Part shown: positions 1 to 64,000 of the stretch, piece after piece
Layout: every line of letters starts with the position of its first letter
How positions within the stretch are numbered: the first letter of the stretch is position 1
Origin: Mayamaea pseudoterrestris
Taxonomy: Eukaryota
Direction of reading: 5' to 3'
DNA length: 64,000 bases
NCBI GenBank assembly: GCA_027923505.1
Contig: BROI01000033.1
Location: 186,001-250,000 of the forward strand
The notes under the pieces: generated by a model
What the model saw: the letters and a program-made list of their open reading frames with translations, nothing else
Databases searched by the model: none
What the model was told of the DNA's origin: nothing
Position numbers and translations under genes: made by a program

Positions 1-3000
1 GGTGGCCAGGGCATGGGGCATTGTAGTGGTATGATTCCATAATTTGGGGTGTTGGCCACACCCATCTTGTAGACCATTCCATGCTGTAGGCCTCCAGGCA
101 GTCCGTTTTGTACCATGTCAGACCATCCTCATGTCAATGGCACACCCTGGACATGTTTTGCATGACTCATTGGGTTGTTGGGTGATCAGGGGACGGGGCA
201 TTGTAGTGGTATGATTCCATAATTTGCGGTGTTGGCCACACCCATTTTGCAGATGGTGTAGGCCTCCAGGCAGTCCGTTTTGCACCATTTCAGCCCATCC
301 TCATGTCAATGGCACACCCTGGACATGTTTTGCCTGACTCATTGGGTTGTTGGGTGGCCAGGGCATGGGGCATTGTAGTGGTATGATTCCATAATTTGGG
401 GTGTTGGCCACACCCATCTTGTAGACCATTCCATGCTGTAGGCCTCCAGGCAGTCCGTTTTGTACCATGTCAGACCATCCTCATGTCAATGGCACACCCT
501 GGACATGTTTTGCATGACTCATTGGGTTGTTGGGTGATCAGGGGACGGGGCATTGTAGTGGTATGATTCCATAATTTGCGGTGTTGGCCACACCCATTTT
601 GCAGATGGTGTAGGCCTCCAGGCAGTCCGTTTTGCACCATTTCAGCCCATCCTCATGTCAATGGCACACCCTGGACATGTTTTGCCTGACTCATTGGGTT
701 GTTGGGTGGCCAGGGCATGGGGCATTGTAGTGGTATGATTCCATAATTTGGGGTGTTGGCCACACCCATCTTGTAGACCATTCCATGCTGTAGGCCTCCA
801 GGCAGTCCGTTTTGTACCATGTCAGACCATCCTCATGTCAATGGCACACCCTGGACATGTTTTGCATGACTCATTGGGTTGTTGGGTGATCAGGGGACGG
901 GGCATTGTAGTGGTATGATTCCATAATTTGCGGTGTTGGCCACACCCATTTTGCAGATGGTGTAGGCCTCCAGGCAGTCCGTTTTGCACCATTTCAGCCC
1001 ATCCTCATGTCAATGGCACACCCTGGACATGTTTTGCCTGACTCATTGGGTTGTTGGGTGGCCAGGGCATGGGGCATTGTAGTGGTATGATTCCATAATT
1101 TGGGGTGTTGGCCACACCCATCTTGTAGACCATTCCATGCTGTAGGCCTCCAGGCAGTCCGTTTTGTACCATGTCAGACCATCCTCATGTCAATGGCACA
1201 CCCTGGACATGTTTTGCATGACTCATTGGGTTGTTGGGTGATCAGGGGACGGGGCATTGTAGTGGTATGATTCCATAATTTGCGGTGTTGGCCACACCCA
1301 TTTTGCAGATGGTGTAGGCCTCCAGGCAGTCCGTTTTGCACCATTTCAGCCCATCCTCATGTCAATGGCACACCCTGGACATGTTTTGCCTGACTCATTG
1401 GGTTGTTGGGTGGCCAGGGCATGGGGCATTGTAGTGGTATGATTCCATAATTTGGGGTGTTGGCCACACCCATCTTGTAGACCATTCCATGCTGTAGGCC
1501 TCCAGGCAGTCCGTTTTGTACCATGTCAGACCATCCTCATGTCAATGGCACACCCTGGACATGTTTTGCATGACTCATTGGGTTGTTGGGTGATCAGGGG
1601 ACGGGGCATTGTAGTGGTATGATTCCATAATTTGCGGTGTTGGCCACACCCATTTTGCAGATGGTGTAGGCCTCCAGGCAGTCCGTTTTGCACCATTTCA
1701 GCCCATCCTCATGTCAATGGCACACCCTGGACATGTTTTGCCTGACTCATTGGGTTGTTGGGTGGCCAGGGCATGGGGCATTGTAGTGGTATGATTCCAT
1801 AATTTGGGGTGTTGGCCACACCCATCTTGTAGACCATTCCATGCTGTAGGCCTCCAGGCAGTCCGTTTTGTACCATGTCAGACCATCCTCATGTCAATGG
1901 CACACCCTGGACATGTTTTGCATGACTCATTGGGTTGTTGGGTGATCAGGGGACGGGGCATTGTAGTGGTATGATTCCATAATTTGCGGTGTTGGCCACA
2001 CCCATTTTGCAGATGGTGTAGGCCTCCAGGCAGTCCGTTTTGCACCATTTCAGCCCATCCTCATGTCAATGGCACACCCTGGACATGTTTTGCCTGACTC
2101 ATTGGGTTGTTGGGTGGCCAGGGCATGGGGCATTGTAGTGGTATGATTCCATAATTTGGGGTGTTGGCCACACCCATCTTGTAGACCATTCCATGCTGTA
2201 GGCCTCCAGGCAGTCCGTTTTGTACCATGTCAGACCATCCTCATGTCAATGGCACACCCTGGACATGTTTTGCATGACTCATTGGGTTGTTGGGTGATCA
2301 GGGGACGGGGCATTGTAGTGGTATGATTCCATAATTTGCGGTGTTGGCCACACCCATTTTGCAGATGGTGTAGGCCTCCAGGCAGTCCGTTTTGCACCAT
2401 TTCAGCCCATCCTCATGTCAATGGCACACCCTGGACATGTTTTGCCTGACTCATTGGGTTGTTGGGTGGCCAGGGCATGGGGCATTGTAGTGGTATGATT
2501 CCATAATTTGGGGTGTTGGCCACACCCATCTTGTAGACCATTCCATGCTGTAGGCCTCCAGGCAGTCCGTTTTGTACCATGTCAGACCATCCTCATGTCA
2601 ATGGCACACCCTGGACATGTTTTGCATGACTCATTGGGTTGTTGGGTGATCAGGGGACGGGGCATTGTAGTGGTATGATTCCATAATTTGCGGTGTTGGC
2701 CACACCCATTTTGCAGATGGTGTAGGCCTCCAGGCAGTCCGTTTTGCACCATTTCAGCCCATCCTCATGTCAATGGCACACCCTGGACATGTTTTGCCTG
2801 ACTCATTGGGTTGTTGGGTGGCCAGGGCATGGGGCATTGTAGTGGTATGATTCCATAATTTGGGGTGTTGGCCACACCCATCTTGTAGACCATTCCATGC
2901 TGTAGGCCTCCAGGCAGTCCGTTTTGTACCATGTCAGACCATCCTCATGTCAATGGCACACCCTGGACATGTTTTGCCTGACTCATTGGGTTGTTGGGTG

Positions 3001-6000
3001 ATCAGGGGACGGGGCATTGTAGTGGTATGATTCCATAATTTGCGGTGTTGGCCACACCCATTTTGCAGATGGTGTAGGCCTCCAGGCAGTCCGTTTTGTA
3101 CCATGTCAGCCCATCCTCATGTCAATGGCACACCCTGGACATGTTTTGCCTGACTCATTGGGTTGTTGGGTGGCCAGGGCACGGGGCATTGTAGTGGTAT
3201 GATTCCATAATTTGCGGTGTTGGCCACACCCATTTTGCAGATGGTGTAGGCCTCCAGGCAGTCCGTTTTGCACCATTTCAGCCCATCCTCATGTCAATGG
3301 CACACCCTGGACATGTTTTGCCTGACTCATTGGGTTGTTGGGTGGCCAGGGCATGGGGCATTGTAGTGGTATGATTCCATAATTTGGGGTGTTGGCCACA
3401 CCCATCTTGTAGACCATTCCATGCTGTAGGCCTCCAGGCAGTCCGTTTTGTACCATGTCAGACCATCCTCATGTCAATGGCACACCCTGGACATGTTTTG
3501 CATGACTCATTGGGTTGTTGGGTGATCAGGGGACGGGGCATTGTAGTGGTATGATTCCATAATTTGCGGTGTTGGCCACACCCATTTTGCAGATGGTGTA
3601 GGCCTCCAGGCAATCCGTTTTGCACCATTTCAGCCCATCCTCATGTCAATGGCACACCCTGGACATGTTTTGCCTGACTCATTGGGTTGTTGGGTGGCCA
3701 GGGCATGGGGCATTGTAGTGGTATGATTCCATAATTTGGGGTGTTGGCCACACCCATCTTGTAGACCATTCCATGCTGTAGGCCTCCAGGCAGTCCGTTT
3801 TGTACCATGTCAGACCATCCTCATGTCAATGGCACACCCTGGACATGTTTTGCATGACTCATTGGGTTGTTGGGTGATCAGGGGCCGGGGCATTGTAGTG
3901 GTATGATTCCATAATTTGCGGTGTTGGCCACACCCATTTTGCAGATGGTGTAGGCCTCCAGGCAGTCCGTTTTGCACCATTTCAGCCCATCCTCATGTCA
4001 ATGGCACACCCTGGACATGTTTTGCCTGACTCATTGGGTTGTTGGGTGGCCAGGGCATGGGGCATTGTAGTGGTATGATTCCATAATTTGGGGTGTTGGC
4101 CACACCCATCTTGTAGACCATTCCATGCTGTAGGCCTCCAGGCAGTCCGTTTTGTACCATGTCAGACCATCCTCATGTCAATGGCACACCCTGGACATGT
4201 TTTGCATGACTCATTGGGTTGTTGGGTGATCAGGGGACGGGGCATTGTAGTGGTATGATTCCATAATTTGCGGTGTTGGCCACACCCATTTTGCAGATGG
4301 TGTAGGCCTCCAGGCAGTCCGTTTTGCACCATTTCAGCCCATCCTCATGTCAATGGCACACCCTGGACATGTTTTGCCTGACTCATTGGGTTGTTGGGTG
4401 GCCAGGGCATGGGGCATTGTAGTGGTATGATTCCATAATTTGGGGTGTTGGCCACACCCATCTTGTAGACCATTCCATGCTGTAGGCCTCCAGGCAGTCC
4501 GTTTTGTACCATGTCAGACCATCCTCATGTCAATGGCACACCCTGGACATGTTTTGCATGACTCATTGGGTTGTTGGGTGATCAGGGGACGGGGCATTGT
4601 AGTGGTATGATTCCATAATTTGCGGTGTTGGCCACACCCATTTTGCAGATGGTGTAGGCCTCCAGGCAGTCCGTTTTGCACCATTTCAGCCCATCCTCAT
4701 GTCAATGGCACACCCTGGACATGTTTTGCCTGACTCATTGGGTTGTTGGGTGGCCAGGGCATGGGGCATTGTAGTGGTATGATTCCATAATTTGGGGTGT
4801 TGGCCACACCCATCTTGTAGACCATTCCATGCTGTAGGCCTCCAGGCAGTCCGTTTTGTACCATGTCAGACCATCCTCATGTCAATGGCACACCCTGGAC
4901 ATGTTTTGCATGACTCATTGGGTTGTTGGGTGATCAGGGGACGGGGCATTGTAGTGGTATGATTCCATAATTTGCGGTGTTGGCCACACCCATTTTGCAG
5001 ATGGTGTAGGCCTCCAGGCAGTCCGTTTTGCACCATTTCAGCCCATCCTCATGTCAATGGCACACCCTGGACATGTTTTGCCTGACTCATTGGGTTGTTG
5101 GGTGGCCAGGGCATGGGGCATTGTAGTGGTATGATTCCATAATTTGGGGTGTTGGCCACACCCATCTTGTAGACCATTCCATGCTGTAGGCCTCCAGGCA
5201 GTCCGTTTTGTACCATGTCAGACCATCCTCATGTCAATGGCACACCCTGGACATGTTTTGCATGACTCATTGGGTTGTTGGGTGATCAGGGGACGGGGCA
5301 TTGTAGTGGTATGATTCCATAATTTGCGGTGTTGGCCACACCCATTTTGCAGATGGTGTAGGCCTCCAGGCAGTCCGTTTTGCACCATTTCAGCCCATCC
5401 TCATGTCAATGGCACACCCTGGACATGTTTTGCCTGACTCATTGGGTTGTTGGGTGGCCAGGGCATGGGGCATTGTAGTGGTATGATTCCATAATTTGGG
5501 GTGTTGGCCACACCCATCTTGTAGACCATTCCATGCTGTAGGCCTCCAGGCAGTCCGTTTTGTACCATGTCAGACCATCCTCATGTCAATGGCACACCCT
5601 GGACATGTTTTGCATGACTCATTGGGTTGTTGGGTGATCAGGGGACGGGGCATTGTAGTGGTATGATTCCATAATTTGCGGTGTTGGCCACACCCATTTT
5701 GCAGATGGTGTAGGCCTCCAGGCAGTCCGTTTTGCACCATTTCAGCCCATCCTCATGTCAATGGCACACCCTGGACATGTTTTGCCTGACTCATTGGGTT
5801 GTTGGGTGGCCAGGGCATGGGGCATTGTAGTGGTATGATTCCATAATTTGGGGTGTTGGCCACACCCATCTTGTAGACCATTCCATGCTGTAGGCCTCCA
5901 GGCAGTCCGTTTTGTACCATGTCAGACCATCCTCATGTCAATGGCACACCCTGGACATGTTTTGCATGACTCATTGGGTTGTTGGGTGATCAGGGGACGG

Positions 6001-9000
6001 GGCATTGTAGTGGTATGATTCCATAATTTGCGGTGTTGGCCACACCCATTTTGCAGATGGTGTAGGCCTCCAGGCAGTCCGTTTTGCACCATTTCAGCCC
6101 ATCCTCATGTCAATGGCACACCCTGGACATGTTTTGCCTGACTCATTGGGTTGTTGGGTGGCCAGGGCATGGGGCATTGTAGTGGTATGATTCCATAATT
6201 TGGGGTGTTGGCCACACCCATCTTGTAGACCATTCCATGCTGTAGGCCTCCAGGCAGTCCGTTTTGTACCATGTCAGACCATCCTCATGTCAATGGCACA
6301 CCCTGGACATGTTTTGCATGACTCATTGGGTTGTTGGGTGATCAGGGACGGGGCATTGTAGTGGTATGATTCCATAATTTGCGGTGTTGGCCACACCCAT
6401 TTTGCAGATGGTGTAGGCCTCCAGGCAGTCCGTTTTGCACCATTTCAGCCCATCCTCATGTCAATGGCACACCCTGGACATGTTTTGCCTGACTCATTGG
6501 GTTGTTGGGTGGCCAGGGCATGGGGCATTGTAGTGGTATGATTCCATAATTTGGGGTGTTGGCCACACCCATCTTGTAGACCATTCCATGCTGTTGGCCT
6601 CAGGCAGTCCGTTTTGTACCATGTCAGACCATCCTCATGTCTATGGCACACCCTGGACATGTTTTGCATGACTCATTGGGTTGTTGGGTGATCAGGGGAC
6701 GGGGCATTGTAGTGGTATGATTCCATAATTTGCGGTGTTGGCCACACCCATTTTGCAGATGGTGTAGGCCTCCAGGCAGTCCGTTTTGCACCATTTCAGC
6801 CCATCCTCATGTCAATGGCACACCCTGGACATGTTTTGCCTGACTCATTGGGTTGTTGGGTGGCCAGGGCATGGGGCATTGTAGTGGTATGATTCCATAA
6901 TTTGGGGTGTTGGCCACACCCATCTTGTAGACCATTCCATGCTGTAGGCCTCCAGGCAGTCCGTTTTGTACCATGTCAGACCATCCTCATGTCAATGGCA
7001 CACCCTGGACATGTTTTGCATGACTCATTGGGTTGTTGGGTGATCAGGGGGCGGGGGAGGCATTGTAGTGGTATGATTCCATAATTTGCGGTGTTGGCCA
7101 CACCCATTTTGCAGATGGTGTAGGCCTCCAGGCAGTCCGTTTTGCACCATTTCAGCCCATCCTCATGTCAATGGCACACCCTGGACATGTTTTGCCTGAC
7201 TCATTGGGTTGTTGGGTGGCCAGGGCATGGGGCATTGTAGTGGTATGATTCCATAATTTGGGGTGTTGGCCACACCCATCTTGTAGACCATTCCATGCTG
7301 TAGGCCTCCAGGCAGTCCGTGTTTTGTACCATGTCAGACCATCCTCATGTCAATGGCACACCCTGGACATGTTTTGCATGACTCATTGGGTTGTTGGGTG
7401 ATCAGGGGACGGGGCATTGTAGTGGTATGATTCCATAATTTGCGGTGTTGGCCACACCCATTTTGCAGATGGTGTAGGCCTCCAGGCAGTCCGTTTTGCA
7501 CCATTTCAGCCCATCCTCATGTCAATGGCACACCCTGGACATGTTTTGCCTGACTCATTGGGTTGTTGGGTGGCCAGGGCATGGGGCATTGTAGTGGTAT
7601 GATTCCATAATTTGGGGTGTTGGCCACACCCATCTTGTAGACCATTCCATGCTGTAGGCCTCCAGGCAGTCCGTTTTGTACCATGTCAGACCATCCTCAT
7701 GTCAATGGCACACCCTGGACATGTTTTGCATGACTCATTGGGTTGTTGGGTGATCAGGGGACGGGGCATTGTAGTGGTATGATTCCATAATTTGCGGTGT
7801 TGGCCACACCCATTTTGCAGATGGTGTAGGCCTCCAGGCAGTCCGTTTTGCACCATTTCAGCCCATCCTCATGTCAATGGCACACCCTGGACATGTTTTG
7901 CCTGACTCATTGGGTTGTTGGGTGGCCAGGGCATGGGGCATTGTAGTGGTATGATTCCATAATTTGGGGTGTTGGCCACACCCATCTTGTAGACCATTCC
8001 ATGCTGTAGGCCTCCAGGCAGTCCGTTTTGTACCATGTCAGACCATCCTCATGTCAATGGCACACCCTGGACATGTTTTGCATGACTCATTGGGTTGTTG
8101 GGTGATCAGGGGACGGGGCATTGTAGTGGTATGATTCCATAATTTGCGGTGTTGGCCACACCCATTTTGCAGATGGTGTAGGCCTCCAGGCAGTCCGTTT
8201 TGCACCATTTCAGCCCATCCTCATGTCAATGGCACACCCTGGACATGTTTTGCCTGACTCATTGGGTTGTTGGGTGGCCAGGGCATGGGGCATTGTAGTG
8301 GTATGATTCCATAATTTGGGGTGTTGGCCACACCCATCTTGTAGACCATTCCATGCTGTAGGCCTCCAGGCAGTCCGTTTTGTACCATGTCAGACCATCC
8401 TCATGTCAATGGCACACCCTGGACATGTTTTGCATGACTCATTGGGTTGTTGGGTGATCAGGGGACGGGGCATTGTAGTGGTATGATTCCATAATTTGCG
8501 GTGTTGGCCACACCCATTTTGCAGATGGTGTAGGCCTCCAGGCAGTCCGTTTTGCACCATTTCAGCCCATCCTCATGTCAATGGCACACCCTGGACATGT
8601 TTTGCCTGACTCATTGGGTTGTTGGGTGGCCAGGGCATGGGGCATTGTAGTGGTATGATTCCATAATTTGGGGTGTTGGCCACACCCATCTTGTAGACCA
8701 TTCCATGCTGTAGGCCTCCAGGCAGTCCGTTTTGTACCATGTCAGACCATCCTCATGTCAATGGCACACCCTGGACATGTTTTGCATGACTCATTGGGTT
8801 GTTGGGTGATCAGGGGACGGGGCAGGCATTGTAGTGGTATGATTCCATAATTTGCGGTGTTGGCCACACCCATTTTGCAGATGGTGTAGGCCTCCAGGCA
8901 GTCCGTTTTGCACCATTTCAGCCCATCCTCATGTCAATGGCACACCCTGGACATGTTTTGCCTGACTCATTGGGTTGTTGGGTGGCCAGGGCATGGGGCA

Positions 9001-12000
9001 TTGTAGTGGTATGATTCCATAATTTGGGGTGTTGGCCACACCCATCTTGTAGACCATTCCATGCTGTAGGCCTCCAGGCAGTCCGTTTTGTACCATGTCA
9101 GACCATCCTCATGTCAATGGCACACCCTGGACATGTTTTGCATGACTCATTGGGTTGTTGGGTGATCAAGGGACGGGGCATTGTAGTGGTATGATTCCAT
9201 AATTTGCGGTGTTGGCCACACCCATTTTGCAGATGGTGTAGGCCTCCAGGCAGTCCGTTTTGCACCATTTCAGCCCATCCTCATGTCAATGGCACACCCT
9301 GGACATGTTTTGCCTGACTCATTGGGTTGTTGGGTGGCCAGGGCATGGGGCATTGTAGTGGTATGATTCCATAATTTGGGGTGTTGGCCACACCCATCTT
9401 GTAGACCATTCCATGCTGTAGGCCTCCAGGCAGTCCGTTTTGTACCATGTCAGACCATCCTCATGTCAATGGCACACCCTGGACATGTTTTGCATGACTC
9501 ATTGGGTTGTTGGGTGATCAGCCATGCTGTAGGCCTCCAGGCAGTCCGTTTTGTACCATGTCAGACCATCCTCATGTCAATGGCACACCCTGGACATGTT
9601 TTGCATGACTCATTGGGTTGTTGGGTGATCAGGGGACGGGGCATTGTAGTGGTATGATTCCATAATTTGCGGTGTTGGCCACACCCATTTTGCAGATGGT
9701 GTAGGCCTCCAGGCAGTCCGTTTTGCACCATTTCAGCCCATCCTCATGTCAATGGCACACCCTGGACATGTTTTGCCTGACTCATTGGGTTGTTGGGTGG
9801 CCAGGGCATGGGGCATTGTAGTGGTATGATTCCATAATTTGGGGTGTTGGCCACACCCATCTTGTAGACCATTCCATGCTGTAGGCCTCCAGGCAGTCCG
9901 TTTTGTACCATGTCAGACCATCCTCATGTCAATGGCACACCCTGGACATGTTTTGCATGACTCATTGGGTTGTTGGGTGATCAGGGGACGGGGCATTGTA
10001 GTGGTATGATTCCATAATTTGCGGTGTTGGCCACACCCATTTTGCAGATGGTGTAGGCCTCCAGGCAGTCCGTTTTGCACCATTTCAGCCCATCCTCATG
10101 TCAATGGCACACCCTGGACATGTTTTGCCTGACTCATTGGGTTGTTGGGTGGCCAGGGCATGGGGCATTGTAGTGGTATGATTCCATAATTTGGGGTGTT
10201 GGCCACACCCATCTTGTAGACCATTCCATGCTGTAGGCCTCCAGGCAGTCCGTTTTGTACCATGTCAGACCATCCTCATGTCAATGGCACACCCTGGACA
10301 TGTTTTGCATGACTCATTGGGTTGTTGGGTGATCAGGGACGGGGCATTGTAGTGGTATGATTCCATAATTTGCGGTGTTGGCCACACCCATTTTGCAGAT
10401 GGTGTAGGCCTCCAGGCAGTCCGTTTTGCACCATTTCAGCCCATCCTCATGTCAATGGCACACCCTGGACATGTTTTGCCTGACTCATTGGGTTGTTGGG
10501 TGGCCAGGGCATGGGGCATTGTAGTGGTATGATTCCATAATTTGGGGTGTTGGCCACACCCATCTTGTAGACCATTCCATGCTGTTGGCCTCAGGCAGTC
10601 CGTTTTGTACCATGTCAGACCATCCTCATGTCTATGGCACACCCTGGACATGTTTTGCATGACTCATTGGGTTGTTGGGTGATCAGGGGACGGGGCATTG
10701 TAGTGGTATGATTCCATAATTTGCGGTGTTGGCCACACCCATTTTGCAGATGGTGTAGGCCTCCAGGCAGTCCGTTTTGCACCATTTCAGCCCATCCTCA
10801 TGTCAATGGCACACCCTGGACATGTTTTGCCTGACTCATTGGGTTGTTGGGTGGCCAGGGCATGGGGCATTGTAGTGGTATGATTCCATAATTTGGGGTG
10901 TTGGCCACACCCATCTTGTAGACCATTCCATGCTGTAGGCCTCCAGGCAGTCCGTTTTGTACCATGTCAGACCATCCTCATGTCAATGGCACACCCTGGA
11001 CATGTTTTGCATGACTCATTGGGTTGTTGGGTGATCAGGGGGCGGGGGAGGCATTGTAGTGGTATGATTCCATAATTTGCGGTGTTGGCCACACCCATTT
11101 TGCAGATGGTGTAGGCCTCCAGGCAGTCCGTTTTGCACCATTTCAGCCCATCCTCATGTCAATGGCACACCCTGGACATGTTTTGCCTGACTCATTGGGT
11201 TGTTGGGTGGCCAGGGCATGGGGCATTGTAGTGGTATGATTCCATAATTTGGGGTGTTGGCCACACCCATCTTGTAGACCATTCCATGCTGTAGGCCTCC
11301 AGGCAGTCCGTGTTTTGTACCATGTCAGACCATCCTCATGTCAATGGCACACCCTGGACATGTTTTGCATGACTCATTGGGTTGTTGGGTGATCAGGGGA
11401 CGGGGCATTGTAGTGGTATGATTCCATAATTTGCGGTGTTGGCCACACCCATTTTGCAGATGGTGTAGGCCTCCAGGCAGTCCGTTTTGCACCATTTCAG
11501 CCCATCCTCATGTCAATGGCACACCCTGGACATGTTTTGCCTGACTCATTGGGTTGTTGGGTGGCCAGGGCATGGGGCATTGTAGTGGTATGATTCCATA
11601 ATTTGGGGTGTTGGCCACACCCATCTTGTAGACCATTCCATGCTGTAGGCCTCCAGGCAGTCCGTTTTGTACCATGTCAGACCATCCTCATGTCAATGGC
11701 ACACCCTGGACATGTTTTGCATGACTCATTGGGTTGTTGGGTGATCAGGGGACGGGGCATTGTAGTGGTATGATTCCATAATTTGCGGTGTTGGCCACAC
11801 CCATTTTGCAGATGGTGTAGGCCTCCAGGCAGTCCGTTTTGCACCATTTCAGCCCATCCTCATGTCAATGGCACACCCTGGACATGTTTTGCCTGACTCA
11901 TTGGGTTGTTGGGTGGCCAGGGCATGGGGCATTGTAGTGGTATGATTCCATAATTTGGGGTGTTGGCCACACCCATCTTGTAGACCATTCCATGCTGTAG

Positions 12001-15000
12001 GCCTCCAGGCAGTCCGTTTTGTACCATGTCAGACCATCCTCATGTCAATGGCACACCCTGGACATGTTTTGCATGACTCATTGGGTTGTTGGGTGATCAG
12101 GGGACGGGGCATTGTAGTGGTATGATTCCATAATTTGCGGTGTTGGCCACACCCATTTTGCAGATGGTGTAGGCCTCCAGGCAGTCCGTTTTGCACCATT
12201 TCAGCCCATCCTCATGTCAATGGCACACCCTGGACATGTTTTGCCTGACTCATTGGGTTGTTGGGTGGCCAGGGCATGGGGCATTGTAGTGGTATGATTC
12301 CATAATTTGGGGTGTTGGCCACACCCATCTTGTAGACCATTCCATGCTGTAGGCCTCCAGGCAGTCCGTTTTGTACCATGTCAGACCATCCTCATGTCAA
12401 TGGCACACCCTGGACATGTTTTGCATGACTCATTGGGTTGTTGGGTGATCAGGGGACGGGGCATTGTAGTGGTATGATTCCATAATTTGCGGTGTTGGCC
12501 ACACCCATTTTGCAGATGGTGTAGGCCTCCAGGCAGTCCGTTTTGCACCATTTCAGCCCATCCTCATGTCAATGGCACACCCTGGACATGTTTTGCCTGA
12601 CTCATTGGGTTGTTGGGTGGCCAGGGCATGGGGCATTGTAGTGGTATGATTCCATAATTTGGGGTGTTGGCCACACCCATCTTGTAGACCATTCCATGCT
12701 GTAGGCCTCCAGGCAGTCCGTTTTGTACCATGTCAGACCATCCTCATGTCAATGGCACACCCTGGACATGTTTTGCATGACTCATTGGGTTGTTGGGTGA
12801 TCAGGGGACGGGGCAGGCATTGTAGTGGTATGATTCCATAATTTGCGGTGTTGGCCACACCCATTTTGCAGATGGTGTAGGCCTCCAGGCAGTCCGTTTT
12901 GCACCATTTCAGCCCATCCTCATGTCAATGGCACACCCTGGACATGTTTTGCCTGACTCATTGGGTTGTTGGGTGGCCAGGGCATGGGGCATTGTAGTGG
13001 TATGATTCCATAATTTGGGGTGTTGGCCACACCCATCTTGTAGACCATTCCATGCTGTAGGCCTCCAGGCAGTCCGTTTTGTACCATGTCAGACCATCCT
13101 CATGTCAATGGCACACCCTGGACATGTTTTGCATGACTCATTGGGTTGTTGGGTGATCAAGGGACGGGGCATTGTAGTGGTATGATTCCATAATTTGCGG
13201 TGTTGGCCACACCCATTTTGCAGATGGTGTAGGCCTCCAGGCAGTCCGTTTTGCACCATTTCAGCCCATCCTCATGTCAATGGCACACCCTGGACATGTT
13301 TTGCCTGACTCATTGGGTTGTTGGGTGGCCAGGGCATGGGGCATTGTAGTGGTATGATTCCATAATTTGGGGTGTTGGCCACACCCATCTTGTAGACCAT
13401 TCCATGCTGTAGGCCTCCAGGCAGTCCGTTTTGTACCATGTCAGACCATCCTCATGTCAATGGCACACCCTGGACATGTTTTGCATGACTCATTGGGTTG
13501 TTGGGTGATCAGGGGACGGGGCATTGTAGTGGTATGATTCCATAATTTGCGGTGTTGGCCACACCCATTTTGCAGATGGTGTAGGCCTCCAGGCAGTCCG
13601 TTTTGCACCATTTCAGCCCATCCTCATGTCAATGGCACACCCTGGACATGTTTTGCCTGACTCATTGGGTTGTTGGGTGGCCAGGGCATGGGGCATTGTA
13701 GTGGTATGATTCCATAATTTGGGGTGTTGGCCACACCCATCTTGTAGACCATTCCATGCTGTAGGCCTCCAGGCAGTCCGTTTTGTACCATGTCAGACCA
13801 TCCTCATGTCAATGGCACACCCTGGACATGTTTTGCATGACTCATTGGGTTGTTGGGTGATCAGGGGACGGGGCATTGTAGTGGTATGATTCCATAATTT
13901 GCGGTGTTGGCCACACCCATTTTGCAGATGGTGTAGGCCTCCAGGCAGTCCGTTTTGCACCATTTCAGCCCATCCTCATGTCAATGGCACACCCTGGACA
14001 TGTTTTGCCTGACTCATTGGGTTGTTGGGTGGCCAGGGCATGGGGCATTGTAGTGGTATGATTCCATAATTTGGGGTGTTGGCCACACCCATCTTGTAGA
14101 CCATTCCATGCTGTAGGCCTCCAGGCAGTCCGTTTTGTACCATGTCAGACCATCCTCATGTCAATGGCACACCCTGGACATGTTTTGCATGACTCATTGG
14201 GTTGTTGGGTGATCAGGGGACGGGGCATTGTAGTGGTATGATTCCATAATTTGCGGTGTTGGCCACACCCATTTTGCAGATGGTGTAGGCCTCCAGGCAG
14301 TCCGTTTTGCACCATTTCAGCCCATCCTCATGTCAATGGCACACCCTGGACATGTTTTGCCTGACTCATTGGGTTGTTGGGTGGCCAGGGCATGGGGCAT
14401 TGTAGTGGTATGATTCCAAAATTTGGGGTGTTGGCCACACCCATCTTGTAGACCATTCCATGCTGTAGGCCTCCAGGCAGTCCGTTTTGTACCATGTCGG
14501 ACCATCCTCATGTCAATGGCACACCCTGGACATGTTTTGCATGACTCATTGGGTTGTTGGGTGATCAGGGGACGGGGCATTGTAGTGGTATGATTCCATA
14601 ATTTGCGGTGTTGGCCACACCCATTTTGCAGATGGTGTAGGCCTCCAGGCAGTCCGTTTTGCACCATTTCAGCCCATCCTCATGTCAATGGCACACCCTG
14701 GACATGTTTTGCCTGACTCATTGGGTTGTTGGGTGGCCAGGGCATGGGGCATTGTAGTGGTATGATTCCATAATTTGGGGTGTTGGCCACACCCATCTTG
14801 TAGACCATTCCATGCTGTAGGCCTCCAGGCAGTCCGTTTTGTACCATGTCAGACCATCCTCATGTCAATGGCACACCCTGGACATGTTTTGCATGACTCA
14901 TTGGGTTGTTGGGTGATCAGGGGACGGGGCATTGTAGTGGTATGATTCCATAATTTGCGGTGTTGGCCACACCCATTTTGCAGATGGTGTAAGCCTCCAG

Positions 15001-17294
15001 GCAGTCCGTTTTGCACCATTTCAGCCCATCCTCATGTCAATGGCACACCCTGGACATGTTTTGCCTGACTCATTGGGTTGTTGGGTGGCCAGGGCATGGG
15101 GCATTGTAGTGGTATGATTCCATAATTTGGGGTGTTGGCCACACCCATCTTGTAGACCATTCCATGCTGTAGGCCTCCAGGCAGTCCGTTTTGTACCATT
15201 TCAGACCATCCTCATGTCAATGGCACACCCTGGACATGTTTTGCATGACTCATTGGGTTGTTGGGTGATCAGGGGACGGGGCATTGTAGTGGTATGATTC
15301 CATAATTTGCGGTGTTGGCCACACCCATTTTGCAGATGGTGTAGGCCTCCAGGCAGTCCGTTTTGCACCATTTCAGCCCATCCTCATGTCAATGGCACAC
15401 CCTGGACATGTTTTGCCTGACTCATTGGGTAGTTGGGTGGCCAGGGCATGGGGCATTGTAGTGGTATGATTCCATAATTTGGGGTGTTGGCCACACCCAT
15501 CTTGTAGACCATTCCATGCTGTAGGCCTCCAGGCAGTCCATTTTGTACCATGTCAGACCATCCTCATGTCAATGGCACACCCTGGACATGTTATGCATGA
15601 CTCATTGGGTTGTTGGGTGATCAGGGGACGGGGCATTGTAGTGGTATGATTCCATAATTTGCGGTGTTGGCCACACCCATTTTGCAGATGGTGTAGGCCT
15701 CCAGGCAGTCCGTTTTGCACCATTTCAGCCCATCCTCATGTCAATGGCACACCCTGGACATGTTTTGCCTGACTCATTGGGTTGTTGGGTGGCCAGGGCA
15801 TGGGGCATTGTAGTGGTATGATTCCATAATTTGGGGTGTTGGCCACACCCATCTTGTAGACCATTCCATGCTGTAGGCCTCCAGGCAGTCCGTTTTGTAC
15901 CATGTCAGACCATCCTCATGTCAATGGCACACCCTGGACATGTTATGCATGACTCATTGGGTTGTTGGGTGATCAGGGGACGGGGCATTGTAGTGGTATG
16001 ATTCCATAATTTGTGGTGTTGGCCACACCCATTTTGCAGATGGTGTAGGCCTCCAGGCAGTCCGTTTTGCACCATTTCAGCCCATCCTCATGTCAATGGC
16101 ACACCCTGGACATGTTTTGCCTGACTCATTGGGTTGTTGGGTGGCCAGGGCATGGGGCATTGTAGTGGTATGATTCCATAATTTGGGGTGTTGGCCACAC
16201 CCATCTTGTAGACCATTCCATGCTGTAGGCCTCCAGGCAGTCCGTTTTGTACCATGTCAGACCATCCTCATGTCAATGGCACACCCTGGACATGTTTTGC
16301 ATGACTCATTGGGTTGTTGGGTGATCAGGGGACGGGGCATTGTAGTGGTATGATTCCATAATTTGCGGTGTTGGCCACACCCATTTTGCAGATGGTGTAG
16401 GCCTCCAGGCAGTCCGTTTTGCACCATTTCAGCCCATCCTCATGTCAATGGCTCACCCTGGACATGTTTTGCCTGACTCATTGGGTTGTTGGGTGGCCAG
16501 GGCATGGGGCATTGTAGTGGTATGATTCCATAATTTGGGGTGTTGGCCACACCCATCTTGTAGACCATTCCATGCTGTAGGCCTCCAGGCAGTCCGTTTT
16601 GTACCATGTCAGACCATCCTCATGTCAATGGCACACCCTGGACATGTTTTGCATGACTCATTGGGTCGTTGGGTGATCAGGGGACGGGGCATTGTAGTGG
16701 TATGATTCCATAATTTGCGGTGTTGGCCACACCCATTTTGCAGATGGTGTAGGCCTCCAGGCAGTCCGTTTTGCACCATTTCAGCCCATCCTCATGTCAA
16801 TGGCACACCCTGGACATGTTTTGCCTGACTCATTGGGTTGTTGGGTGGCCAGGGCATGGGGCATTGTAGTGGTATGATTCCATAATTTGGGGTGTTGGCC
16901 ACACCCATCTTGTAGACCATTCCATGCTGTAGGCCTCCAGGCAGTCCGTTTTGTACCATGTCGGACCATCCTCATGTCAATGGCACACCCTGGACATGTT
17001 TTGCATGACTCATTGGGTTGTTGGGTGATCAGGGGACGGGGCATTGTAGTGGTATGATTCCATAATTTGCGGTGTTGGCCACACCCATTTTGCAGATGGT
17101 GTAGGCCTCCAGGCAGTCCGTTTTGCACCATTTCAGCCCATCCTCATGTCAATGGCACACCCTGGACATGTTTTGCCTGACTCATTGGGTTGTTGGGTGG
17201 CCAGGGCATGGGGCATTGTAGTGGTATGATTCCATAATTTGGGGTGTTGGCCACACCCATCTTGTAGACCATTCCATGCTGTAGGCCTCCAGGC
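1..17294. repeat. Satellite array A: highly homogeneous 352-bp dimer (180-bp + 172-bp monomers), about 49 dimers; truncated by window start
   Basis: GGTGGCCAGGGCATGGGG recurs at 1, 353 and 1761 (5x352 later). The alternate monomer starts GGTGATCAGGGGACGGGG at 181 and lacks 8 bp (AGATGGTGTAGG vs AGACCATTCCATGCTGTAGG). Copies are nearly identical. Confidence 0.99.
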
Positions 17295-17486
17295 GATCCA
17301 TCTGTCACCCGGCTCCAACATAAGGATACCTTAATCCGGTACCTTGGCCGGCGATAATACTACGATGGGTGCTCACCGGTGCTGAGTCACACCATCGCAT
17401 ACTACATGACCCAAGACTGGAATGGGTGCAGCTGACCAAAGCATTGGCCCATCATGACAACAAACATGAATTGAGAAGGATGGAAG

Positions 17487-20400
17487 GGGTGGCCAGGGCC
17501 TGGGGCGTTTGACAGGTCAGAATCTACAACTTGTGGTGTTAGCCATACCCACAGTGGAGGCCATACCCATGGTGTCAGCCTCCAGGCAGTCCTTTTTGCA
17601 CCATTTGAGACTCTGCACCTGTCAATGGCATACCCTGGACATGTTTTTCCTGACTGATTGGGTATTTGGGTGGCCAGGGCATGAGACATTTGACAGGTCA
17701 GAATCTACAACTTGTGGTGTTGGCCATACCCACAGTGGAGGCCGTACCCATGGTGTCAGCCTCCAGGCAGTCATTTTTGCACCATTTGAGACTCTGCACC
17801 TGTCAATGGCATACCCTGAACATGTTTTGCATGACTCATTGGGTATTTGGGTGGCCAGGGCATGGGGCATTTGACAGGTCAGAATCTACAACTTGTGGTG
17901 TTGGCCATACCCACAGTGGAGGCCGTACCCATGGTGTCAGCCTCCAGGCAGTCCTTTTTGCACCATTTGAGACTCTGCACCTGTCAATGGCATACACTGG
18001 ACATGTTTTGCCTGACTTGTTGGGTATTTGGGTGGCCAGGGCATGGGGCATTTGACAGGTCAGAATCTTCAACTTGAGGTGTTGGCCATACCCACAGTGG
18101 AGGCCGTACCCATGGTGTCAGCCTCCAGGCAGTCCTTTTTGCACCATTTGAGACTCTGCACCTGTCAATGGCATACCCTGGACATGTTTTGCATGACTCA
18201 TTGGGTATTTGGGTGGCCAGGGCATGGGGCGTTTGACAGGGAAGAATCTACAACTTGTGGTGTTGGCCATACCCACAGTGAAGGCCGTACCCATGGTGTC
18301 ACCTCCAGGCAGTCCTTTTTGCACCATTTGAGACTCTGCACCTGTCAATGGCATACCCTAGACATGTTTTGCCTGACTCATTGGATATTTGGGTGGCCAG
18401 GGCATGGGGCATTTGACAGGTCAGAATCTTCAACTTGTGGTGTTGTTCATACCCACAGTGGAGGCAGGCCGTACCCATGGTGTCAGCCTCCAGGCAGTCC
18501 TTTTTGCACCATTTGAGACTCTGCACCCGTCAATGGCATACCCTGGACATGTTTTGCCTGACTCGTTGGGTGTTTGGGTGGCCATGGCATGGGGCATTTG
18601 ACAAATCAGAATCTCGACTTGTGGTGTTGGCCATACCCACAGTGGAGGCCGTACCCATGGTGTCAGCCTCCAGACAGTCCTTTATGCACCATTTGAGACT
18701 CTGCACCTGTCAATGGCATACCCTGGACATGTTTTGCCTGACTCATTGGGTATTTGGGTGGCCAGGGCATGAAGCGTTTGACAGGTCAGAATCTACAACT
18801 TGTGGTGTTGGCCATTCCCACAGTGGAGGCCGTACCCATGGTGTCAGCCTCCAGGCAGTCCCTTTTGCACCATTTGAGACTCTGCACCTGTCAATGGCAT
18901 ACCCTGGACATGTTTTGCCTGACTCATTGGGTATTTGGGATGTCAGGGCATGAAGCATTTGACAGGTCAGAATCTACAACTTGTGGTGTTGGCCATTCCC
19001 ACAGTGGAGGCCATACCCATGGTGTCAGCCTCCAGGCAGTCCCTTTTGCACCATTTGAGACTCTGCACCTGTCAATGGCATACCCTGGACATGGTTTGCC
19101 TGACTCATTGGGTATTTGGGTGGCCAGGGCATGAAGCGTTTGACAGGTCAGAATCTACTACTTGTGGTGTTGGCCATACCCACAGTGGAGGCCATACCCA
19201 TGCTGTCAGCCTCCATTCAATCCTTTTTGCACCATTTGAGACTCTGCACCTGTCATTGGCATACCCTGGACATGTTTGCCTGACTCATTGGGTATTTGGG
19301 TGGCCAGGGCATGGGGCGTTTGACAGGTCAGAATCTACAACTTGTGGTGTTGGCCATACCCACAGTGGAGGCGGGCCGTACCCATGGTGTCAGCCTCCAG
19401 GCAGTCCTTTTTGCACCATTTGAGACTCTGCACCTGTCAATGGCATACCCTGGACATGTTTTGCCTGACTCATTGGGTATTTGGGTGGCAAGGACATGGG
19501 GCGTTTGACTGGTAAGAATCTACAACTTGTGATGTTGTTCATACCCACAGTGGAGGCGGGCCGTACCCATGGTGTCAGCCTCCAGGCAGTCCTTTTTGCA
19601 CCATTTGAGACTCTGCACCTGTCAATGGCATACCCTGGACATGTTTTGCCTGACTCATTGGGTATTTGGGTGGCCAGGGCATGGGGCGTTTGACAGGTCA
19701 GAATCTACAACTTGTGGTGTTGGCCATACCCACAGTGGAGGCCGTACCCATGGTGTCAGCCTCCAGGCAGTCCCTTTTGCACCATTTGAGACTCTGCACC
19801 TGTCAATGGCACACCCTGGACATGTGTTGCCTGACTCATTGGGTATTTGGGTGGCCAGGGCATGGGGCGTTTGACAGGTAAGAATCTACAACTTGTGGTG
19901 TTGGCCATACCCACAGTGGAGGCCATACCCATGGTGTCAGCCTCCAGGCAGTCCTTTTTGCACCATTTGAGACTCTACACCTGTCAATGGCATACCCTGG
20001 ACATGCTTTGCCTGACTCATTGGGTATTTGGGTGGCCAGGGCATGGGGCGTTTGACAGGTCAGAATCTACAACTTGTGGTGTTGGCCATACCCACAGTGG
20101 AGGCGGGCCGTACCCATGGTGTCAGCCTCCAGGCAGTCCTTTTTGCACCATTTGAGACTCTGCACCTGTCAATGGCATACCGTGGACATGTTTCGCCTGA
20201 CTCATTGGGTATTTGGGTGGCCAGGGCATGGGGCGTTTGACAGGTCAGAATCTACAACTTGTGGTGTTGGCCATACCCACAGTGGAGGTGGGCCGTACCC
20301 ATGGTGTCAGCCTCCAGGCAGTCCTTTTTGCACCATTTGAGACTCTGCACCTGTCAATGGCATACCCTGGACATGTTTTGCCTGACTCATTGGGTATTTG

Positions 20401-21699
20401 GGTGGCCAGGGCATGGGGCGTTTGACAGGTCAGAATCTACAACTTGTGGTGTTGGCCATACCCACAGTGGAGGCCATACCCATGGTGTCAGCCTCCAGGC
20501 AGTCCCTTTTGCACCATTTGAGACTCTGCACCTGTCAATGGCATACCGTGGACATGTGTTGCCTGACTCATTGGGTATTTGGGTGGCCAGGGCATGGGGC
20601 GTTTGACAGGTCAGAATCTACAACTTGTGGTGTTGGCCATACCCACAGTGGAGGCCATACCCATGGTGTCAGCCTCCAAGCAGTCCTTTATGCACCATTT
20701 AAGACTCTGCACCTGTCAATGGCATACCCTGGACATGTTTCGCCTGACGCATTGGGTATTTGGGTGGCCAGGGCATGGGGCGTTTGACAGGTCAGAATCT
20801 ACAATTTGTGGTGTTGGCCATACCCACAGTGGAGGCCGTACCCATGGTGTCAGCCTCCAGGCAGTCCTTTTTGCACCATTTGAGACTCTGCACCTGTCAA
20901 TGGCATACCCTAGACATGTTTTGCCTGACTCATTGGGTATTTGGGTGGCCAGGGCATGGGGCGTTTGACAGGTCAGAATCTACAACTTGTGGTGTTGGCC
21001 ATACCCACAGTGGAGGCCATACCCATGGTGTCAGCCTCCAGGCAGTCCCTTTTGCACCATTTGAGACTCTGCACCTGTAAATGGCATACCCTGGACATGT
21101 GTTGCCTGACTCATTGGGTATTTGGGTGGCCAGGGCATGGGGCGTTTGACAGGTAAGAATCTACAACTTGTGGTGTTGGCCATACCCACAGTGGAGGCCA
21201 TACCCATGGTGTCAGCCTCCAGGCAGTCCTTTTTGCACCATTTGAGACTCTACACCTGTCAATGGCATACCCTGGACATGCTTTGCCTGACTCATTGGGT
21301 ATTTGGGTGGCCAGGGCATGGGGCGTTTGACAGGTCAGAATCTACAACTTGTGGTGTTGGCCATACCCACAGTGGAGGCGGGCCGTACCCATGGTGTCAG
21401 CCTCCAGGCAGTCCTTTTTGCACCATTTGAGACTCTGCACCTGTCAATGGCATACCGTGGACATGTTTCGCCTGACTCATTGGGTATTTGGGTGGCCAGG
21501 GCATGGGGCGTTTGACAGGTCAGAATCTACAACTTGTGGTGTTGGCCATACCCACAGTGGAAGCCGTACCCATGGTGTCAGCCTCCAGTTTCTTTTTGCA
21601 CCATTTGTGACTCTGCACCTATCAATGGCATACCCTGAAATGTTTTGCCTGACTCATTGGGTATTTGGGTGGCCAGGGCATGGGGCATTTGACAGGTCA
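17487..21699. repeat. Satellite array B: 181-bp monomer (185-bp variants), about 23 copies, homologous to satellite A
   Basis: The ORF track recurs at 181/185-bp spacing. Shares CCTCCAGGCAGTC, TGTCAATGGCA.ACCCTGGACATGTTTTGCCTGACTCATTGGGT and GGGTGGCCAGGGCATGGGGC with A but differs in the TTTGACAGGTCAGAATCTACAACTTGT segment. Confidence 0.98.
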
Positions 21700-21700
21700 A

Positions 21701-24700
21701 TGACAACTTGTCACCAGTCTCAGCCCGCAGATGCGGTGACATTCAAATGCCCCTACAGCAAGCCCTGCAGGTGCCAAAAACACACCAGATTGGTGTCAAC
21801 ATCATAATTCAGGTAACGCTACAAGATGGTACGCTTGGCTGGTGTCTCGGGGGATGGCAATGTATTTGGTGACAACTTGTCACCAGTCTCAGCCCGCAGA
21901 TGCTGTGACATTCAGACGCCCCTACAGCAAGCCCTGTAGGTGCCCAAAATACACCAGAATGGTGCCAACATCATTATTCAGGCTGCGCTACAAGATGGTA
22001 GGCTTGGCTGGTGTCTCAGGGGATGGCAATGTATTCGGTGACAACTTGTCACCAGTCTCAGCCCGCAGATGCCGTAACATTCAGACACCCCTACAGCAAG
22101 CCCTGTAGGTGCCCAAAATACACCAGAATGGTTCCAACATCATTAATCAGGCTGCGCTACAAGATGGTACGCTTGGCTGGTGTCTCGGGGGATGGCAATG
22201 TATTTGGGGACAACTTGTCACCAGTCTCAGCCCGCAGATGCTGTAACATTCAGACGCCCCTACAGCAAGCCCTGTAGGTGCCCAAAATACACCAGAATGG
22301 TTCCAACATCATTATTCAGGCTGCGCTACAAGATGGTTGGCTTGGCTGGTGTCTCAGGGGATGGCAATGTATTTGGTGACAACTTGTCACCAGTCTTGGC
22401 CCGCAGATGCCGTGACATTCAAATGCCCCTACAGCAAGCCCTGTAGGTGCCCAAAATACACCAGAATTGCGCCAACATCATTATTCAGGCTGCACTACAA
22501 GATGGTAAGCTTGGCTGGTGTCTCAGGGGATCGCACTGTATTTGGTGACAACTTGTCACCAGTCTCAGCCCGCAGATGCCGTGACATTTAAACGCCCCTA
22601 CAGCAAGCCCTGTAGGTGCCCAAAATACACCAGAATGGTGCCAACATCATTATTCAGGCTGCGCTACCAGATTTTAGGCTTGGCTGGTGTCTCAGGGGAT
22701 GGCAATGTATTTGGTGACAACTTGTCACCAGTCTCAGCCCGCAGATGCCGTGACATCTAAACGCCCCTACAGCAAGCCCTGTAGGTGCCCAAAATACACC
22801 AGAATGGTGCCAACATCATTATATAGGCTGCGCTACAAAATGGTACGCTTGGCTGGTGTCTCAGGGGATGGCAATGTATTTGGTGACAACTTGTCACCAG
22901 TCTCAGCCCACAGATGCCATGACAATCAAACGCCCCTACAGCAAGCCCTGTAGGTGCCCAAAATACACCAGAATGGTGCCAACATCATTATTCAGGCTGC
23001 GCTACAAGATGGTAGGCTTGGCTGGTGTCTCAGGGGATGGCAATGTATTTGGTGACAACTTGTCACCAGTCTCAGCCCGCAGATGCCGTGACATTCAAAT
23101 GCCCCTACAGCAAGCCCTGTAGGTGCTAAAAACACACCAGATTGGTGTCAACATCATTATTCAGGTAGCGCTACAAGATGTTAGGCTTGGCTGGTGTCTT
23201 AGGGGATGGCAATGTATTTGGTGACAACTTGTCACCAGTCTCAGCCCGCAGATGCCGTGACATTCAAACGCCCCTACAGCAAGCCCTGTAGGTGCCCAAA
23301 ATACACCAGATTGGTGTCAACATCATTATACCGGCAGCGCTACAAGATGTTAGGCTTGGCTGGTGTCTCAGGGGATGGCAATGTATTTGGTGACAACTTG
23401 TCACCAGTCTCAGCCCTCAGATGCCGTGACATTCAAATGCCCCTACAGCAAGATCTGTAGGTGCCCAAAATACACTAGAATGGTGCCAACATCATTATTC
23501 AGGCTGCGCTACAAGATGGTAGGCATGGCTGGTGTCTCATGGGATGGCAATGGATTTGGTGACAACTTGTCACCAGACTCAGCCCACAGATGCCATGACA
23601 ATCGAACGCCCCTACAGCAAGCCCTGTAGGTGCCCAAAATACACCAGAATGGTGCCAACATCATTATTCAGGCTGCGCTACAAGATGGTAGGCTTGGCTG
23701 GTGTCTCAGGGGATGGCAATGTATTTGGTGACAACTTGTCACCAGTCTCAGCCCGCAGATGCCGTGACATTCAAACGCCCCTACAGCAAGCCCTGTAGGT
23801 GCCCAAAATACACCAGAATGGTGCCAACATCATTATTCAGGCTGCGCTACAAGATGGTAGGCTTGGCTGGTGTCTCAGGGGATGGCAATGTATTTGGTGA
23901 CAACTTGTCACCAGTCTCAGCCCGCAGATGCCATGACATTCAAACGCCCCTACAGCAAGCCCTGTAGGTGCCCAAAATACACCAGAATGGTGCCAACATC
24001 ATTATTCAGGCTGCGCTACAAGATGGTAGGCTTGGCTGGTGTCTCAGGGGATGGCAATGTATTTGGTGACAACTTGTCACCAGTCTCAGCCCGCAGATGC
24101 CGTGACATTCAAACGTCCCTACAGCAAGCCCTGTAGGTGCCCAAATTACTCCAGAATGGTGCCAACATCATTATTCAAGATGCGCTACAAGATGGTAGGC
24201 TTGGCTGGTGTCTCAGGGGATGGCAATGTATTTGGTGACAACTTGTCACCAGTCTCAGCCTGCAGATGCCATGACATTCAAACGCCCCAACAGCAAGCCC
24301 TGTAGGTGCCCAAACTACACCAGGATGGTGCCAACATCATTATTCAGGCTGCGCTACAAGATGGTAGGCTTGGCAGGTGTCTCATGGGATGGCAATGTAT
24401 TTTGACAACTTGTCACCAGTCTCAGCCTGCAGATGCCGTGACATTCAAACGCCCCTACAGCAAGCCCTGTAGGTGCCCAAATTACACCAGAATGGTGCCA
24501 ACATCATTATTCAGGCTGCGCTACAAGATGGTAGGCTTGGCTGGTGTCACAGGGGATGGCAATGTATTTGGTGACAACTTGTCACCAGTCTCAGCCCTCA
24601 GATGCCGTGACATTCAAATGCCCCTACAGCAAGCCCTGTAGGTGCTAAAAACACACCAGATTGGTGTCAACATCATTATTCAGGTAGCGCTACAAGATGT

Positions 24701-26658
24701 TAGGCTTGGCTGGTGTCTTAGGGGATGGCAATGTATTTGGTGACAACTTGTCACCAGTCTCAGCCCGCAGATGCCGTGACATTCAAACGCCCCTACAGCA
24801 AGCCCTGTAGGTGCCCAAAATACACCAGATTGGTGTCAACATCATTATTCAGGCAGCGCTACAAGATGTTAGGCTTGGCTGGTGTCTCAGGAGATGGCAA
24901 TGTATTTGGTGACAACTTGTCACCAGTCTCAGCCCGCAGATGCCGTGACATTCAAACGCCCCTACAGCAAGCCCTGTAGGTTCCCAAATAACACCAGAAT
25001 GGTGCCAACGTCATCATTCAGGCTGCGCTACAAGATGGTAGGCTTGGCTGGTGTCACAGGGGATGGCAATGTATTTGGTGACAACTTGTCACCAGTCTCA
25101 GCCCTCAGATGCCGTGACATTCAAATGCCCCTACAGCAAGCCCTGTAGGTGCCCAAAATACTCCAGAATTGTGCCAACATCCTTATTCAGGTAGTGCTAC
25201 AAGATGGTAGGCTTGGCTGGTGTCTCATGGGATGGCAATGTATTTGGTGACAACTTGTCACCAGTCTCAGCCCGCAGATGCCGTGACATTCAAACGCCAC
25301 TACAGCAAGCCCTGTAGGTTCCCAAATAACACCAGAATGGTGCCAACGTCATCATTCAGGCTGCGCTACAAGATGGTAGGCTTGGCTGGTGTCACAGGGG
25401 ATGGCAATGTATTTGGTGACAACTTGTCACCAGTCTCAGCCCTCAGATGCCGTGACATTCAAATGCCCCTACAGCAAGCCCTGTAGGTGCCCAAAATACA
25501 CCAGATTGGTGTCAACATCATTATTCAGGCAGCGCTACAAGATGTTAGGCTTGGCTGGTGTCTCAGGGGATGGCAATGTATTTGGTGACAACTTGTCACC
25601 AGTCTCAGCCCGCAGATGCCGTGACATTCAAACGCCCCTACAGCAAGCCCTGTAGGTGCCCAAAATACACCAGAATGGTGTCAACATCATTATTCAGGCT
25701 GCGCTACAAGATGGTAGGCTTGGCTGGTGTCTCAGGGGATGGCAATGTATTTGGTGACAACTTGTCACCAGTCTCAGCCCGCAGATGCCGTGACATTTAA
25801 ACGCCCCTACAGCAAGCCCTGTAGGTGCCCAAAATACACCAGAATGGTGCCAACATCATTATTCAGGCTGAGCTCCAAGATGGTAGGCTTGGCTGGTGTC
25901 TCAGGGGATGGCAATGTATTTGGTGACAACTTGTCACCAGTCTCAGCCCGCAGATGCCGTGACATTCAAACGTCCCCAAACCAGAGGCAAAGTCCTCTTG
26001 AGCTTGGCGTGCTTGGAGGTAAGTGCCCAAAACGCCCTACAGCAACTGGGTTGCCAACAGAATTGCATTACTCAGGCAGCGCTACAAGATGGTAGGCTTG
26101 GCTGGTGTCTCAGGGGATGGCAATGTATTTGGTGACAACTTGTCACCAGTCTCAGCCCGCAGATGCTGTGACATTCAAACACCCCTACAGCAAGACCTGT
26201 AGGTGCCCAAAATACACCAGAATGGTGCCAACATCCTTATTCAGGTAGTGCTACAAGATGGTAGGCTTGGCTGGTGTCTCATGGGATGGCAATGTATTGT
26301 CACCAGTCTCAGCCCGCAGATGCCGTGACATTCAAACGCCCCTACAGCAAGCCCTGTAGGTTCCCAAATAACACCAGAATGGTGCCAACGTCATCATTCA
26401 GGCTGCGCTACAAGATGGTAGGCTTGGCTGGTGTCACAGGGGATGGCAATGTATTTGGTGACAACTTGTCACCAGTCTCAAGATGGGCCTCGGCAGATGC
26501 CGGTGACATTCAAACGCCCCTACAGCAAGCCCTGTAGGTGCCCAAATTACACCAGAATGGTGCCAACATCATTATTCAGGCTGCGCTACAAGATGGTAGG
26601 CTTGGCTGGTGTCTCAGGGGATGGCAATGTATTTGGTGACAACTTGTCACCAGTCTCA
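21701..26658. repeat. Satellite array C: 169-bp monomer, about 29 copies
   Basis: The unit TGACAACTTGTCACCAGTCTCAGCCCGCAGATG... recurs every 169 bp (ORF starts 21842, 22011, 22180). Confidence 0.98.
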
Positions 26659-26689
26659 TCCCGCGATTTGGTGTTCCCTCGGTCAGTGG

Positions 26690-29600
26690 GTAATGTAGCC
26701 ATTTAGGGTGTTGGCCACCCCCATCCTGCAGACCATTCCATGGTGTAGGCCTCCCAGCAGTCCGTTTTGCACCATTTCAGACCATCCTCATGTCAATGGC
26801 ACACCCTGGACATGTTTTGCCTGAATCATTGGGCTGTTGGGTGACCAGGGCACGGGGCATTGTAGTGGTATGATTCCATAATTGGGGGTGTTGGCCACAC
26901 CCATCCTGCAGACCATTCCGTGGTGAAGGCCTCCCGGCATTTCGTTTTGCACCATGTCAGACCATCCTCATGCCAATGGCTCACCCTGGACATGTTTTGC
27001 CTGACTCATTGGGTTGTTGGGTGGCCAGGGCACGGGGCATTGTAGTGGTATGATTCCATAATTTAGGGTGTTGGTAACCCCCATCCTGCAGACCATTCCA
27101 TGGTGTAGGCCTCCCAGCAGTCCGTTTTGCACCATTTCAGACCATCCTCATGTCAATGGCACACCCTGGACATATTTTGCCTGACTCATTGGGTTGTTGG
27201 GTGGCCAGGGCATGGGGCATTGTAGTTGTATGATTCCATAATTCTGGGTGTTGGCCACCCCCAGCCTGCAGACCATTCCGTGGTGAAGGCCTCCCGGCAG
27301 TCCGTTTTGCACCATGTCAGGCCATCCTCATGTCAATAACACACCCTGGGCATGTTTGGCCTGACTCATTGGGTTGTTGGGTGGCCAGGGCACAGGGCAT
27401 TGTAGTGGTATGATTCCATAATTTGGGGTGTTGGTCACCCATCCTGCAGAACATTCCATGGTGTAGGCCTCCAGGCAGTCCGTCTTGCACCATTTCAGAC
27501 CATCCTCATGTCAACGGCACACCCTGGACATGTTTTGCCGGACTCATTGGGTTGTTGGGTGGCCAGGGCACGGGGCATTGTAGTGGTTTGATGCCATAAT
27601 TTTGGGTGTTGGCCACACCCATCTCTGTAGACTTCCATGCAGTGAAGCGCCCAGGCAGTCCGTTTTTCACCATTTCAGGCCATCCTCATGTCAATGGCAT
27701 ACCCTGGACATATTTCGTCTGACTCATTGGGTTGTTGGGTGGCCAGGGCACGGGGCATTGTAGTGGTACGATTCCATAATTCGGGGTGTTGGCCACACCC
27801 AGCCTGCTGACCATTCCGTGGTGTAGGCCTCCAGGCAGTGCGTAATGCACCATGTCAGACCATCCTCATGTCCATGGCACACCCTGGCCATGATTTGCCG
27901 GACTCATTGGGTTGTTGGGTGGTCAGGGACGGGGCATTGTAGTGGTATGGATTCCATAATTGGGGGTGTTGGCCACACCCAGTTTGCAGCATCCATGGTG
28001 TAGGCCTCCAGTCAGTCCATTTTGCAATTTCAGCCCATCCTCATGTCAATGAGCACACCCTGGAACATGTTTTGCTGACTCATTGGGTTGTTGAGTGGCC
28101 AGGCATGGGGCATTGTGTGGTATGATTCCATAATTTGGGGTGGTGGCCCCTCTTGGATCATTCCATGCTGTAGGCCTCCAGGCAGTCCATATTTTTTTAC
28201 CGTTCGAGACTCATCCTCTGTCAATGGCACACCCTAGACATGTTTTGCCTTACTCATTGGGTATTTGGTGCGGGGGGCATTTAGTGGTAATTGCAAATTT
28301 GGGGTGTTGGCCACACACCCATAGTGCGAGCAACCCATGGTGTCAGCGCACTCCAGGCAGTCCATTTTGCACCATTTCAGACCATCGCTCCTGTCAATGG
28401 CACACCGTGGACATGTTTTGCCTGACTCATTGGGTTGTTGGGTGGCCAGGGCATGGGGCATCGTAGTGGTATGATTCCATAATTTGGGGTGTTTGCCACA
28501 CCCACATCTTGTAAGACCATTCCATGCTGTAGGCCTCCAGGCAGTCGTTTTTGTACCATGTCAGAGCCATCACTCGTAATCAATGGACATGTTTTGCGCT
28601 GACTCATTGGGTTGTTGGGTGATCAGGAGATGGGGCATTGTAGTGGTATGATTCCATAATTAGGGGTGTTGGCCACACCCATTTGCAGATGGTGTAGGCC
28701 TCCAGGCAGACTCCGTTTCATGCACACCCTGGTCATGTTTTGCCTGACTCATTGAGTTGTGCCATTGTTTACCTGTTTAGCGTGTGTGAGCTAAATTCCA
28801 TGCAGCGACCAGGCAGTCCTTTTCCATGTCAGACCACCTCATGTCAATGGCACACCTGGACATGTTTTGCATGACTCATTGGGTTGATGGTGGAGTCAGG
28901 ACGGGGCATTGTAGTGGTATGATTCGCATTTGGTTATTGGCCACACCCATTGCTGATAATTTGTATTTTTGCCTCCACGATCGTTTCTCTATTTCAGCCC
29001 ATCCTCATGTCAATGGCACACCCTGGACATGTTTTGCCACAAACTTCATGGGTTGTTGGGTGGCCAGGGCATGGGGCATTAATAGTGGTATGATTCCCAT
29101 AATTTGGGTGTTGGGTGACAGGCACGGGCATTGTAGTGTACATGATTCCATACTTGGGGTGTTGGCCACACCCATCTTGCAGACCATTCCATGCTGTAGG
29201 CCTCCAGGCAGTCCTGCTTTGCACCATGTCAGACCATCCTCATGTCAATGGCACACCCTGGACATGTTTTGCCTGACTCATTGGGTTGTTGGGTGGCCAG
29301 GCACGGGGCATTGTAGTGGTATGATTCCATAATTTGGGGTGTTGGCCAGCCACCAATCTTGCAGACCATTCCATAGTGGTTAGACCTCCCAAGGCAGTCC
29401 GTTTTCTACCATTTCAGACCATCCTCATGTCAATGGCACACCCTGGACATGTTTTGCCTGAATCATTAGGGTTTTGGGTGGCCAGGGCACGGGGCATTGT
29501 AGTGGGTATGATTCCATAATTGTGGGGGGTGTTGGCCACACCCATCCTGCAGACCACCCATCCGTAGTGTAGGCCTCCAGGCAGTTCGTTTGCACCATGC

Positions 29601-30882
29601 TTCAGACCATCCTCATGCCAATGACACCACCAAGGACATGTTTTGCAAGAAACTCATTGGGTTGTTGGGTGATCAGGGCACGCTGGGCATTGTAGTGGTA
29701 TGATTCCATACTTGGGGGTGTTGGGTTTCCCCATCCTGCAGATTCTGGTGTAGGCCTCCAGGCAGTCCGTTTTGCACCATTTCAACCATCCTCATGTCAA
29801 TACGGCACACCCTAGACATGTTTTGCCTGACTCATTGGGTTGTTGGGTGGCCAGGGCATGGGGCATTGTAGTGGTAAGATTCGCATTCTGGGGTGTTGGC
29901 CACACTCCAGCCTGCAGACCATTCCATGGTGTAGGCCTTCCAGGCAGTCCGTTTTTGCACCATGTCAGACCATCCTCATGTCTTCAGGCACACCCTGATG
30001 TTGTGCATGACTCATTGGGTTGTTGGGTGGCCAGGGCACGGGGTGTATATGATTCCATAATTTGGGGTGTTGGTCACATCCTGCAACATTCCATGGTGAG
30101 CCTCCAGGCAGTCCGTTTTGCACCATGTCAGACCATTCATGTCCATGGCACACCCCACATGTTTTGCATGACTCATTGTTGTTGGGATCAGGCATTGTAA
30201 TGGTATGATTCCATAATTTGGGGTGTTGGCCACACCCATCTTGCAGACCATTCCGTGGTGTAGGCCTCCCGGCAGTCCGTTTTGCACCATGTCAGACCAT
30301 CCTCATGTCAATGGCACACCCTGGACATGTTTTGCCTGACTCATTGGGTTGTTGGGTGGCCAGGGCACGGGGCATTGTAATGGTATGATTCCATAATTTG
30401 GGGTGTTGGCCATTGCCACACCCATCTTGCAGACCATTCCGTGGTGTAGGCCTCCCGGCAGTCCGTTTGGCACCATGGCATTCAATCCTCATGCCAATGG
30501 CTCACCCTGGACATGTTTTGCCTGACTCATTGGGTTGTTGGGTGACCAGGGCACAGGGCATTGTAGTGGTATGATTCCATAATTGGGGGTGTTGGCCACA
30601 CCCACCCTGCAGACCATTCCATGGTGTAGGCCTCCCAGCATTTCGTTTTGCACCATGTCAGGCCATCCTCATGCCAATGGCTCACCCTGGACATGTTTTG
30701 TCTGACTCATTGGGTCGTTGGGTGGCCAGGGCATGGGGCATTGTAGTGGTATGATTCCATAATTTAGGGTGTTGGGCACCCCATCCTGCAGACCATTCCA
30801 TGGTGTAGGCCTCCCGGCAGTCCGTTTTGCACCATGTCAGGCCATCCTCATGTCAATGGCACACCCTGGACATGTTTTGCAT
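26690..30882. repeat. Satellite array A': divergent ~180-bp monomers of the A family, indel-rich between ~27.6 and 30.2 kb
   Basis: Same monomer as A with diagnostic CCTGCAGACCATTCC and CACGGGGC variants; no regular 352-bp dimer; many indels. Confidence 0.95.
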
Positions 30883-30939
30883 AAGTGGAAGCAGTGTATG
30901 CTACGGCATGGTTTAGCAATGGAAGCGTAAAGTGAAAGC

Positions 30940-31512
30940 GCACATAGCAGGAACAATGGCTAGGCCCATCATGTTATGGTTCATAAAACAATGAAATGGA
31001 GACTATACCATGCCATGGCACCCAACCAGTACCCTAGCATGACAGCATAGGCCTGTTTGACTTATTAACAATGCTTTAAAGCCTCCTTCAGCAAGTGGCG
31101 GAAGCCTGGTTGGTGTTTGGCAGTCAACTGGTGTGTTTGTTTTCAAACTGTCTCTGGAGCATTGGCCAGAGCCTGGCCAAAGACTGATGCATGAAACCAA
31201 TTCCATGGATTGGAACAATCACTTACATATATGTTTTGGGTTTCTGCGCAAGAATGGAGCATTCCAAGTGCTTGTGGGCGCCAGAGCAAGTGGCATATAG
31301 CAGGAACAATGGCTAGGCCCATCATCTTATGGTTCATAAAACAAAGACATGGAGACTATACCATGCCATGGCGCCCTTCCACTACAATGGCTGGACAGCA
31401 TTGGCCTTATTGACTGATCAATGATGCACGGAAGCCTTTTTCAGCAAGTGGTAGGAGCCTGGTTGGTGTTGGGCAGTCAGCTGGTGTCGTCGCTTCCACA
31501 CAGTCTCTGGAG
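30940..31512. repeat. Two diverged ~220-bp direct repeats offset by 353 bp
   Basis: ATAGCAGGAACAATGGCTAGGCCCATCAT...GGAGACTATACCATGCCATGGC...GTCTCTGGAG occurs at ~30940-31160 and ~31293-31512. Confidence 0.9.
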
Positions 31513-32032
31513 TCTACCATCCTATGAGCACCTGCATGACCAAACACTTTTCCCATATGTTCATCTGGTGTGGTGAATCCCTTCCGTTTGTTTCTCCTTC
31601 CAATCTTTGCAGCTAAAGTGCTGCACCCTTGCCCTACATTATCCAGAAAAAGTAAATTAAGAGCCTTTTTGGGCTTTTAATTTGCTTTGCAATGGCTCCT
31701 ATACTCTATATGGTGTCTAGGCACTACCACTAATGCTATTGCAGATACAAGTACACTTTGTATATACGTACATGCAACATACTGGTGTGTTCAAAACGAG
31801 GGCGTCGCAGTGGTAACTGGAACAACAATGACAACCGGCAAGTGCGCCTCCGAGCTGGCCCGCCCTTCGGCGCCGCGACGACGAACATGAGAATCCTTTC
31901 CGTGATTTGGCGGAGCTCACAACGCAGCATCGGATCTTTCGAGTCTTCAGCAGCGAAGCAAGCACGAAGCGTACTTGTTCATTACCACTATCAATACGTC
32001 CACAGCCGTTGTAAAACCATTGCAAGTCAAAC

Positions 32033-32509
32033 ATGTCGGAACTGGAGCTTATCGAACGCTCCCGAGCGCTTCAACTCGAGCGGGAAGCTGTCGCCGAAGA
32101 AACGTTTTTCAAAATGATTGATGCGGCCGTGGAGATGGAAGCCTTGGAGATGGCTCCGACTCGACGCACCATTTCTGGGGTTCAATTGGAACGTCACGAT
32201 GACTTGCCCGATGACTTGCCCGATGACTTGCCCGATGACTTGCCCGATGACTTGCCCGATGATTTGCCCGATGATTTGCCCGATGACTTGCCCGATGACT
32301 TGCCCGATGACTTGAGTGTAATGCAGAAGGACATTGAAGAGTTGAAGGCTCGCCAGGGTACTCAGGCCAAGGAACATGAGTCACTGAAAGAAATCGTAAC
32401 AAAGTTGGAACAAAAAAAGGAAGAGGAAGAGGATCGCAAGGCGAAGGAAGAGGCTGCCAAGAAGCGCAAGTTCATGAATCGTTTGCTTTCTCGCTTGGGC
32501 TGGAAATGA
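32033..32509 (+). CDS. Hypothetical 158-aa protein with (PDDL)n tetrapeptide repeat and C-terminal coiled coil/basic tail
   Basis: ATG-started ORF with protein-like composition (E/K-rich helices) and ten DDL units. The repeat variant GAC/GAT is synonymous in this frame. An upstream exon cannot be excluded. Confidence 0.65.
   Translation: MSELELIERSRALQLEREAVAEETFFKMIDAAVEMEALEMAPTRRTISGVQLERHDDLPDDLPDDLPDDLPDDLPDDLPDDLPDDLPDDLPDDLSVMQKDIEELKARQGTQAKEHESLKEIVTKLEQKKEEEEDRKAKEEAAKKRKFMNRLLSRLGWK
32198..32314 (+). repeat. 12-bp minisatellite (GATGACTTGCCC), about 10 copies, coding PDDL
   Basis: Directly visible tandem repeat. Confidence 0.97.
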
Positions 32510-34600
32510 AGGCGAAAGCAACAGCGACAGATGATTGGCAGGATGCAGCGTTTGCATTAGGATTGGAGTGTTTATACATGTTTTGAAATATACGGTCGGA
32601 TCACAGTAACGAATTATAATGAAGACTTTTTCAATGACTTTATTGTAGCATAGCGTTTACTTGCTACTTGCGTTGACGTTGAACAAAACTTCGTTTTCGT
32701 CGCTGGCAAAAGGAGCAGGAGTCCACGATTCGTCGAGCGTGCATCCTGATGCAATAGCAAACTATTTCGCCCAAGTTCCATCAATGCTTTTCCAATATTA
32801 ACGCTCCGCTCATTCGTTCGTTCGCGCAGTCGGGACGTCAAATGTTGGACGTTTCGTTTTGCGTGCATGCATGCAACGCAACACGCAATCGTAGGCTTGG
32901 ACGAACCTTTTTAAACGAGCTCCAATCGACAGTTGACGCGCATGTCAATCGGTGACGACGACGACGGCTGCTGCTGCTGCTGCTGCAGCTGTGCTGCGCT
33001 GCATCAATGGTGAGCGAATGCGTCAAAAGCAGCAGACGCCTCGCCGAGCGGCGACATTCAATCGAATCAAGTATTGACATGAGCGTCGCTTTCAAGCCTT
33101 TTGTAAAGTTGCAAGAGTCCATATTGTCGGTCTTGGTGGCTCCCTTGGACACTGCAGTGATTGATACAGCGCCTTCGTTCGATCCATCTGCTGATTCAAG
33201 CCACAAGGATGCTAACAGCGCAGCATTGTGCGCGGAAGCGAGTGAGACTGCTTCCAACGTTTGCATCGTCTAGTAGTATACACGAAAGCGTGCCGAGCAA
33301 CTGGTAACAACTGGTAAGTCGAATTCGCCCCATCATTCCGTCGAATGTTTGCAAGTCGTTCGAAAAGCCGCGCGTTCATTTGTGCACCAATCGTCCGACG
33401 CCGACGCTGCTCCAGTAAGTGATGACGCTACTCTGCACGTGGCGCAAGGCTTTGCATCGGCTTCCAATGCGCTGCTGTTGAGCGTTTGCTTGAACGAATT
33501 CAATTGATTGCGTTGTTCAGTGCAGTATGTCGTCGCGTGTATCGACTTCAATTTGCATACGTAGCTGCTTCACGCACATGCCGCAGACATTCCATAGACT
33601 GGCTAGACTTTTGCTTCATCCGATCAAGTCAAGATGCAGTAGTCGCCGACTCGCAATCAGATTGGGTGAAAGCGTCGACTCGTCGGCAGTCGGCATCGGC
33701 GCTGCATCATCGTCGTTGCTGCATGAATGTATGTTTTTGAATGGATGGCCGCGCTTTGAAAATCATTGAAAGTTCTAAACTGATCTTATTACTGCCTCCT
33801 CGCGACTGCATGAATCAGTTATGGCGCTGGAGATGACTGGCTAAAATGTTTGGTCGACTACCATCTGGGAGGTCGACCAGCGTTCGTCGTCCAAGATTTC
33901 GAGGCCGATCGTAACGCATATCACGTTTAGGAGTACCGTGTGAGTACCGATGACTGCAGATGACTTTTGATAGTTTGCGTAACGAATGAAAACGCGCTTG
34001 GAAGCATGATCATGATGTTGATTACGTTATTCCCAGTCCGACACCAGAATGTCGCACCTCATTGAATGGCAAATCGCGAGGCCATCACCTTCATCAGTCA
34101 ATTGCACTAAACCATTGAACCTGCATGGCAGAGAATCTCACAATATGGTCTGCGGATTGGTGACTTGGTTGCAGTAACCGTATCAAAAGACGGTCAAATC
34201 GGAGGTATGCTGTCAATGCCAGCTACAGTTAGCCTAGGCAAACTATCTCCGGACCGCATCATTAGTTTAGTGGTAAAATTCCTGCCTTCCAAGCAGGTGT
34301 CCAGGGTTCGATTCCCTGATGATGCAACGCATAATTTTTATATTGCTTCATTGGCGAATATCTTTCCATACTGTAATACAAATTGTTGTTGTGAAGTCCG
34401 GGAGTCCATTGTCCATGGTATTTGCAAGCCGCGCCATGGCAAATTCGATCGAATCAGAGAATGTCGGAACGGTAATCGAATGGCGTCGCATCGCGGATCT
34501 CGCTCTTCGCGCATCGACGCCATGGAGGACGACGAGGGACGAGACCTCTTCTGCAACAGTCACAACCGTTTCATCAGCGCTACTTTAACTTTATATAAAA

Positions 34601-37600
34601 ATGCGACTATTACTTGCAGTCGTTTCTGCGACTGCGCTTTTCACTCTTGCAGTGACTGGATTGGAGGAGGAGCAGCACCAAGAATCACTTGGCAGTCGCC
34701 GCAGCAATAATGATCCAGCCACTTTCGTTCTTCCTGCTTCAATTCATCATCGAAGGCTTTCAACAAGCCTGGAGCCGATAGATGACACTGAAACCAATTC
34801 AAATAGTTCCGCTGCTGCTGATGACGACGACACTGCGGCCTTTGACGCTGCCGTTCAAGCCGAGATTCGACGGACCGATGCCGTTTTGTTTCCATGCTTT
34901 TCCATTGTGATTGGCGTCCTGGTTTACTACACGCTTTCACGGATTCCATTTCTGCATCAGTGGCTTCCATACACGGCCGCCATGTTTGTCATTGGAGCAA
35001 TGCTTGGTGTCGGTGAGTCAAAGGAAGGAAGGAAGGAAATGACGACAAGGCAGTGCGAGACGTGACGCATTCAGCAACTCCTTCATTCTTCGTCACACTC
35101 ACACGTTTTTCTCGCCACGCAGGATGCACGCTGACCGGCAATTCCACCAAGCGATTGAACGACGCTGTACAAGTATGGACCAATATCGATGCCGAAGTCT
35201 TGATGCTCATATTTTTACCTGGCCTCATTTACAAGGAGATTGCCATTGGTCTCAACGTTTACCTTTTTCGCGCGTCCATTTGGCAATCCTTCGTGTTTGC
35301 CTTTCCCATGGTTTTGGCTGGAGCCTCGCTGACGGCAGTCTTTGTCTATTACGTCTTTCCATACCAGTGGTCATTCAATCTTTGCATGATCTTTGGAAGC
35401 ATTCTTTCGGCGACCGACACAGTCTCAGTGGCGGCGCTCATGAATGAGCTTGGAGCATCGCCTCGACTAAAGGTTCATGTCAGTGGAGAGTCACTGCTCA
35501 ACGACGGTTCCGTCATTGTCTTTTACTCGATTTTTACGCTAAGGTACTTGTACGAACTTGGGATTGAAGGAGTTGGCGAAGGTACGTTCCTTGGCGGTGT
35601 GCGTTTGGAGGCGTTTGCAATACGAATGGCAAGCTGCGTCGGCGACGACCAGCCTCGTTGCACATGTCTCACTCATCATTGCTCGCATTATATCAGAGGT
35701 TGACTTTGCGCTTGGTGTGGCGCTCTTCTTTCGCAAGTCACTCGGAGGAGTTGCTGTCGGCTTGGCGTTTGGAATTGGTACCATTTTCCTTATTAGCATT
35801 CTTAACCACCGATTTAACCAGGAGGAAAATGTCATGGAAGTGGCTGCCATGTTGGGAATGATTTACGCTGGATACTTTGTTGCGGACTACGTATGCGAGC
35901 TCAGTGGCGTGTTGGCGACGGTCATTCAAGGAATTACGATCAAATTCTTGGGTCGCGCCATGATGAACGACAAGCGGTTGTTGGACGACTTTTGGACGCT
36001 AATTGAAAACTTGTTAAATACGGTGCTGTTTACGCTAGGAGGTGTCGTATGGGGGAATATTTTGGTCGAGCAATCAACAACGTTTGACGCACTTGAGTGG
36101 GGGTATCTCATTTTACTTTACGTGGTCCTGACCGTCATTCGAGCTCTCATCTTCTTTGGAGCTTATCCAATCACCAAAAACATTGGCCTTGGAACGTGCT
36201 GGCGCGAAACAGTGTTTCAAATACATGCTGGACTGCGCGGTGCCGTTGGTATAACGCTAGCCTTGGCGCTCAACGCCCAAATCAGTCATCTTGGGGCGAC
36301 GGGCAACTTGGATCCAATCTACATTGATCAGACGCGCAAGGCATTTGGTTTCGTTGGTGGTATTGCCTTCATGACTCTCATTATCAATGCCCCAACGTGC
36401 AAGCCACTGCTCATCTACCTCAACTTGTCAGAATCGAGCGAAACGCGTGACAAGATTCTGAACTCGTTTCGGACGCACTTTCGAAAGCAAGCCATTGCTG
36501 AAATGGTGGAACTGCTTGCTCAACCAAGATTCAAGCACGTCAACTTTTCCTTCATTGAGCATCACATTTCCTTCTTGGCTGATCTCACAAAACCAGAGCT
36601 CATGGAAGCTGTGGAACGACGCAAGGTCACTACTTTGCCAAGCGAGTATACGCCGCCGCATCTTGGAAAGATTCTTCAGCATTTTAATGACGATGACGGT
36701 GAAGCGGCGGAGGCGCCATTGCTGTTTAATAACTCCATGGTGTCGACGACTGGCGGCAAGTTTGAGCCAATTATAGAGGGTGTCATGAGTGCTTCCTTGA
36801 CTCGTGAGCCGTCGGATATCTCATCGCAAGAAATGACGCCAGAGGACAAGGAGGCATGCCCTAATTTGTTCGAGTGCCGATCCTTGTTTCTGGACATTTT
36901 AAAATCTGCGTATGACATGCAAGTTTCCGAGGGTGAGCTGGTGCAACGATTATTCCTGACTGTTGCCTTGGAGCGTTCCCTTGACCTTGCGCGAGACCAA
37001 GTGGCAAATGGTCAACCGCTGTCGGACTGGAACTTTGTCAATAGCATCGACTCATCGCTTGTCAAGGTTGATCGGACGTTGAAGCACAGTCGGTGCATTC
37101 TTTCGTGCTTGGAACGCATTCGCCCTGGCCTGCGCGAGCAGTGGAAGCAAGCGAGTTTTCGTTTGAACATTGAGCGAGCCATGGCATTCATGGCCGCTCA
37201 TCGGTACGCGCAAGACTTTTTGAAGCGAGACGCGGAGAATGTGGATCCATGCTTGTCCAAAGCGGCAAAGATTGTCTTGCAGGAGAGCGAGGAAGAATGG
37301 CTCAAGGCTGAAATGGCTTTAAACCAACGGAATCCAGCCTTTGTTGAACGTTCCGTTTCGCACAAGTTTTGTTCCATTCTGTTGCACTCGTCCATTATTT
37401 ACATTGGAACGCTTGTTGGGCAAGGGTTGCTGCGCGAGCAAGAAGCCGAGCACTGGGTCAGGGAGGTAGAAAAGGAATTGGACGGCGTGAACAAGTGCCA
37501 TCGTGGGCATGGCGTTCGAGCGCGCCAATGCAGCAACATGTCAGATATGAAGAGGACGGAACGGATGCGCCAAGTGAGCAGTATGTCCGATTTGCTTAAA

Positions 37601-37606
37601 TCTTGA
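34601..37606 (+). CDS. CPA1-family Na+/H+ antiporter (SOS1/NHX7-like), 3 exons, ~926 aa
   Basis: Exons 34601-35012, 35123-35581 and 35697-37606, joined in frame by GT-AG introns. CPA1 motifs FLPGLIY, FGSILSATDTVSV, SGESLLNDG and GLRGAVG. N-terminal signal peptide and long hydrophilic C-tail. Confidence 0.93.
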
Positions 37607-38057
37607 GTACTCTACGAGATCTTGAATGCAGGTGAATCATTTGCATTCACCAGCGGAGCGGATCGGATTGACGTGCGAGCAAGCTTTCCACATGAGCACT
37701 ACCTCGTCACCTCGGTAACCATCTACCATTAGAGTTTATTAGTCAGCATTAAACCTATATCTTAGCGTTGTCCGTTAATATTAGCTATTCTTCTTGCACA
37801 GAAGGAGTTGGTGAGCATTCTGACGAGGCCAAGTACGTGTGACGCGACGAACGTGAACAGAATTACTCTTCTGCGTGCGTCATCCTCTTTCCAATTAATT
37901 CATGACTAATTTGCGACCGCCAGAGAGTGTTTTCGTCACATTCCACCACCCAACTTTTTCTTTCGCCCATGCAGATTCGTTCCATCGTTCGACCCATCAC
38001 ATTCGACTACAGTACAATAGGACTGGCGAAGATAAGCAAGTCAATAGGTGCAATAAC

Positions 38058-40469
38058 ATGATCCCACGAAGAATCGCTTGCTTGCTTTCGCTGCTGCCAG
38101 CGGCGTTGGCGTTTGTGTCGCCGCTGCAGCAGCCGGCCCTCCTGTCGAAGCGCTCGTCGTCTCTGCAATCGGCCGTCTTGGACGAGCCAACGACCAAAGC
38201 ATCAGATGCGACAGCTACAACCAACATTCGGTAAGCAAACTGTTATTGTATGAGTGAAGGAATAGTTGCGAGAGAGAGATTTTCAGTGGGAGACGACGAC
38301 TGCGAGCTTTGATTCCCATCTTCTTGACTCTCGCGCGCACCTTTCTGTCTTGTCTCGGCAACTGAATGAAGAATAATTGAAAGCAATAAAAAGGACTACA
38401 TTGAGAGATAGGACGCGGTTTTTGAAAGTTCGGTGTTACTCGGGGTCTCTTTCGCGTTCCGCTCTTATCCACTTTTCCTCATTCGCTCACTCACTCACTC
38501 ACTCTCTCCATCCATCCATCCATCCATCCATCTTTCCACAGCAACTTGGCTGTGATTGCTCATGTCGATCATGGCAAAACGACTCTAGTCGATGCTTTGA
38601 TCAAACAATCTGGAGTCTTTCGTGATGAAGCGCAGTCCGACGAGGCTGGAACCTGCATCATGGACAGTGAAGATCAGGAACGCGAGCGAGGCATCACCAT
38701 TCTCGCCAAGAACCTTGCCGTGGTCTACGATGGAACCAAATTCAACATTTTGGACACTCCTGGTCACGCAGACTTTGGCGGGGAGGTCGAACGTGTGCTT
38801 AACATGGCCGATGGTGTTCTACTCGTTGTTGATAGCGTCGAGGGACCCAAGCCGCAGACGCGATTCGTCTTGGACAAGGCGCTCAAGAAGGGCTTGACGG
38901 CGCTGGTCGTTGTCAACAAGATTGACCGACCAGCCGCACGACCTGATTACGTTGTCGATAAGGTATTTGATTTGTTTGTGGAACTCGGAGCGACAGATGA
39001 ACAAACGGATTTCAAAGTTGTTTACGCATCGGGTCTCTTGGGCAAGGCCGGTTACACGCCAGACTCGTTGGAAGATTCCATGAAGCCACTCTTTGAAACG
39101 GCCCTCAAGACAATCCCCAGTCCAAAAGTCGATCGAACGGAACCGGAGGCGTTGCAGGCACTCGTCAGTAACATTGATTTCGATAACTTCAAGGGCAAGC
39201 TTGGTATTGCGAGAATCAGCAACGGATCCATTCGCAAGGGACAAGCCGTATCCCTCGTGCATCCAGATAAGCCAAAAAAGACTGGTCGGCTTGGTAATTT
39301 GTTCGTCTTTGACAATCTTGGCAAGCGCGAAGTCGAGGAGGCGCATGCTGGCGAAATTATCATGTTTGCCGGTCTCAATCCAGAGATTGGTGATACGCTT
39401 GTTACCAACGAGAATGGTGGAGCGAATGCTGCCGAACCAATGACGCCCATTGCCATTGAACAACCGACGGTGCGCATGACAATTGGCGTTAACAAGTCGC
39501 CCCTGGCTGGTCGAGAAGGAAAGCTACTGACGAGTCGCATGATTCGTGATCGCTTGTTCAAGGAACTTGATCGCAACGTGGCGCTGCAAGTGGAAGAAAC
39601 GGATTCAGCGGATCGGTACCAAGTGAGCGGACGTGGACAATTGCACTTGACCGTTTTGGTTGAAACCATGCGTCGCGAAGGATTCGAATTGGAGGTTGGG
39701 CCGCCGACTGTAATTTACAAGGAGAACCCAGAGACAGGCAAAATGGAGGAACCATGGGAAGCACTTGAGATTCGCGTACCGGAAGAATACAGTGGAGGCG
39801 TTATTGACCTATTGAACTTGCGCAAGGGCGAGCTTCAAGACATGGGTATTGAGGAAGGCGATGGAATGACAGTCGTCAAGTATTTGGTGCCAACGCGAGG
39901 CATGCTTGGATTGAGATCTTCCTTGCTGACTGCTACCCGTGGAACTGCCATTATTGATAGCGTCTTTGACTCGTATCGACCCAAGATTGCTGGTGAAATT
40001 CAAGCGCGAGACAAAGGCTCACGTAAGTACACCTTGGTGTATGCATCTGCTCGTGTGGACGTTATTGCTTTGGGTTGTACATATATTAAACTTGGCTGAC
40101 ACGTATGCGTTTGCGTCTCATCATTCAGTATTGGCTTATGCGGACGGGCAAATCACCACATTCGGCATTGAAGGCGCTCAAGAGCGCGGAAAGATGTTTG
40201 CGTCGCCTGGCGAAGAATGCTACAAGGGCATGATTGTTGGTATTCATCAAAGACCTGGAGATTTGGAGGTTAATGTTTGCAAAACCAAACAGTTGACAAA
40301 TATGCGTTCTGCCAACAAGGGAATTACGACCGGAATTGTCGCTCCTATTCAAATGTCTCTGGATGCCTGCGTCGAGTACCTGGCAGCTGATGAGATTCTT
40401 GAAGTGACACCAAGTTTGTTCCGCATGTCCAAGAACCCAGCCATGGCCGGAAAGAAGTCCAAGAAGTAA
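38058..40469 (+). CDS. typA: Plastid-targeted translational GTPase TypA/BipA, 3 exons
   Basis: Exons 38058-38230, 38542-40022 and 40129-40469. Splicing restores [16 protein letters not shown] and KGSLLA. Motifs [35 protein letters not shown] and KQLTNMRS. Presequence ...PAALA-FVSP resembles a heterokont bipartite signal. Confidence 0.96.
38486..38531. repeat. Compound microsatellite (CACT)n(CCAT)n in typA intron 1
   Basis: CTCACTCACTCACTCACTCTCTCCATCCATCCATCCATCCATCCAT lies just before the acceptor site. Confidence 0.85.
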
Positions 40470-40697
40470 AGTAGTGATGTAGATTACCAGTTTTGAACCT
40501 CCAACTAGCTGCAGCGTGGAACAAGGCACGTGAAGTCGTCGCTCATGACATAATGATTTTGCTCGTTGCAATTAAATAATGACAATATAAAAGAAAGCAG
40601 TTCAAATCATAATTAAATATATATGCAGCGTGTGTTCGTGTTATGTATAGATAGTGGACATATAATCACTTCGTCGCCTTTTCCCTCGCAAGCGAAG

Positions 40698-43497
40698 CTA
40701 TGACTTTCCGTTCCATCTGTTCCGACCGAAATTGCACAGCCGACGAACAAGACCTTGACTTGTATCGTCTGGGTCCTTATTGTCGTGGATGACATCGCCG
40801 CTGATAATCGGCTCGGTCGGAGACAAGGTTTGTCCAATGCTGTACGGCTCAATGGACGCAATTAAGGGGAACTCGACTGGACCTGCGTTCACCACGCGGA
40901 CAACGTTACCGTTACCGGGCGTTTCGATGACCATATACAAAGGTCGTGCCGATCCATCTTCTGAGTAAACATGAACAGATTGTTTTGAATTTGTTGGACC
41001 TTGCATCAACTCTATCGTTGCGTTAATCGGAAGGCCGTCTGTCCGCAAAAGCACCTGGACACTTTCGACCGACGCATCAAATGCATACGTCTTGAGAGCG
41101 CCGCCGTGAACCGTCTTTGCGCCGGTCTCAAAGTTAGACGACGCAGCCGACGGGAGTGCAGTGGCGACTCGTTCGTCTTCCTCCGCAACAATGTTGGCCG
41201 CCAATGGAAATTCGAGCAGACCAGAATTGCGAACCGAGACAGTATTGGGACCAATTGGTGTTTCAAAGACGGCGGAGAACGGCCGCTCATGTCCGTTTTC
41301 GCAGTATACTCTCATTTTGAACGGAACGTCATCAGGGCCACGCCAAAGATTCAACTCCGCATTCAAGGGTCGACCGCCAGTCTTTAACGCCACGTGAATA
41401 CGCTCAATCGCGTGATTTTTGAACGACCAAGTTTTTAGAGAGCCGCCTTGTACGGGCGACGCCTCGGTCATGTCCGAAATAAGTGCTGCAGGAGCCTTGT
41501 GAGCTCGAGTCACTTCTCTTTCTAATAAAGGGCGGACTTGTTTTCGCTCGTGGTAGTTTTTGGCAAGCGTCTCAATGGCTTGCGAGCGACGGACACTAGC
41601 CTCATGCGCCCGCTTGGCTCTATCCGCATTCCCTTGCAGCAGAGAATTAAAGCGGTCCTCGAAGCGTCGTCGCTGAGTCTGTAAAAATGCGAGAAGGAAA
41701 AAATGAGTGAGCGTGGAAAACTCGTTGCACGATCAAAGGTGCACATATACTCACAGTTTGCCTCGATGCTTCCATTTCCCGCGCCATATTGTGATCGTTG
41801 GTGGAGATTGTCACATCGTAATCACCGCTACTCGAGGATGCAATCACGTCGCTTCGCTGGTCTTCTCGCATGGGAATGTTTCCAAAGACTTCGGTCCGAG
41901 GTATGTAGCGAATGCCGGCGCTGTCCGACAATTCCGGCGCTCCGCCACCGCCATAGTACGATGACTGTTTAGTTCGTTGCAATGGTGCCGATGACATTGT
42001 TCGAACATCATTTCGAGGCGGTGCTCGTGTATCACCTGGCATGGTCCGTGCCATTGGAGCAGGTTTGGTCGGTTTCACAAGTCTCGTTGCTTCAATAATC
42101 GGCTCGATTGCAATATCTCCGTCATCCGTTTCAATATACGGCAATGGCATAGGCGGAGCAGGAAACATGCCCGTGACTGGTGCCTGTCGTGAGTACTTGA
42201 CTGCCTTTACTGCGAGTTCACTCTTTTCGGGTGCCTTGTACGGCATGGGAATGGGTGGAGCTGGAAATTTATTAACACTTGAAACTCTTGTACTCGTCGT
42301 TGGAGCTTTATATTGTGTGTCAAGTCTTTTAGATTGGAATGGTACTGGCCGGGCTGGGAAAGATGTTGCCGACGAAACTGGAATATCCTTAACGGAGTTA
42401 AACTTGATGCTATTGCCGTCGGCCAAAGAAGATTTCTTTTCACCATTCGAATTTTTAGACAGTGCTTGGTAAGTGGCGTCTCCTTCAGAAAGACGCGATA
42501 CGCCATAATCGTCAATAGGTTTGCTCACGGGCTGTGGCGAATTTGACTTTGATGCAATGCTTCGTGACAAGTTTTGTTGCAGCGACTCGAAAGATTGTCG
42601 TGGCGCACTGCTGCTGCTAGCTGACGAAAATTTCGTCCGCGACTTTGCTTCTGATTCACTTTTGCTAGCTGCTTGAGAACGCGACGGTGTTTCCGTCGAA
42701 GGTCGAGTTGACTGTGTCGGTTCCGCTTGCTGCTTCACCCCAGCGAAAGTCGTTGGTTCGTGCGTTTGATGTTTCTCCTGCGGTGTCGCCGTCGAAAGCC
42801 CCGAAAGAAAGCCATTGAATCCACTATCCGCGACAGCCTTGTACTTTGTTCCGCCACTGGCTGGGCCATATGACTTCTTTGGAGTTGCAGTTGCAGCAGC
42901 ACTTGAACCGGATGTACCTGACGATGACATGCTGCTAAAGTAATCTCCGGCTGAACCAATGGAAGCTGCTGCAGCGTTGGAGCTTTTAAAACCAGTCTCC
43001 TTTGGCCGATTTCGAGCTGTAGCAGATGATTCGCTAAACCTTGACGATCCTGTCATACCAGTAAAAGAGTCTCCAGCAGGCGATGCATCGGTTGCTGTGG
43101 CTCTCGACTCCAGTTGCGGGCGCTGCACCCTTGATGTCGACGATGACGAAATGTCTCTGGCATCCAGTGAGTACTTTCTAGGATCCATCTTCGCCGCAGT
43201 CCTTTTGGTCTTGTCATATGGATTCTTGAGAATCTCGTCGTCGTCAAGCGGTCCCAAGTTCTCGTACATGCTCCAAAAGTCCGTCAGGTCGGATGTACCG
43301 GTAGAGGATGCAGGAGTCGCAATCGGCCTTGCTGTCGACGGAGGAGCAAGCGTCGCGGTTGCCTTGGTAGCTGTAGACGAAGACGACTTCTGCACTTGCT
43401 GGAGTTGATCCAAGTAGCTTCCAAAGGCTTCGCTTGTTCGAATGGCCCCGCTGGCAAGCAGCAAAAGTTGCAGCATGTTGCTAGAGACGCGCGTCAT
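40698..43497 (-). CDS. PyShell: Spliced ~907-aa protein: plastid-type presequence, ~600-aa Ser/Thr/Ala/Pro-rich disordered region, C-terminal PyShell-like two-repeat domain
   Basis: Exon 1 is 43497-41755 and exon 2 is 41678-40698, separated by a 76-bp phase-0 intron (GTGAGT...TTTTTACAG, 41754-41679). Exon 2 reads without stops into the 40698..41513 ORF. The C-terminus has two homologous halves (VQGGSLKTWSF..GRPLNAELNLWRGPD..RPFSAVFETP..EFPL and VHGGALKTYAF..GLPINATIELMQGPT..RPLYMVIETP..EFPL) that match my recollection of PyShell CR1/CR2. N-terminus MLQLLLLASGAIRTSEA-FG. Confidence 0.8.
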
Positions 43498-43796
43498 GGT
43501 GGAAAGGATTGTGATATGCTGGCTGCAGTAGTAGTGGACGAGACGCAGCAAGATAAATGCAAGCGACTGTCTATCGTCTGCTTGGTGTCACGCTCGAGGA
43601 AAGGCTTGCGTCTTGTAATGTTCTGTGGCAGCAGCTCGCCTTCTTCTAAGGCGGTGTCGACTGCGTTTCTCGCGGCAATCGAATTTTGGGTGCGCCCCTT
43701 GCGAGGTGGCATCAGGAACGGCGAAAGTTGACCGACGTGGCCAAATCTGATATGACCGTGACAGTATCTTTCAAAGGTACTTAAATGATTGACATT

Positions 43797-44239
43797 TAAG
43801 ACTGGCCGGATAGAAATCCTGCGGATGACGTCATCAAGCGCCGGACGGACGTCACGAGAAAACTTCAAATCAAGTTCGCGTCGCCCTTTTTCACCAACGC
43901 GCAAAGCAGCGACAGTGCAACAAAGCTTCTACATCAATCTAAAGACAACCAACTAGCAATTTATAAAGAAAGATGCTGGCGCAGACTGGTCCCGTCGCTT
44001 GAGTATAGATTCTTTGGGGATGTTGAGGTGCGGAACGATTTTCGCTCAAGCGCGCAAGTGCGACATCCATCGGTACTCGACTGCGTCTTGGGATTGCTCG
44101 CGCACCTCCTCTCCGATTTTTACTCGTTGGTAACCGTTGGAAAGCCCGTCGAGTCGTGAATGAAATGTGATGCATAACTAAAAAACGTCAAAATGGTCAT
44201 CGTGACGTCATCCGCAGGATTTCTATCCGGCCAGTCTTA
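43797..44239. mobile_element. MITE-like non-autonomous DNA transposon, ~440 bp, perfect terminal inverted repeats, probable TA target-site duplication
   Basis: TAAGACTGGCCGGATAGAAATCCTGCGGATGACGTCA (43797-43833) is the exact reverse complement of 44203-44239 (37 bp including the outer TA). No credible internal gene. Confidence 0.85.
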
Positions 44240-45240
44240 TTTTTTGGCTCATTCGTTTTCACGTCAAACGAGGCTCTTTGTGAGTCATGGTGTGACACAT
44301 TAGAGAAAGCGTGACGTGCTGCGCGAGCAGGGCGAACAGGAGAGCAACAAGGTCACGAATTCATTCGGCCATGGCGCCCTCAATATTGGCGTCCATGCAG
44401 GCCAGACCACCTGATGCATCAATGGGTCAGCTATAATTTTGACAGGCAATCTGCTCAATGCGACGGTTGATAGAGATTGGATCAATGCGCGATTCGCAGG
44501 TGAAACTCACAGGTGAAGCAACGACGCCATTGACTTTCAAGCGGCCTTGAATGATGCATTATTTGAAACGCAAACAAGCTTCGATTCTCCGTTCCTTCAG
44601 CAACCGGCAAACCGTCTCATGACTAGTCCAGCTCGTCGTCGCTGACTGCCTTGCTGCAAACAGCAAACAGTCAGTCGCATCGAATCCAATGGCCATTTCT
44701 ATTAATGGCAACATTGTTTTGAATTCTATGATAGTCATTGGAGAGCTGAGATTGTGACTGAACAGTCATGTTTTGCTTTCATTGTGCGAGGCAAATGGAG
44801 ATGAGTCGCTCGTGGATGTGCCATGTGAAAACATAGGCGCTTGCTGGCTACGGTGAATGGCGAGTGCGAATGCATCGTAGACTTGGTTCAACGACGAGCG
44901 AGTTTCGTTACAATACAATGTGAGCGTAACAAATGTCGGCGGCAATAATCTGTGGGTGCAGTCAATGTTAAACACAAACATGGATCATAGTTTGCAACTG
45001 GCGGACGCCAAAAAACACTGCTTTGCTTCCAGCAGCCGTTTCTTGGTCAGAGATGTAAGAGCACATCTGAGCTAGTGGTACGAATAAACATGTAGGGAGT
45101 ATGTAAAAATACGGCATGTATTGTAAACAGCAGCTTATACAAGTCTGAACTCGTAGCCGCTCACAGGCCTCCAATTCGCCCATGGTCGTTTCTTTTTCAC
45201 AAGTATTGCCCGGCGCCAACTTTATTCGACAAACTCACCA

Positions 45241-46809
45241 TCAACGCTTTCCTGCAACAACTGATGTAGCCCAGCGCCACCATTTCTTGACAGACCCACC
45301 AACGCTTTTCTGCAATGCCCGAATACGCTTTACCATGTTGTATCTACGTCGCTTGCGTCGCTTGTGGCGATCACAGAGCATCGGATTCTCGCGACTCAGG
45401 TGGTAAAAGAGGCAGTCCAAATCATTGCTGACTGCTCCGAGTACTTTTGCTCCCGCCATTTTGTCCATGGCATCCCTAATGAGGTATTTACGACCCCCTT
45501 TGTTGAGTTGCGGAATGATTTCCACGCTCTTTTTGAACTCTGGGGTCCACGGATCCATCGTCTGTGGATGGGAGCGACCAAAGGCAGCCACCGTTTTAAA
45601 ACGAATGCTGCGAATCGTGTAATTCTTCTTCAGGGCTTGAACAAGCAAGGGCGCTGAAACAATTTGAGCATCGTCCGTAGAGCCAAGCGGCTTGCAGTGC
45701 ACAACAATTTCCTCGAGACCTCGATTCAATGGATCAACGCAATCAGCCAAGGCTTGGTCCAGTTCTGGGAGATAAGTGTGGAAACTAATCCCTAAATGTT
45801 TGAGCTGACGGCAATGCGCAACGGCTCGCACTAGCTGAACATTGGCTTGATCGTTCGCCAGCTTGTATGCAACAACAGCGGGATCATTTGGGTCGCGATA
45901 AAATAGGCGGCCTGACTTACTGAAGAAACCCATGTCCAATTTCTCCAACTGCGTCATGGTGTGAATGTGTTCCGCCAATAGCGTCAAAAAGTTCATGATG
46001 GTACTTTCGACAAAGGATAGGCTAGAGAATCGAATATCCTTGAGGTTGGAAGCAACAATGGCGTTTGCTAGCAAGACTGGTTCCGCAAAGGTGCATCCCG
46101 TCAAGTCCAAGCCGTTAATCTTTGTTTCAGTCAGCGCATTGCAAAAGATTTGTTGAAACTCTGGCGTTTCAAATTTCAAAAAATTCAGCTCGAGCTTGAG
46201 TAATGGATTGGTATGTCCCATGTTGAGCAGATCAGCGACAGCCCGAGCCGCCTCTGGCGAACTAATCACTTCCAGCAGATACCACTTTTCCAAAACCACC
46301 TTGGTGAGCGATTGAATCGTATGGAGCGCTGGTAGAATCATTGGATAGTACTTGACTGGAAGAGTGAGGCACATTCTTTCAAGGCTCGAGTGATTGGTTA
46401 GCGCTGCAACAAGCTCCATGCGAGTCGCTTCATCAATCTTTCGAATCGATAGACGGATGCTCTCCACATGCGGCATGCTCCTGAGAATCGAAACATGCCG
46501 TTCGTTCATTTCAAAGTCTTTGGTATCGTAGAAAAGCACCGTAATTCGACGCATGCAGCCAAGTGCTTGGCAAAAGATGGAAAATGAGCGCTCCATGGAT
46601 TGGCTGTTCAAACGAGGAAGCGGTCCAATGTCCAGCATGCGAACCGACGACTGCTTCATTGCCGTCAATGTTTCATGTAAATGAGCTTCGCGTAGACTCA
46701 AAATGTTAGAGACAAGAGAGGAATTGACTGACAGCCACCACTCCCAGGATGTGAGTTTCTGGATGAATTCAACATGAGTCTCGTTTTCAAGCCATTCGAT
46801 GGAGCTCAT
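45241..46809 (-). CDS. Leucine-rich repeat (RNI-like) protein of a diatom-expanded family, 522 aa
   Basis: Degenerate LxxLxL repeats (LERMCL, LTKVVL, LEKLDM, LKHLGI). The C-terminal LKKNYTI...LNKGGRKYL...VSNDLDCLFYHL.RENPMLC resembles this family. Confidence 0.8.
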   Translation of the reverse strand: MSSIEWLENETHVEFIQKLTSWEWWLSVNSSLVSNILSLREAHLHETLTAMKQSSVRMLDIGPLPRLNSQSMERSFSIFCQALGCMRRITVLFYDTKDFEMNERHVSILRSMPHVESIRLSIRKIDEATRMELVAALTNHSSLERMCLTLPVKYYPMILPALHTIQSLTKVVLEKWYLLEVISSPEAARAVADLLNMGHTNPLLKLELNFLKFETPEFQQIFCNALTETKINGLDLTGCTFAEPVLLANAIVASNLKDIRFSSLSFVESTIMNFLTLLAEHIHTMTQLEKLDMGFFSKSGRLFYRDPNDPAVVAYKLANDQANVQLVRAVAHCRQLKHLGISFHTYLPELDQALADCVDPLNRGLEEIVVHCKPLGSTDDAQIVSAPLLVQALKKNYTIRSIRFKTVAAFGRSHPQTMDPWTPEFKKSVEIIPQLNKGGRKYLIRDAMDKMAGAKVLGAVSNDLDCLFYHLSRENPMLCDRHKRRKRRRYNMVKRIRALQKSVGGSVKKWWRWATSVVAGKR

Positions 46810-47255
46810 GATTATTGATAATGCCGTACTATCGGAAGTAGAATATTATGAGCTTGCTTGCTGTTTGCTTGTATAACGTATGAGAAGAAGACAAGAGGAT
46901 CCTTCTGTATATTGCATTGATTGCGATGGAAGCGGCGGCGCAGCGGATTCTTCGCCCGCGCAACGCGACTTTGAGCGTCGCCGAGTGTCGCAACGCGACT
47001 ATTCCCCTTCGTGGAGCTGCACGATGACATAATATTATCATGTAAGTGACGCAGTTTTCACTAATGATGACGCACTTTTCATTGGAGCGAAACGCTCGGC
47101 GCGGCGATGGCCATGGCAAAAACGCAGAGCGGATCGACAAGTCCTTTTGCTTCCTACTTGTACGGATGAACAACTCTCTTGCTCTGCTTTGCTTTGCGTA
47201 CCATATAATATTGCTGACGTTCATCGTCTGATCAATCAATTTACGACGAATTAAC

Positions 47256-49727
47256 ATGTCACGGTGGTTGCAGAGCATTGGAAACGTTTTGGAGAAGCTG
47301 GATGATGGAGCTTCCCAAGCCATTCGCGAAACACTTGCACCATCAACTAATACTACCGCTATTAGCAATCAATATTACGAGAGCAGCGATAATGAGGAAG
47401 ACGAAGACGAATATTATGACGAAGATGATTTGGAGGAAGGAGAAGAAATGGACGACGAGGACGAGGAAGAGGTGAATGACGCAGATGCTGCAATCAACAA
47501 GGAGACTGTCGTTGTCAATGCCAGAGACGATATGCCTGTCCAAATGGAACAAGATGAGCCGCAAAATGTTATTGTCCAAGAGACGGAAGCTGCCAAGGAG
47601 CCTGGCCAAGAGACAAGTAACGCTGCAGCGAATCACGCAGCCGCAAAGACGGAAAAGCTACCTCCATTTACTACTGCGTTGACGTCGGCGGAAGAACCTG
47701 CATTGCAGACTCATCATCTAGTGGAGCCTACTGTAGAGCGAGCGAGTCAAGATGCGATAGATGCACCAGCTACGGCAGAAACGATGTCGACTGCCAAGGA
47801 AAGCAATCTGGTAAAAGAGACAGGAGCGGCAGCGGCATTTGCACATGCAGCGCCGGTGACTTTAACGATGCCGGATGAAGCTTCAGCAGCTACAAAAGCT
47901 TCCTCTCTTTCGTCACCGAATACTTTTAATGAAGACTCGTCCAAATTTTCTTCTATTTCATCATCCGTTGGTTCTGTTATCGACAAGGATAGTAGCCAGC
48001 AAAAGCAGGCTGATGCCGAGCATGCTCGTCTCCAGCAAACCATTCATGCGCTGGAACAACGGTACCGAACCGATGTTTCCAAACTCACTGATCAAATGGC
48101 GCGCATGGAGCAGCAACACAAGCAACAAGTGCAAACGATGAAGCAAAAGCATAGTCAGTCCAGTCAGCAACATGCGCAGCAACAAGATGCACTTTCGAAA
48201 CAAGTCGAGTCGCTCCAGTCGCAACTAAACCACGCCAATAACGAGTTGACGGCGCAGCAACGCGAGCTTGACCAGGCTGCACATGACATTCAGCAGGAAC
48301 GACAAGCCTGGAAGGAGGAAAAGCAAGAGCTGATGGAGGAGCAGGAGCAGGACCGTCTCGAATGGCAAGCGCAATTGTCGGAAACGCAGCGTGGTCAAAG
48401 CGATCAGCACCAGCAACACATACAGACGCTGCAGATGCAGCTGCAGGAAGCGACGCGACAATCCAAAGCGCAGCAGATTGAAGCTAATAAAAGGCTTCAA
48501 GCATCGGTTGCGAGAGAGGAAGCTTTGCAGACTCAAGTTGGCGAGCTACAAACGCAACAATATGCACTGGAGCAGCAACTTGCGCAAGCGACGCAAGCAA
48601 ACACTCAACTTGATAGTTCGTTAAGTGCTCTATCAAGTTCCTTGAGTCAAGCTCAGGAGCGGGAGCGGGCGGCGGAGCAAAAATTGGATGTCGCGTTGGA
48701 ACAGCATCAGCGTCAAACCACGCAACGAATGGCTCGCCAGGTGGAGTTGGAGCAGAATGTTCAGGAATTGAGCGAGGCATTGTCCAAGCAACAGCACTCA
48801 ATATCCCAGCAGCAGCCGTACAATGTAAACGACGCTACGACGACGACTTCCTCTGGTGGACAAGAGACTGGCGAAGTTTCGTGGAAGCAAAAGTATGAAA
48901 CTGTCGCCAATGAACTCGACACGCTCCAATCGCAGTTCCAGTTGAGTCAGCAGCAATGCCAGGCGATTCAAAATGAGTTAAACGACATGTCCAAAGAGCG
49001 CGAGATGGAGCTGGCGCATGCTACTAATCGTCAACGACAGCAGGATGCTGTTTTGGAGGACATGACGGGAAAGCTGCACCGGTTAGAGTCGACGTTGCGT
49101 GAACGACAGCAGAATCATACTGGCGCGGCAAGTACTGCAGCAGCAGATTATAATCCAATAGCTACTGGTGCGAACGGACATGCTTTGCAACGGGCTATTC
49201 GGGATGCTGAGCATGCCAAGCAACAAATGGCAGCACTGTCGGACCAGCTCATGCGTCAGCAAGGCACTGTTGATTCATACAAGGCAGAAAATCTCGCGCT
49301 AAAAGGCAGGTTACAAGCAGCCAATGCCAGAGCGGATGCAGCAGAGATTCAAATGTCGTCGGAAATGGAGAGTGCCAATGAAGGACCGTACGGACCGACG
49401 CCATCCAAGAATCGCCGACGAGTCAAGGGTGGGCGCTACGGCCGCGGGTTTTCCTCTCGATCAATGCGGGCGACGCTGGGTATGAGAGCAGCGCCAGTGG
49501 GAAGCATACAAGAACAGATCGGCGGCACGGTGGACGCATTTGACAAGTGGTTGCTTGACACGGGCGAAATTTTACGAAGCGAACCTGTTGCTCGGGTGGC
49601 TTTTACTGCCTACATTGCCGTGCTGCACGTTTGGTGCTTTGCTCTTGTGGCGTTTCACACAGTTCAGTCTGAACACGCCGACATCGGAGTCTTGACAAAC
49701 CGAGCTGCACCACTGCATCATACTTGA
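47256..49727 (+). CDS. Golgin-84 (GOLGA5)-like coiled-coil tail-anchored protein, 823 aa
   Basis: N-terminal MSRWL...LEKLD motif, long Q/E-rich coiled coil, and C-terminal D....G..LR..P.ARVAFTAYIAVLHVWCFALV transmembrane segment typical of golgin-84. Confidence 0.85.
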   Translation: MSRWLQSIGNVLEKLDDGASQAIRETLAPSTNTTAISNQYYESSDNEEDEDEYYDEDDLEEGEEMDDEDEEEVNDADAAINKETVVVNARDDMPVQMEQDEPQNVIVQETEAAKEPGQETSNAAANHAAAKTEKLPPFTTALTSAEEPALQTHHLVEPTVERASQDAIDAPATAETMSTAKESNLVKETGAAAAFAHAAPVTLTMPDEASAATKASSLSSPNTFNEDSSKFSSISSSVGSVIDKDSSQQKQADAEHARLQQTIHALEQRYRTDVSKLTDQMARMEQQHKQQVQTMKQKHSQSSQQHAQQQDALSKQVESLQSQLNHANNELTAQQRELDQAAHDIQQERQAWKEEKQELMEEQEQDRLEWQAQLSETQRGQSDQHQQHIQTLQMQLQEATRQSKAQQIEANKRLQASVAREEALQTQVGELQTQQYALEQQLAQATQANTQLDSSLSALSSSLSQAQERERAAEQKLDVALEQHQRQTTQRMARQVELEQNVQELSEALSKQQHSISQQQPYNVNDATTTTSSGGQETGEVSWKQKYETVANELDTLQSQFQLSQQQCQAIQNELNDMSKEREMELAHATNRQRQQDAVLEDMTGKLHRLESTLRERQQNHTGAASTAAADYNPIATGANGHALQRAIRDAEHAKQQMAALSDQLMRQQGTVDSYKAENLALKGRLQAANARADAAEIQMSSEMESANEGPYGPTPSKNRRRVKGGRYGRGFSSRSMRATLGMRAAPVGSIQEQIGGTVDAFDKWLLDTGEILRSEPVARVAFTAYIAVLHVWCFALVAFHTVQSEHADIGVLTNRAAPLHHT

Positions 49728-49800
49728 AGTACTACGCAATAGCTCCTGTTGATGCTCATCAATTCAATTTCTGATTTGTTTTACTTGATTAAAAATAAAA

Positions 49801-52800
49801 TTATTTTACAAAGTCAAGTTTAGTGAAGCGAAAGGAGCCAGTCTGTATTCCAACGTACGGTGCAGGAGTGCCACCAGAGCAAATCCCTTTTGCAAAGTCA
49901 GGGGTAGTAGCGACAAGTTGGCCGTTGACGTACCACTCCGCTCCTCGATTCGCACAGCGAATAATCGTCTTATCGCTTCGTCGAATCAATGTAGTGGTTT
50001 TAATCCTTTCAGTGTTTTCTGTCGAGTAAACTGTAACCTCCACTGGTTGCTCAGGTCCGACAAATAAAGACCCTGCTATGTAGCCCTTATCCACAACAAT
50101 GTTCCCCAAGAAGAAATCAGTGTCATACATAGTCCATCCAAAATCGCCTGCAGCGTTTGGTTGCAGCTCAATCTCAAACGACTCAACGTTGAGAGTATGG
50201 CCTCCAAGACGCTGCAGCACTATCAGCTTGTCGTCCATGGCATGCGTGTTTTCAATCTCTGTGTGAAGTGAATAATCAACGAGTGTAGCACCCTGTAAGT
50301 CCTCGTCAACGACGTAGGGACAGAAACCTGACAGCTCATCGCTTCTGTCATGCTCAGGATCATTATTCTCCGTTTCTGTAAAGTCATCGTCGAGGCGAGA
50401 AAAGTCATTAACGTCAAGCTGAGGTGCATCAGACGTGGCCGAAGAATCAAACGCTTCGTAAATCGGCGTGTCGTAGTAATCGTTGAGAAACGGTGGCTCG
50501 TATGTTGGTGACGAGTCAATATTACCGTAGCTTTCTAGTGGCGGCCCAAAATGTTCGGAATGTTGGGGTTCGAACATTGCTGCTTCTCCGGAGTCACTGT
50601 AGCTCGTTGGAGCTGGATAGTTTGAAGTAGGATATGGTGGCTCGAACGAATTTGCCTCAAATGCGCTGTAACTTGCAAGTGGCGGCCCGATTGTATCAAA
50701 ATAAGGTGGTCCAGAGGACGAAACTGGCCCATTGAAATCACCAACGCTAGCCGATTGTTGATTGTTATGCAGAAAAAGCATTTCTTCGTCGTCGGCAGGC
50801 TCAGTAATCATGTGATTGTCGTCGTTGGCTACGAATGGCCGCATCAACTCTTCATGTTCGAAAACCTCTGGCATCGCGCTAGCACGATAAGGTCGACTGA
50901 AAGTAGCTGCCTCTGTGACAGATCCATGATGACCTGCTGACGAAGGAGCTGATGGGGCCCACAGCGAGCCAAGGTATGCGTCATCTTTCACTGCCCTGTA
51001 CGAAGCGCCGCCCGGTGCGTACGATTTTCTTGAACCAGGAGAACTTTTTGCTGCATTTGAAGGAGAAGATAATCTCATTTGTGGTGCTTCAGCATCCTCT
51101 CGTTCTGCATTTGCTTGAAATTTCGGCGGCGACATCGCAGATGACGACAGTCCATCAGGAAACACAGCCTCCTTGTTTTGTTTGTATTGGCTGTCACCGG
51201 GAGCGTATATTTCCGAAGAGCCCGAATTATTGGAAGTTCCGCTAGGTGCCGCAGCAAGGCTCGCAAGATAGCCAGTGTCTTTCGTCTGTGCGTACTTCAT
51301 GCCAAATGGAGCGTGTGAATTTATCCGCCGCGCCACCGACGACCCGGTCGAAAGTGAACTGAGATAATCTCCGGACGATGTGGTGGTTTCGGTTATTCTC
51401 TTTTGTTTATCGTAAGTATCTGATTCGGAGGAACTTGACGATGCAATGTCGACTTGAGGTGATCTTAACAAAGCACTAGTATAGCTATCGCCATGACTTG
51501 CCGAATTCTTCGATACAGACGAGCTGACATGACCCCCACGAGAAACGTCACTCAAAGGAACCGATGCAGACGATGAGAGTCCAGCGAGAAACCCCGTTTC
51601 CTCGACTCTTTTAAATTTAGCACCTCCAGGAGCAAATGACTGCTTCGGGGGTAAGCTTGCTGCCGACATTGAGCTTAAGTAATCACTTGTTGTTGCAGAT
51701 GAAGCACTTTGAGAGTTTATTGCTGAGTTGGCTTCTGTTGGAACAGACAAATACTCAGGCGCCGGAACAGATGTGGGCGACGACAAGCCTGCCAGAAATC
51801 CGGTGTCCCTGACTGGTTTATACTTGCCGCCACCACCAGGAGCAAATGATTGCTTTGGTGTTGACGCCGATCTTTCTTTCGTCATGGCACTTAAATAGTC
51901 GCTTGTCGAGACAGCACGAGACGATGAACTGGAGTCCGGGCTGCTTGGACGGTAAATGGGTACCTTTGTTGATGAAGCTGTCGCATAGCTCCGCGATATC
52001 GATGAATCAGATACTGCGAATTCCTTGGCTCGTTGAATATTGTGGTCTCCGCCACCAGGAGCATAAGACTGCTGTCGTGTCGTCGAATCAGCAATATTTT
52101 GGCGAGATACAGTGCTTAAATAGGATGCGGCTTTTGTTGAAACCGTCGCTTTTGATCCGTTATGATTTGGGCTTGGAACGTTCGATTCATGTATTGTCGG
52201 AGGTGCTGCTGCCGATGATAAACTGGCCAGGAAACCAGTCTCCTTTACCGGTTTGAACTTGCCGCCGCCAGGTGCATAAGACTGTTTCGTTGGCGTTCCT
52301 GATTTGTTGCTAGCCATGGCGCTCAAGTAGTCACTGCTTGACGAAGCTGCTGATACTCTTGCATTTTGACTTGATCGAAACGAGCCGTGATTTGACTCAG
52401 TTGACGGCTGGCTTGCCGTTGGAGCTGGCGAGTCGCTAGGCATTTGATTCGATGATGCTTCTGACAAACCTGCTAGAAATCCGGTTTCTTTTACAGGTTT
52501 CCACTTGCCTCCGCCACCAGGGGCAAAGGACTGCCTGATCTTTGAACCAGGTGAGGAAGATTGAACAGCAGCAGCTCCTTGCGCATCTGTTGATGAGAAA
52601 TTGCTTACACCGTCGTGTGAGAGAACTGCTGAATCTCGTTCATTGACCAGATCATGAGCAGGTGGCGTTGATGATAAGCCTGCCAAGAATCCTGTCGCCT
52701 TAACTGGCATGAACCGTTTGCCTCCTCCGGGAGCAAAAGATTGTTTCGTTGTAAAAGTAGGGCTGGATGAAGTAGATTTCGTGTCGTGCTCTTTATTGGC

Positions 52801-55716
52801 GGACTCGGACGTCAAGCCGATTGATCGAGGTAAACTTGATGCGTATGACCCAGACTCCTTAATAGGCTTCCACGTGCCGCCGCCGCCAGGAGCGTAATTT
52901 TGCTTTGGAACATTTGCCGCAACGCTCGACGTACCAGGCACGGAACTCTGAAAATCACCCGCTGATGAAGGAGCAGCGTCTGCCAAGCCTTTTGGTTGAT
53001 AGTCACTGCTTTGTGGCTGACTGCGTGACCGAAAGTTGGGATCTGAAACTGCCGGATAGCTGGGTGCAGCCGTAGATGCTGCCGATGACAAACCGGCAAG
53101 AACCCCAGACTCCTTGACAGGTTTCCACTTGCCACCGCCACCAGGAGCAAATGATTGCTTTGAACCCTTGAAAGCATCACCCGTTGCGCCAGACGATGAC
53201 ATGGAACTCAGGTAGTCGCCGGTGGATGCAGGAACTGCTTTGCTTATCAAACCGCTCCGTTGCGGCGGATCCAGTGAAGATTTAAGTTCTGGAGCAGCGC
53301 TATTTTCTGGATTCTGTGCTGAAGCAACCGAAGATAAGCCGGCAAGAAATCCAGACTCCTTGACAGGTTTCCACTTGCCACCGCCACCAGGAGCAAATGA
53401 TTGCTTTGAAACCTTGGAAGCATCACCCGTTGCGCCAGACGATGACATGGAACTCAGGTAGTCACCGGTGGATGCAGGAACTGCTGTGCTTAACAAACCG
53501 CTCCGTTGCGGCAAATCCGGTGAAGATTTAAGTTCTGGAGCAGCGCTATTTTCTGGTTTCGGGACAGAAGAAGCTGCGGACGATAAACCAGCAAGAAATC
53601 CAGACTCCTTGACAGGTTTCCATTTGCCACCGCCACCAGGAGCAAACGATTGTTTTGGAACCTTTGAAGAAACTGTCGCACCCGACATGGAACTCAAGTA
53701 GTCACCAGTTGATGCAGGAGCAGAGTTTGCCGAACCAATTGGTTGCGAAGGAGGGCTTGGCTCTGGAGCAGCGCTATAAATTGGCTTTGGAGTAGAAGAA
53801 GCTGTGGATGATAAACCTGCAAGAAATCCAGATTCCTTGACGGGATTCCACTTGCCGCTGCCACCAGGAGCAAACGACTGTTTCGGAGCCTTTGAAGAAC
53901 CTGTCGCACCCGACATGGAACTCAAGTAATCAATCGTTGATGCAGGAGCAGAGTTTGCCGAACCAATTGGTTGCGAAGGAGGGCTTGGTTCTGGAGCAGC
54001 GCTATAAACTGGTTTTGGAGTAGAAGAAGCTGTGGACGATAAACCGGCAAGAAACCCAGATTCCTTAACAGGTTTCCACTTGCCACCACCACCAGGAGCA
54101 AAGGACTGTTTCGACAACTTTGAAGAATCTGTTGCACCCGACATGGAACTCAAGTAGTCACCCGTCGATGCAGACGCAGCAGAGTTGGCTGCGCTACTCG
54201 TCTGATATGGGCTGTCGCTTTGCGGCAAGCTTGCAGGAACGCTTGGCCCACGAGCAGTTGGAGAAGCCGGCGCGCGATCATTAGACTCGTTGGACGATAA
54301 ATAGGCAAGGAATCCAGTCTCCTTGACGGGTTTCCACTTGCCACCAGGAGCGTACGACTGTTGTTTCGGAGCCTTTGAAGCTGACACACCCGACATGGCA
54401 CTTAAATAATCGCTCGTCGATGCGGCAGCTGTTGATTGTTGCGTGAATTCATTCGATTCGTCACGATCCGGCGACTTGTAGTAGCTCGGTGGTGCTGCAG
54501 GTGCAGATGAAGATTGGGGTGCAGCAGTGGCTTCTGTAATTGTATGCGAGGCTGACAGTCCCGCCAGAAATCCAGTCTCCTTGGCTTGCTTGAACTTGCT
54601 AGCGGGCGCGTACGATTTCTGCTTGCTGCCGCTGGCCGTTTGTCCCTTGGACATGCGACTCAAATAGTCCGTCGTTGACGCTGCAGCATTATCTGATGCT
54701 TGCTCTGAACTCGACGCAGCCGACTGCGACTTCCATTTAGTTGCTCCTCCTGGTGCGTAGGAGGACTGCTTGCTGGTGTCGCTCATCGTTTGCGACGACG
54801 AAGAAGACGACGTTGATCCCTTGGACATGCGAGTCAAGTAGTCACTCGTGGATGCAGCACCGTTGGATGATTCATCAACCGTCGCCGCATTTTTGGAATC
54901 AAGCGAGAGGGACCGAGACGACGACGATGATTTCCAACTGCCTGGAGAGTAGGATTTTTGATTGCTGCTGGTGGAACTTGTCGAAGACGCCATTCGACTC
55001 AAGTAGTCGCTCGTCGAAGCAGCAGGCGCAGAATTTACGTCGTGACTCGTCGCTTGCTGTTCGTTTCCAGTGCGAGCCGACTCGGACGAACCTGCCGACT
55101 GCTTCCAACTGCTACTAGCTCCTGATCCAGGAGCGTAGCTATTCTTGCTCTTGCTGCTGCTACCCGTTGCTCTTTCGGCGCTTGGTCCAGCGCTAGACAT
55201 GGACGACAAGTAGTCGGATGATGACGCAGCAGCTGTCGCTGTGGCTTTTGGTGCAGTCACTTTGGCATCCTTTGATTGAGAATTTGCCTTTGAACTCGTT
55301 CCATATGGAGCGTAGGAAACTTTCATTGTCGTCGTAGAGAGTTCTTGCTTGGACGAGGACGAAAGCGCCGACAAGTAGTCCATGGTTGATGCCGCTGCTG
55401 CTGTTGCTGCAGCTTCGTCTTTCGTCGCTGGCACTTCGGCGAATGAATGACGAGCCAATGGCAATCGTTCGTCGTCACGTTTCGAGCCGTCATGATGATG
55501 ATGCTGTGACTTGGAAGCGCCAGATGCAGCAGGAGGAGCAGGAGCAAACGACGACGATTGACTGCTGCTGCGGCTTGCACTCGATTCCAATTGATTCAAG
55601 TAAGAATTGGAACCAAAGGCTGCCGCAGCTTGCTCCGAAGGCTTGACTTGTAGACATGCGACTAGCAGAATGCATAGCCATTGCCTTGGTGACTTTGAAA
55701 GGACTGCTGCTGTCAT
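49801..55716 (-). CDS. ~1970-aa Ser/Ala-rich repeat protein with signal/plastid-type presequence, ~20 SYAPGG-KWKP-GFLAGLS repeats and a C-terminal beta-rich domain
   Basis: Uninterrupted 6-kb ORF with first ATG at 55716. Hydrophobic WLCILLVACL followed by AAAA-FG. Recurrent DYLSSMS and KQS(F/Y)APGGGGKWKPVKESGFLAGLSS; core units 228-246 bp. Confidence 0.92.
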   Translation of the reverse strand: MTAAVLSKSPRQWLCILLVACLQVKPSEQAAAAFGSNSYLNQLESSASRSSSQSSSFAPAPPAASGASKSQHHHHDGSKRDDERLPLARHSFAEVPATKDEAAATAAAASTMDYLSALSSSSKQELSTTTMKVSYAPYGTSSKANSQSKDAKVTAPKATATAAASSSDYLSSMSSAGPSAERATGSSSKSKNSYAPGSGASSSWKQSAGSSESARTGNEQQATSHDVNSAPAASTSDYLSRMASSTSSTSSNQKSYSPGSWKSSSSSRSLSLDSKNAATVDESSNGAASTSDYLTRMSKGSTSSSSSSQTMSDTSKQSSYAPGGATKWKSQSAASSSEQASDNAAASTTDYLSRMSKGQTASGSKQKSYAPASKFKQAKETGFLAGLSASHTITEATAAPQSSSAPAAPPSYYKSPDRDESNEFTQQSTAAASTSDYLSAMSGVSASKAPKQQSYAPGGKWKPVKETGFLAYLSSNESNDRAPASPTARGPSVPASLPQSDSPYQTSSAANSAASASTGDYLSSMSGATDSSKLSKQSFAPGGGGKWKPVKESGFLAGLSSTASSTPKPVYSAAPEPSPPSQPIGSANSAPASTIDYLSSMSGATGSSKAPKQSFAPGGSGKWNPVKESGFLAGLSSTASSTPKPIYSAAPEPSPPSQPIGSANSAPASTGDYLSSMSGATVSSKVPKQSFAPGGGGKWKPVKESGFLAGLSSAASSVPKPENSAAPELKSSPDLPQRSGLLSTAVPASTGDYLSSMSSSGATGDASKVSKQSFAPGGGGKWKPVKESGFLAGLSSVASAQNPENSAAPELKSSLDPPQRSGLISKAVPASTGDYLSSMSSSGATGDAFKGSKQSFAPGGGGKWKPVKESGVLAGLSSAASTAAPSYPAVSDPNFRSRSQPQSSDYQPKGLADAAPSSAGDFQSSVPGTSSVAANVPKQNYAPGGGGTWKPIKESGSYASSLPRSIGLTSESANKEHDTKSTSSSPTFTTKQSFAPGGGKRFMPVKATGFLAGLSSTPPAHDLVNERDSAVLSHDGVSNFSSTDAQGAAAVQSSSPGSKIRQSFAPGGGGKWKPVKETGFLAGLSEASSNQMPSDSPAPTASQPSTESNHGSFRSSQNARVSAASSSSDYLSAMASNKSGTPTKQSYAPGGGKFKPVKETGFLASLSSAAAPPTIHESNVPSPNHNGSKATVSTKAASYLSTVSRQNIADSTTRQQSYAPGGGDHNIQRAKEFAVSDSSISRSYATASSTKVPIYRPSSPDSSSSSRAVSTSDYLSAMTKERSASTPKQSFAPGGGGKYKPVRDTGFLAGLSSPTSVPAPEYLSVPTEANSAINSQSASSATTSDYLSSMSAASLPPKQSFAPGGAKFKRVEETGFLAGLSSSASVPLSDVSRGGHVSSSVSKNSASHGDSYTSALLRSPQVDIASSSSSESDTYDKQKRITETTTSSGDYLSSLSTGSSVARRINSHAPFGMKYAQTKDTGYLASLAAAPSGTSNNSGSSEIYAPGDSQYKQNKEAVFPDGLSSSAMSPPKFQANAEREDAEAPQMRLSSPSNAAKSSPGSRKSYAPGGASYRAVKDDAYLGSLWAPSAPSSAGHHGSVTEAATFSRPYRASAMPEVFEHEELMRPFVANDDNHMITEPADDEEMLFLHNNQQSASVGDFNGPVSSSGPPYFDTIGPPLASYSAFEANSFEPPYPTSNYPAPTSYSDSGEAAMFEPQHSEHFGPPLESYGNIDSSPTYEPPFLNDYYDTPIYEAFDSSATSDAPQLDVNDFSRLDDDFTETENNDPEHDRSDELSGFCPYVVDEDLQGATLVDYSLHTEIENTHAMDDKLIVLQRLGGHTLNVESFEIELQPNAAGDFGWTMYDTDFFLGNIVVDKGYIAGSLFVGPEQPVEVTVYSTENTERIKTTTLIRRSDKTIIRCANRGAEWYVNGQLVATTPDFAKGICSGGTPAPYVGIQTGSFRFTKLDFVK

Positions 55717-56185
55717 GATTTTGATGGCTGATTGGTTGGCGGCAGCTAGGGGTACAAGCACTGAATGTAAATCAATCAATCCAACAAGGACTTGAAACAG
55801 CAGTGATAAGAGTCTCCTCAAACCGATTATATATACAGTGAATGCGATAAGCTACCGGTAGTCGGATGATGGTCTTTTGATGGACGACTCGGTTGATGGA
55901 TCCAAATCCTAAAGGCCGAAAGCGTTTGCGGTCGTTGATCAAGGATGAGGTGCGGCGAGACGTTCATCGATGGTGGGACACGTCGATCACTCGTTTCGGC
56001 GAGCAAACACATCAACATGCCAACGGCTGCGACTGACGTATGCAGACACTGAGTGTCAAGCAGAGTGTACGTTGGTCAAAGTCGCAACGAGAATGGTGCA
56101 ATGTAAATACCAGTAGCTAACCTGTGACTATCTATTCAATTCTATTGCGCACATACGTCGCGCTTGATACTTTGGCAGTCAGCAT

Positions 56186-57492
56186 TCAATGAGAATCCCT
56201 GGTTTCGTCAATAGATGCTTCACCAAAGTGCTGTAGATACAATCGCGTCTCCGCAATGTCATGAAAGCCCAACCACACTTGCACCTGCTGGACACTCACT
56301 TTGGGTCGATACGCGACCAAGATGCGCCTCATGGCCGCGTCACGGACACGCTGGAGCATAAAGTCCATGAGATAGGCCGACATGTGAGGAGCGGATTGAT
56401 AGAGTTGAAAGAATGAACTGTAATTGCTCATTGCCACGGCCAGCAGTACGTTAATGGCATGCTCGCAGCTCGGTTTGCTAACAGGATCATTTGCATCGTT
56501 GGTAAATTGTGTTGCTTGCATCAAAAAGAGCCGGAGTTCCAAACAAGAGTTGCGAACAATTGCGTAGAGTATCGAGTAAGCTGTAAACTCATCCGCAGCT
56601 TCGGGTGATTGGTGCAGCGATCGAGCACCTCTATTGATGGCAAACGCATGGCTTGTCGCATTCGTCAAACCATCACGGCCAATTTCCAAAGGCTCAGTCA
56701 ATTCGAAACGTCCACTCGTCAAGCTCTGAATCATGCTTTGGCACTTGTTGAATTCATCCAAATCGCCATGCTCCAACAAGATGCGCGCATGCGTTTCGTA
56801 AACGTCCAATACAAACAGATTGCGAATGTTCTGCACGGTCAAATCTTGTCGCACGCTCTTGAGCTGGTCGTTGGCATATTCAAAGTCTTCCGTTTGTATA
56901 TAGTGCTGTTTTATATGCGCCAAGGACTTGACGAGAATGTTAAGTGGTCGAACGTCTTGAGGATTTGGAAAATCGGTCAGTCGCAAGTAGGATTTTTCAA
57001 TCGATTGGTTGCGTCCTACCAAGCTTGACAGTGTAAATGGTTCTTCAGCTATAGCGGAAGAAACTCTAGAGCTTGATAACGACTGATTGAGAAGGCAAGA
57101 AGTTTTATTTGTCGAGCTTGCTGAGCTCGTCGAGTTGCAAGAGAATCGGTTCTGTCGATGGCATGCATGGCATGGCATGGAAATGAAAAAACGAGAATAG
57201 AGAACAGTCTGTTAGCTGTTGCTGATGAGCTTGCAAGGACGACTCCATTCAATCTAATACATACCTCTCGTTCCTTGCGCTTCCGCTTCTCTGCCTTGGT
57301 CAGTTGAATGTCAAAGTCGTTGGTCGATGGTCTGCATGACGAATCACTGCCGCTGCATCTGCTCATGGTTGTTCCTGCATGATGATTCTTGATACCCTTG
57401 CTTCCCAAGTCTTGTCGATAGACTGCTGCTGTTTCAAATCCATTTAAATTTGTTTCTGACTTCCGTCGTTTCTTCTTCATCTTTTGCTCCAT
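56186..57492 (-). CDS. SAC3/GANP-domain protein (THP3/LENG8-like), at least 2 exons
   Basis: Exon 57492-57265, intron GTATGT...CAG (57264-57152) and exon 57151-56186 give RKRKERE|NRF. Motifs VG....IEKSYLRLT..P.P.DVRP, DQLKSVRQDLTVQ.I, VYETHARI.LE.GD..EFN.CQ and NY..FF.LY. The start codon is uncertain. Confidence 0.9.
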
Positions 57493-58092
57493 GGTGATGG
57501 ATTGCTCTTGATCGTTTGATCAGAGGGCGGCAGATTCGTTTCGTGGCGCAGAAAAAATAACGGACTTGGGTACCGTTCCGATTGTAGGACGTTTTCATCT
57601 TTGTCTGAAGGTTCGCCAAGTTCGACGCCGTGATCCAAAGATGATGCCATTGACCAAGCAATGACAAGTACGATAAGGCACGACAATTCATACTGCACTA
57701 TTCGATGCAACGCCGGAGGAGCGGTCGCGGGCACAAGCTATTCCAAAACGAGGGCCATTCACTCACTCGCAAGTGGCAGCTGAATTCTGAAAGCAGAAAG
57801 GGACTCTTCCAAGGATCCAGCTCATCTTTTCAACCAAAGCAAGCGAGCAAAAGACCCGTAGACATCCAGTACGGAGAACCGCAAACGCTAGTGTTGCTAT
57901 TGATGGCAGCTATTTCGGTGTGGCGATTCATCAAGTCATGGGAGCGAGCAGTAAAATTGCACAAGCTCGAAGTGATACAGCAGCCAATGATTGACTTACA
58001 GTTGAGCAGTCGCAATGCCAATCATGCCGGCTCAGCCAAATGACGAGACGGGCTCGAGGCGACTGTCCGGGTCCAAGAACCAAAATGGAAGG

Positions 58093-58970
58093 TCGCTCAG
58101 CTCGTTCTGCTTCGGCTCGCTCTGTGGCGCCATTGTCAGAGTACATTTTTATACTGTCGGCTCGCATCTTGCTCATTTTTCGTAGGACCGCTTGCGCTTG
58201 TTCATCCGATAGTTGGTCCACTTGGTGTTGAATTTGCGCATTGGCGAATTCTGCGCGAATGAGTCGAATTGTATTGAGTCGAATTTGATCCTTCGCCTTC
58301 ATGGCAGTCTTCATTTCCTGCGACACTTCATCGACAATTCCAAAGAGTCTAGTAGATGATGATGAGTAGAACTGTATCTGTTCATGACAAATTGGTGGAA
58401 TAGTGAATGAAACAACGGATTGAAAGTGAAAGTTTGCGAGTGAGAAAAGGCTTCCATCTTGTGGCTCTTCATGAGTGCACCCATGACCTTGCCCATATTA
58501 TCCTTGCTGCCGACCGTTTCAATCGCTTCCTTGATCCACTTGCGCGTCATTTCCTCGTCAGCCATTTTGGGCAGCCATGCTTCAATAATGTTTCGCTCAG
58601 CTCGTTCTGCTTCGGCTCGCTCTGTGGCGCCATTGTCAGAGTACATTTTTATACTGTCGGCTCGCATCTTGCTCATTTTTCGTAGGACCGCTTGCGCTTG
58701 TTCATCCGATAGTTGGTCCACTTGGTGTTGAATTTGCGCATTGGCAAATTCTGCGCGAATGAGTCGAATTGTATTGAGTCGAATTTGATCCTTGGCCTTC
58801 ATGGCAGTCTTCATTTCCTGCGACACTTCATCGACAATTCCAAAGAGTCTAGTAGATGATGATGAGTAGAACTGTATCTGTTCATGACGGATTGGTGGAA
58901 TAGTGAATGAAACGACGGATTGAAAGTGAAAGTTTGCTAGTGAGAAAAGGCTCAACGACAGGACTTTCAT
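58093..58970 (-). pseudogene. YqeY (GatB/YqeY family) plastid-type gene truncated by a partial tandem duplication
   Basis: ATG at 58970 with presequence ...QSVVS-FT. YqeY motifs EMKTAMKAKD..RLNTIRLI, WLPKMADEE and MGKVMGALM. After KSHKME the sequence restarts with a 360-bp copy (58093-58452 = 58593-58952) in another frame. Confidence 0.75.
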
Positions 58971-59569
58971 GTTGTGAATACTGTGAACGTTCGATGAGCG
59001 AGACGTGGAGGAAGGTGGAATTCGAGACTGAAATGCAAGGAAACGGAGCATGCAGGTTTGTATTGCTATGATACGTAGAATTGCTGCCAGCAGGATTTTT
59101 GCTATGAGAAGCAGACGAGTCAGCAAGGGCGAAGAATTGAATTATGGTGCAGTGTCGTCATTCCTTCATGGTCATCATGATCGATGGATCGCGACAACGT
59201 AAACCCTAACTATTCGTCGTGTTTTAGCTAGCTGTGCTGTGTCTGATGCTAGGTGGGAATGAGAATCTCCAGACAATTTAAAAAACGATAAGCTCCGCGG
59301 CGCATTGTCAAGCTACTACATGTGACTTCAAACTTTTGAACACTGTATCAAAGCTACATGCAGATTAGTTATTTGAAATACGGTAGTGTTATCTACCAGT
59401 ACAGTACTGTACACAACCACAAATGGACTGGTGCTGCTACATTCCCATTGCTCATAGAAGCAATCTGACCAAACATACATTAAGAAAAGCCACTCTAACA
59501 AAAGTATGGCATGCTGCCATGTGACTGGTAAGAACTTGTCACCAGTCTCAACTGCTAGAAGACGCCATT

Positions 59570-62500
59570 ATTTTCCACTCAATAGCCATACCCATGGGCC
59601 AGCCAGCTTCAATATGAGTCTCTGCGGTTATTAGGCATGCATAAAGGATGTAGGATGTGCAATCCATTCAATGGTACACCATCAAACCCACCCAGCAATA
59701 TGACCGGAGTTGGGTTGTGATGAATGGTGGCTGGTGGACCACATGGTTTTCAGTTTTTACACTCAATAGCCATACCCATGGGCCAGCCAGCTTCAATATG
59801 AGTCTCTGCGGTTACTAGGCATGCAAAAGGGAAGTTGAATGTGCAATCCATTTTATGGTACACCTTCAAACCCTCCAGCAAATTGACTGGGGTTGGGTTG
59901 TGTTGGATGGTGGCTGGTGGACCACATGGTTTTCAGTTATTACACTCAATAGCCATACCCATTTGCCAGCCAGCTTCAATATGAGTCTCTGCGGTTATTA
60001 GGCATGCATTAAAGATGATTAATGTGCAATCCAATCAATGGTACACCTTCGAACCCTCCAGCAAAATGACCGGGGTTGCGATGTGTTGAATGGTGGCTGG
60101 TGGACCACATAATTTTCAGTTTTTACAATCAATAGCCATACCCATGGGCCAGCCAGCTTCAATATGAGACTCTGCGGTTATTAGGCATGTATTAAGGATG
60201 TAGGATGTGCAATTCAATTGATGGTGTTCTTCCAAACCCTCCAGCAAAATGACCGGAGTTGGGTTGTGTTGAATGGTGGCTGGTGGACCACATGGTTTTC
60301 AGTTTCTACACTCAATAGCCAAACCCATGGGCCAGCAGCTTCAATATGAGTCTCTGCGGTTATTAGGCATGTATTAAGGATGTAGGATGGGCAATTCAAT
60401 CAATGGTGTTATCCCAAACCCTCGAGCAAAATGACCGGTGTTGCGATGTGTTGGATAGTGGCTGGTGAACCATATGGTTTTCAGTTTTTACACTCAATAG
60501 CTAACCCACGGGCCAGCCAGCTTCAATATGAGTCTCTGCGGCGATTAGGCATGCATAAAGGATGAAGGATGTAGGATGTGCAATCCATTCAATGGTACAC
60601 CCTCAAACCCAAAAGCAAAATGACTGGGGTTGGGTTGTGATGGATGGTGGCTGTTGGACCACATGGTTTTCAATTTTTACACTCGATAGCCATACCCATG
60701 GGCCAGCCAGCTTCAATATGAGTCTCTGCGTTTATTAGGCATGCATTAAGGATGTAGGATGTGCAATCCATTCAATGGTACACCTTCAAACCCTCCAGCA
60801 AAATGACCGGGGTTGGGTTGTGTTGGTGGTGGTTGGTGGACCACATGATTTCCAGTTTTTACACTCAATAGCCATATCCACAGGCCAGCCAGCTTCAATA
60901 TGAGTCTCTGCGGTTATAAAGGCATGCATTAAGAATGTAGGATGTGCAATCCGTTCAATGATACACCCTCAAACCCTCCAGCAAATTGACCGGGGTTGGG
61001 TTGTGTTGGATGGTGGCTGGTGAACCATATGGTTTTCAGTTTTTATACTCAATAGCTAACCCACGGGCCAGCCAGCTTCAATATGAGTCTCTGCGGTGAT
61101 TAGGCATGCATAAAGGATGTAGGATGTAGGATGTGCAATCCATTCAATGGTACACCCTCAAACCCTCCAGCAAAATGACCGGGGTTGGGTTGTGTTGGAT
61201 GGTGGCTGGTGGACCACATGGTTTTCAGTTTTTACACTCAATAGCCATACCCATTTGCCAGCCAGCTTCAATATGAGTCTCTGCGGTTATTAGGCATGCA
61301 TAAAGATTTTATGATGCGCAAACAATTCAATGGTACACCTTCGAACCCTCCAGTAAATTGACCGGGGTTGTGTTGTGTTGAATGGTGGCTGGTGGACCGT
61401 TTGGTTTTCAGTTTTTACACTCAATAGCCATACCCATTTGCCAGCCAGCTTCAATATGAGTCTCTGCGGTTATTAGGCATACATGAAGGATGTAGGATGT
61501 GCAATCCATTCAATGGTACACCCTCAAACCCTCCAGCAAAATGACCGGGGTCGGGTTGTGACAAGTGGCTGTTGGACCACATGGTTTTCAGTTATTACAC
61601 TCAATAGCCATATTCATTTGCCAGCCAGCTTCAATATGAGTCTCTGCGGTTATTAGGCATGCGTTTAGGATGTAGGATGTGTAATCCATTCAACAGTACA
61701 TCTTCAAACCCTCCAGCAAAATGACCGGGGTTGGGTTGTGTTGAATGGTGGCTGGTGGACCACATGGTTCTTCAGTTTTTACACTCAATAGCCATACCCA
61801 CTTGCCAGCCAGCTTCAATATGAGTCTCTGCGGTTATTAGGCATGCATAAAGGATGAAGTATTTGCAAATCAATCAATGGTGTTGCAAAATGATCGGAGT
61901 TGGGTTGTGATGAATGGTGGCTGGTTGACCACATGGTTTTCAGTTTTTACACTCAATAGCCATACCCATGGGCCAGCCAGCTTCAGTATGAGTCTCTGCG
62001 GTTAATAGGTATGCATAAAGGATGTAGGATGTGCAATCCATTCAATGGTACACCTTCAATTCTCCAGTAAAATGACCGGGGTTGGGTTGTGTTGGATGGT
62101 GGCTGGTGGACCACATGGTTTTCAGTTATTACACTCAATAGCCATACCCATTTGCCAGCCTGCTTCAATATGAGTCTCTGCAGTTATAAGGCATGCATTA
62201 AAGATGGTTGATGTGCAATCCATTCAATGGTAAACCTTCGAACCCTCCAGCAAAATGACCGGGGTTGCGATGTGTTGAATGGTGGCTGGTGGACCATATG
62301 GTTTTCAGTTTTTACACTCAATAGCTAACCCACAGGCCAGCCAGCTTCAATATGAGTCTCTGCGGTGATTAGGCATGCATAAAGGATGTAGGATGTGCAA
62401 TCCATTCAATAGTACACCATCAAACCCTCCAGCAAAATGACTGGGGTTGGGTTGTGATGGAAGGTGGCTGTTGGACCACATGGTTTTCAGTTTTTACACT

Positions 62501-64000
62501 CGATAGCCATACCCATGGGCCAGCCAGCTTCAATGTGAGTCTCTGCGGTTATTAGGCATGCATTAAGAATTTATGATGCGCAATCCATTCAATGGTACAC
62601 CTTCAAACCCTCCAGTAAATTGACCGGGGTTGTGTTGTGTTGGATGGTGGCTGGTGGCTGGTGGACCGTTTGGTTTTTCTTACACTCAATAGCCATACCC
62701 ATTTGCCAGCCAGCTTCAGTATGAGTCTCTGCGGTTATTAGGCGTGCATTAAGGATGTAGGATGTGCAATCCAGTCAATGGTACACCCTCAAACACTCCA
62801 GCAAAATGACCGGGGTTGGGTTGTGTTGAATGGTGGCTGGTGGACCACATGGTTATCAGTTTTTACACTCACAGTCAATAGCCATATCCACGGGCCAGCC
62901 AGCTTCAATATGAGTCTCTATGGTTATAAAGGCATGCATTAAGAATGTAGGATGTGCAATCCATTCAATGGTGTTATCCCAAATCCTCGAGCAAAATGAC
63001 TGGTGTTGCGATGTGTTGGATGGTGGCTGGTGAACCATATGGTTTTCAGTTTTTACACTCAATAGCTAACCCACGGGCCAGCCAGCTTCAATATGAGTCT
63101 CTGCGGTTATTAGGCATGTATTAAGGATGTAGGATGGGCAATTCAATCAATGGTGTTGGTGGCTGGTGGACCATATGGTTTTCAGTTTTTACACTCAATA
63201 GCTAACCCACAGGCCAGCCAGCTTCAATATGAGTCTCTGCGGTGATTAGGCATGCATAAAGGATGTAGGATGTGCAATCCATTCAATAGTACACCATCAA
63301 ACCCTCCAGCAAAATGACTGGGGTTGGGTTGTGATGGAAGGTGGCTGTTGGACCACATGGTTTTCAGTTTTTACACTCGATAGCCATACCCATGGGCCAG
63401 CCAGCTTCAATGTGAGTCTCTGCGGTTATTAGGCATGCATTAAGAATTTATGATGCGCAATCCATTCAATGGTACACCTTCAAACCCTCCAGTAAATTGA
63501 CCGGGGTTGTGTTGTGTTGGATGGTGGCTGGTGGCTGGTGGACCGTTTGGTTTTTCTTACACTCAATAGCCATACCCATTTGCCAGCCAGCTTCAGTATG
63601 AGTCTCTGCGGTTATTAGGCGTGCATTAAGGATGTAGGATGTGCAATCCAGTCAATGGTACACCCTCAAACACTCCAGCAAAATGACCGGGGTTGGGTTG
63701 TGTTGAATGGTGGCTGGTGGACCACATGGTTATCAGTTTTTACACTCACAGTCAATAGCCATATCCACGGGCCAGCCAGCTTCAATATGAGTCTCTATGG
63801 TTATAAAGGCATGCATTAAGAATGTAGGATGTGCAATCCATTCAATGGTGTTATCCCAAATCCTCGAGCAAAATGACTGGTGTTGCGATGTGTTGGATGG
63901 TGGCTGGTGAACCATATGGTTTTCAGTTTTTACACTCAATAGCTAACCCACGGGCCAGCCAGCTTCAATATGAGTCTCTGCGGTTATTAGGCATGTATTA
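59570..64000. repeat. Satellite array D: ~183-bp monomer, about 24 copies, moderately diverged; truncated by window end
   Basis: CACTCAATAGCCATACCCAT...GCCAGCCAGCTTCAATATGAGTCTCTGCGG recurs at 59760, 59943, 60126, 60309 and onward. Confidence 0.98.

Follow-up and report, generated by a model that had tools for sequence, protein, structure and literature searches.

The minus strand of the window (the whole 64,000-nucleotide stretch of DNA analysed here) carries a nuclear gene of Mayamaea pseudoterrestris, a pennate diatom, that is real and expressed; it has two exons and spans 40698..43497. Its 907-aa product ends in a bona fide PyShell domain, in front of which lie a presequence, a long disordered arm and a basic helix. 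Purifying selection acts on the arm, which holds conserved short motifs, and we tentatively propose that the arm could tether the pyrenoid shell to a neighbouring structure.

Gene structure and splicing

Under translation table 11, both minus-strand ORFs reported in the first-pass annotation were recovered, one of 634 aa (41647..43551, TTG start) and one of 271 aa (40698..41513, GTG start); with ATG starts, the same two ORFs measure 616 and 257 aa. The first in-frame ATG of exon 1 lies at 43497, with an in-frame stop 30 codons upstream and no ATG in between. Exon 1 (41755..43497, minus strand) comprises 581 complete codons, which take in the presequence and the disordered arm and run into the long helix. 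A 76-nt GT..AG intron follows (41679..41754, minus strand), reading GTGAGT...TTTTTACAG, and exon 2 (40698..41678, minus strand) contributes the remainder of the helix, then the PyShell domain and a tail at the C-terminus (326 aa in all), and the stop codon (40698-40700). Joining exon 1 (43497..41755) to exon 2 (41678..40698) preserves the frame and gives a 907-aa protein identical to the NCBI hypothetical protein MPSEU_001056900 (both exons match over their full length at 100 % identity).

One contig each in the public runs X2 and X4 (968 and 965 nt) skips exactly from 41678 to 41755 (CT..AC on the plus strand); these are two of four runs, all belonging to one study, and the library type is not on record for any of the four. 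The in-frame fusion across the intron, as first proposed, is thus borne out by the identical NCBI protein and by exactly spliced contigs. It had been called a hidden fusion, which it is not, since the NCBI annotation already carries the 907-aa model, although unnamed.

A gene-model artefact, in which the arm ORF and the PyShell ORF are separate genes or products, has in our assessment a negligible probability. An unspliced contig in X3 does span the intron, and there is an internal ATG (M651) ahead of the domain. However, a product starting at M651 would be without any presequence, as is exon 2 alone, whereas the contigs of two runs are spliced exactly at GT..AG and the NCBI model is identical. 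In addition, a helix predicted by AF2 at residues 568-621 crosses the exon junction (581/582), and the orthologous arm of P0020 stops at that same junction. The relatives P0020, P0021 and P0281 run into or out of an intron at the corresponding position with respect to the helix motif. No DNA tandem repeats were found in the gene, and the four gene ids searched were absent from two supplement files of the Mayamaea genome paper (PMC9724779).

Presequence and disordered arm

The N-terminus (MTRVSSNMLQLLLLASGAIRTSEA followed by FGSY) combines a hydrophobic core with small residues (S/A) at -3/-1 and F at +1, in agreement with the SEA-F presequence initially described; the call was made by inspection only. 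Residues 1-24 (43426..43497, minus strand) therefore read as a signal peptide with a cleavage site of the stramenopile plastid-targeting type. AF2 places a helix at aa 2-16, and the same presequence pattern occurs in P0020, P0143 and P0281. Judged by this presequence, the protein is probably plastid-targeted. Directly after the cut lies an FGSYLDQL motif (aa 25-32, 43402..43425, minus strand), which recurs in the N-terminal regions of other PyShell proteins. Its YLDQL portion, at +2 of the signal-peptide cut, may belong to the transit peptide and be removed with it.

The arm (aa 25-565, 41803..43425, minus strand) is rich in S, A, T and P (16.7, 10.8, 9.0 and 8.4 %, respectively), and AF2 predicts residues 20-565 to be disordered (pLDDT below 50). 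The earlier description of a disordered S/T/A/P-rich arm was correct as to disorder and composition; its length had been put at about 630 aa, however, and is approximately 540-580 aa, depending on whether the helix is counted. Pfam returned no family in the arm, a protein atlas search gave no usable match and the AF2 model docked no arm segment onto the domain.

Despite its disorder, the arm is not free to vary. At least 15 synonymous and at least 9 nonsynonymous arm variants, over 419 and 1276 sites, respectively, were found among the 36 of 61 coding variants listed, giving a nonsynonymous/synonymous ratio of approximately 0.20 in the arm vs approximately 0.06 in the rest of the protein. The sole indel present in more than one run, among the variants listed, is a 3-nt, in-frame change behind 42114. 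Indels of 1-2 nt exclusive to X3 contigs (eight places, depth about 4-9) were set aside as most likely assembly errors because they are absent from the other runs.

The best-conserved island of the arm (aa 176-240, 42778..42972, minus strand; SAGDYFSSMS ... PKKSYGP ... YKAVADSGFNGFLSGLS) is common to the orthologous arm of P0020 and, weakly, to that of P0143, a paralogue from the same genome (MPSEU_000985900). Further along, three proline-rich repeats (FPARPVP at aa 380, FPAPPIP at 411 and FPAPPMP at 445; 42136..42360, minus strand) are spaced 31-34 aa apart and score 54 and 40, where shuffled sequences reached no more than 36; in P0020 they occupy positions that differ by one or two residues at most. 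The P0020 arm is collinear with this one over 513 aligned positions (35.9 % identity, BLAST E value 2e-19) up to the shared end junction. A collinear local alignment was also obtained with the P0143 arm, its score being reached by 1 of 500 shuffles; support for this second relationship comes from the shuffle test only, as a BLAST search of P0143 with the arm yielded E values of 0.48 and 2.5, and an arm HMM built from this protein and P0020 recovered P0143 only at E 0.17 among 278 collected proteins. Across the family, YL-type motifs, a class defined post hoc, number 41 in the pre-domain regions vs 1.0 expected and fall in 12 of 134 proteins. All these motif statistics are post hoc, and the repeats of P0010, P0013 and P0014 are internal duplications and hence not independent counts. 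The arm is therefore under purifying selection, with conserved short motifs (YLDxL-type, the SAGDYF...GFNGFLSGL island and three FPxPPxP repeats) between variable spacers. Disorder combined with repeated short motifs corresponds to a sticker-and-spacer organization, although of low valency, with three FPxPPxP repeats.

With this much serine and threonine in a disordered segment, the arm might instead be a phospho-regulated docking platform for soluble CCM enzymes or assembly factors (e.g. carbonic anhydrase or Rubisco activase) with no structural tethering role, and passages of a review (PMC13655443) do describe shell-interacting proteins and the shell as an organizational hub. The arm has no known docking motif or client, however, and stickers that recur at even spacing are seen more typically in multivalent linkers; we consider such a recruitment role distinctly unlikely.

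PyShell domain, stalk and C-terminal tail

Downstream of the arm, AF2 predicts a basic helical stalk (aa 568-651, 41469..41796, minus strand) made up of helices at 568-621, 623-640 and 644-651. It spans the exon junction, is rich in arginine (16.9 % in aa 582-652) and contains an RFEDRFNSLL element common to the relatives. The PyShell domain follows (aa 653-863, 40833..41465, minus strand). It matches Pfam PF25192 over profile positions 5-209 of 209 (263.7 bits vs a cut-off of 27, E value 1.2e-78), and the C-terminal part matches the TpPyShell1 structure 8wqp in sequence (E value 2.4e-74, 53 % identity). Foldseek of the AF2 model likewise returned 8wqp_A (E value 9.2e-28, TM 0.77, rmsd 3.2 over 219 columns, 53 % identity). 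The model has eight strands at 655-746 (CR1), a short helix at 750-755 and eight strands at 769-862 (CR2), with pLDDT mostly 86-96, in agreement with the PyShell fold of 8+8 strands and a connecting helix described in the Shimakawa preprint (section 7). The C-terminal 16-stranded beta-sandwich is thus a bona fide PyShell domain, and the PyShell assignment of the first-pass annotation is strongly supported by profile, sequence and structure comparisons.

TpPyShell1 (Shell1 of Thalassiosira pseudonana, PDB 8wqp) and PtPyShell1a/2a of Phaeodactylum tricornutum have in common with MPSEU_001056900 the Pfam family and the 16-strand double beta-sheet fold. Their presequence is likewise of the stramenopile type, their flexible N-terminal region includes a helix ahead of the domain, and the chain ends in a C-terminal tail. 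They differ from MPSEU_001056900 in lacking the long basic helix, the longer tail and seven substitutions at conserved positions. The described proteins also have short flexible N-termini (68 residues unresolved in TpPyShell1; Shimakawa preprint), in contrast to the approximately 650 residues before the domain here.

Of the 81 columns in which 63 other PyShells show at least 90 % conservation, the domain keeps 70, and 7 of the 11 deviations are common to the gene's own clade. Five of these cluster in CR2 (R797L, R802T, N810T, V815S and E817H; aa 797-817, 40971..41033, minus strand), while Q772H and N698D fall in other parts of the domain; P0021, P0022, P0025 and P0027 carry all seven. These substitutions, among them the loss of two CR2 arginines, could mean changed contacts in the lattice, or none. 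The extended C-terminal tail (aa 864-907, 40701..40832, minus strand; EPIISGD...DNKDPDD...RRLCNFGRNRWNGKS) is longer than in the compact paralogues.

Changes of this kind at otherwise conserved positions, together with a longer and different tail, where the tail of TpPyShell1 contacts the neighbouring monomer (Shimakawa preprint), would also suit a protein that enters the lattice and, through its bulky arm and altered CR2 surface, limits or shapes lattice growth at edges, pyrenoid ends or the thylakoid entry, marking a distinct region as reported for Shell4 of T. pseudonana and binding no partner. A steric role alone, however, leaves unexplained both the collinear motif islands conserved in orthologue and paralogue and the repeats at near-identical positions in P0020. 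The domain is also 53 % identical to TpPyShell1, vs only 34 % for Shell4 and Shell1 in passages of the Nam preprint (10.1101/2023.10.26.564148). Such a modulator is, in our view, unlikely.

Paralogues and novelty of the architecture

The Mayamaea genome holds five PyShell paralogues, two of them long. The second long form, MPSEU_000985900 (P0143; 1183 aa), shows the same order of presequence, YLDQ, AGYL..S, PK..Y.P, NGFL..L, AxKYxxxAP, LExRL helix and domain. Unlike MPSEU_001056900, it has a 959-aa arm with six F[KRT]V[GN][ILV]R repeats in place of FPxPPxP, and its domain retains canonical residues at most signature positions. In the tree, MPSEU_001056900 clusters among pennate paralogues from the same genome, and P0143 is sister to the gene's clade (SH-aLRT 89). 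More widely, 21 of 277 collected PyShell proteins have a pre-domain region longer than 300 aa, and one separate clade of nine consists of long forms only.

The long-arm architecture is therefore not unique to MPSEU_001056900. The first-pass annotation knew of no description of it, and within the literature searched this holds: we found no description of a long-arm PyShell, the text of the two founding preprints and passages of two 2026 reviews mentioning short disordered termini only. Any implication of uniqueness falls with the second paralogue and the long forms elsewhere. PyShell architecture ranges more widely than the compact forms examined to date would suggest.

Five paralogues in a single genome might also point to reuse of the PyShell fold outside the shell, in a plastid-targeted protein with another job. 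This is very improbable, given the high identity to a lattice-forming PyShell and the family-conserved columns kept; moreover, all six tagged T. pseudonana homologues encapsulate the pyrenoid in the relevant passages of the Nam preprint (10.1101/2023.10.26.564148).

A candidate shell-anchored adaptor

We return to the tether, and propose, with somewhat less than even confidence, that MPSEU_001056900 is a shell-anchored adaptor. The domain would co-assemble with compact paralogues into the shell lattice, the basic helix of approximately 85 aa would act as a stalk, and the arm would project from one shell face as a multivalent sticker-and-spacer tether. The tethered neighbour would most likely be the Rubisco matrix or, failing that, the thylakoid that penetrates the pyrenoid, or a second layer of shell. 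A tether function is plausible because the arm combines conserved, repeated short motifs with purifying selection. Complex prediction of the arm island (172-242) with the protein's own helix and domain, and with the domain of a compact paralogue, gave no verdict (score 0.00, mark 0.34) and counts neither for nor against the tether.

Carboxysome scaffolds of the CsoS2/CcmM type bind the barrier with one part and the matrix with a long flexible part. The same logic applies to SAGA1 and SAGA2, the sheath-matrix adaptors at the Chlamydomonas starch sheath, as presented in passages of PMC13159521, with which the proposed role may be compared. Both sets of proteins are unrelated to MPSEU_001056900 in sequence and fold, and here the barrier-binding part would itself be a shell subunit. 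Within diatoms, the nearest counterpart by proposed role is Shell4, a divergent shell paralogue for which passages of the Nam preprint (10.1101/2023.10.26.564148) propose shell-Rubisco contact and a shell region of its own. The same source reports detached shells in shell4 mutants and poses shell-matrix adhesion as an open question. The founding papers leave open how the shell is attached to the Rubisco matrix and to the traversing thylakoid, and how its two faces come to differ; a shell subunit whose long arm is constrained and bears motifs is a direct candidate for such a link.

The Chlamydomonas Rubisco-binding motif is [DN]W[RK]xx[LIVA]. Neither this motif nor the PYCO1 stickers (KWSP, GYNP; KWSPRGGS, GTGYNP) occur in this protein or in 10 other long-arm proteins. 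EPYC1, CsLinker and PYCO1 resemble the arm in being disordered, with short repeated stickers between spacers (passages of PMC13655443), but they are free matrix proteins, whereas here an arm without their sticker sequences is fused to a shell subunit. A more specific form of the adaptor proposal, which we regard as rather unlikely, is that long-arm PyShells unite shell subunit and Rubisco linker in one chain, a different sticker-and-spacer array having been fused to the domain in each lineage (FPxPPxP here, FKVGxR in the paralogue and GYLDSL in the all-long-arm clade). An array fused to a lattice domain would stitch the matrix directly to the inner shell face. If true, this would supply the missing shell-matrix glue of diatom pyrenoids and distinguish the inside of the shell from the outside, a distinction lacking in the symmetric TpPyShell1 lattice alone. 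The arm motifs are short peptides suited to binding tests, and a subunit combining anchor and tether would be a useful part if protein barriers are to be engineered around Rubisco condensates in plants, a goal discussed in passages of PMC13655443.

Metagenome scans

A first scan of metagenomes with P0001 as query yielded 58 matched stretches, none of which was confirmed as a relative. The second, using alignment A2, returned 77 loci at no more than 62 % identity, a close orthologue not being among them; one locus, L004, is a tandem pair of compact PyShells.

A spliced gene encodes a long-armed PyShell protein

The minus-strand gene 40698..43497 is spliced and encodes a plastid-type precursor. 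Its product combines a PyShell domain and a long helix with an arm that is disordered, evolves under constraint and carries motifs. Read with the bacterial code, the minus strand between 40698 and 43551 contains one ORF of 634 aa that starts at TTG and another of 271 aa that starts at GTG, the same sizes as in the first-pass annotation; if the standard code is applied and translation begins at ATG, they measure 616 and 257 aa. The first in-frame ATG lies at 43497, with an in-frame stop 30 codons upstream and no ATG between. Reading from the sequence, exon 1 (43497..41755) comprises 581 whole codons, the 76-nt intron (41754..41679) starts with GTGAGT and passes through a pyrimidine-rich stretch to a CAG end at 41679, and exon 2 (41678..40698) keeps the frame and adds 326 residues before its stop codon, yielding a product of 907 aa.

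The in-frame fusion across a canonical intron, proposed in that annotation, is confirmed by two independent lines of evidence: NCBI holds an identical 907-aa entry ('hypothetical protein MPSEU_001056900 [Mayamaea pseudoterrestris]'), and one contig each from sequencing runs X2 (968 nt) and X4 (965 nt) skips exactly from 41678 to 41755 (CT..AC on the plus strand). X1–X4 are four public runs from a single study with no library type on record; X3 contains an unspliced contig over the intron, and 43648–44000 has no cover in X2 and X4, which fits RNA, subject to the same gap in the record. A gene-model artefact, to which the unspliced X3 contig might be referred, is a very unlikely alternative; besides the exact skips, a long predicted helix spanning exon junction 581/582 is a further argument for a single protein, and we regard the gene model and family assignment as practically certain.

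In a different frame, an upstream ORF of 72 aa (43494–43712, minus strand) terminates at a TGA sharing bases with the start codon of the main ORF (ATGA); contigs extend to 43762 in X1 and X3, to 43614 in X2 and to 43556 in X4.

PyShell domain and presequence

The proposed PyShell identity was borne out by profile, sequence and structure. The exon-2 protein matched the whole of Pfam PF25192 (DiatomPyrShell; 263.7 bits, cut-off 27, E value 1.2e-78) and PDB 8wqp, PyShell1 of T. pseudonana and the one solved PyShell (E value 2.4e-74). An AlphaFold2 model of the full 907-aa protein, built from a 70-row alignment, contains a signal-peptide helix (residues 2–16), confident helices (568–621, 623–640 and 644–651) and a domain of eight strands (655–746), a short helix (750–755) and eight further strands (769–862), an order that equals the architecture described for TpPyShell1 in the Shimakawa preprint. 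Foldseek placed 8wqp_A first (E value 9.2e-28, TM 0.77 on target, 53 % identity over the structural alignment), and the runner-up was weaker by over 20 orders of magnitude.

The N-terminus (MTRVSSNMLQLLLLASGAIRTSEA followed by FGSY) fits, as judged by eye, the stramenopile signal-peptide-plus-Phe rule, in agreement with the SEA-F presequence noted previously; according to the Shimakawa preprint, this rule served as a filter in the PyShell papers. The helical element R[FL]E[DQ]R[FL]N.L lies 60–90 residues before the domain, is common to the medium-length paralogues and other long forms, and is probably the counterpart of a second helix that the same preprint notes as poorly resolved in TpPyShell1.

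Across 63 other PyShells, 81 columns are conserved at ≥90 %, and the protein keeps the family residue at 70 of these. Of the 11 departures, seven are shared across the gene's own clade (N698D, Q772H, R797L, R802T, N810T, V815S and E817H); five of these fall inside 21 residues of CR2, the second beta-rich conserved region, and two of the five remove arginines. The C-terminal tail is longer than that of the compact paralogues, and the TpPyShell1 tail, according to the Shimakawa preprint, inserts into a pocket with positive charge on the adjacent monomer. Less probably than the tether discussed below, the protein could modulate the lattice or mark a shell zone; these domain and tail features would suit such a role, which would not by itself account for the conserved arm motifs.

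The arm is disordered but constrained

As the first-pass annotation anticipated, the arm is disordered and rich in S, A, T and P (16.7, 10.8, 9.0 and 8.4 %), with pLDDT below 50 over nearly all of residues 20–565, and a Pfam search of it returned no family. Three observations nevertheless argue that it is more than filler: its variant ratio, the existence of an orthologous arm and its discrete conserved islands. Among the 36 coding-region variants listed (25 more exist), the arm carries 15 synonymous and nine nonsynonymous changes over 419 and 1276 sites (ratio ~0.20), and the helix, domain and tail carry ten and two (ratio ~0.06). Only one indel recurs between runs, an in-frame insertion of 3 nt behind 42114 (GTC on the plus strand; X2 and X3 contigs), and it falls in an acidic stretch past the third proline-rich repeat. 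Many further single-base differences among the contigs are consistent with alleles or strains.

The collected protein P0020 (588 aa) aligns with the arm at 513 positions with 35.9 % identity, and the two remain collinear from the presequence up to the final residues encoded by exon 1 (BLAST E value 2e-19 for the first 231 residues); judged from its sequence, P0020 represents this arm in a related organism, reading past the end of exon 1 into what must be intron. The nearest exon-2 relatives, P0021 (77 %), P0022 (80 %) and P0025 (58 %), start in or just before the helix and are therefore exon-2-only gene calls. Conserved islands are FGSYLD right behind the presequence, then SAGDY[FL]S.MS and PKKSYGP..GG.YK.VAD.GFNGFLSGLS, together with VKYS.Q.PV, YIPR.E.FG and VIASS. 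Three proline-rich repeats, FPARPVP (380), FPAPPIP (411) and FPAPPMP (445), score 54 and 40, above the highest value of 36 obtained in 30 shuffles, and their P0020 equivalents are displaced by no more than a residue or two.

Long arms in the PyShell family

Mayamaea has at least five PyShell genes, the others encoding 408, 345, 329 and 1183 aa (the last MPSEU_000985900, P0143). An IQ-TREE 'quick' tree built on 47 domains groups the 907-aa protein with P0021, P0022, P0025 and P0027 (SH-aLRT 98) and places P0143 as sister to this clade (SH-aLRT 89, not starred). The arms of the two long paralogues show no significant similarity by BLAST or HMM; the mature arms give a collinear local alignment whose score was reached by 1 of 500 shuffles, and P0143 has six F[KRT]V[GN][ILV]R repeats in place of FPxPPxP.

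Long arms are common beyond the Mayamaea genome. The domain occurs in 17 proteins longer than 572 aa, some with N-terminal arms, some with C-terminal arms rich in Ala/Glu/Gln, and two of them tandem or chimeric models. Among 277 domain-bearing proteins, a set biased by one contributing search that asked for long proteins, the pre-domain region exceeds 300 residues in 21 and 500 in 13. A scan of 1.84 billion representatives gave 1028 matches at E≤0.001; in none of the best 150 did the best-scoring stretch lie in the arm. P0019 (591 aa), an N-arm form, is a complete ORF on a transcript of an MMETSP sample with a taxon id labelled 'Lepto...'. Nine N-arm proteins group in a separate clade (98), and the N-arm label requires at least seven changes on the tree, three forced by starred branches; the number of origins is uncertain because many 'compact' rows are truncated gene calls.

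A [GS]Y[LI]xx[LI]-type motif stands directly behind the presequence in the 907-aa protein, P0020 and P0281, and P0143 has the related SLYLDQI; in the 907-aa protein, the first copy may be lost with the transit peptide. Some compact pennate PyShells have a single copy, and the arms of P0010, P0013 and P0014 up to eight or nine. The pattern occurs 41 times, where 1.0 would be expected, and its occurrences fall in 12 of the 134 pre-domain regions; this figure overstates the evidence because the pattern was defined post hoc, with the sequences already seen, and the copies in these three proteins are internal duplications. P0010, P0011, P0013 and P0014, members of the nine-protein clade with long N-arms, have N-terminal arms of 660–760 aa with 5–9 GYLDSL/GYLGSL copies in partly tandem 61-aa units.

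In P0007, P0008, P0009, P0012, P0016 and P0018, the domain lies near the N-terminus, followed by a C-terminal arm of 300–550 aa that is rich in Ala/Glu/Gln and probably helical; P0018 has a DnaJ domain as well. The tree places these proteins beside haptophyte- and dictyochophyte-labelled rows. Metagenome contig L004 carries tandem compact PyShell genes (3483–4238 and 5986–6846), each starting with an LE.RL helix and resembling the tandem pairs of Phaeodactylum and Mayamaea (MPSEU_000154700/800).

Possible role of the arm

In the text covered of the Shimakawa and Nam preprints and two 2026 reviews (PMC13655443, PMC13159521), Shell/PyShell proteins are compact with short disordered ends, and long-arm forms are not mentioned; a long form may appear in the figures or supplements, e.g. 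among Shell1–6. The suggestion of an undescribed architecture thus holds for the text searched and not for the protein model, already in NCBI as an unnamed hypothetical protein with its domain family in Pfam.

We infer that the PyShell domain would join the shell lattice alongside the compact paralogues, the long helix would keep the arm off the shell surface, and the arm would act as a multivalent tether to an adjoining structure, a tentative reading that we doubt slightly more than we favour. The Rubisco matrix would be the most attractive candidate partner; the founding papers leave shell–matrix adhesion unexplained and report detached shells in shell4 mutants (Nam preprint, 10.1101/2023.10.26.564148). 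The flattened TpPyShell1 lattice has two nearly identical faces, according to the Shimakawa preprint. Against the tether, the arm contains none of the known Rubisco stickers searched for, does not dock in the full-length AlphaFold2 model, and yielded no partner. Less probably, the S/T-rich arm could serve as a recruitment or regulation platform.

Genomic neighbourhood

The neighbours of the gene are unrelated, so the locus shows no CCM cluster, and other large ORFs within 24 kb match no pyrenoid-related family. Use of the PyShell fold outside the pyrenoid is a further, improbable alternative to the tether, against which stand the largely retained family residues. A translational GTPase gene (38426–40469, plus strand; GTP_EFTU, EF-G domain 2 and EFG_C; EF-G/TypA type, TypA/BipA-like) is convergent with the PyShell gene, their stops lying ~230 nt apart, and appears to be split by an intron near 40041–40099. 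Farther along, a 2016-aa open frame (49801–55851, minus strand) has a calpain-13-like C-terminal EF-hand as its only Pfam match (E value 8e-11).

Follow-up and report, generated by a model that had tools for sequence, protein, structure and literature searches.

Two linked genes of the diatom Mayamaea pseudoterrestris raise the question of why proteins that end differently should carry the same short module. The genes, here called A and B, lie in a 64,000-nucleotide stretch of DNA (contig BROI01000033.1, positions 186,001 to 250,000). We refer to this whole stretch as the window, and coordinates count from its first letter. In diatoms, the packing of Rubisco, and attachment of the matrix to the shell, are understood in at most one species. 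Here, a linker-type unit is naturally fused to a shell subunit, which is a Rosetta-stone clue. From the evidence below, the A/B pair is a good candidate for the glue between the pyrenoid shell and the carbon-fixing core.

Gene A encodes the fusion, with the following layout.

40698..43497, minus strand: gene A (MPSEU_001056900), PyShell fusion protein of 907 amino acids, defined from open reading frames, splice sites and the spliced translation
43497-41755, minus strand: exon 1, with the initial Met at 43497
41678-40698, minus strand: exon 2, stop codon included
41679..41754, minus strand: intron of 76 nucleotides, GT..AG, where the disordered arm joins the PyShell exon
40845..41465, minus strand: PyShell domain, PF25192, placed by Pfam and the solved chain 8wqp_A
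42133..42360, minus strand: proline-rich FPAPPxPxPY motifs, kept in ortholog P0005

The public protein P0004 is the gene A product (100% identity over 907 residues). A disordered arm of about 600 residues precedes the PyShell domain. The profile PF25192 (DiatomPyrShell; cut-off 27 bits) scores 264.5 bits and is matched at positions 5-209 of 209 (E = 7.3e-79). Similarly, the solved, lattice-forming TpPyShell chain 8wqp_A aligns in one stretch that takes in both conserved regions (query 75-282 to chain 15-217, E = 2.4e-74). Judged by both comparisons, the C-terminal 270 residues are a bona fide PyShell domain. Contigs from three of four runs (X2, X3 and X4) join position 41678 to 41755, omitting exactly 41679-41754; those of run X1 contain no such skip of this intron. 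Since the 76-nucleotide intron is removed precisely, we conclude that the fusion is transcribed. Note that X2-X4 are taken to be RNA runs solely on account of their spliced contigs, and contig depth has no power to rank expression.

Gene B encodes a giant repeat protein, laid out as follows.

49801..55716, minus strand: gene B, 1971-residue repeat protein in a single exon; one open reading frame, and P0001 has the same length of 1971 residues
50962..55392, minus strand: repeat region, residues 109-1585, defined by unit-profile matches
53082..54173, minus strand: youngest units, where the DNA repeats in tandem with periods of 246 and 228 nucleotides and 88-90% matches
50347..50919, minus strand: acidic Pro/Ser-rich spacer, residues 1600-1790, pI 4.05
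49804..50343, minus strand: C-terminal ConA-like beta-sandwich, common to P0003, P0009, P0013 and P0024

The start Met is at 55716 and the stop codon at 49801-49803. Contigs of X2-X4 cover the gene; for example, a 2989-nucleotide piece lies at 49886-52871 with no joint. One X4 contig skips 460 nucleotides within the stretch of youngest units. The repeat region gives 20 profile matches at domain E < 0.01, with 14 near full length (38 or more of the 46 profile positions covered) and six partial. Most units are spaced by 55-87 residues. Serine makes up 23.5% of the region. In pI, serine content and period, the region is similar to linkers already known. In the accessible part of the source, the FLIPPer criteria for a linker are at least three repeats, a largely disordered chain and a pI above 8 (10.64898/2026.07.16.738900). 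Gene B has the repeat number and spacing of such a linker. For the repeat region, pI is 9.43; the whole protein has a pI of 6.39, as a result of the acidic tail.

As the sequence-only reading held, A and B end in different folded domains, a PyShell domain in one and a ConA-like sandwich in the other. Pfam has no family for the latter. The gene B domain matches P0003 (BLASTP E = 1e-27), and an AF2 model of it has medium confidence (pLDDT 67.7, pTM 0.70). With this model, Foldseek returned nine matches at E <= 0.001. The best is CBM66 4b1m (E = 4.4e-5, TM 0.51-0.55), and others include SPRY, galectins and LG domains. No solved chain matched the unit profile (E <= 10) or the gene B repeat region (E <= 1). 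A match of gene B to PF21875, a calpain-13-like EF-hand (E = 7.8e-11), was rejected as a repeat artefact; no stretch passes alone and the best has 16 residues.

Two copies of the unit can be located in the gene A arm.

42790..42954, minus strand: intact unit, residues 182-236, found by BLASTP, profile, six-frame scan and ortholog alignment
42982..43083, minus strand: decayed unit, approximately residues 139-172, ending RPKETGF and spanned by the main BLASTP match to gene B

Could the similarity between A and B be a meaningless by-product of low complexity, rich in Ser, Ala and Gly? Without composition correction, BLASTP does align nearly any stretch of the gene A arm with gene B, and identity is then about 23%. 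With composition-based statistics, only the unit region is left: A 144-237 matches B 600-714 at E = 7.8e-7, and other unit matches accompany it. A profile made from 12 gene B units alone detects A residues 182-233 at 21.1 bits. Among 2000 shuffles of A residues 1-600, 1775 scored at all, and the maximum was 9.4 bits. Furthermore, conservation falls on the same individual positions of the unit across 14 proteins. These results refute an origin in low complexity, the chance of which we consider negligible. The unit claimed to be common to A and B is homologous, and the match survives both composition correction and 2000 shuffles. The claim of a single copy in gene A needs amending. One unit is intact, but the decayed copy upstream, where the unit profile gives a KETGF fragment, brings the total to roughly 1.5 to 2. 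Elsewhere in the window, a six-frame scan (stop-to-stop frames of at least 30 residues) found no unit outside the A and B frames at domain E < 0.01. Because gene A encodes a bona fide PyShell domain, and the fusion transcript exists, the unit is physically linked to the pyrenoid shell.

The unit profile was also searched against 1.84 billion proteins, giving 16 matches and 13 plausible relatives. P0014 and P0015 were rejected as members and contain other repeat types. The unit, of about 46 residues, appears to define an unnamed protein family that is new here. Its core reads DYLSxMS ... K-x-S-[YF]-x-P-x-G-x-K-x-K-x-V-x-[ED]-[ST]-G-[YF]-L-x-x-L. The tryptophan in the KWKP sequence of gene B is not conserved across the family. 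Hence, a tryptophan sticker resembling that of PYCO1 is not indicated. An AF2 model of one unit (pLDDT 64) is coil interrupted by two short helices, at residues 3-10 and 40-43, as is typical of motifs that fold when they bind. Gene B orthologs share its architecture and differ in unit count; P0024 has five profile matches compared to 20 in B. Such variation would be expected if valency is the tunable property. Paralogs join units, or the ConA-like domain, to oligomerising parts: an E/K/Q-rich stretch in P0002 that looks coiled-coil-like by eye, and BTB_2 in P0003.

Other searches returned few relatives. In word-indexed searches, where at most 8000 candidates were scored, the gene B query found itself, P0002 and P0003 only, and the gene A arm found itself and P0005 only. 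The unit profile, run against longer proteins under the same limit on candidates, matched nothing beyond B, P0002, P0009 and A. Absence from these searches therefore says little. Pattern searches for related loci produced 54 pattern matches with the alignment of the ConA-like domain and 223 with the alignment of the A arm and P0005, of which none was confirmed. In the protein atlas, P0008 and the ConA-like domain had only weak, unrelated neighbours. Family matches that carry a species name are from M. pseudoterrestris only, with none from a named model diatom. Hence, the family may be narrow, or absent from diatoms with known pyrenoid proteomes. A literature search found no description of the unit or of the PyShell fusion; supplements of bioRxiv preprints could list such proteins.

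The gene A unit is 34-43% identical to units of gene B and 40-48% identical to those of P0002, P0006, P0010, P0012 and P0024. Since it is no nearer to gene B than to units of other species, the module is an old shared one, not a recent local copy. Ortholog P0005 already contains the gene A unit. Together with cross-species identities as high as those between A and B, this argues that sharing of the unit is old and family-wide. The sequence-only reading had envisaged a duplicated module attached to two domains. The joining of one module to different folded domains holds; local copying between A and B does not agree with the identities.

The N-termini of A and B contain the following features.

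43426..43497, minus strand: gene A predicted signal peptide, residues 1-24, read by eye, ending RTSEA with F after the cut
43399..43425, minus strand: gene A N-terminal half-unit FGSYLDQLQ at the predicted cut
55618..55716, minus strand: gene B predicted signal peptide, residues 1-33, read by eye, ending QAAAA with F after the cut
55585..55617, minus strand: gene B N-terminal half-unit FGSNSYLNQLE

These signal peptides were recognised by eye: each has a hydrophobic core, the residues at -3 and -1 are small, and Phe stands at +1. Ten family proteins have a hydrophobic N-terminus (A, B, P0003, P0005, P0008, P0010, P0011, P0017, P0019 and P0024). In every one of the ten, as read by eye, positions -3 and -1 hold small residues and position +1 is F, W, Y or L. 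Members with whole N-termini are predicted to carry presequences of the diatom plastid type. The N-terminus of P0002 is ambiguous as a presequence. Local alignment of A residues 1-60 with B residues 1-75 scores 54, a value attained by one of 5000 shuffles. The parts after the cut score 41, attained by 32 of 5000. Ortholog P0024 has FSSSYLNQL at its N-terminus, where SYLNQL is then followed by KKSYAPGGG. The SYLxQL stretch at the cut looks like the first half-unit of the family rather than a mature N-terminus. Hence, the mature N-termini of A and B, said to match, are homologous, but the word mature is doubtful because the match starts at the predicted cut.

What the N-termini have in common also bears on the role of the unit. 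Conceivably, N-terminus and unit together are a plastid-import element, akin to a presequence or transit peptide, and not a binding motif of the mature protein. The SYLxQL match does begin where a transit peptide would be expected, its flanks are Ser/Thr-rich and basic, and a YLxx[LIM] half-motif occurs within five residues of the cut in seven of the ten family proteins with a hydrophobic N-terminus. However, full units continue up to residue 1585 of gene B, the intact unit of gene A is about 160 residues past the cut, and the half-motif is also found at the extreme C-termini of P0002 and P0007. Each of these places is far beyond any transit peptide. We consider a role in import very unlikely.

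Alternatively, the units may belong to a stromal repeat family unrelated to pyrenoid assembly, serving as a thylakoid coat, in glycan or lipid binding via the ConA-like domain, or as a hydrated spacer. The gene A copy would then be a leftover of an ancient fusion that supplied presequence and disordered arm. It is consistent with this that the sole link to the pyrenoid is the gene A fusion, and that the closest solved matches of the ConA-like fold are carbohydrate-binding modules and galectins. Moreover, some proteins combine units with parts of unrelated kinds, coiled-coil-like stretches among them, and outside approximately residues 144-241 the gene A arm matches no family member significantly. 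Yet a leftover should decay, and no part of the arm is better conserved between A and P0005 than the intact unit (0.67-0.70 identity in 30-residue windows, against mostly 0.07-0.3 in the rest). This unit also retains all 14 family-wide core positions, namely those that vary least among 57 units of 14 proteins. Constraint on this copy is supported by both observations. The adjoining upstream unit, conversely, did decay. Hence, selection holds the intact copy in gene A. Overall, we regard a stromal family without a pyrenoid role as somewhat unlikely.

The explanation that we tentatively prefer is that the unit is a short interaction sticker of a plastid-targeted, serine-rich, disordered family of diatom repeat proteins, with A and B tying the shell to a network of B. 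Gene B would act as a multivalent scaffold, with about 20 units strung along a disordered chain of basic pI and, after it, an acidic spacer and then a ConA-like binding domain. Gene A would be a lattice-forming PyShell subunit whose arm exposes one conserved unit along with further short motifs, likewise conserved. Because the unit is common to both, A and B would bind to a common partner, and candidates for it are Rubisco, a factor on the shell side and the units themselves. As a consequence, the protein shell would be tied to the B-based network in the pyrenoid. We infer binding, the identity of the partner and the pyrenoid location of gene B, the last solely from the module in common with gene A. 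Complex prediction with the A PyShell domain, the B ConA-like domain and one unit, run without alignments and controls, gave ipSAE 0.00 twice and is evidence neither way.

How does the pair compare to known systems? Like TpPyShell1, PtPyShell1a/1b/2a/2b and T. pseudonana Shell1-6, gene A has a full PyShell domain after a predicted plastid-type presequence. In the accessible text, TpPyShell1 is described with 68 disordered N-terminal residues (10.1101/2023.10.25.564039). The arm of gene A, by contrast, is about 600 residues long and carries a unit that also occurs in a giant repeat protein. No unit-bearing PyShell fusion was found described in the accessible parts of the diatom shell literature; figures or supplements of preprints might include longer homologs. 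For shell4 mutants, shells are reported to come away from the matrix.

PYCO1 repeats are about 80 residues long, basic and disordered, with motifs acting as stickers, and the accessible text reports no homolog outside P. tricornutum (PMC10288592). PYCO1 and gene B are alike in plastid targeting (predicted for B), disordered basic tandem repeats, aromatic-centred short motifs and spacing of about 80 residues. Gene B differs in having over three times the length of PYCO1 and a folded C-terminal domain. Six proteins (A, B, P0002, P0003, P0008 and P0024) were inspected for known motifs. None contains KWSP, from the PYCO1 small-subunit sticker KWSPR/Q, or the PYCO1 self-association motif GTGYNP. 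The pattern [DN]W[RK]xx[LIVA], which we take to be that of the EPYC1-type Rubisco-binding motif, has no occurrence in the same six. By these comparisons the A/B unit is neither PYCO1 nor EPYC1, and it is set apart from PYCO1 by its motifs.

The closest parallels are of layout. According to the accessible texts, the Chlamydomonas EPYC1 motif recurs along the linker, and structural proteins at the pyrenoid boundary have one or a few copies of it (10.1101/2023.10.26.564148), and the motif of Ulva SUPA1 is repeated in the linker and found on motif-bearing pyrenoid proteins (10.64898/2026.07.16.738900). The logic is like that of A and B, with one short motif, many copies in a linker and few on structural proteins. 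The sequences are unrelated, and binding has been demonstrated in the green algae, whereas for A and B it is a proposal. In carboxysomes, CsoS2 and CcmM/CcmN join cargo-binding repeat peptides to a shell-contacting part. These too resemble A and B in layout, but are bacterial and unrelated in sequence. For T. pseudonana, the accessible text reports that no repeat linker was found, and proposes a matrix-shell adaptor of unknown identity (10.1101/2023.10.26.564148). A 2026 review gives no further diatom linker beyond PYCO1.

A wider proposal, which we think unlikely, is that the unit is a diatom pyrenoid code, used in three kinds of protein: a giant linker (gene B and its orthologs, with between 5 and 20 units), shell subunits, represented by A, and scaffolds that oligomerise (the coiled-coil protein P0002, and P0003 with its BTB and ConA-like parts). 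The gene B family would then be the missing Rubisco-condensing protein, or shell-to-matrix tether, of raphid diatoms without PYCO1, having evolved independently on the Chlamydomonas logic. Apart from this wider proposal, the fusion itself points to gene B, its orthologs, P0002 and P0003 as candidates, along with the 25-residue core. Engineers would also gain a second sticker-and-shell pair from the red lineage.

Finally, the arrangement of the genes is as claimed from the sequence: both are on the minus strand, and the gap between them is 6.3 kb. The linkage of A and B may be coincidental. Two unrelated open reading frames lie between them, at 45241-46809 (minus strand) and 47256-49727 (plus strand).

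The two genes are arranged as follows.

Gene A (PyShell fusion), exon 1: 43497-41755, minus strand, 581 codons
Gene A, intron: 41754-41679, minus strand, 76 nt, GT..AG, exons joined in frame
Gene A, exon 2: ends at 40698, minus strand, encodes the complete PyShell domain
Gene B (giant repeat protein): 55716-49801, minus strand, single 1971-codon ORF, with contigs of the same runs (see below) along its length

The 907-residue product of gene A is identical to a deposited protein, P0004; the database entries identical to the proteins of this window carry the name of the diatom Mayamaea pseudoterrestris. Assembled contigs from three of the four public sequencing runs covering the region skip 41679-41754 exactly. 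Hence, the fusion is a real spliced transcript. Note that the fourth run, whose coverage takes in both genes and spacers, has no such skip. The PyShell domain matches Pfam PF25192 (264.5 bits, E 7.3e-79) and the solved Thalassiosira pseudonana shell protein (8wqp_A, E 2.4e-74). By these matches, gene A belongs to the PyShell family. Genes A and B are 6.3 kb apart, with two unrelated ORFs in between; the sequence-only reading had their coordinates, strand, distance and differing terminal folds right. Between 40300 and 56000, the four runs have contigs that depart from the window sequence at many positions (for run X1, 44 of 120 placed pieces are only 95-99% alike), pointing to another strain or a second allele.

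The repeat unit of gene B has the consensus ASTGDYLSSMS-x(4-9)-KQSFAPGGGGKWKPVKESGFLAGLSS. We built a profile from 12 gene B units and none from gene A. This detects 20 copies in gene B at a domain E below 0.01, 14 of which span 38 or more of the 46 positions, and matches gene A residues 182-233 at 21.1 bits. When the first 600 residues of gene A were shuffled 2000 times, 1775 shuffles scored, and the maximum was 9.4 bits. Without composition correction, BLASTP aligns almost anything in one protein with the other, showing the importance of this control. With composition-based statistics, gene A residues 144-237 align to gene B residues 600-714 (E 7.8e-7). The aligned stretch of gene A covers two units, one decayed (with a KETGF end) and one intact. 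The claimed similarity thus outlasts both composition correction and shuffling, and compositional chance, a very improbable explanation, is refuted. Scanned in all six frames, the 64-kb window has no unit outside the two genes.

A search of 1.84 billion representative proteins with a profile of the unit (E up to 0.001) gave 16 matches: gene B itself, 13 proteins with the same units, and two (P0014 and P0015) rejected as carrying other repeat types. From the 13 and their cluster mates, P0002 is a same-species paralog with 12 units and, by eye, an E/K/Q-rich coiled-coil-like stretch. P0009, P0013 and P0024 are gene B orthologs, and P0005 is an ortholog of gene A's arm. P0006, P0008, P0010, P0011, P0012, P0016-P0018 and P0019 are further repeat proteins from environmental records. 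The look-ups traced no family member to a named model diatom. Across 57 units from 14 proteins, each protein weighted equally, the core is K21, S23, [YF]24, P26, G29, K31, K33, V35, [ED]37, [ST]38, G39, [YF]40, L41 and L44, and D5-Y6-x-S8 in the first half is also conserved. The tryptophan of gene B's KWKP shows no conservation across this set. Gene A's unit keeps every core position and has a three-residue insertion, common to its ortholog. P0003, encoded on another contig of the same species, is also a paralog. It combines a plastid-type N-terminus, DYL half-units, 14 PG[AS]xW repeats some 40-45 residues apart, a BTB_2 tetramerisation-type domain and the predicted ConA-like C-terminal domain of gene B (39% identity, E 1e-27), and is a linker-like candidate in its own right.

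Gene A's unit is 34-43% identical to gene B units and 40-48% identical, over shorter spans, to units of other proteins and species. Being about equally far from both, it points to old sharing. The proposed duplicated module is common to the linked genes but was not recently copied between neighbours. Comparison of gene A's arm with P0005 gives mostly 7-30% identity in 30-residue windows, with four conserved islands.

Island 1, N-terminus: 0.6
Island 2, unit: 0.67-0.70, the highest of the four
Island 3, proline-rich FPAPPxPxPY region: 0.63
Island 4, IRYIPRTEVFG stretch: 0.57

In gene A the upstream unit has decayed and the intact one has not; this is the pattern that selection on a short binding motif would produce. 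The FPAPPxPxPY motifs (window 42133-42360, gene A residues 380-455, pattern matches at 411 and 445) could mark another putative docking site on the arm. By eye, a weaker FPARPVPF lies just upstream of them. The ortholog P0005 has three such motifs.

The N-termini were also said to match. For the first 60-75 residues of A and B, one of 5000 shuffles reached the observed score; for the parts beyond the predicted cut, 32 of 5000 did so. As judged by these scores, the match is weaker than that of the unit but real; that it concerns mature N-termini is doubtful. Stramenopile plastid presequences are characterised by an aromatic +1 residue. In all ten family proteins with hydrophobic N-termini, a plausible cut can be seen by eye, with small residues at -3/-1 and F, W, Y or L at +1; in seven of them a YLxx[LIM] half-motif follows within five residues. 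In P0024, SYLNQL is followed by KKSYAPGGG, and thus the matching N-terminus looks like the family's first unit, placed at the predicted cut. This ortholog, 612 residues at full length, has a gene B-like N-terminus (…AAAAA/FSSSYLNQL), only five units, an acidic spacer and a gene B-type C-terminal domain. In the text of the PyShell/Shell preprint literature, an ASAFAP motif is cited for the stramenopile plastid presequence.

In gene B the repeat region has a basic pI of 9.43 and a serine content of 23.5%, and the spacing of most units is 55-87 residues. At residues 1600-1790 the chain is acidic (pI 4.05), and the whole protein has a pI of 6.39. The youngest copies persist at the DNA level as 228- and 246-nt tandem repeats. 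Modelled alone, the unit forms two short helices (DYLSSM and FLAG) within coil (pLDDT 64). The C-terminal 180 residues can be aligned with P0003, P0009, P0013 and P0024, and AF2 gives them a beta-sandwich at medium confidence (pLDDT 67.7, pTM 0.70). Among solved structures, this fold comes closest to CBM66, SPRY/B30.2, galectins and LG domains (E 4.4e-5 at best, TM 0.51-0.55), consistent with a predicted ConA-like binding module. PF21875 (calpain-13-like EF-hand), found both by our own match and as a precomputed Pfam label, was rejected as untrustworthy because only summed weak repeat matches lie behind it: no single stretch passes alone, and the best spans 16 residues. In one X4 contig, 53679 is joined to 54140 through 7 other letters, which omits 460 nt, or about two units; another piece in 53625-54140 steps back 231 nt. 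These jumps reflect either assembly collapse at tandem repeats or an allele carrying fewer units.

In every characterised pyrenoid, Rubisco is condensed by multivalent disordered proteins repeating a short motif. In Chlamydomonas and Ulva, boundary proteins that bear this motif anchor further structures to the matrix (10.1101/2023.10.26.564148; 10.64898/2026.07.16.738900; a 2026 review). Our preferred reading, held tentatively and at a little less than an even chance, takes the unit as a sticker, gene B as a pyrenoid scaffold and gene A's arm as a hook for the shell into the same network. Gene A would be a lattice-forming shell subunit displaying one selected copy of the motif. Gene B, a giant predicted plastid protein, would scaffold the pyrenoid by repeating that motif some 20 times. 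The common unit would then link shell to network through the arm, its candidate partner being Rubisco, the units themselves or a shell-side factor. Alternatively, the units could define a family of stromal repeat proteins with no part in pyrenoid assembly, leaving gene A's copy as a fusion relic. We consider this unlikely, though still a serious rival; it is weakened by the conservation pattern of gene A's unit. Far less probable is that unit and N-terminus are an import-related element, since units sit far from any terminus. Furthermore, the relatives P0002 and P0007 end in SPI[RK]SYLS[NT]LR[NS], placing the YLxxL half-motif at the extreme C-terminus, which argues against a pure import role. 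As far as sequence can tell, the observation of a shared module is confirmed, and its interpretation as a shell-linker pair is partly supported.

The proposed sticker-and-hook pair would work like a linker-and-shared-motif system, yet is in none of the known linker families. Gene B was rejected as a PYCO1, having neither the KWSP nor the GTGYNP motif; the authors who described PYCO1 report no homolog beyond P. tricornutum (PMC10288592). Nor does gene B have the EPYC1-type pattern. A search of solved structures found no chain resembling the unit or the repeat region. Gene A shares PF25192 with the PyShell family; in the text passages and sections consulted from two PyShell/Shell preprints, no such long arm with a linker-type unit is described. 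The pair opens clear, cheap experiments.

The ORFs between the genes, 47256-49727 (plus strand) and 45241-46809 (minus strand), both lack the unit. One encodes 823 residues, is Q/E-rich and has a weak Golgin_A5 match below cut-off (30.5 versus 31.7 bits); the other encodes 522 residues, with no Pfam match. No ORF of at least 300 residues occurs in the window before 35558. Positions 1-30880 hold about 31 kb of satellite DNA with 172-181-bp monomers. Across 1-17294, copies of a 352-bp unit of two monomers are 99% alike; related arrays reach about 30.9 kb, and a distinct 169-bp array occupies 21701-25977. This block may be centromeric or subtelomeric.

Follow-up and report, generated by a model that had tools for sequence, protein, structure and literature searches.

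The P0001 gene and its repeat array

The minus strand of the window (the whole 64-kb stretch of DNA from the freshwater diatom Mayamaea pseudoterrestris analyzed here) carries a complete single-exon open reading frame at 49801..55716. It encodes a protein of 1,971 amino acids from the first ATG, which we call P0001, and its stop codon occupies 49801-49803. The nearest feature of note before this ATG is an in-frame TTG, 105 nt upstream, and neither the reading frame nor its translation shows an intron. The strand had been missing from the original prediction of a giant repeat protein. An identical protein is present in a public protein collection, and contigs of three sequencing runs (X2-X4; the kind of run is unrecorded, and none is on record as RNA) span the gene with no joints inside it. 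The same contigs also hold the spliced form of a neighboring PyShell gene, and their depth over the intergenic segment 43602-45152 is near zero. Of the four length differences between the gene and these contigs, three (3, 18, and 3 nt) preserve the frame. We conclude that 49801..55716 is a genuine intron-less gene.

A Pfam search of P0001 returned a sole match, to a CAPN13-like EF-hand, in which no stretch passed on its own; we set it aside as an apparent low-complexity artefact. NCBIfam returned no match for P0001 or for the neighboring PyShell protein, P0017, and neither collection placed a PyShell domain in P0001. According to its published description, the Mayamaea genome is small (30.6 Mb) and sequenced. 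The words pyrenoid and Rubisco do not occur in the genome paper, and two of its supplementary text files contained none of the locus tags we looked for. Literature searches, including work from 2025 onward, found no paper on the P0001 repeat-protein family, and searches with motif strings found no algal paper.

The repeat region covers residues ~56-1590 (50947..55551, minus strand), is rich in Ser, Ala, Pro, and Gly (22.5%, 13.5%, 7.9%, and 7.9%), and is net basic. Motif positions, spacing, and a shuffle control support 22 units in it, each anchored by S[Y/F]AP. The relaxed pattern [S/N/I/H][Y/F/H][A/S]P gave the 22 anchors, in good agreement with the "about 21" S(Y/F)APGG-type motifs originally predicted, and strict [SN][YF]APG occurs 16 times within residues 100-1620. 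Relaxed patterns also gave 16 DYLSxMS-type motifs, 14 GFLAGLS-type motifs, and 10 matches to K/T-[W/F/Y]-[K/N/M]-P-[V/I] (8 for strict K[WFY]KP[VI]; K-W-K/N-P-V occurs 7 times). The claim that most anchors are followed by K(W/F/Y)KPVKE..GFLAGLS was somewhat generous: the GFLAGLS-type tail accompanies 14 of the 22, but K-aromatic-K-P only 10. Successive anchors are 36-107 residues apart (median 73), and in the five N-terminal units the aromatic-K element is reduced to a W/F-K remnant. When residues 100-1620 were shuffled 2,000 times with their composition preserved, every motif occurred at most once, compared with real counts of 16, 13, 11, and 8, so the repeats are not due to chance.

DYLSxMS, S[Y/F]APGG, the aromatic-K element, and GFLAGLS together form one contiguous module of 37-44 residues, which is followed by a variable S/A/P spacer. 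This single-module organization was missed in the original prediction. Twelve complete modules, placed by their unit coordinates and by alignment A2, lie within 51250..54672 (minus strand) and follow the pattern DYLSxMS ... K-Q-S-[Y/F]-A-P-G-G ... aromatic-K-x-V-K-E-[S/T]-G-F-L-A-G-L-S, with a mean column identity of 62% in A2. AlphaFold2 applied to this alignment gave a pLDDT of 64.9 and placed short helices at residues 3-10 and 37-41 of the module; the module is predicted to be largely unstructured apart from these two helices. Tandem Repeats Finder detected DNA repeats with periods of 246 and 228 nt and 88-90% identity at 53082..54173 (minus strand), which is the youngest portion of the array.

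The residue at the Trp position of "KWKP" is variable. Among the 16 units of P0001 matched by pattern, it is W in 8, F in 4, Y in 3, and M in 1. The same position holds M/F/L/I in the relative P0002 and Y/M/F in P0013, and it is never W in these two proteins or in P0011, P0017, and P0006. Ser, Ala, Pro, and Gly make up 52% of residues 1-1650 of P0001. Charge is unevenly distributed: residues 100-1620 have a pI of 9.41 and a charge of +32, and the whole protein is acidic (pI 6.39, or 6.28 from residue 34 onward). Lys accounts for only 6.2% of P0001, with no Lys clusters seen in the sequence, and on these grounds we rejected a frustule protein of the cingulin or silaffin kind.

The ends of P0001, the neighboring PyShell gene, and relatives

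The last ~350 residues of P0001 had escaped the original prediction and consist of an acidic block followed by a folded domain. The block, rich in Tyr, Phe, and Pro, covers residues ~1620-1790 (50347..50859, minus strand) and has a pI of 4.05 and a charge of -33.6. For the domain at residues ~1797-1971 (49804..50328, minus strand), AlphaFold2 gave a pLDDT of 87.9 and a pTM of 0.83. Foldseek matched this model to CBM66, galectin-10, and SPRY structures (E 2e-5 to 1e-3, probability 1.00), and VIA-align gave Z scores of 10-11 to the SPRY domains of SPSB3 and TRIM proteins, GH16, CBM66, and a legume lectin, with 130-158 aligned residues (rmsd 3.1-3.6 over 139-158). By these model comparisons, the C-terminal 175 residues adopt a two-sheet concanavalin-A (ConA)-like jelly roll, the superfold of SPRY, lectin, and GH16 domains. 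The SPRY, galectin, CBM66, and GH16 domains have this fold in common with P0001 at a sequence identity of only 4-14%, the domain has no Pfam family match, and its ESM Atlas matches are unnamed clusters (scores 0.91-0.92). The modeled fold matches carbohydrate-binding and SPRY domains equally well, and peptide and carbohydrate ligands are not separable by fold.

Homologous C-terminal domains occur in P0003-P0010 and P0012, with the invariant motif I-R-C-A-x-x-G-x-x-W. Only one Cys is invariant across these homologues, and the β sandwich therefore has no conserved disulphide pair. Because relatives of the β sandwich occur in combination with KCTD-type BTB domains and show no presequence, the domain is not pyrenoid-specific.

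At the other end of P0001, a scan for hydrophobicity and for small-x-small↓F sites identified a presequence at residues 1-34 (55615..55716, minus strand). It has a basic start and a hydrophobic core, WLCILLVACL, and ends in the AAA↓F site noted in the original prediction, with Phe at residue 34; VAC↓L is an alternative putative cleavage site. The 20 residues after AAA↓F include 8 S/T, 1 D/E, and 1 K/R. In diatom plastid proteins with a bipartite presequence of the ASAFAP type, a signal peptide is followed by Phe, Trp, Tyr, or Leu after the cleavage site and then by a Ser/Thr-rich stretch with few acidic residues. All five family N-termini (P0001, P0013, P0017, P0003, and P0002) have a hydrophobic core and, after it, a small-x-small↓Phe site. 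We infer a presequence of the diatom plastid type, with a putative cleavage site and probable plastid import. The first module-like motif, SYLNQL, begins 3-5 residues past this site, leaving little space for a separate transit peptide.

The neighboring PyShell gene (40698..43497) lies on the same strand, 6.3 kb from the P0001 gene, and encodes the 907 residues of P0017. Exon 1 (41755-43497) and exon 2 (40698-41678) are separated by a 76-nt GT..AG intron (41679-41754), whose removal restores the frame. Contigs of three of the four runs examined (X2, X3, and X4; run kind unrecorded) omit exactly this segment. A 907-residue database protein matches exon 1 at 100% identity and contains PF25192; in the window, this PyShell domain maps to 40845..41459 on the minus strand (hmmscan E 9.2e-79, profile positions 7-209 of 209).

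The N-terminal extension of P0017 resembles P0001. Its presequence (43402..43497, minus strand), the only one available to this protein, has a hydrophobic core and the layout SEA↓F-GSYLDQL, much like AAA↓F-GSNSYLNQL in P0001. About 160 residues further on, at 42793..42945 (minus strand), lies a single complete and ordered module, DYFSSMS ... KKSYGPASGG ... KYKAV ... GFLSGLS, recovered both by regular expression and by BLASTP against P0001 (E 4e-7). In a six-frame scan of the window, the four motif types occurred outside P0001 only in P0017, once each and in module order. The N-terminal layout and module common to the two proteins thus tie the module to a pyrenoid protein.

Relatives are rare. 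The P0001 family gave 11 matches among 1.84 billion representative proteins and is restricted to a few diatom sequences. P0002, from the same genome, combines ~10 modules with a coiled coil, and P0013 is a short form with the module. In P0006, the module occurs together with an FAD/NAD(P)-binding-like region, assigned from weak FAD-binding-fold matches far under the cut-offs; a search of its C-terminal region against PDB sequences gave irrelevant matches only, so P0006 is no guide to localization. P0003, also from the same genome, has the C-terminal domain and 14 SYSGFPGxxW[S/N]PG repeats, of which 8 contain W-S-P. Scanning metagenomes with the PyShell reading frame and with three repeats gave pattern matches but no relatives confirmed by tblastn.

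A candidate pyrenoid scaffold and its alternatives

Our leading reading, which we hold tentatively and judge slightly more apt to be wrong than right, is that P0001 is a plastid-imported multivalent pyrenoid scaffold in which the module acts as a common docking sticker with Rubisco as its most likely target. In diatoms, proteins that bear ASAFAP-type presequences are routed into the plastid stroma. P0001 would enter the ER, be cleaved before Phe, and continue to the stroma by this route. There, each module would serve as a sticker, with two short amphipathic helices around a Gly/Pro/Lys/aromatic loop, and all copies would bind the same pyrenoid partner, with Rubisco the most likely one. With 22 such stickers, P0001 could cross-link many Rubisco complexes, and the single module on P0017 could tie PyShell to the same matrix. 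The opposite charge blocks (+32 and -34) might add self-association, and the β sandwich may offer another binding site of a different kind. In published accounts, the Rubisco matrix is enclosed by PyShell proteins, and the shell-matrix tie is proposed by parallel with the motif sharing described in Chlamydomonas and Ulva.

The original interpretation of P0001 as a pyrenoid linker or scaffold thus survives in part: the linker-like architecture, the plastid-type N-terminus, and the link to a PyShell protein speak for it, whereas the argument from the sticker of PYCO1, the Rubisco linker of the diatom Phaeodactylum, does not hold, and the whole protein is acidic, with only its repeat block basic. 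Several observations count against a pyrenoid scaffold, namely the nonconserved Trp, the searches that matched no solved chain and none of the other PYCO1 motifs, the whole-protein pI of 6.4, a β sandwich that is not pyrenoid-specific, the little space for a transit peptide, and the small family. In addition, the module may have come into P0017 incidentally, through a local duplication whose only contribution was the presequence.

This last point leads to an alternative that we consider unlikely, in which P0001 is imported into the plastid or periplastidial space but serves a non-pyrenoid scaffold of the nucleoid, thylakoid, or division machinery, and the P0017 module is a duplication relic. 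The signal-peptide-plus-Phe N-termini of all five relatives suit this explanation. Because the P0001 and P0017 genes lie 6.3 kb apart on the same strand, a local duplication could plausibly have donated a presequence exon. The module also accompanies the FAD/NAD(P)-binding-like region in P0006 and the coiled coil in P0002, neither of which is known to be pyrenoidal. However, P0017 carries a complete, ordered module well past its presequence, beyond what targeting needs, and a non-pyrenoid role leaves the linker-like valency and spacing unexplained. Secretion or display on the cell surface seems quite improbable to us. P0001 would then be mucin-like, end in a lectin domain, and perhaps belong to the mucilage, the adhesive, or the cell-wall-associated matrix of a motile raphid diatom. 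Its signal-peptide-like N-terminus, Ser/Thr/Pro-rich spacers, and scant transit-peptide space are compatible with secretion, and carbohydrate-binding modules, galectins, and legume lectins fit the C-terminal fold no less well than SPRY domains do. Against this, Phe follows the small-x-small site in all five relatives, and a like N-terminus is found on P0017, whose PyShell domain must reach the plastid. The β-sandwich relatives joined to KCTD-type BTB domains, which are intracellular in known cases, and the single invariant Cys without a conserved disulphide pair also argue against secretion.

No more probable, in our estimate, is a scaffold that lines the shell, whose modules, instead of docking on Rubisco, would attach to the PyShell lattice or other shell-associated proteins and organize or size the shell. 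P0017 carries the module and a PyShell domain on one chain, and a shell-lining scaffold would be comparable to the shell-binding repeats of CsoS2. Published work also describes numerous shell-interacting proteins in Thalassiosira and an extra, unassigned density that adjoins the PyShell lattice in situ. Nevertheless, a tether on P0017 would gain more by binding something other than its own lattice, a consideration that counts against the shell-lining scaffold. A bolder extension of the multivalent scaffold model, which we regard as doubtful, is a sticker code shared within the red lineage and independent of PYCO1: the 40-residue module, in 22 copies on P0001 and ~10 on P0002, would build the matrix, and one copy on the PyShell protein would weld the shell to it.

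The question has wider reach, since published estimates assign about a fifth of global CO2 fixation to diatom pyrenoids, and the attachment of PyShell to the Rubisco matrix is described as an open question in the literature consulted. A module common to a high-valency repeat protein and a PyShell-domain protein provides a concrete, cheap hypothesis for both the linker and the shell-attachment questions. If the sticker-code reading is true, it would describe, for the first time in a diatom pyrenoid, both a tether between shell and matrix and an assembly logic based on motifs. Should the module bind form ID Rubisco, comparative studies and engineering would gain a sticker of a new type; should it not, the P0001/P0017 pair would still define an unstudied plastid-type repeat-protein family.

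Comparison with known linkers and scaffolds

The closest point of reference is PYCO1 (Phatr3_J49957) of Phaeodactylum tricornutum, the only diatom linker known in the published accounts consulted. Both proteins come from pennate diatoms and have a targeting presequence, tandem repeats of ~80 residues, a basic repeat half, and short aromatic/Gly-rich motifs set in low-complexity sequence. Each is also lineage-restricted: the authors of the PYCO1 study report no BLAST homologues beyond its own species, and published accounts describe none in Thalassiosira. They differ in size, with 22 repeats in 1,971 residues for P0001 and 6 repeats in about 590 residues for PYCO1, and in whole-protein pI (6.4 versus 10.03). 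The acidic block and the folded C-terminal domain are extra in P0001.

The proposed likeness between KWKP and the KWSP sticker of PYCO1 fails on inspection, because the Trp is not conserved in P0002 and P0013 and is found in only half of the scored P0001 units, whereas the PYCO1 sticker Trp, in the W-S-P core of KWSPRGGS, is described as essential. A motif comparison found no KWSP in P0001, and neither the tyrosine motif GTGYNP nor EW[G/A]SMN, the C-terminal large-subunit helix of PYCO1, in P0001 or the six relatives examined. A phmmer search of solved chains found no similarity to P0001; with the repeat region and P0003 as queries and E values up to 10, it returned no PYCO1 chain from a set in which the presence of PYCO1 is unconfirmed. 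The core W-S-P of the PYCO1 sticker does appear in repeats of P0003, a point in favor of the pyrenoid reading.

The FLIPPer criteria for pyrenoid linkers, as published, describe largely disordered proteins with repeating structured elements spaced 20-120 residues apart. P0001 has at least three helical-element repeats at such spacing (22 anchors, 36-107 residues apart, with two predicted helices per module). Its architecture is supported as linker-like and appears to fit the three FLIPPer criteria, with probable disorder judged from composition and from the pLDDT of the module. The alpha-carboxysome scaffold CsoS2 is likewise large, disordered, and built from repeats, some of which bind the shell, and it has been proposed to bridge Rubisco and shell; CsoS2 is bacterial and unrelated in sequence, and we liken it to P0001 by overall build only.

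The green-algal linkers EPYC1, CsLinker, and SUPA1 alternate disordered spacers with short helix-prone stickers at the same 20-120-residue spacing. Unlike P0001, they are small proteins (291 residues in SUPA1) with 5-6 stickers, are basic overall, and lack a folded domain; in the published accounts consulted, no ConA-like domain was seen in a characterized pyrenoid linker. Known linkers are basic, and the Ulva study filtered for a pI above 8, a value that whole P0001 (6.39) does not reach and its repeat block alone (9.41) exceeds. The sequences of these linkers are unrelated to P0001, and this diatom has a red-type (form ID) Rubisco. We dropped a Chlamydomonas-type Rubisco-binding motif as a candidate because that motif serves green-type Rubisco. 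The parallel lies in how the motif is distributed. In Chlamydomonas and Ulva, the Rubisco-binding motif of the linker is reported to recur in structural pyrenoid proteins; similarly, PyShell-domain P0017 has the presequence layout and one module in common with P0001, which itself has no PyShell domain.

A repeated module in a 1,971-residue protein

The minus-strand open reading frame at 49801..55716 runs uninterrupted for 1,971 residues from its first ATG, and a public protein collection contains the identical protein (P0001). The original prediction had described about 21 S(Y/F)APGG-type motifs here, and motif counts and shuffles bear out that observation as a whole. Relaxed patterns find 22 S[Y/F]AP-type anchors, spaced by a median of 73 residues (range 36–107), together with 16 DYLSxMS-type, 14 GFLAGLS-type and 10 K-aromatic-K/N-P-V/I motifs. 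Within residues 100–1620 the strict motifs number 16, 13, 11 and 8, and each occurred at most once per shuffle (2,000 shuffles). The four types are not independent: they are parts of a single contiguous module of 37–44 residues, in which DYLSxMS is followed by 7–12 variable residues, K-Q-S-[Y/F]-A-P-G-G and then aromatic-K-x-V-K-E-[S/T]-G-F-L-A-G-L-S. After each module comes a variable S/A/P spacer.

Twelve units are complete. Of five N-terminal units only DYLS, SYAP and a trace of W/F-K remain; the final units are degenerate. In the DNA the central units repeat every 228 or 246 nt (88–90% identity) and are young duplicates. Conservation centers on D-Y-L, S-[Y/F]-A-P, the hydrophobic residue preceding K, and G-[F/Y]-L-x-x-L. 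AlphaFold2 models the module as two short helices (DYLSSMSG and FLAGL) flanking a low-confidence Gly/Pro/Lys/aromatic loop. The earlier argument from KWKP repeats fails at this point, as the supposed tryptophan is W in 8, F in 4, Y in 3 and M in 1 of the 16 units caught by the pattern, and the same pattern finds W in no relative.

The predicted presequence is present: a hydrophobic core, WLCILLVACL, leads to AAA|F at residue 34 (bar, putative cleavage site), and the first module-like motif begins just 3–5 residues further on. The module's repeated S-F-A-P resembles A-S-A-F-A-P, the cleavage-site motif of diatom plastid presequences, and one SFAP lies at residue 56, within the presumed transit region. 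P0001 is a block polyampholyte, with a repeat region of charge +32 (pI 9.4), an acidic Tyr/Phe/Pro-rich block of charge −34 at residues 1620–1790, and a whole-protein pI of 6.4. The last ~175 residues are predicted as a beta sandwich (pLDDT 87.9, pTM 0.83, from an alignment of ten relatives) that matches the concanavalin-A-like superfold (Foldseek, VIA-align). SPRY domains (SPSB3, TRIM), GH16, CBM66, galectins and legume lectins all score level, at Z about 10–11, and the modeled fold would not discriminate between a peptide and a sugar ligand.

The family is very small. HMMER against 1.84 billion representative proteins returned 11 matches including the query, and word-indexed searches returned 3 and 5. 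A 1,256-residue protein of the same genome (P0002) combines a coiled coil with 10 modules that match the regex completely and have the form GDYLSAMSG..KKSYAPGGGS[M/L/F]KVVKE[S/T]GYLxNL. P0013 (612 residues) starts AAAAA|F-SSSYLNQL and has a few modules and the P0001-type C-terminal domain; by its sequence it looks like a short orthologue. On another contig of the same genome, P0003 (1,479 residues) has a presequence ending SVG|F, DYLS-type motifs, a coiled coil, a KCTD-type BTB domain and the P0001-type beta sandwich. It also carries 14 SYSGFPGxxW[S/N]PG repeats, 8 of them with W-S-P, described as the core of the PYCO1 sticker, and may equal P0001 as a linker candidate. Five short proteins (P0007–P0010 and P0012) join a coiled coil, a BTB domain and the P0001-type C-terminal domain without a presequence, and in one further ORF (P0006) that domain is joined to three module-like units and to a region that weakly matches FAD-binding folds.

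A PyShell neighbor with the same module

Among neighboring ORFs, Pfam identifies a PyShell domain (PF25192, E 9e-79) at 40698..41471 on the minus strand, in an ORF that by itself lacks a presequence. Directly upstream on the same strand, a 616-residue ORF ends in a canonical 76-nt intron (GTGAGT...TTTTTACAG), removal of which restores the frame. The joined 907-residue product (P0017; 40698-43497, minus strand) equals the database model 'hypothetical protein MPSEU_001056900' in length and is 100% identical to it across exon 1. It starts MLQLLLLASGAIRTSEA|FGSYLDQL, paralleling AAA|FGSNSYLNQL in P0001 and AAAAA|FSSSYLNQL in P0013. About 160 residues further on lies one full module, GDYFSSMS...KKSYGPASGG.KYKAV.DSGF..FLSGLS (BLASTP against P0001, E 4e-7). 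When all six frames of the 64-kb window are scanned, the P0017 gene is the only place beyond the P0001 gene where any of the four motif types turns up; each is there once, and they follow module order. The N-terminal extension of ~640 residues is disordered and unusual, since TpPyShell1 is described as having only ~68 disordered N-terminal residues. It also contains the motif FPAPP[I/M]P[M/L]PY twice, and a stretch that is basic and helical immediately precedes the PyShell domain.

Mayamaea pseudoterrestris is reported to be a freshwater raphid pennate diatom with a 30.6-Mb, diploid, ~3% heterozygous genome, whose gene models draw on RNA-seq. The P0001 gene is found in four coded runs of unrecorded kind, all from one study. 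Across 40500–56000, contigs of three runs (X2, X3 and X4) leave out exactly 41679-41754 in the P0017 gene, one contig reaching well into both exons; their depth is almost nil across intergenic 43602-45152, and they span the P0001 gene with no joint within. Because these contigs are spliced, we infer that the three runs are RNA-derived, a point on which the record is silent. Run contigs diverge from the window by 1–5% across 40500–56000. Three of four length differences are in frame (3, 18 and 3 nt; these insertions fall in the P0001 gene, at 50482, 51696 and 51976), and the remaining 1-nt difference is confined to a single low-depth contig. The genome being a ~3% heterozygous diploid, its second haplotype could account for these differences, as could another strain.

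Satellite DNA fills ~31 kb of the window (1-30880) in several arrays, with units of 172/352 bp (1-17294; 99% match at period 352), 181 bp (17487-21699), 169 bp (21701-25977) and ~180 bp (26701-30880). A 12-nt microsatellite unit, CGATGACTTGCC, follows in 9.8 copies (32197-32314), and no ATG-started ORF of at least 200 residues occurs before 35.8 kb. An EF-G/LepA-like ORF (38660-40099, plus strand) begins inside its GTPase domain, an upstream exon probably having been missed. The minus strand also encodes a 522-residue protein without a Pfam match (45241-46809), a SAC3/GANP protein (56186-57178) and a YqeY-like protein (58311-59051). A plus-strand gene (47256-49727) converges on the P0001 gene, with 73 nt separating their stop codons; its coiled-coil product has a hydrophobic tail at the C-terminus and matches Golgin_A5 (golgin-84-like) below threshold.

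Proposed role and known pyrenoid linkers

We tentatively read P0001 as a plastid-imported, multivalent pyrenoid scaffold sharing its sticker with the PyShell protein, a reading that falls just short of an even chance. The observations behind it are how the protein is built, that RNA-like contigs carry its gene, and that P0001 and P0017 have a presequence layout and a module in common. Phe at +1 is a mark of diatom plastid proteins. P0001 would be imported into the plastid because five of five family N-termini pass from a hydrophobic core to small-x-small|Phe, and one of these leads a PyShell domain, which is stroma-bound by necessity. A sugar-binding C-terminal domain would suit a secreted mucin-like protein bearing a lectin domain; the Phe rule in all five relatives and the N-terminus common to the PyShell protein weaken that explanation, which is quite improbable.

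If P0001 is a pyrenoid scaffold, the module, with its predicted helices around a loop, would be the sticker; characterized pyrenoid linkers are likewise described as using short helix-type elements. All copies would address one common partner, most likely Rubisco, which P0001 would cross-link 22-fold while the single P0017 copy tethers the shell to it. The Rubisco matrix is reported to be encased by a lattice of PyShell proteins, and the same shared-motif logic, with Rubisco-binding motifs, is described in Chlamydomonas and Ulva. More speculatively, the oppositely charged blocks might allow self-association and the beta sandwich might offer a second binding site. The narrower claim that P0001 truly condenses Rubisco as a linker is rather unlikely. 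Against a pyrenoid scaffold, the P0017 module could be a passenger of local exon duplication, the P0001-type beta sandwich occurs also in presequence-less proteins, and the first module-like motif of P0001 lies very close behind the putative cleavage site. A plastid scaffold outside the pyrenoid is unlikely; a shell-lining scaffold that uses this module to bind PyShell instead of Rubisco is very unlikely.

Our literature search, including the text and two supplements of the Mayamaea genome paper, found no paper on the P0001 family. P0001 matched no solved chain, a search that covers PYCO1 only if it is among the chains searched. This lack of similarity counts against the scaffold reading, as do the failed tryptophan argument and the missing PYCO1 motifs; the earlier linker interpretation is partly supported. 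In layout P0001 resembles the linkers PYCO1, EPYC1, CsLinker and SUPA1. It lacks two defining PYCO1 motif features, the repeated KWSP sticker with its essential tryptophan and the GTGYNP and EW[G/A]SMN motifs; on these features P0001 lies outside the PYCO1 family. It has the repeats and spacing of the FLIPPer class but not the pI: known pyrenoid linkers are described as basic, whereas P0001 is acidic overall, which counts against the scaffold reading. From linkers as characterized in the published accounts, P0001 differs in its valency of 22, its size, its block charge and its folded C-terminal domain.
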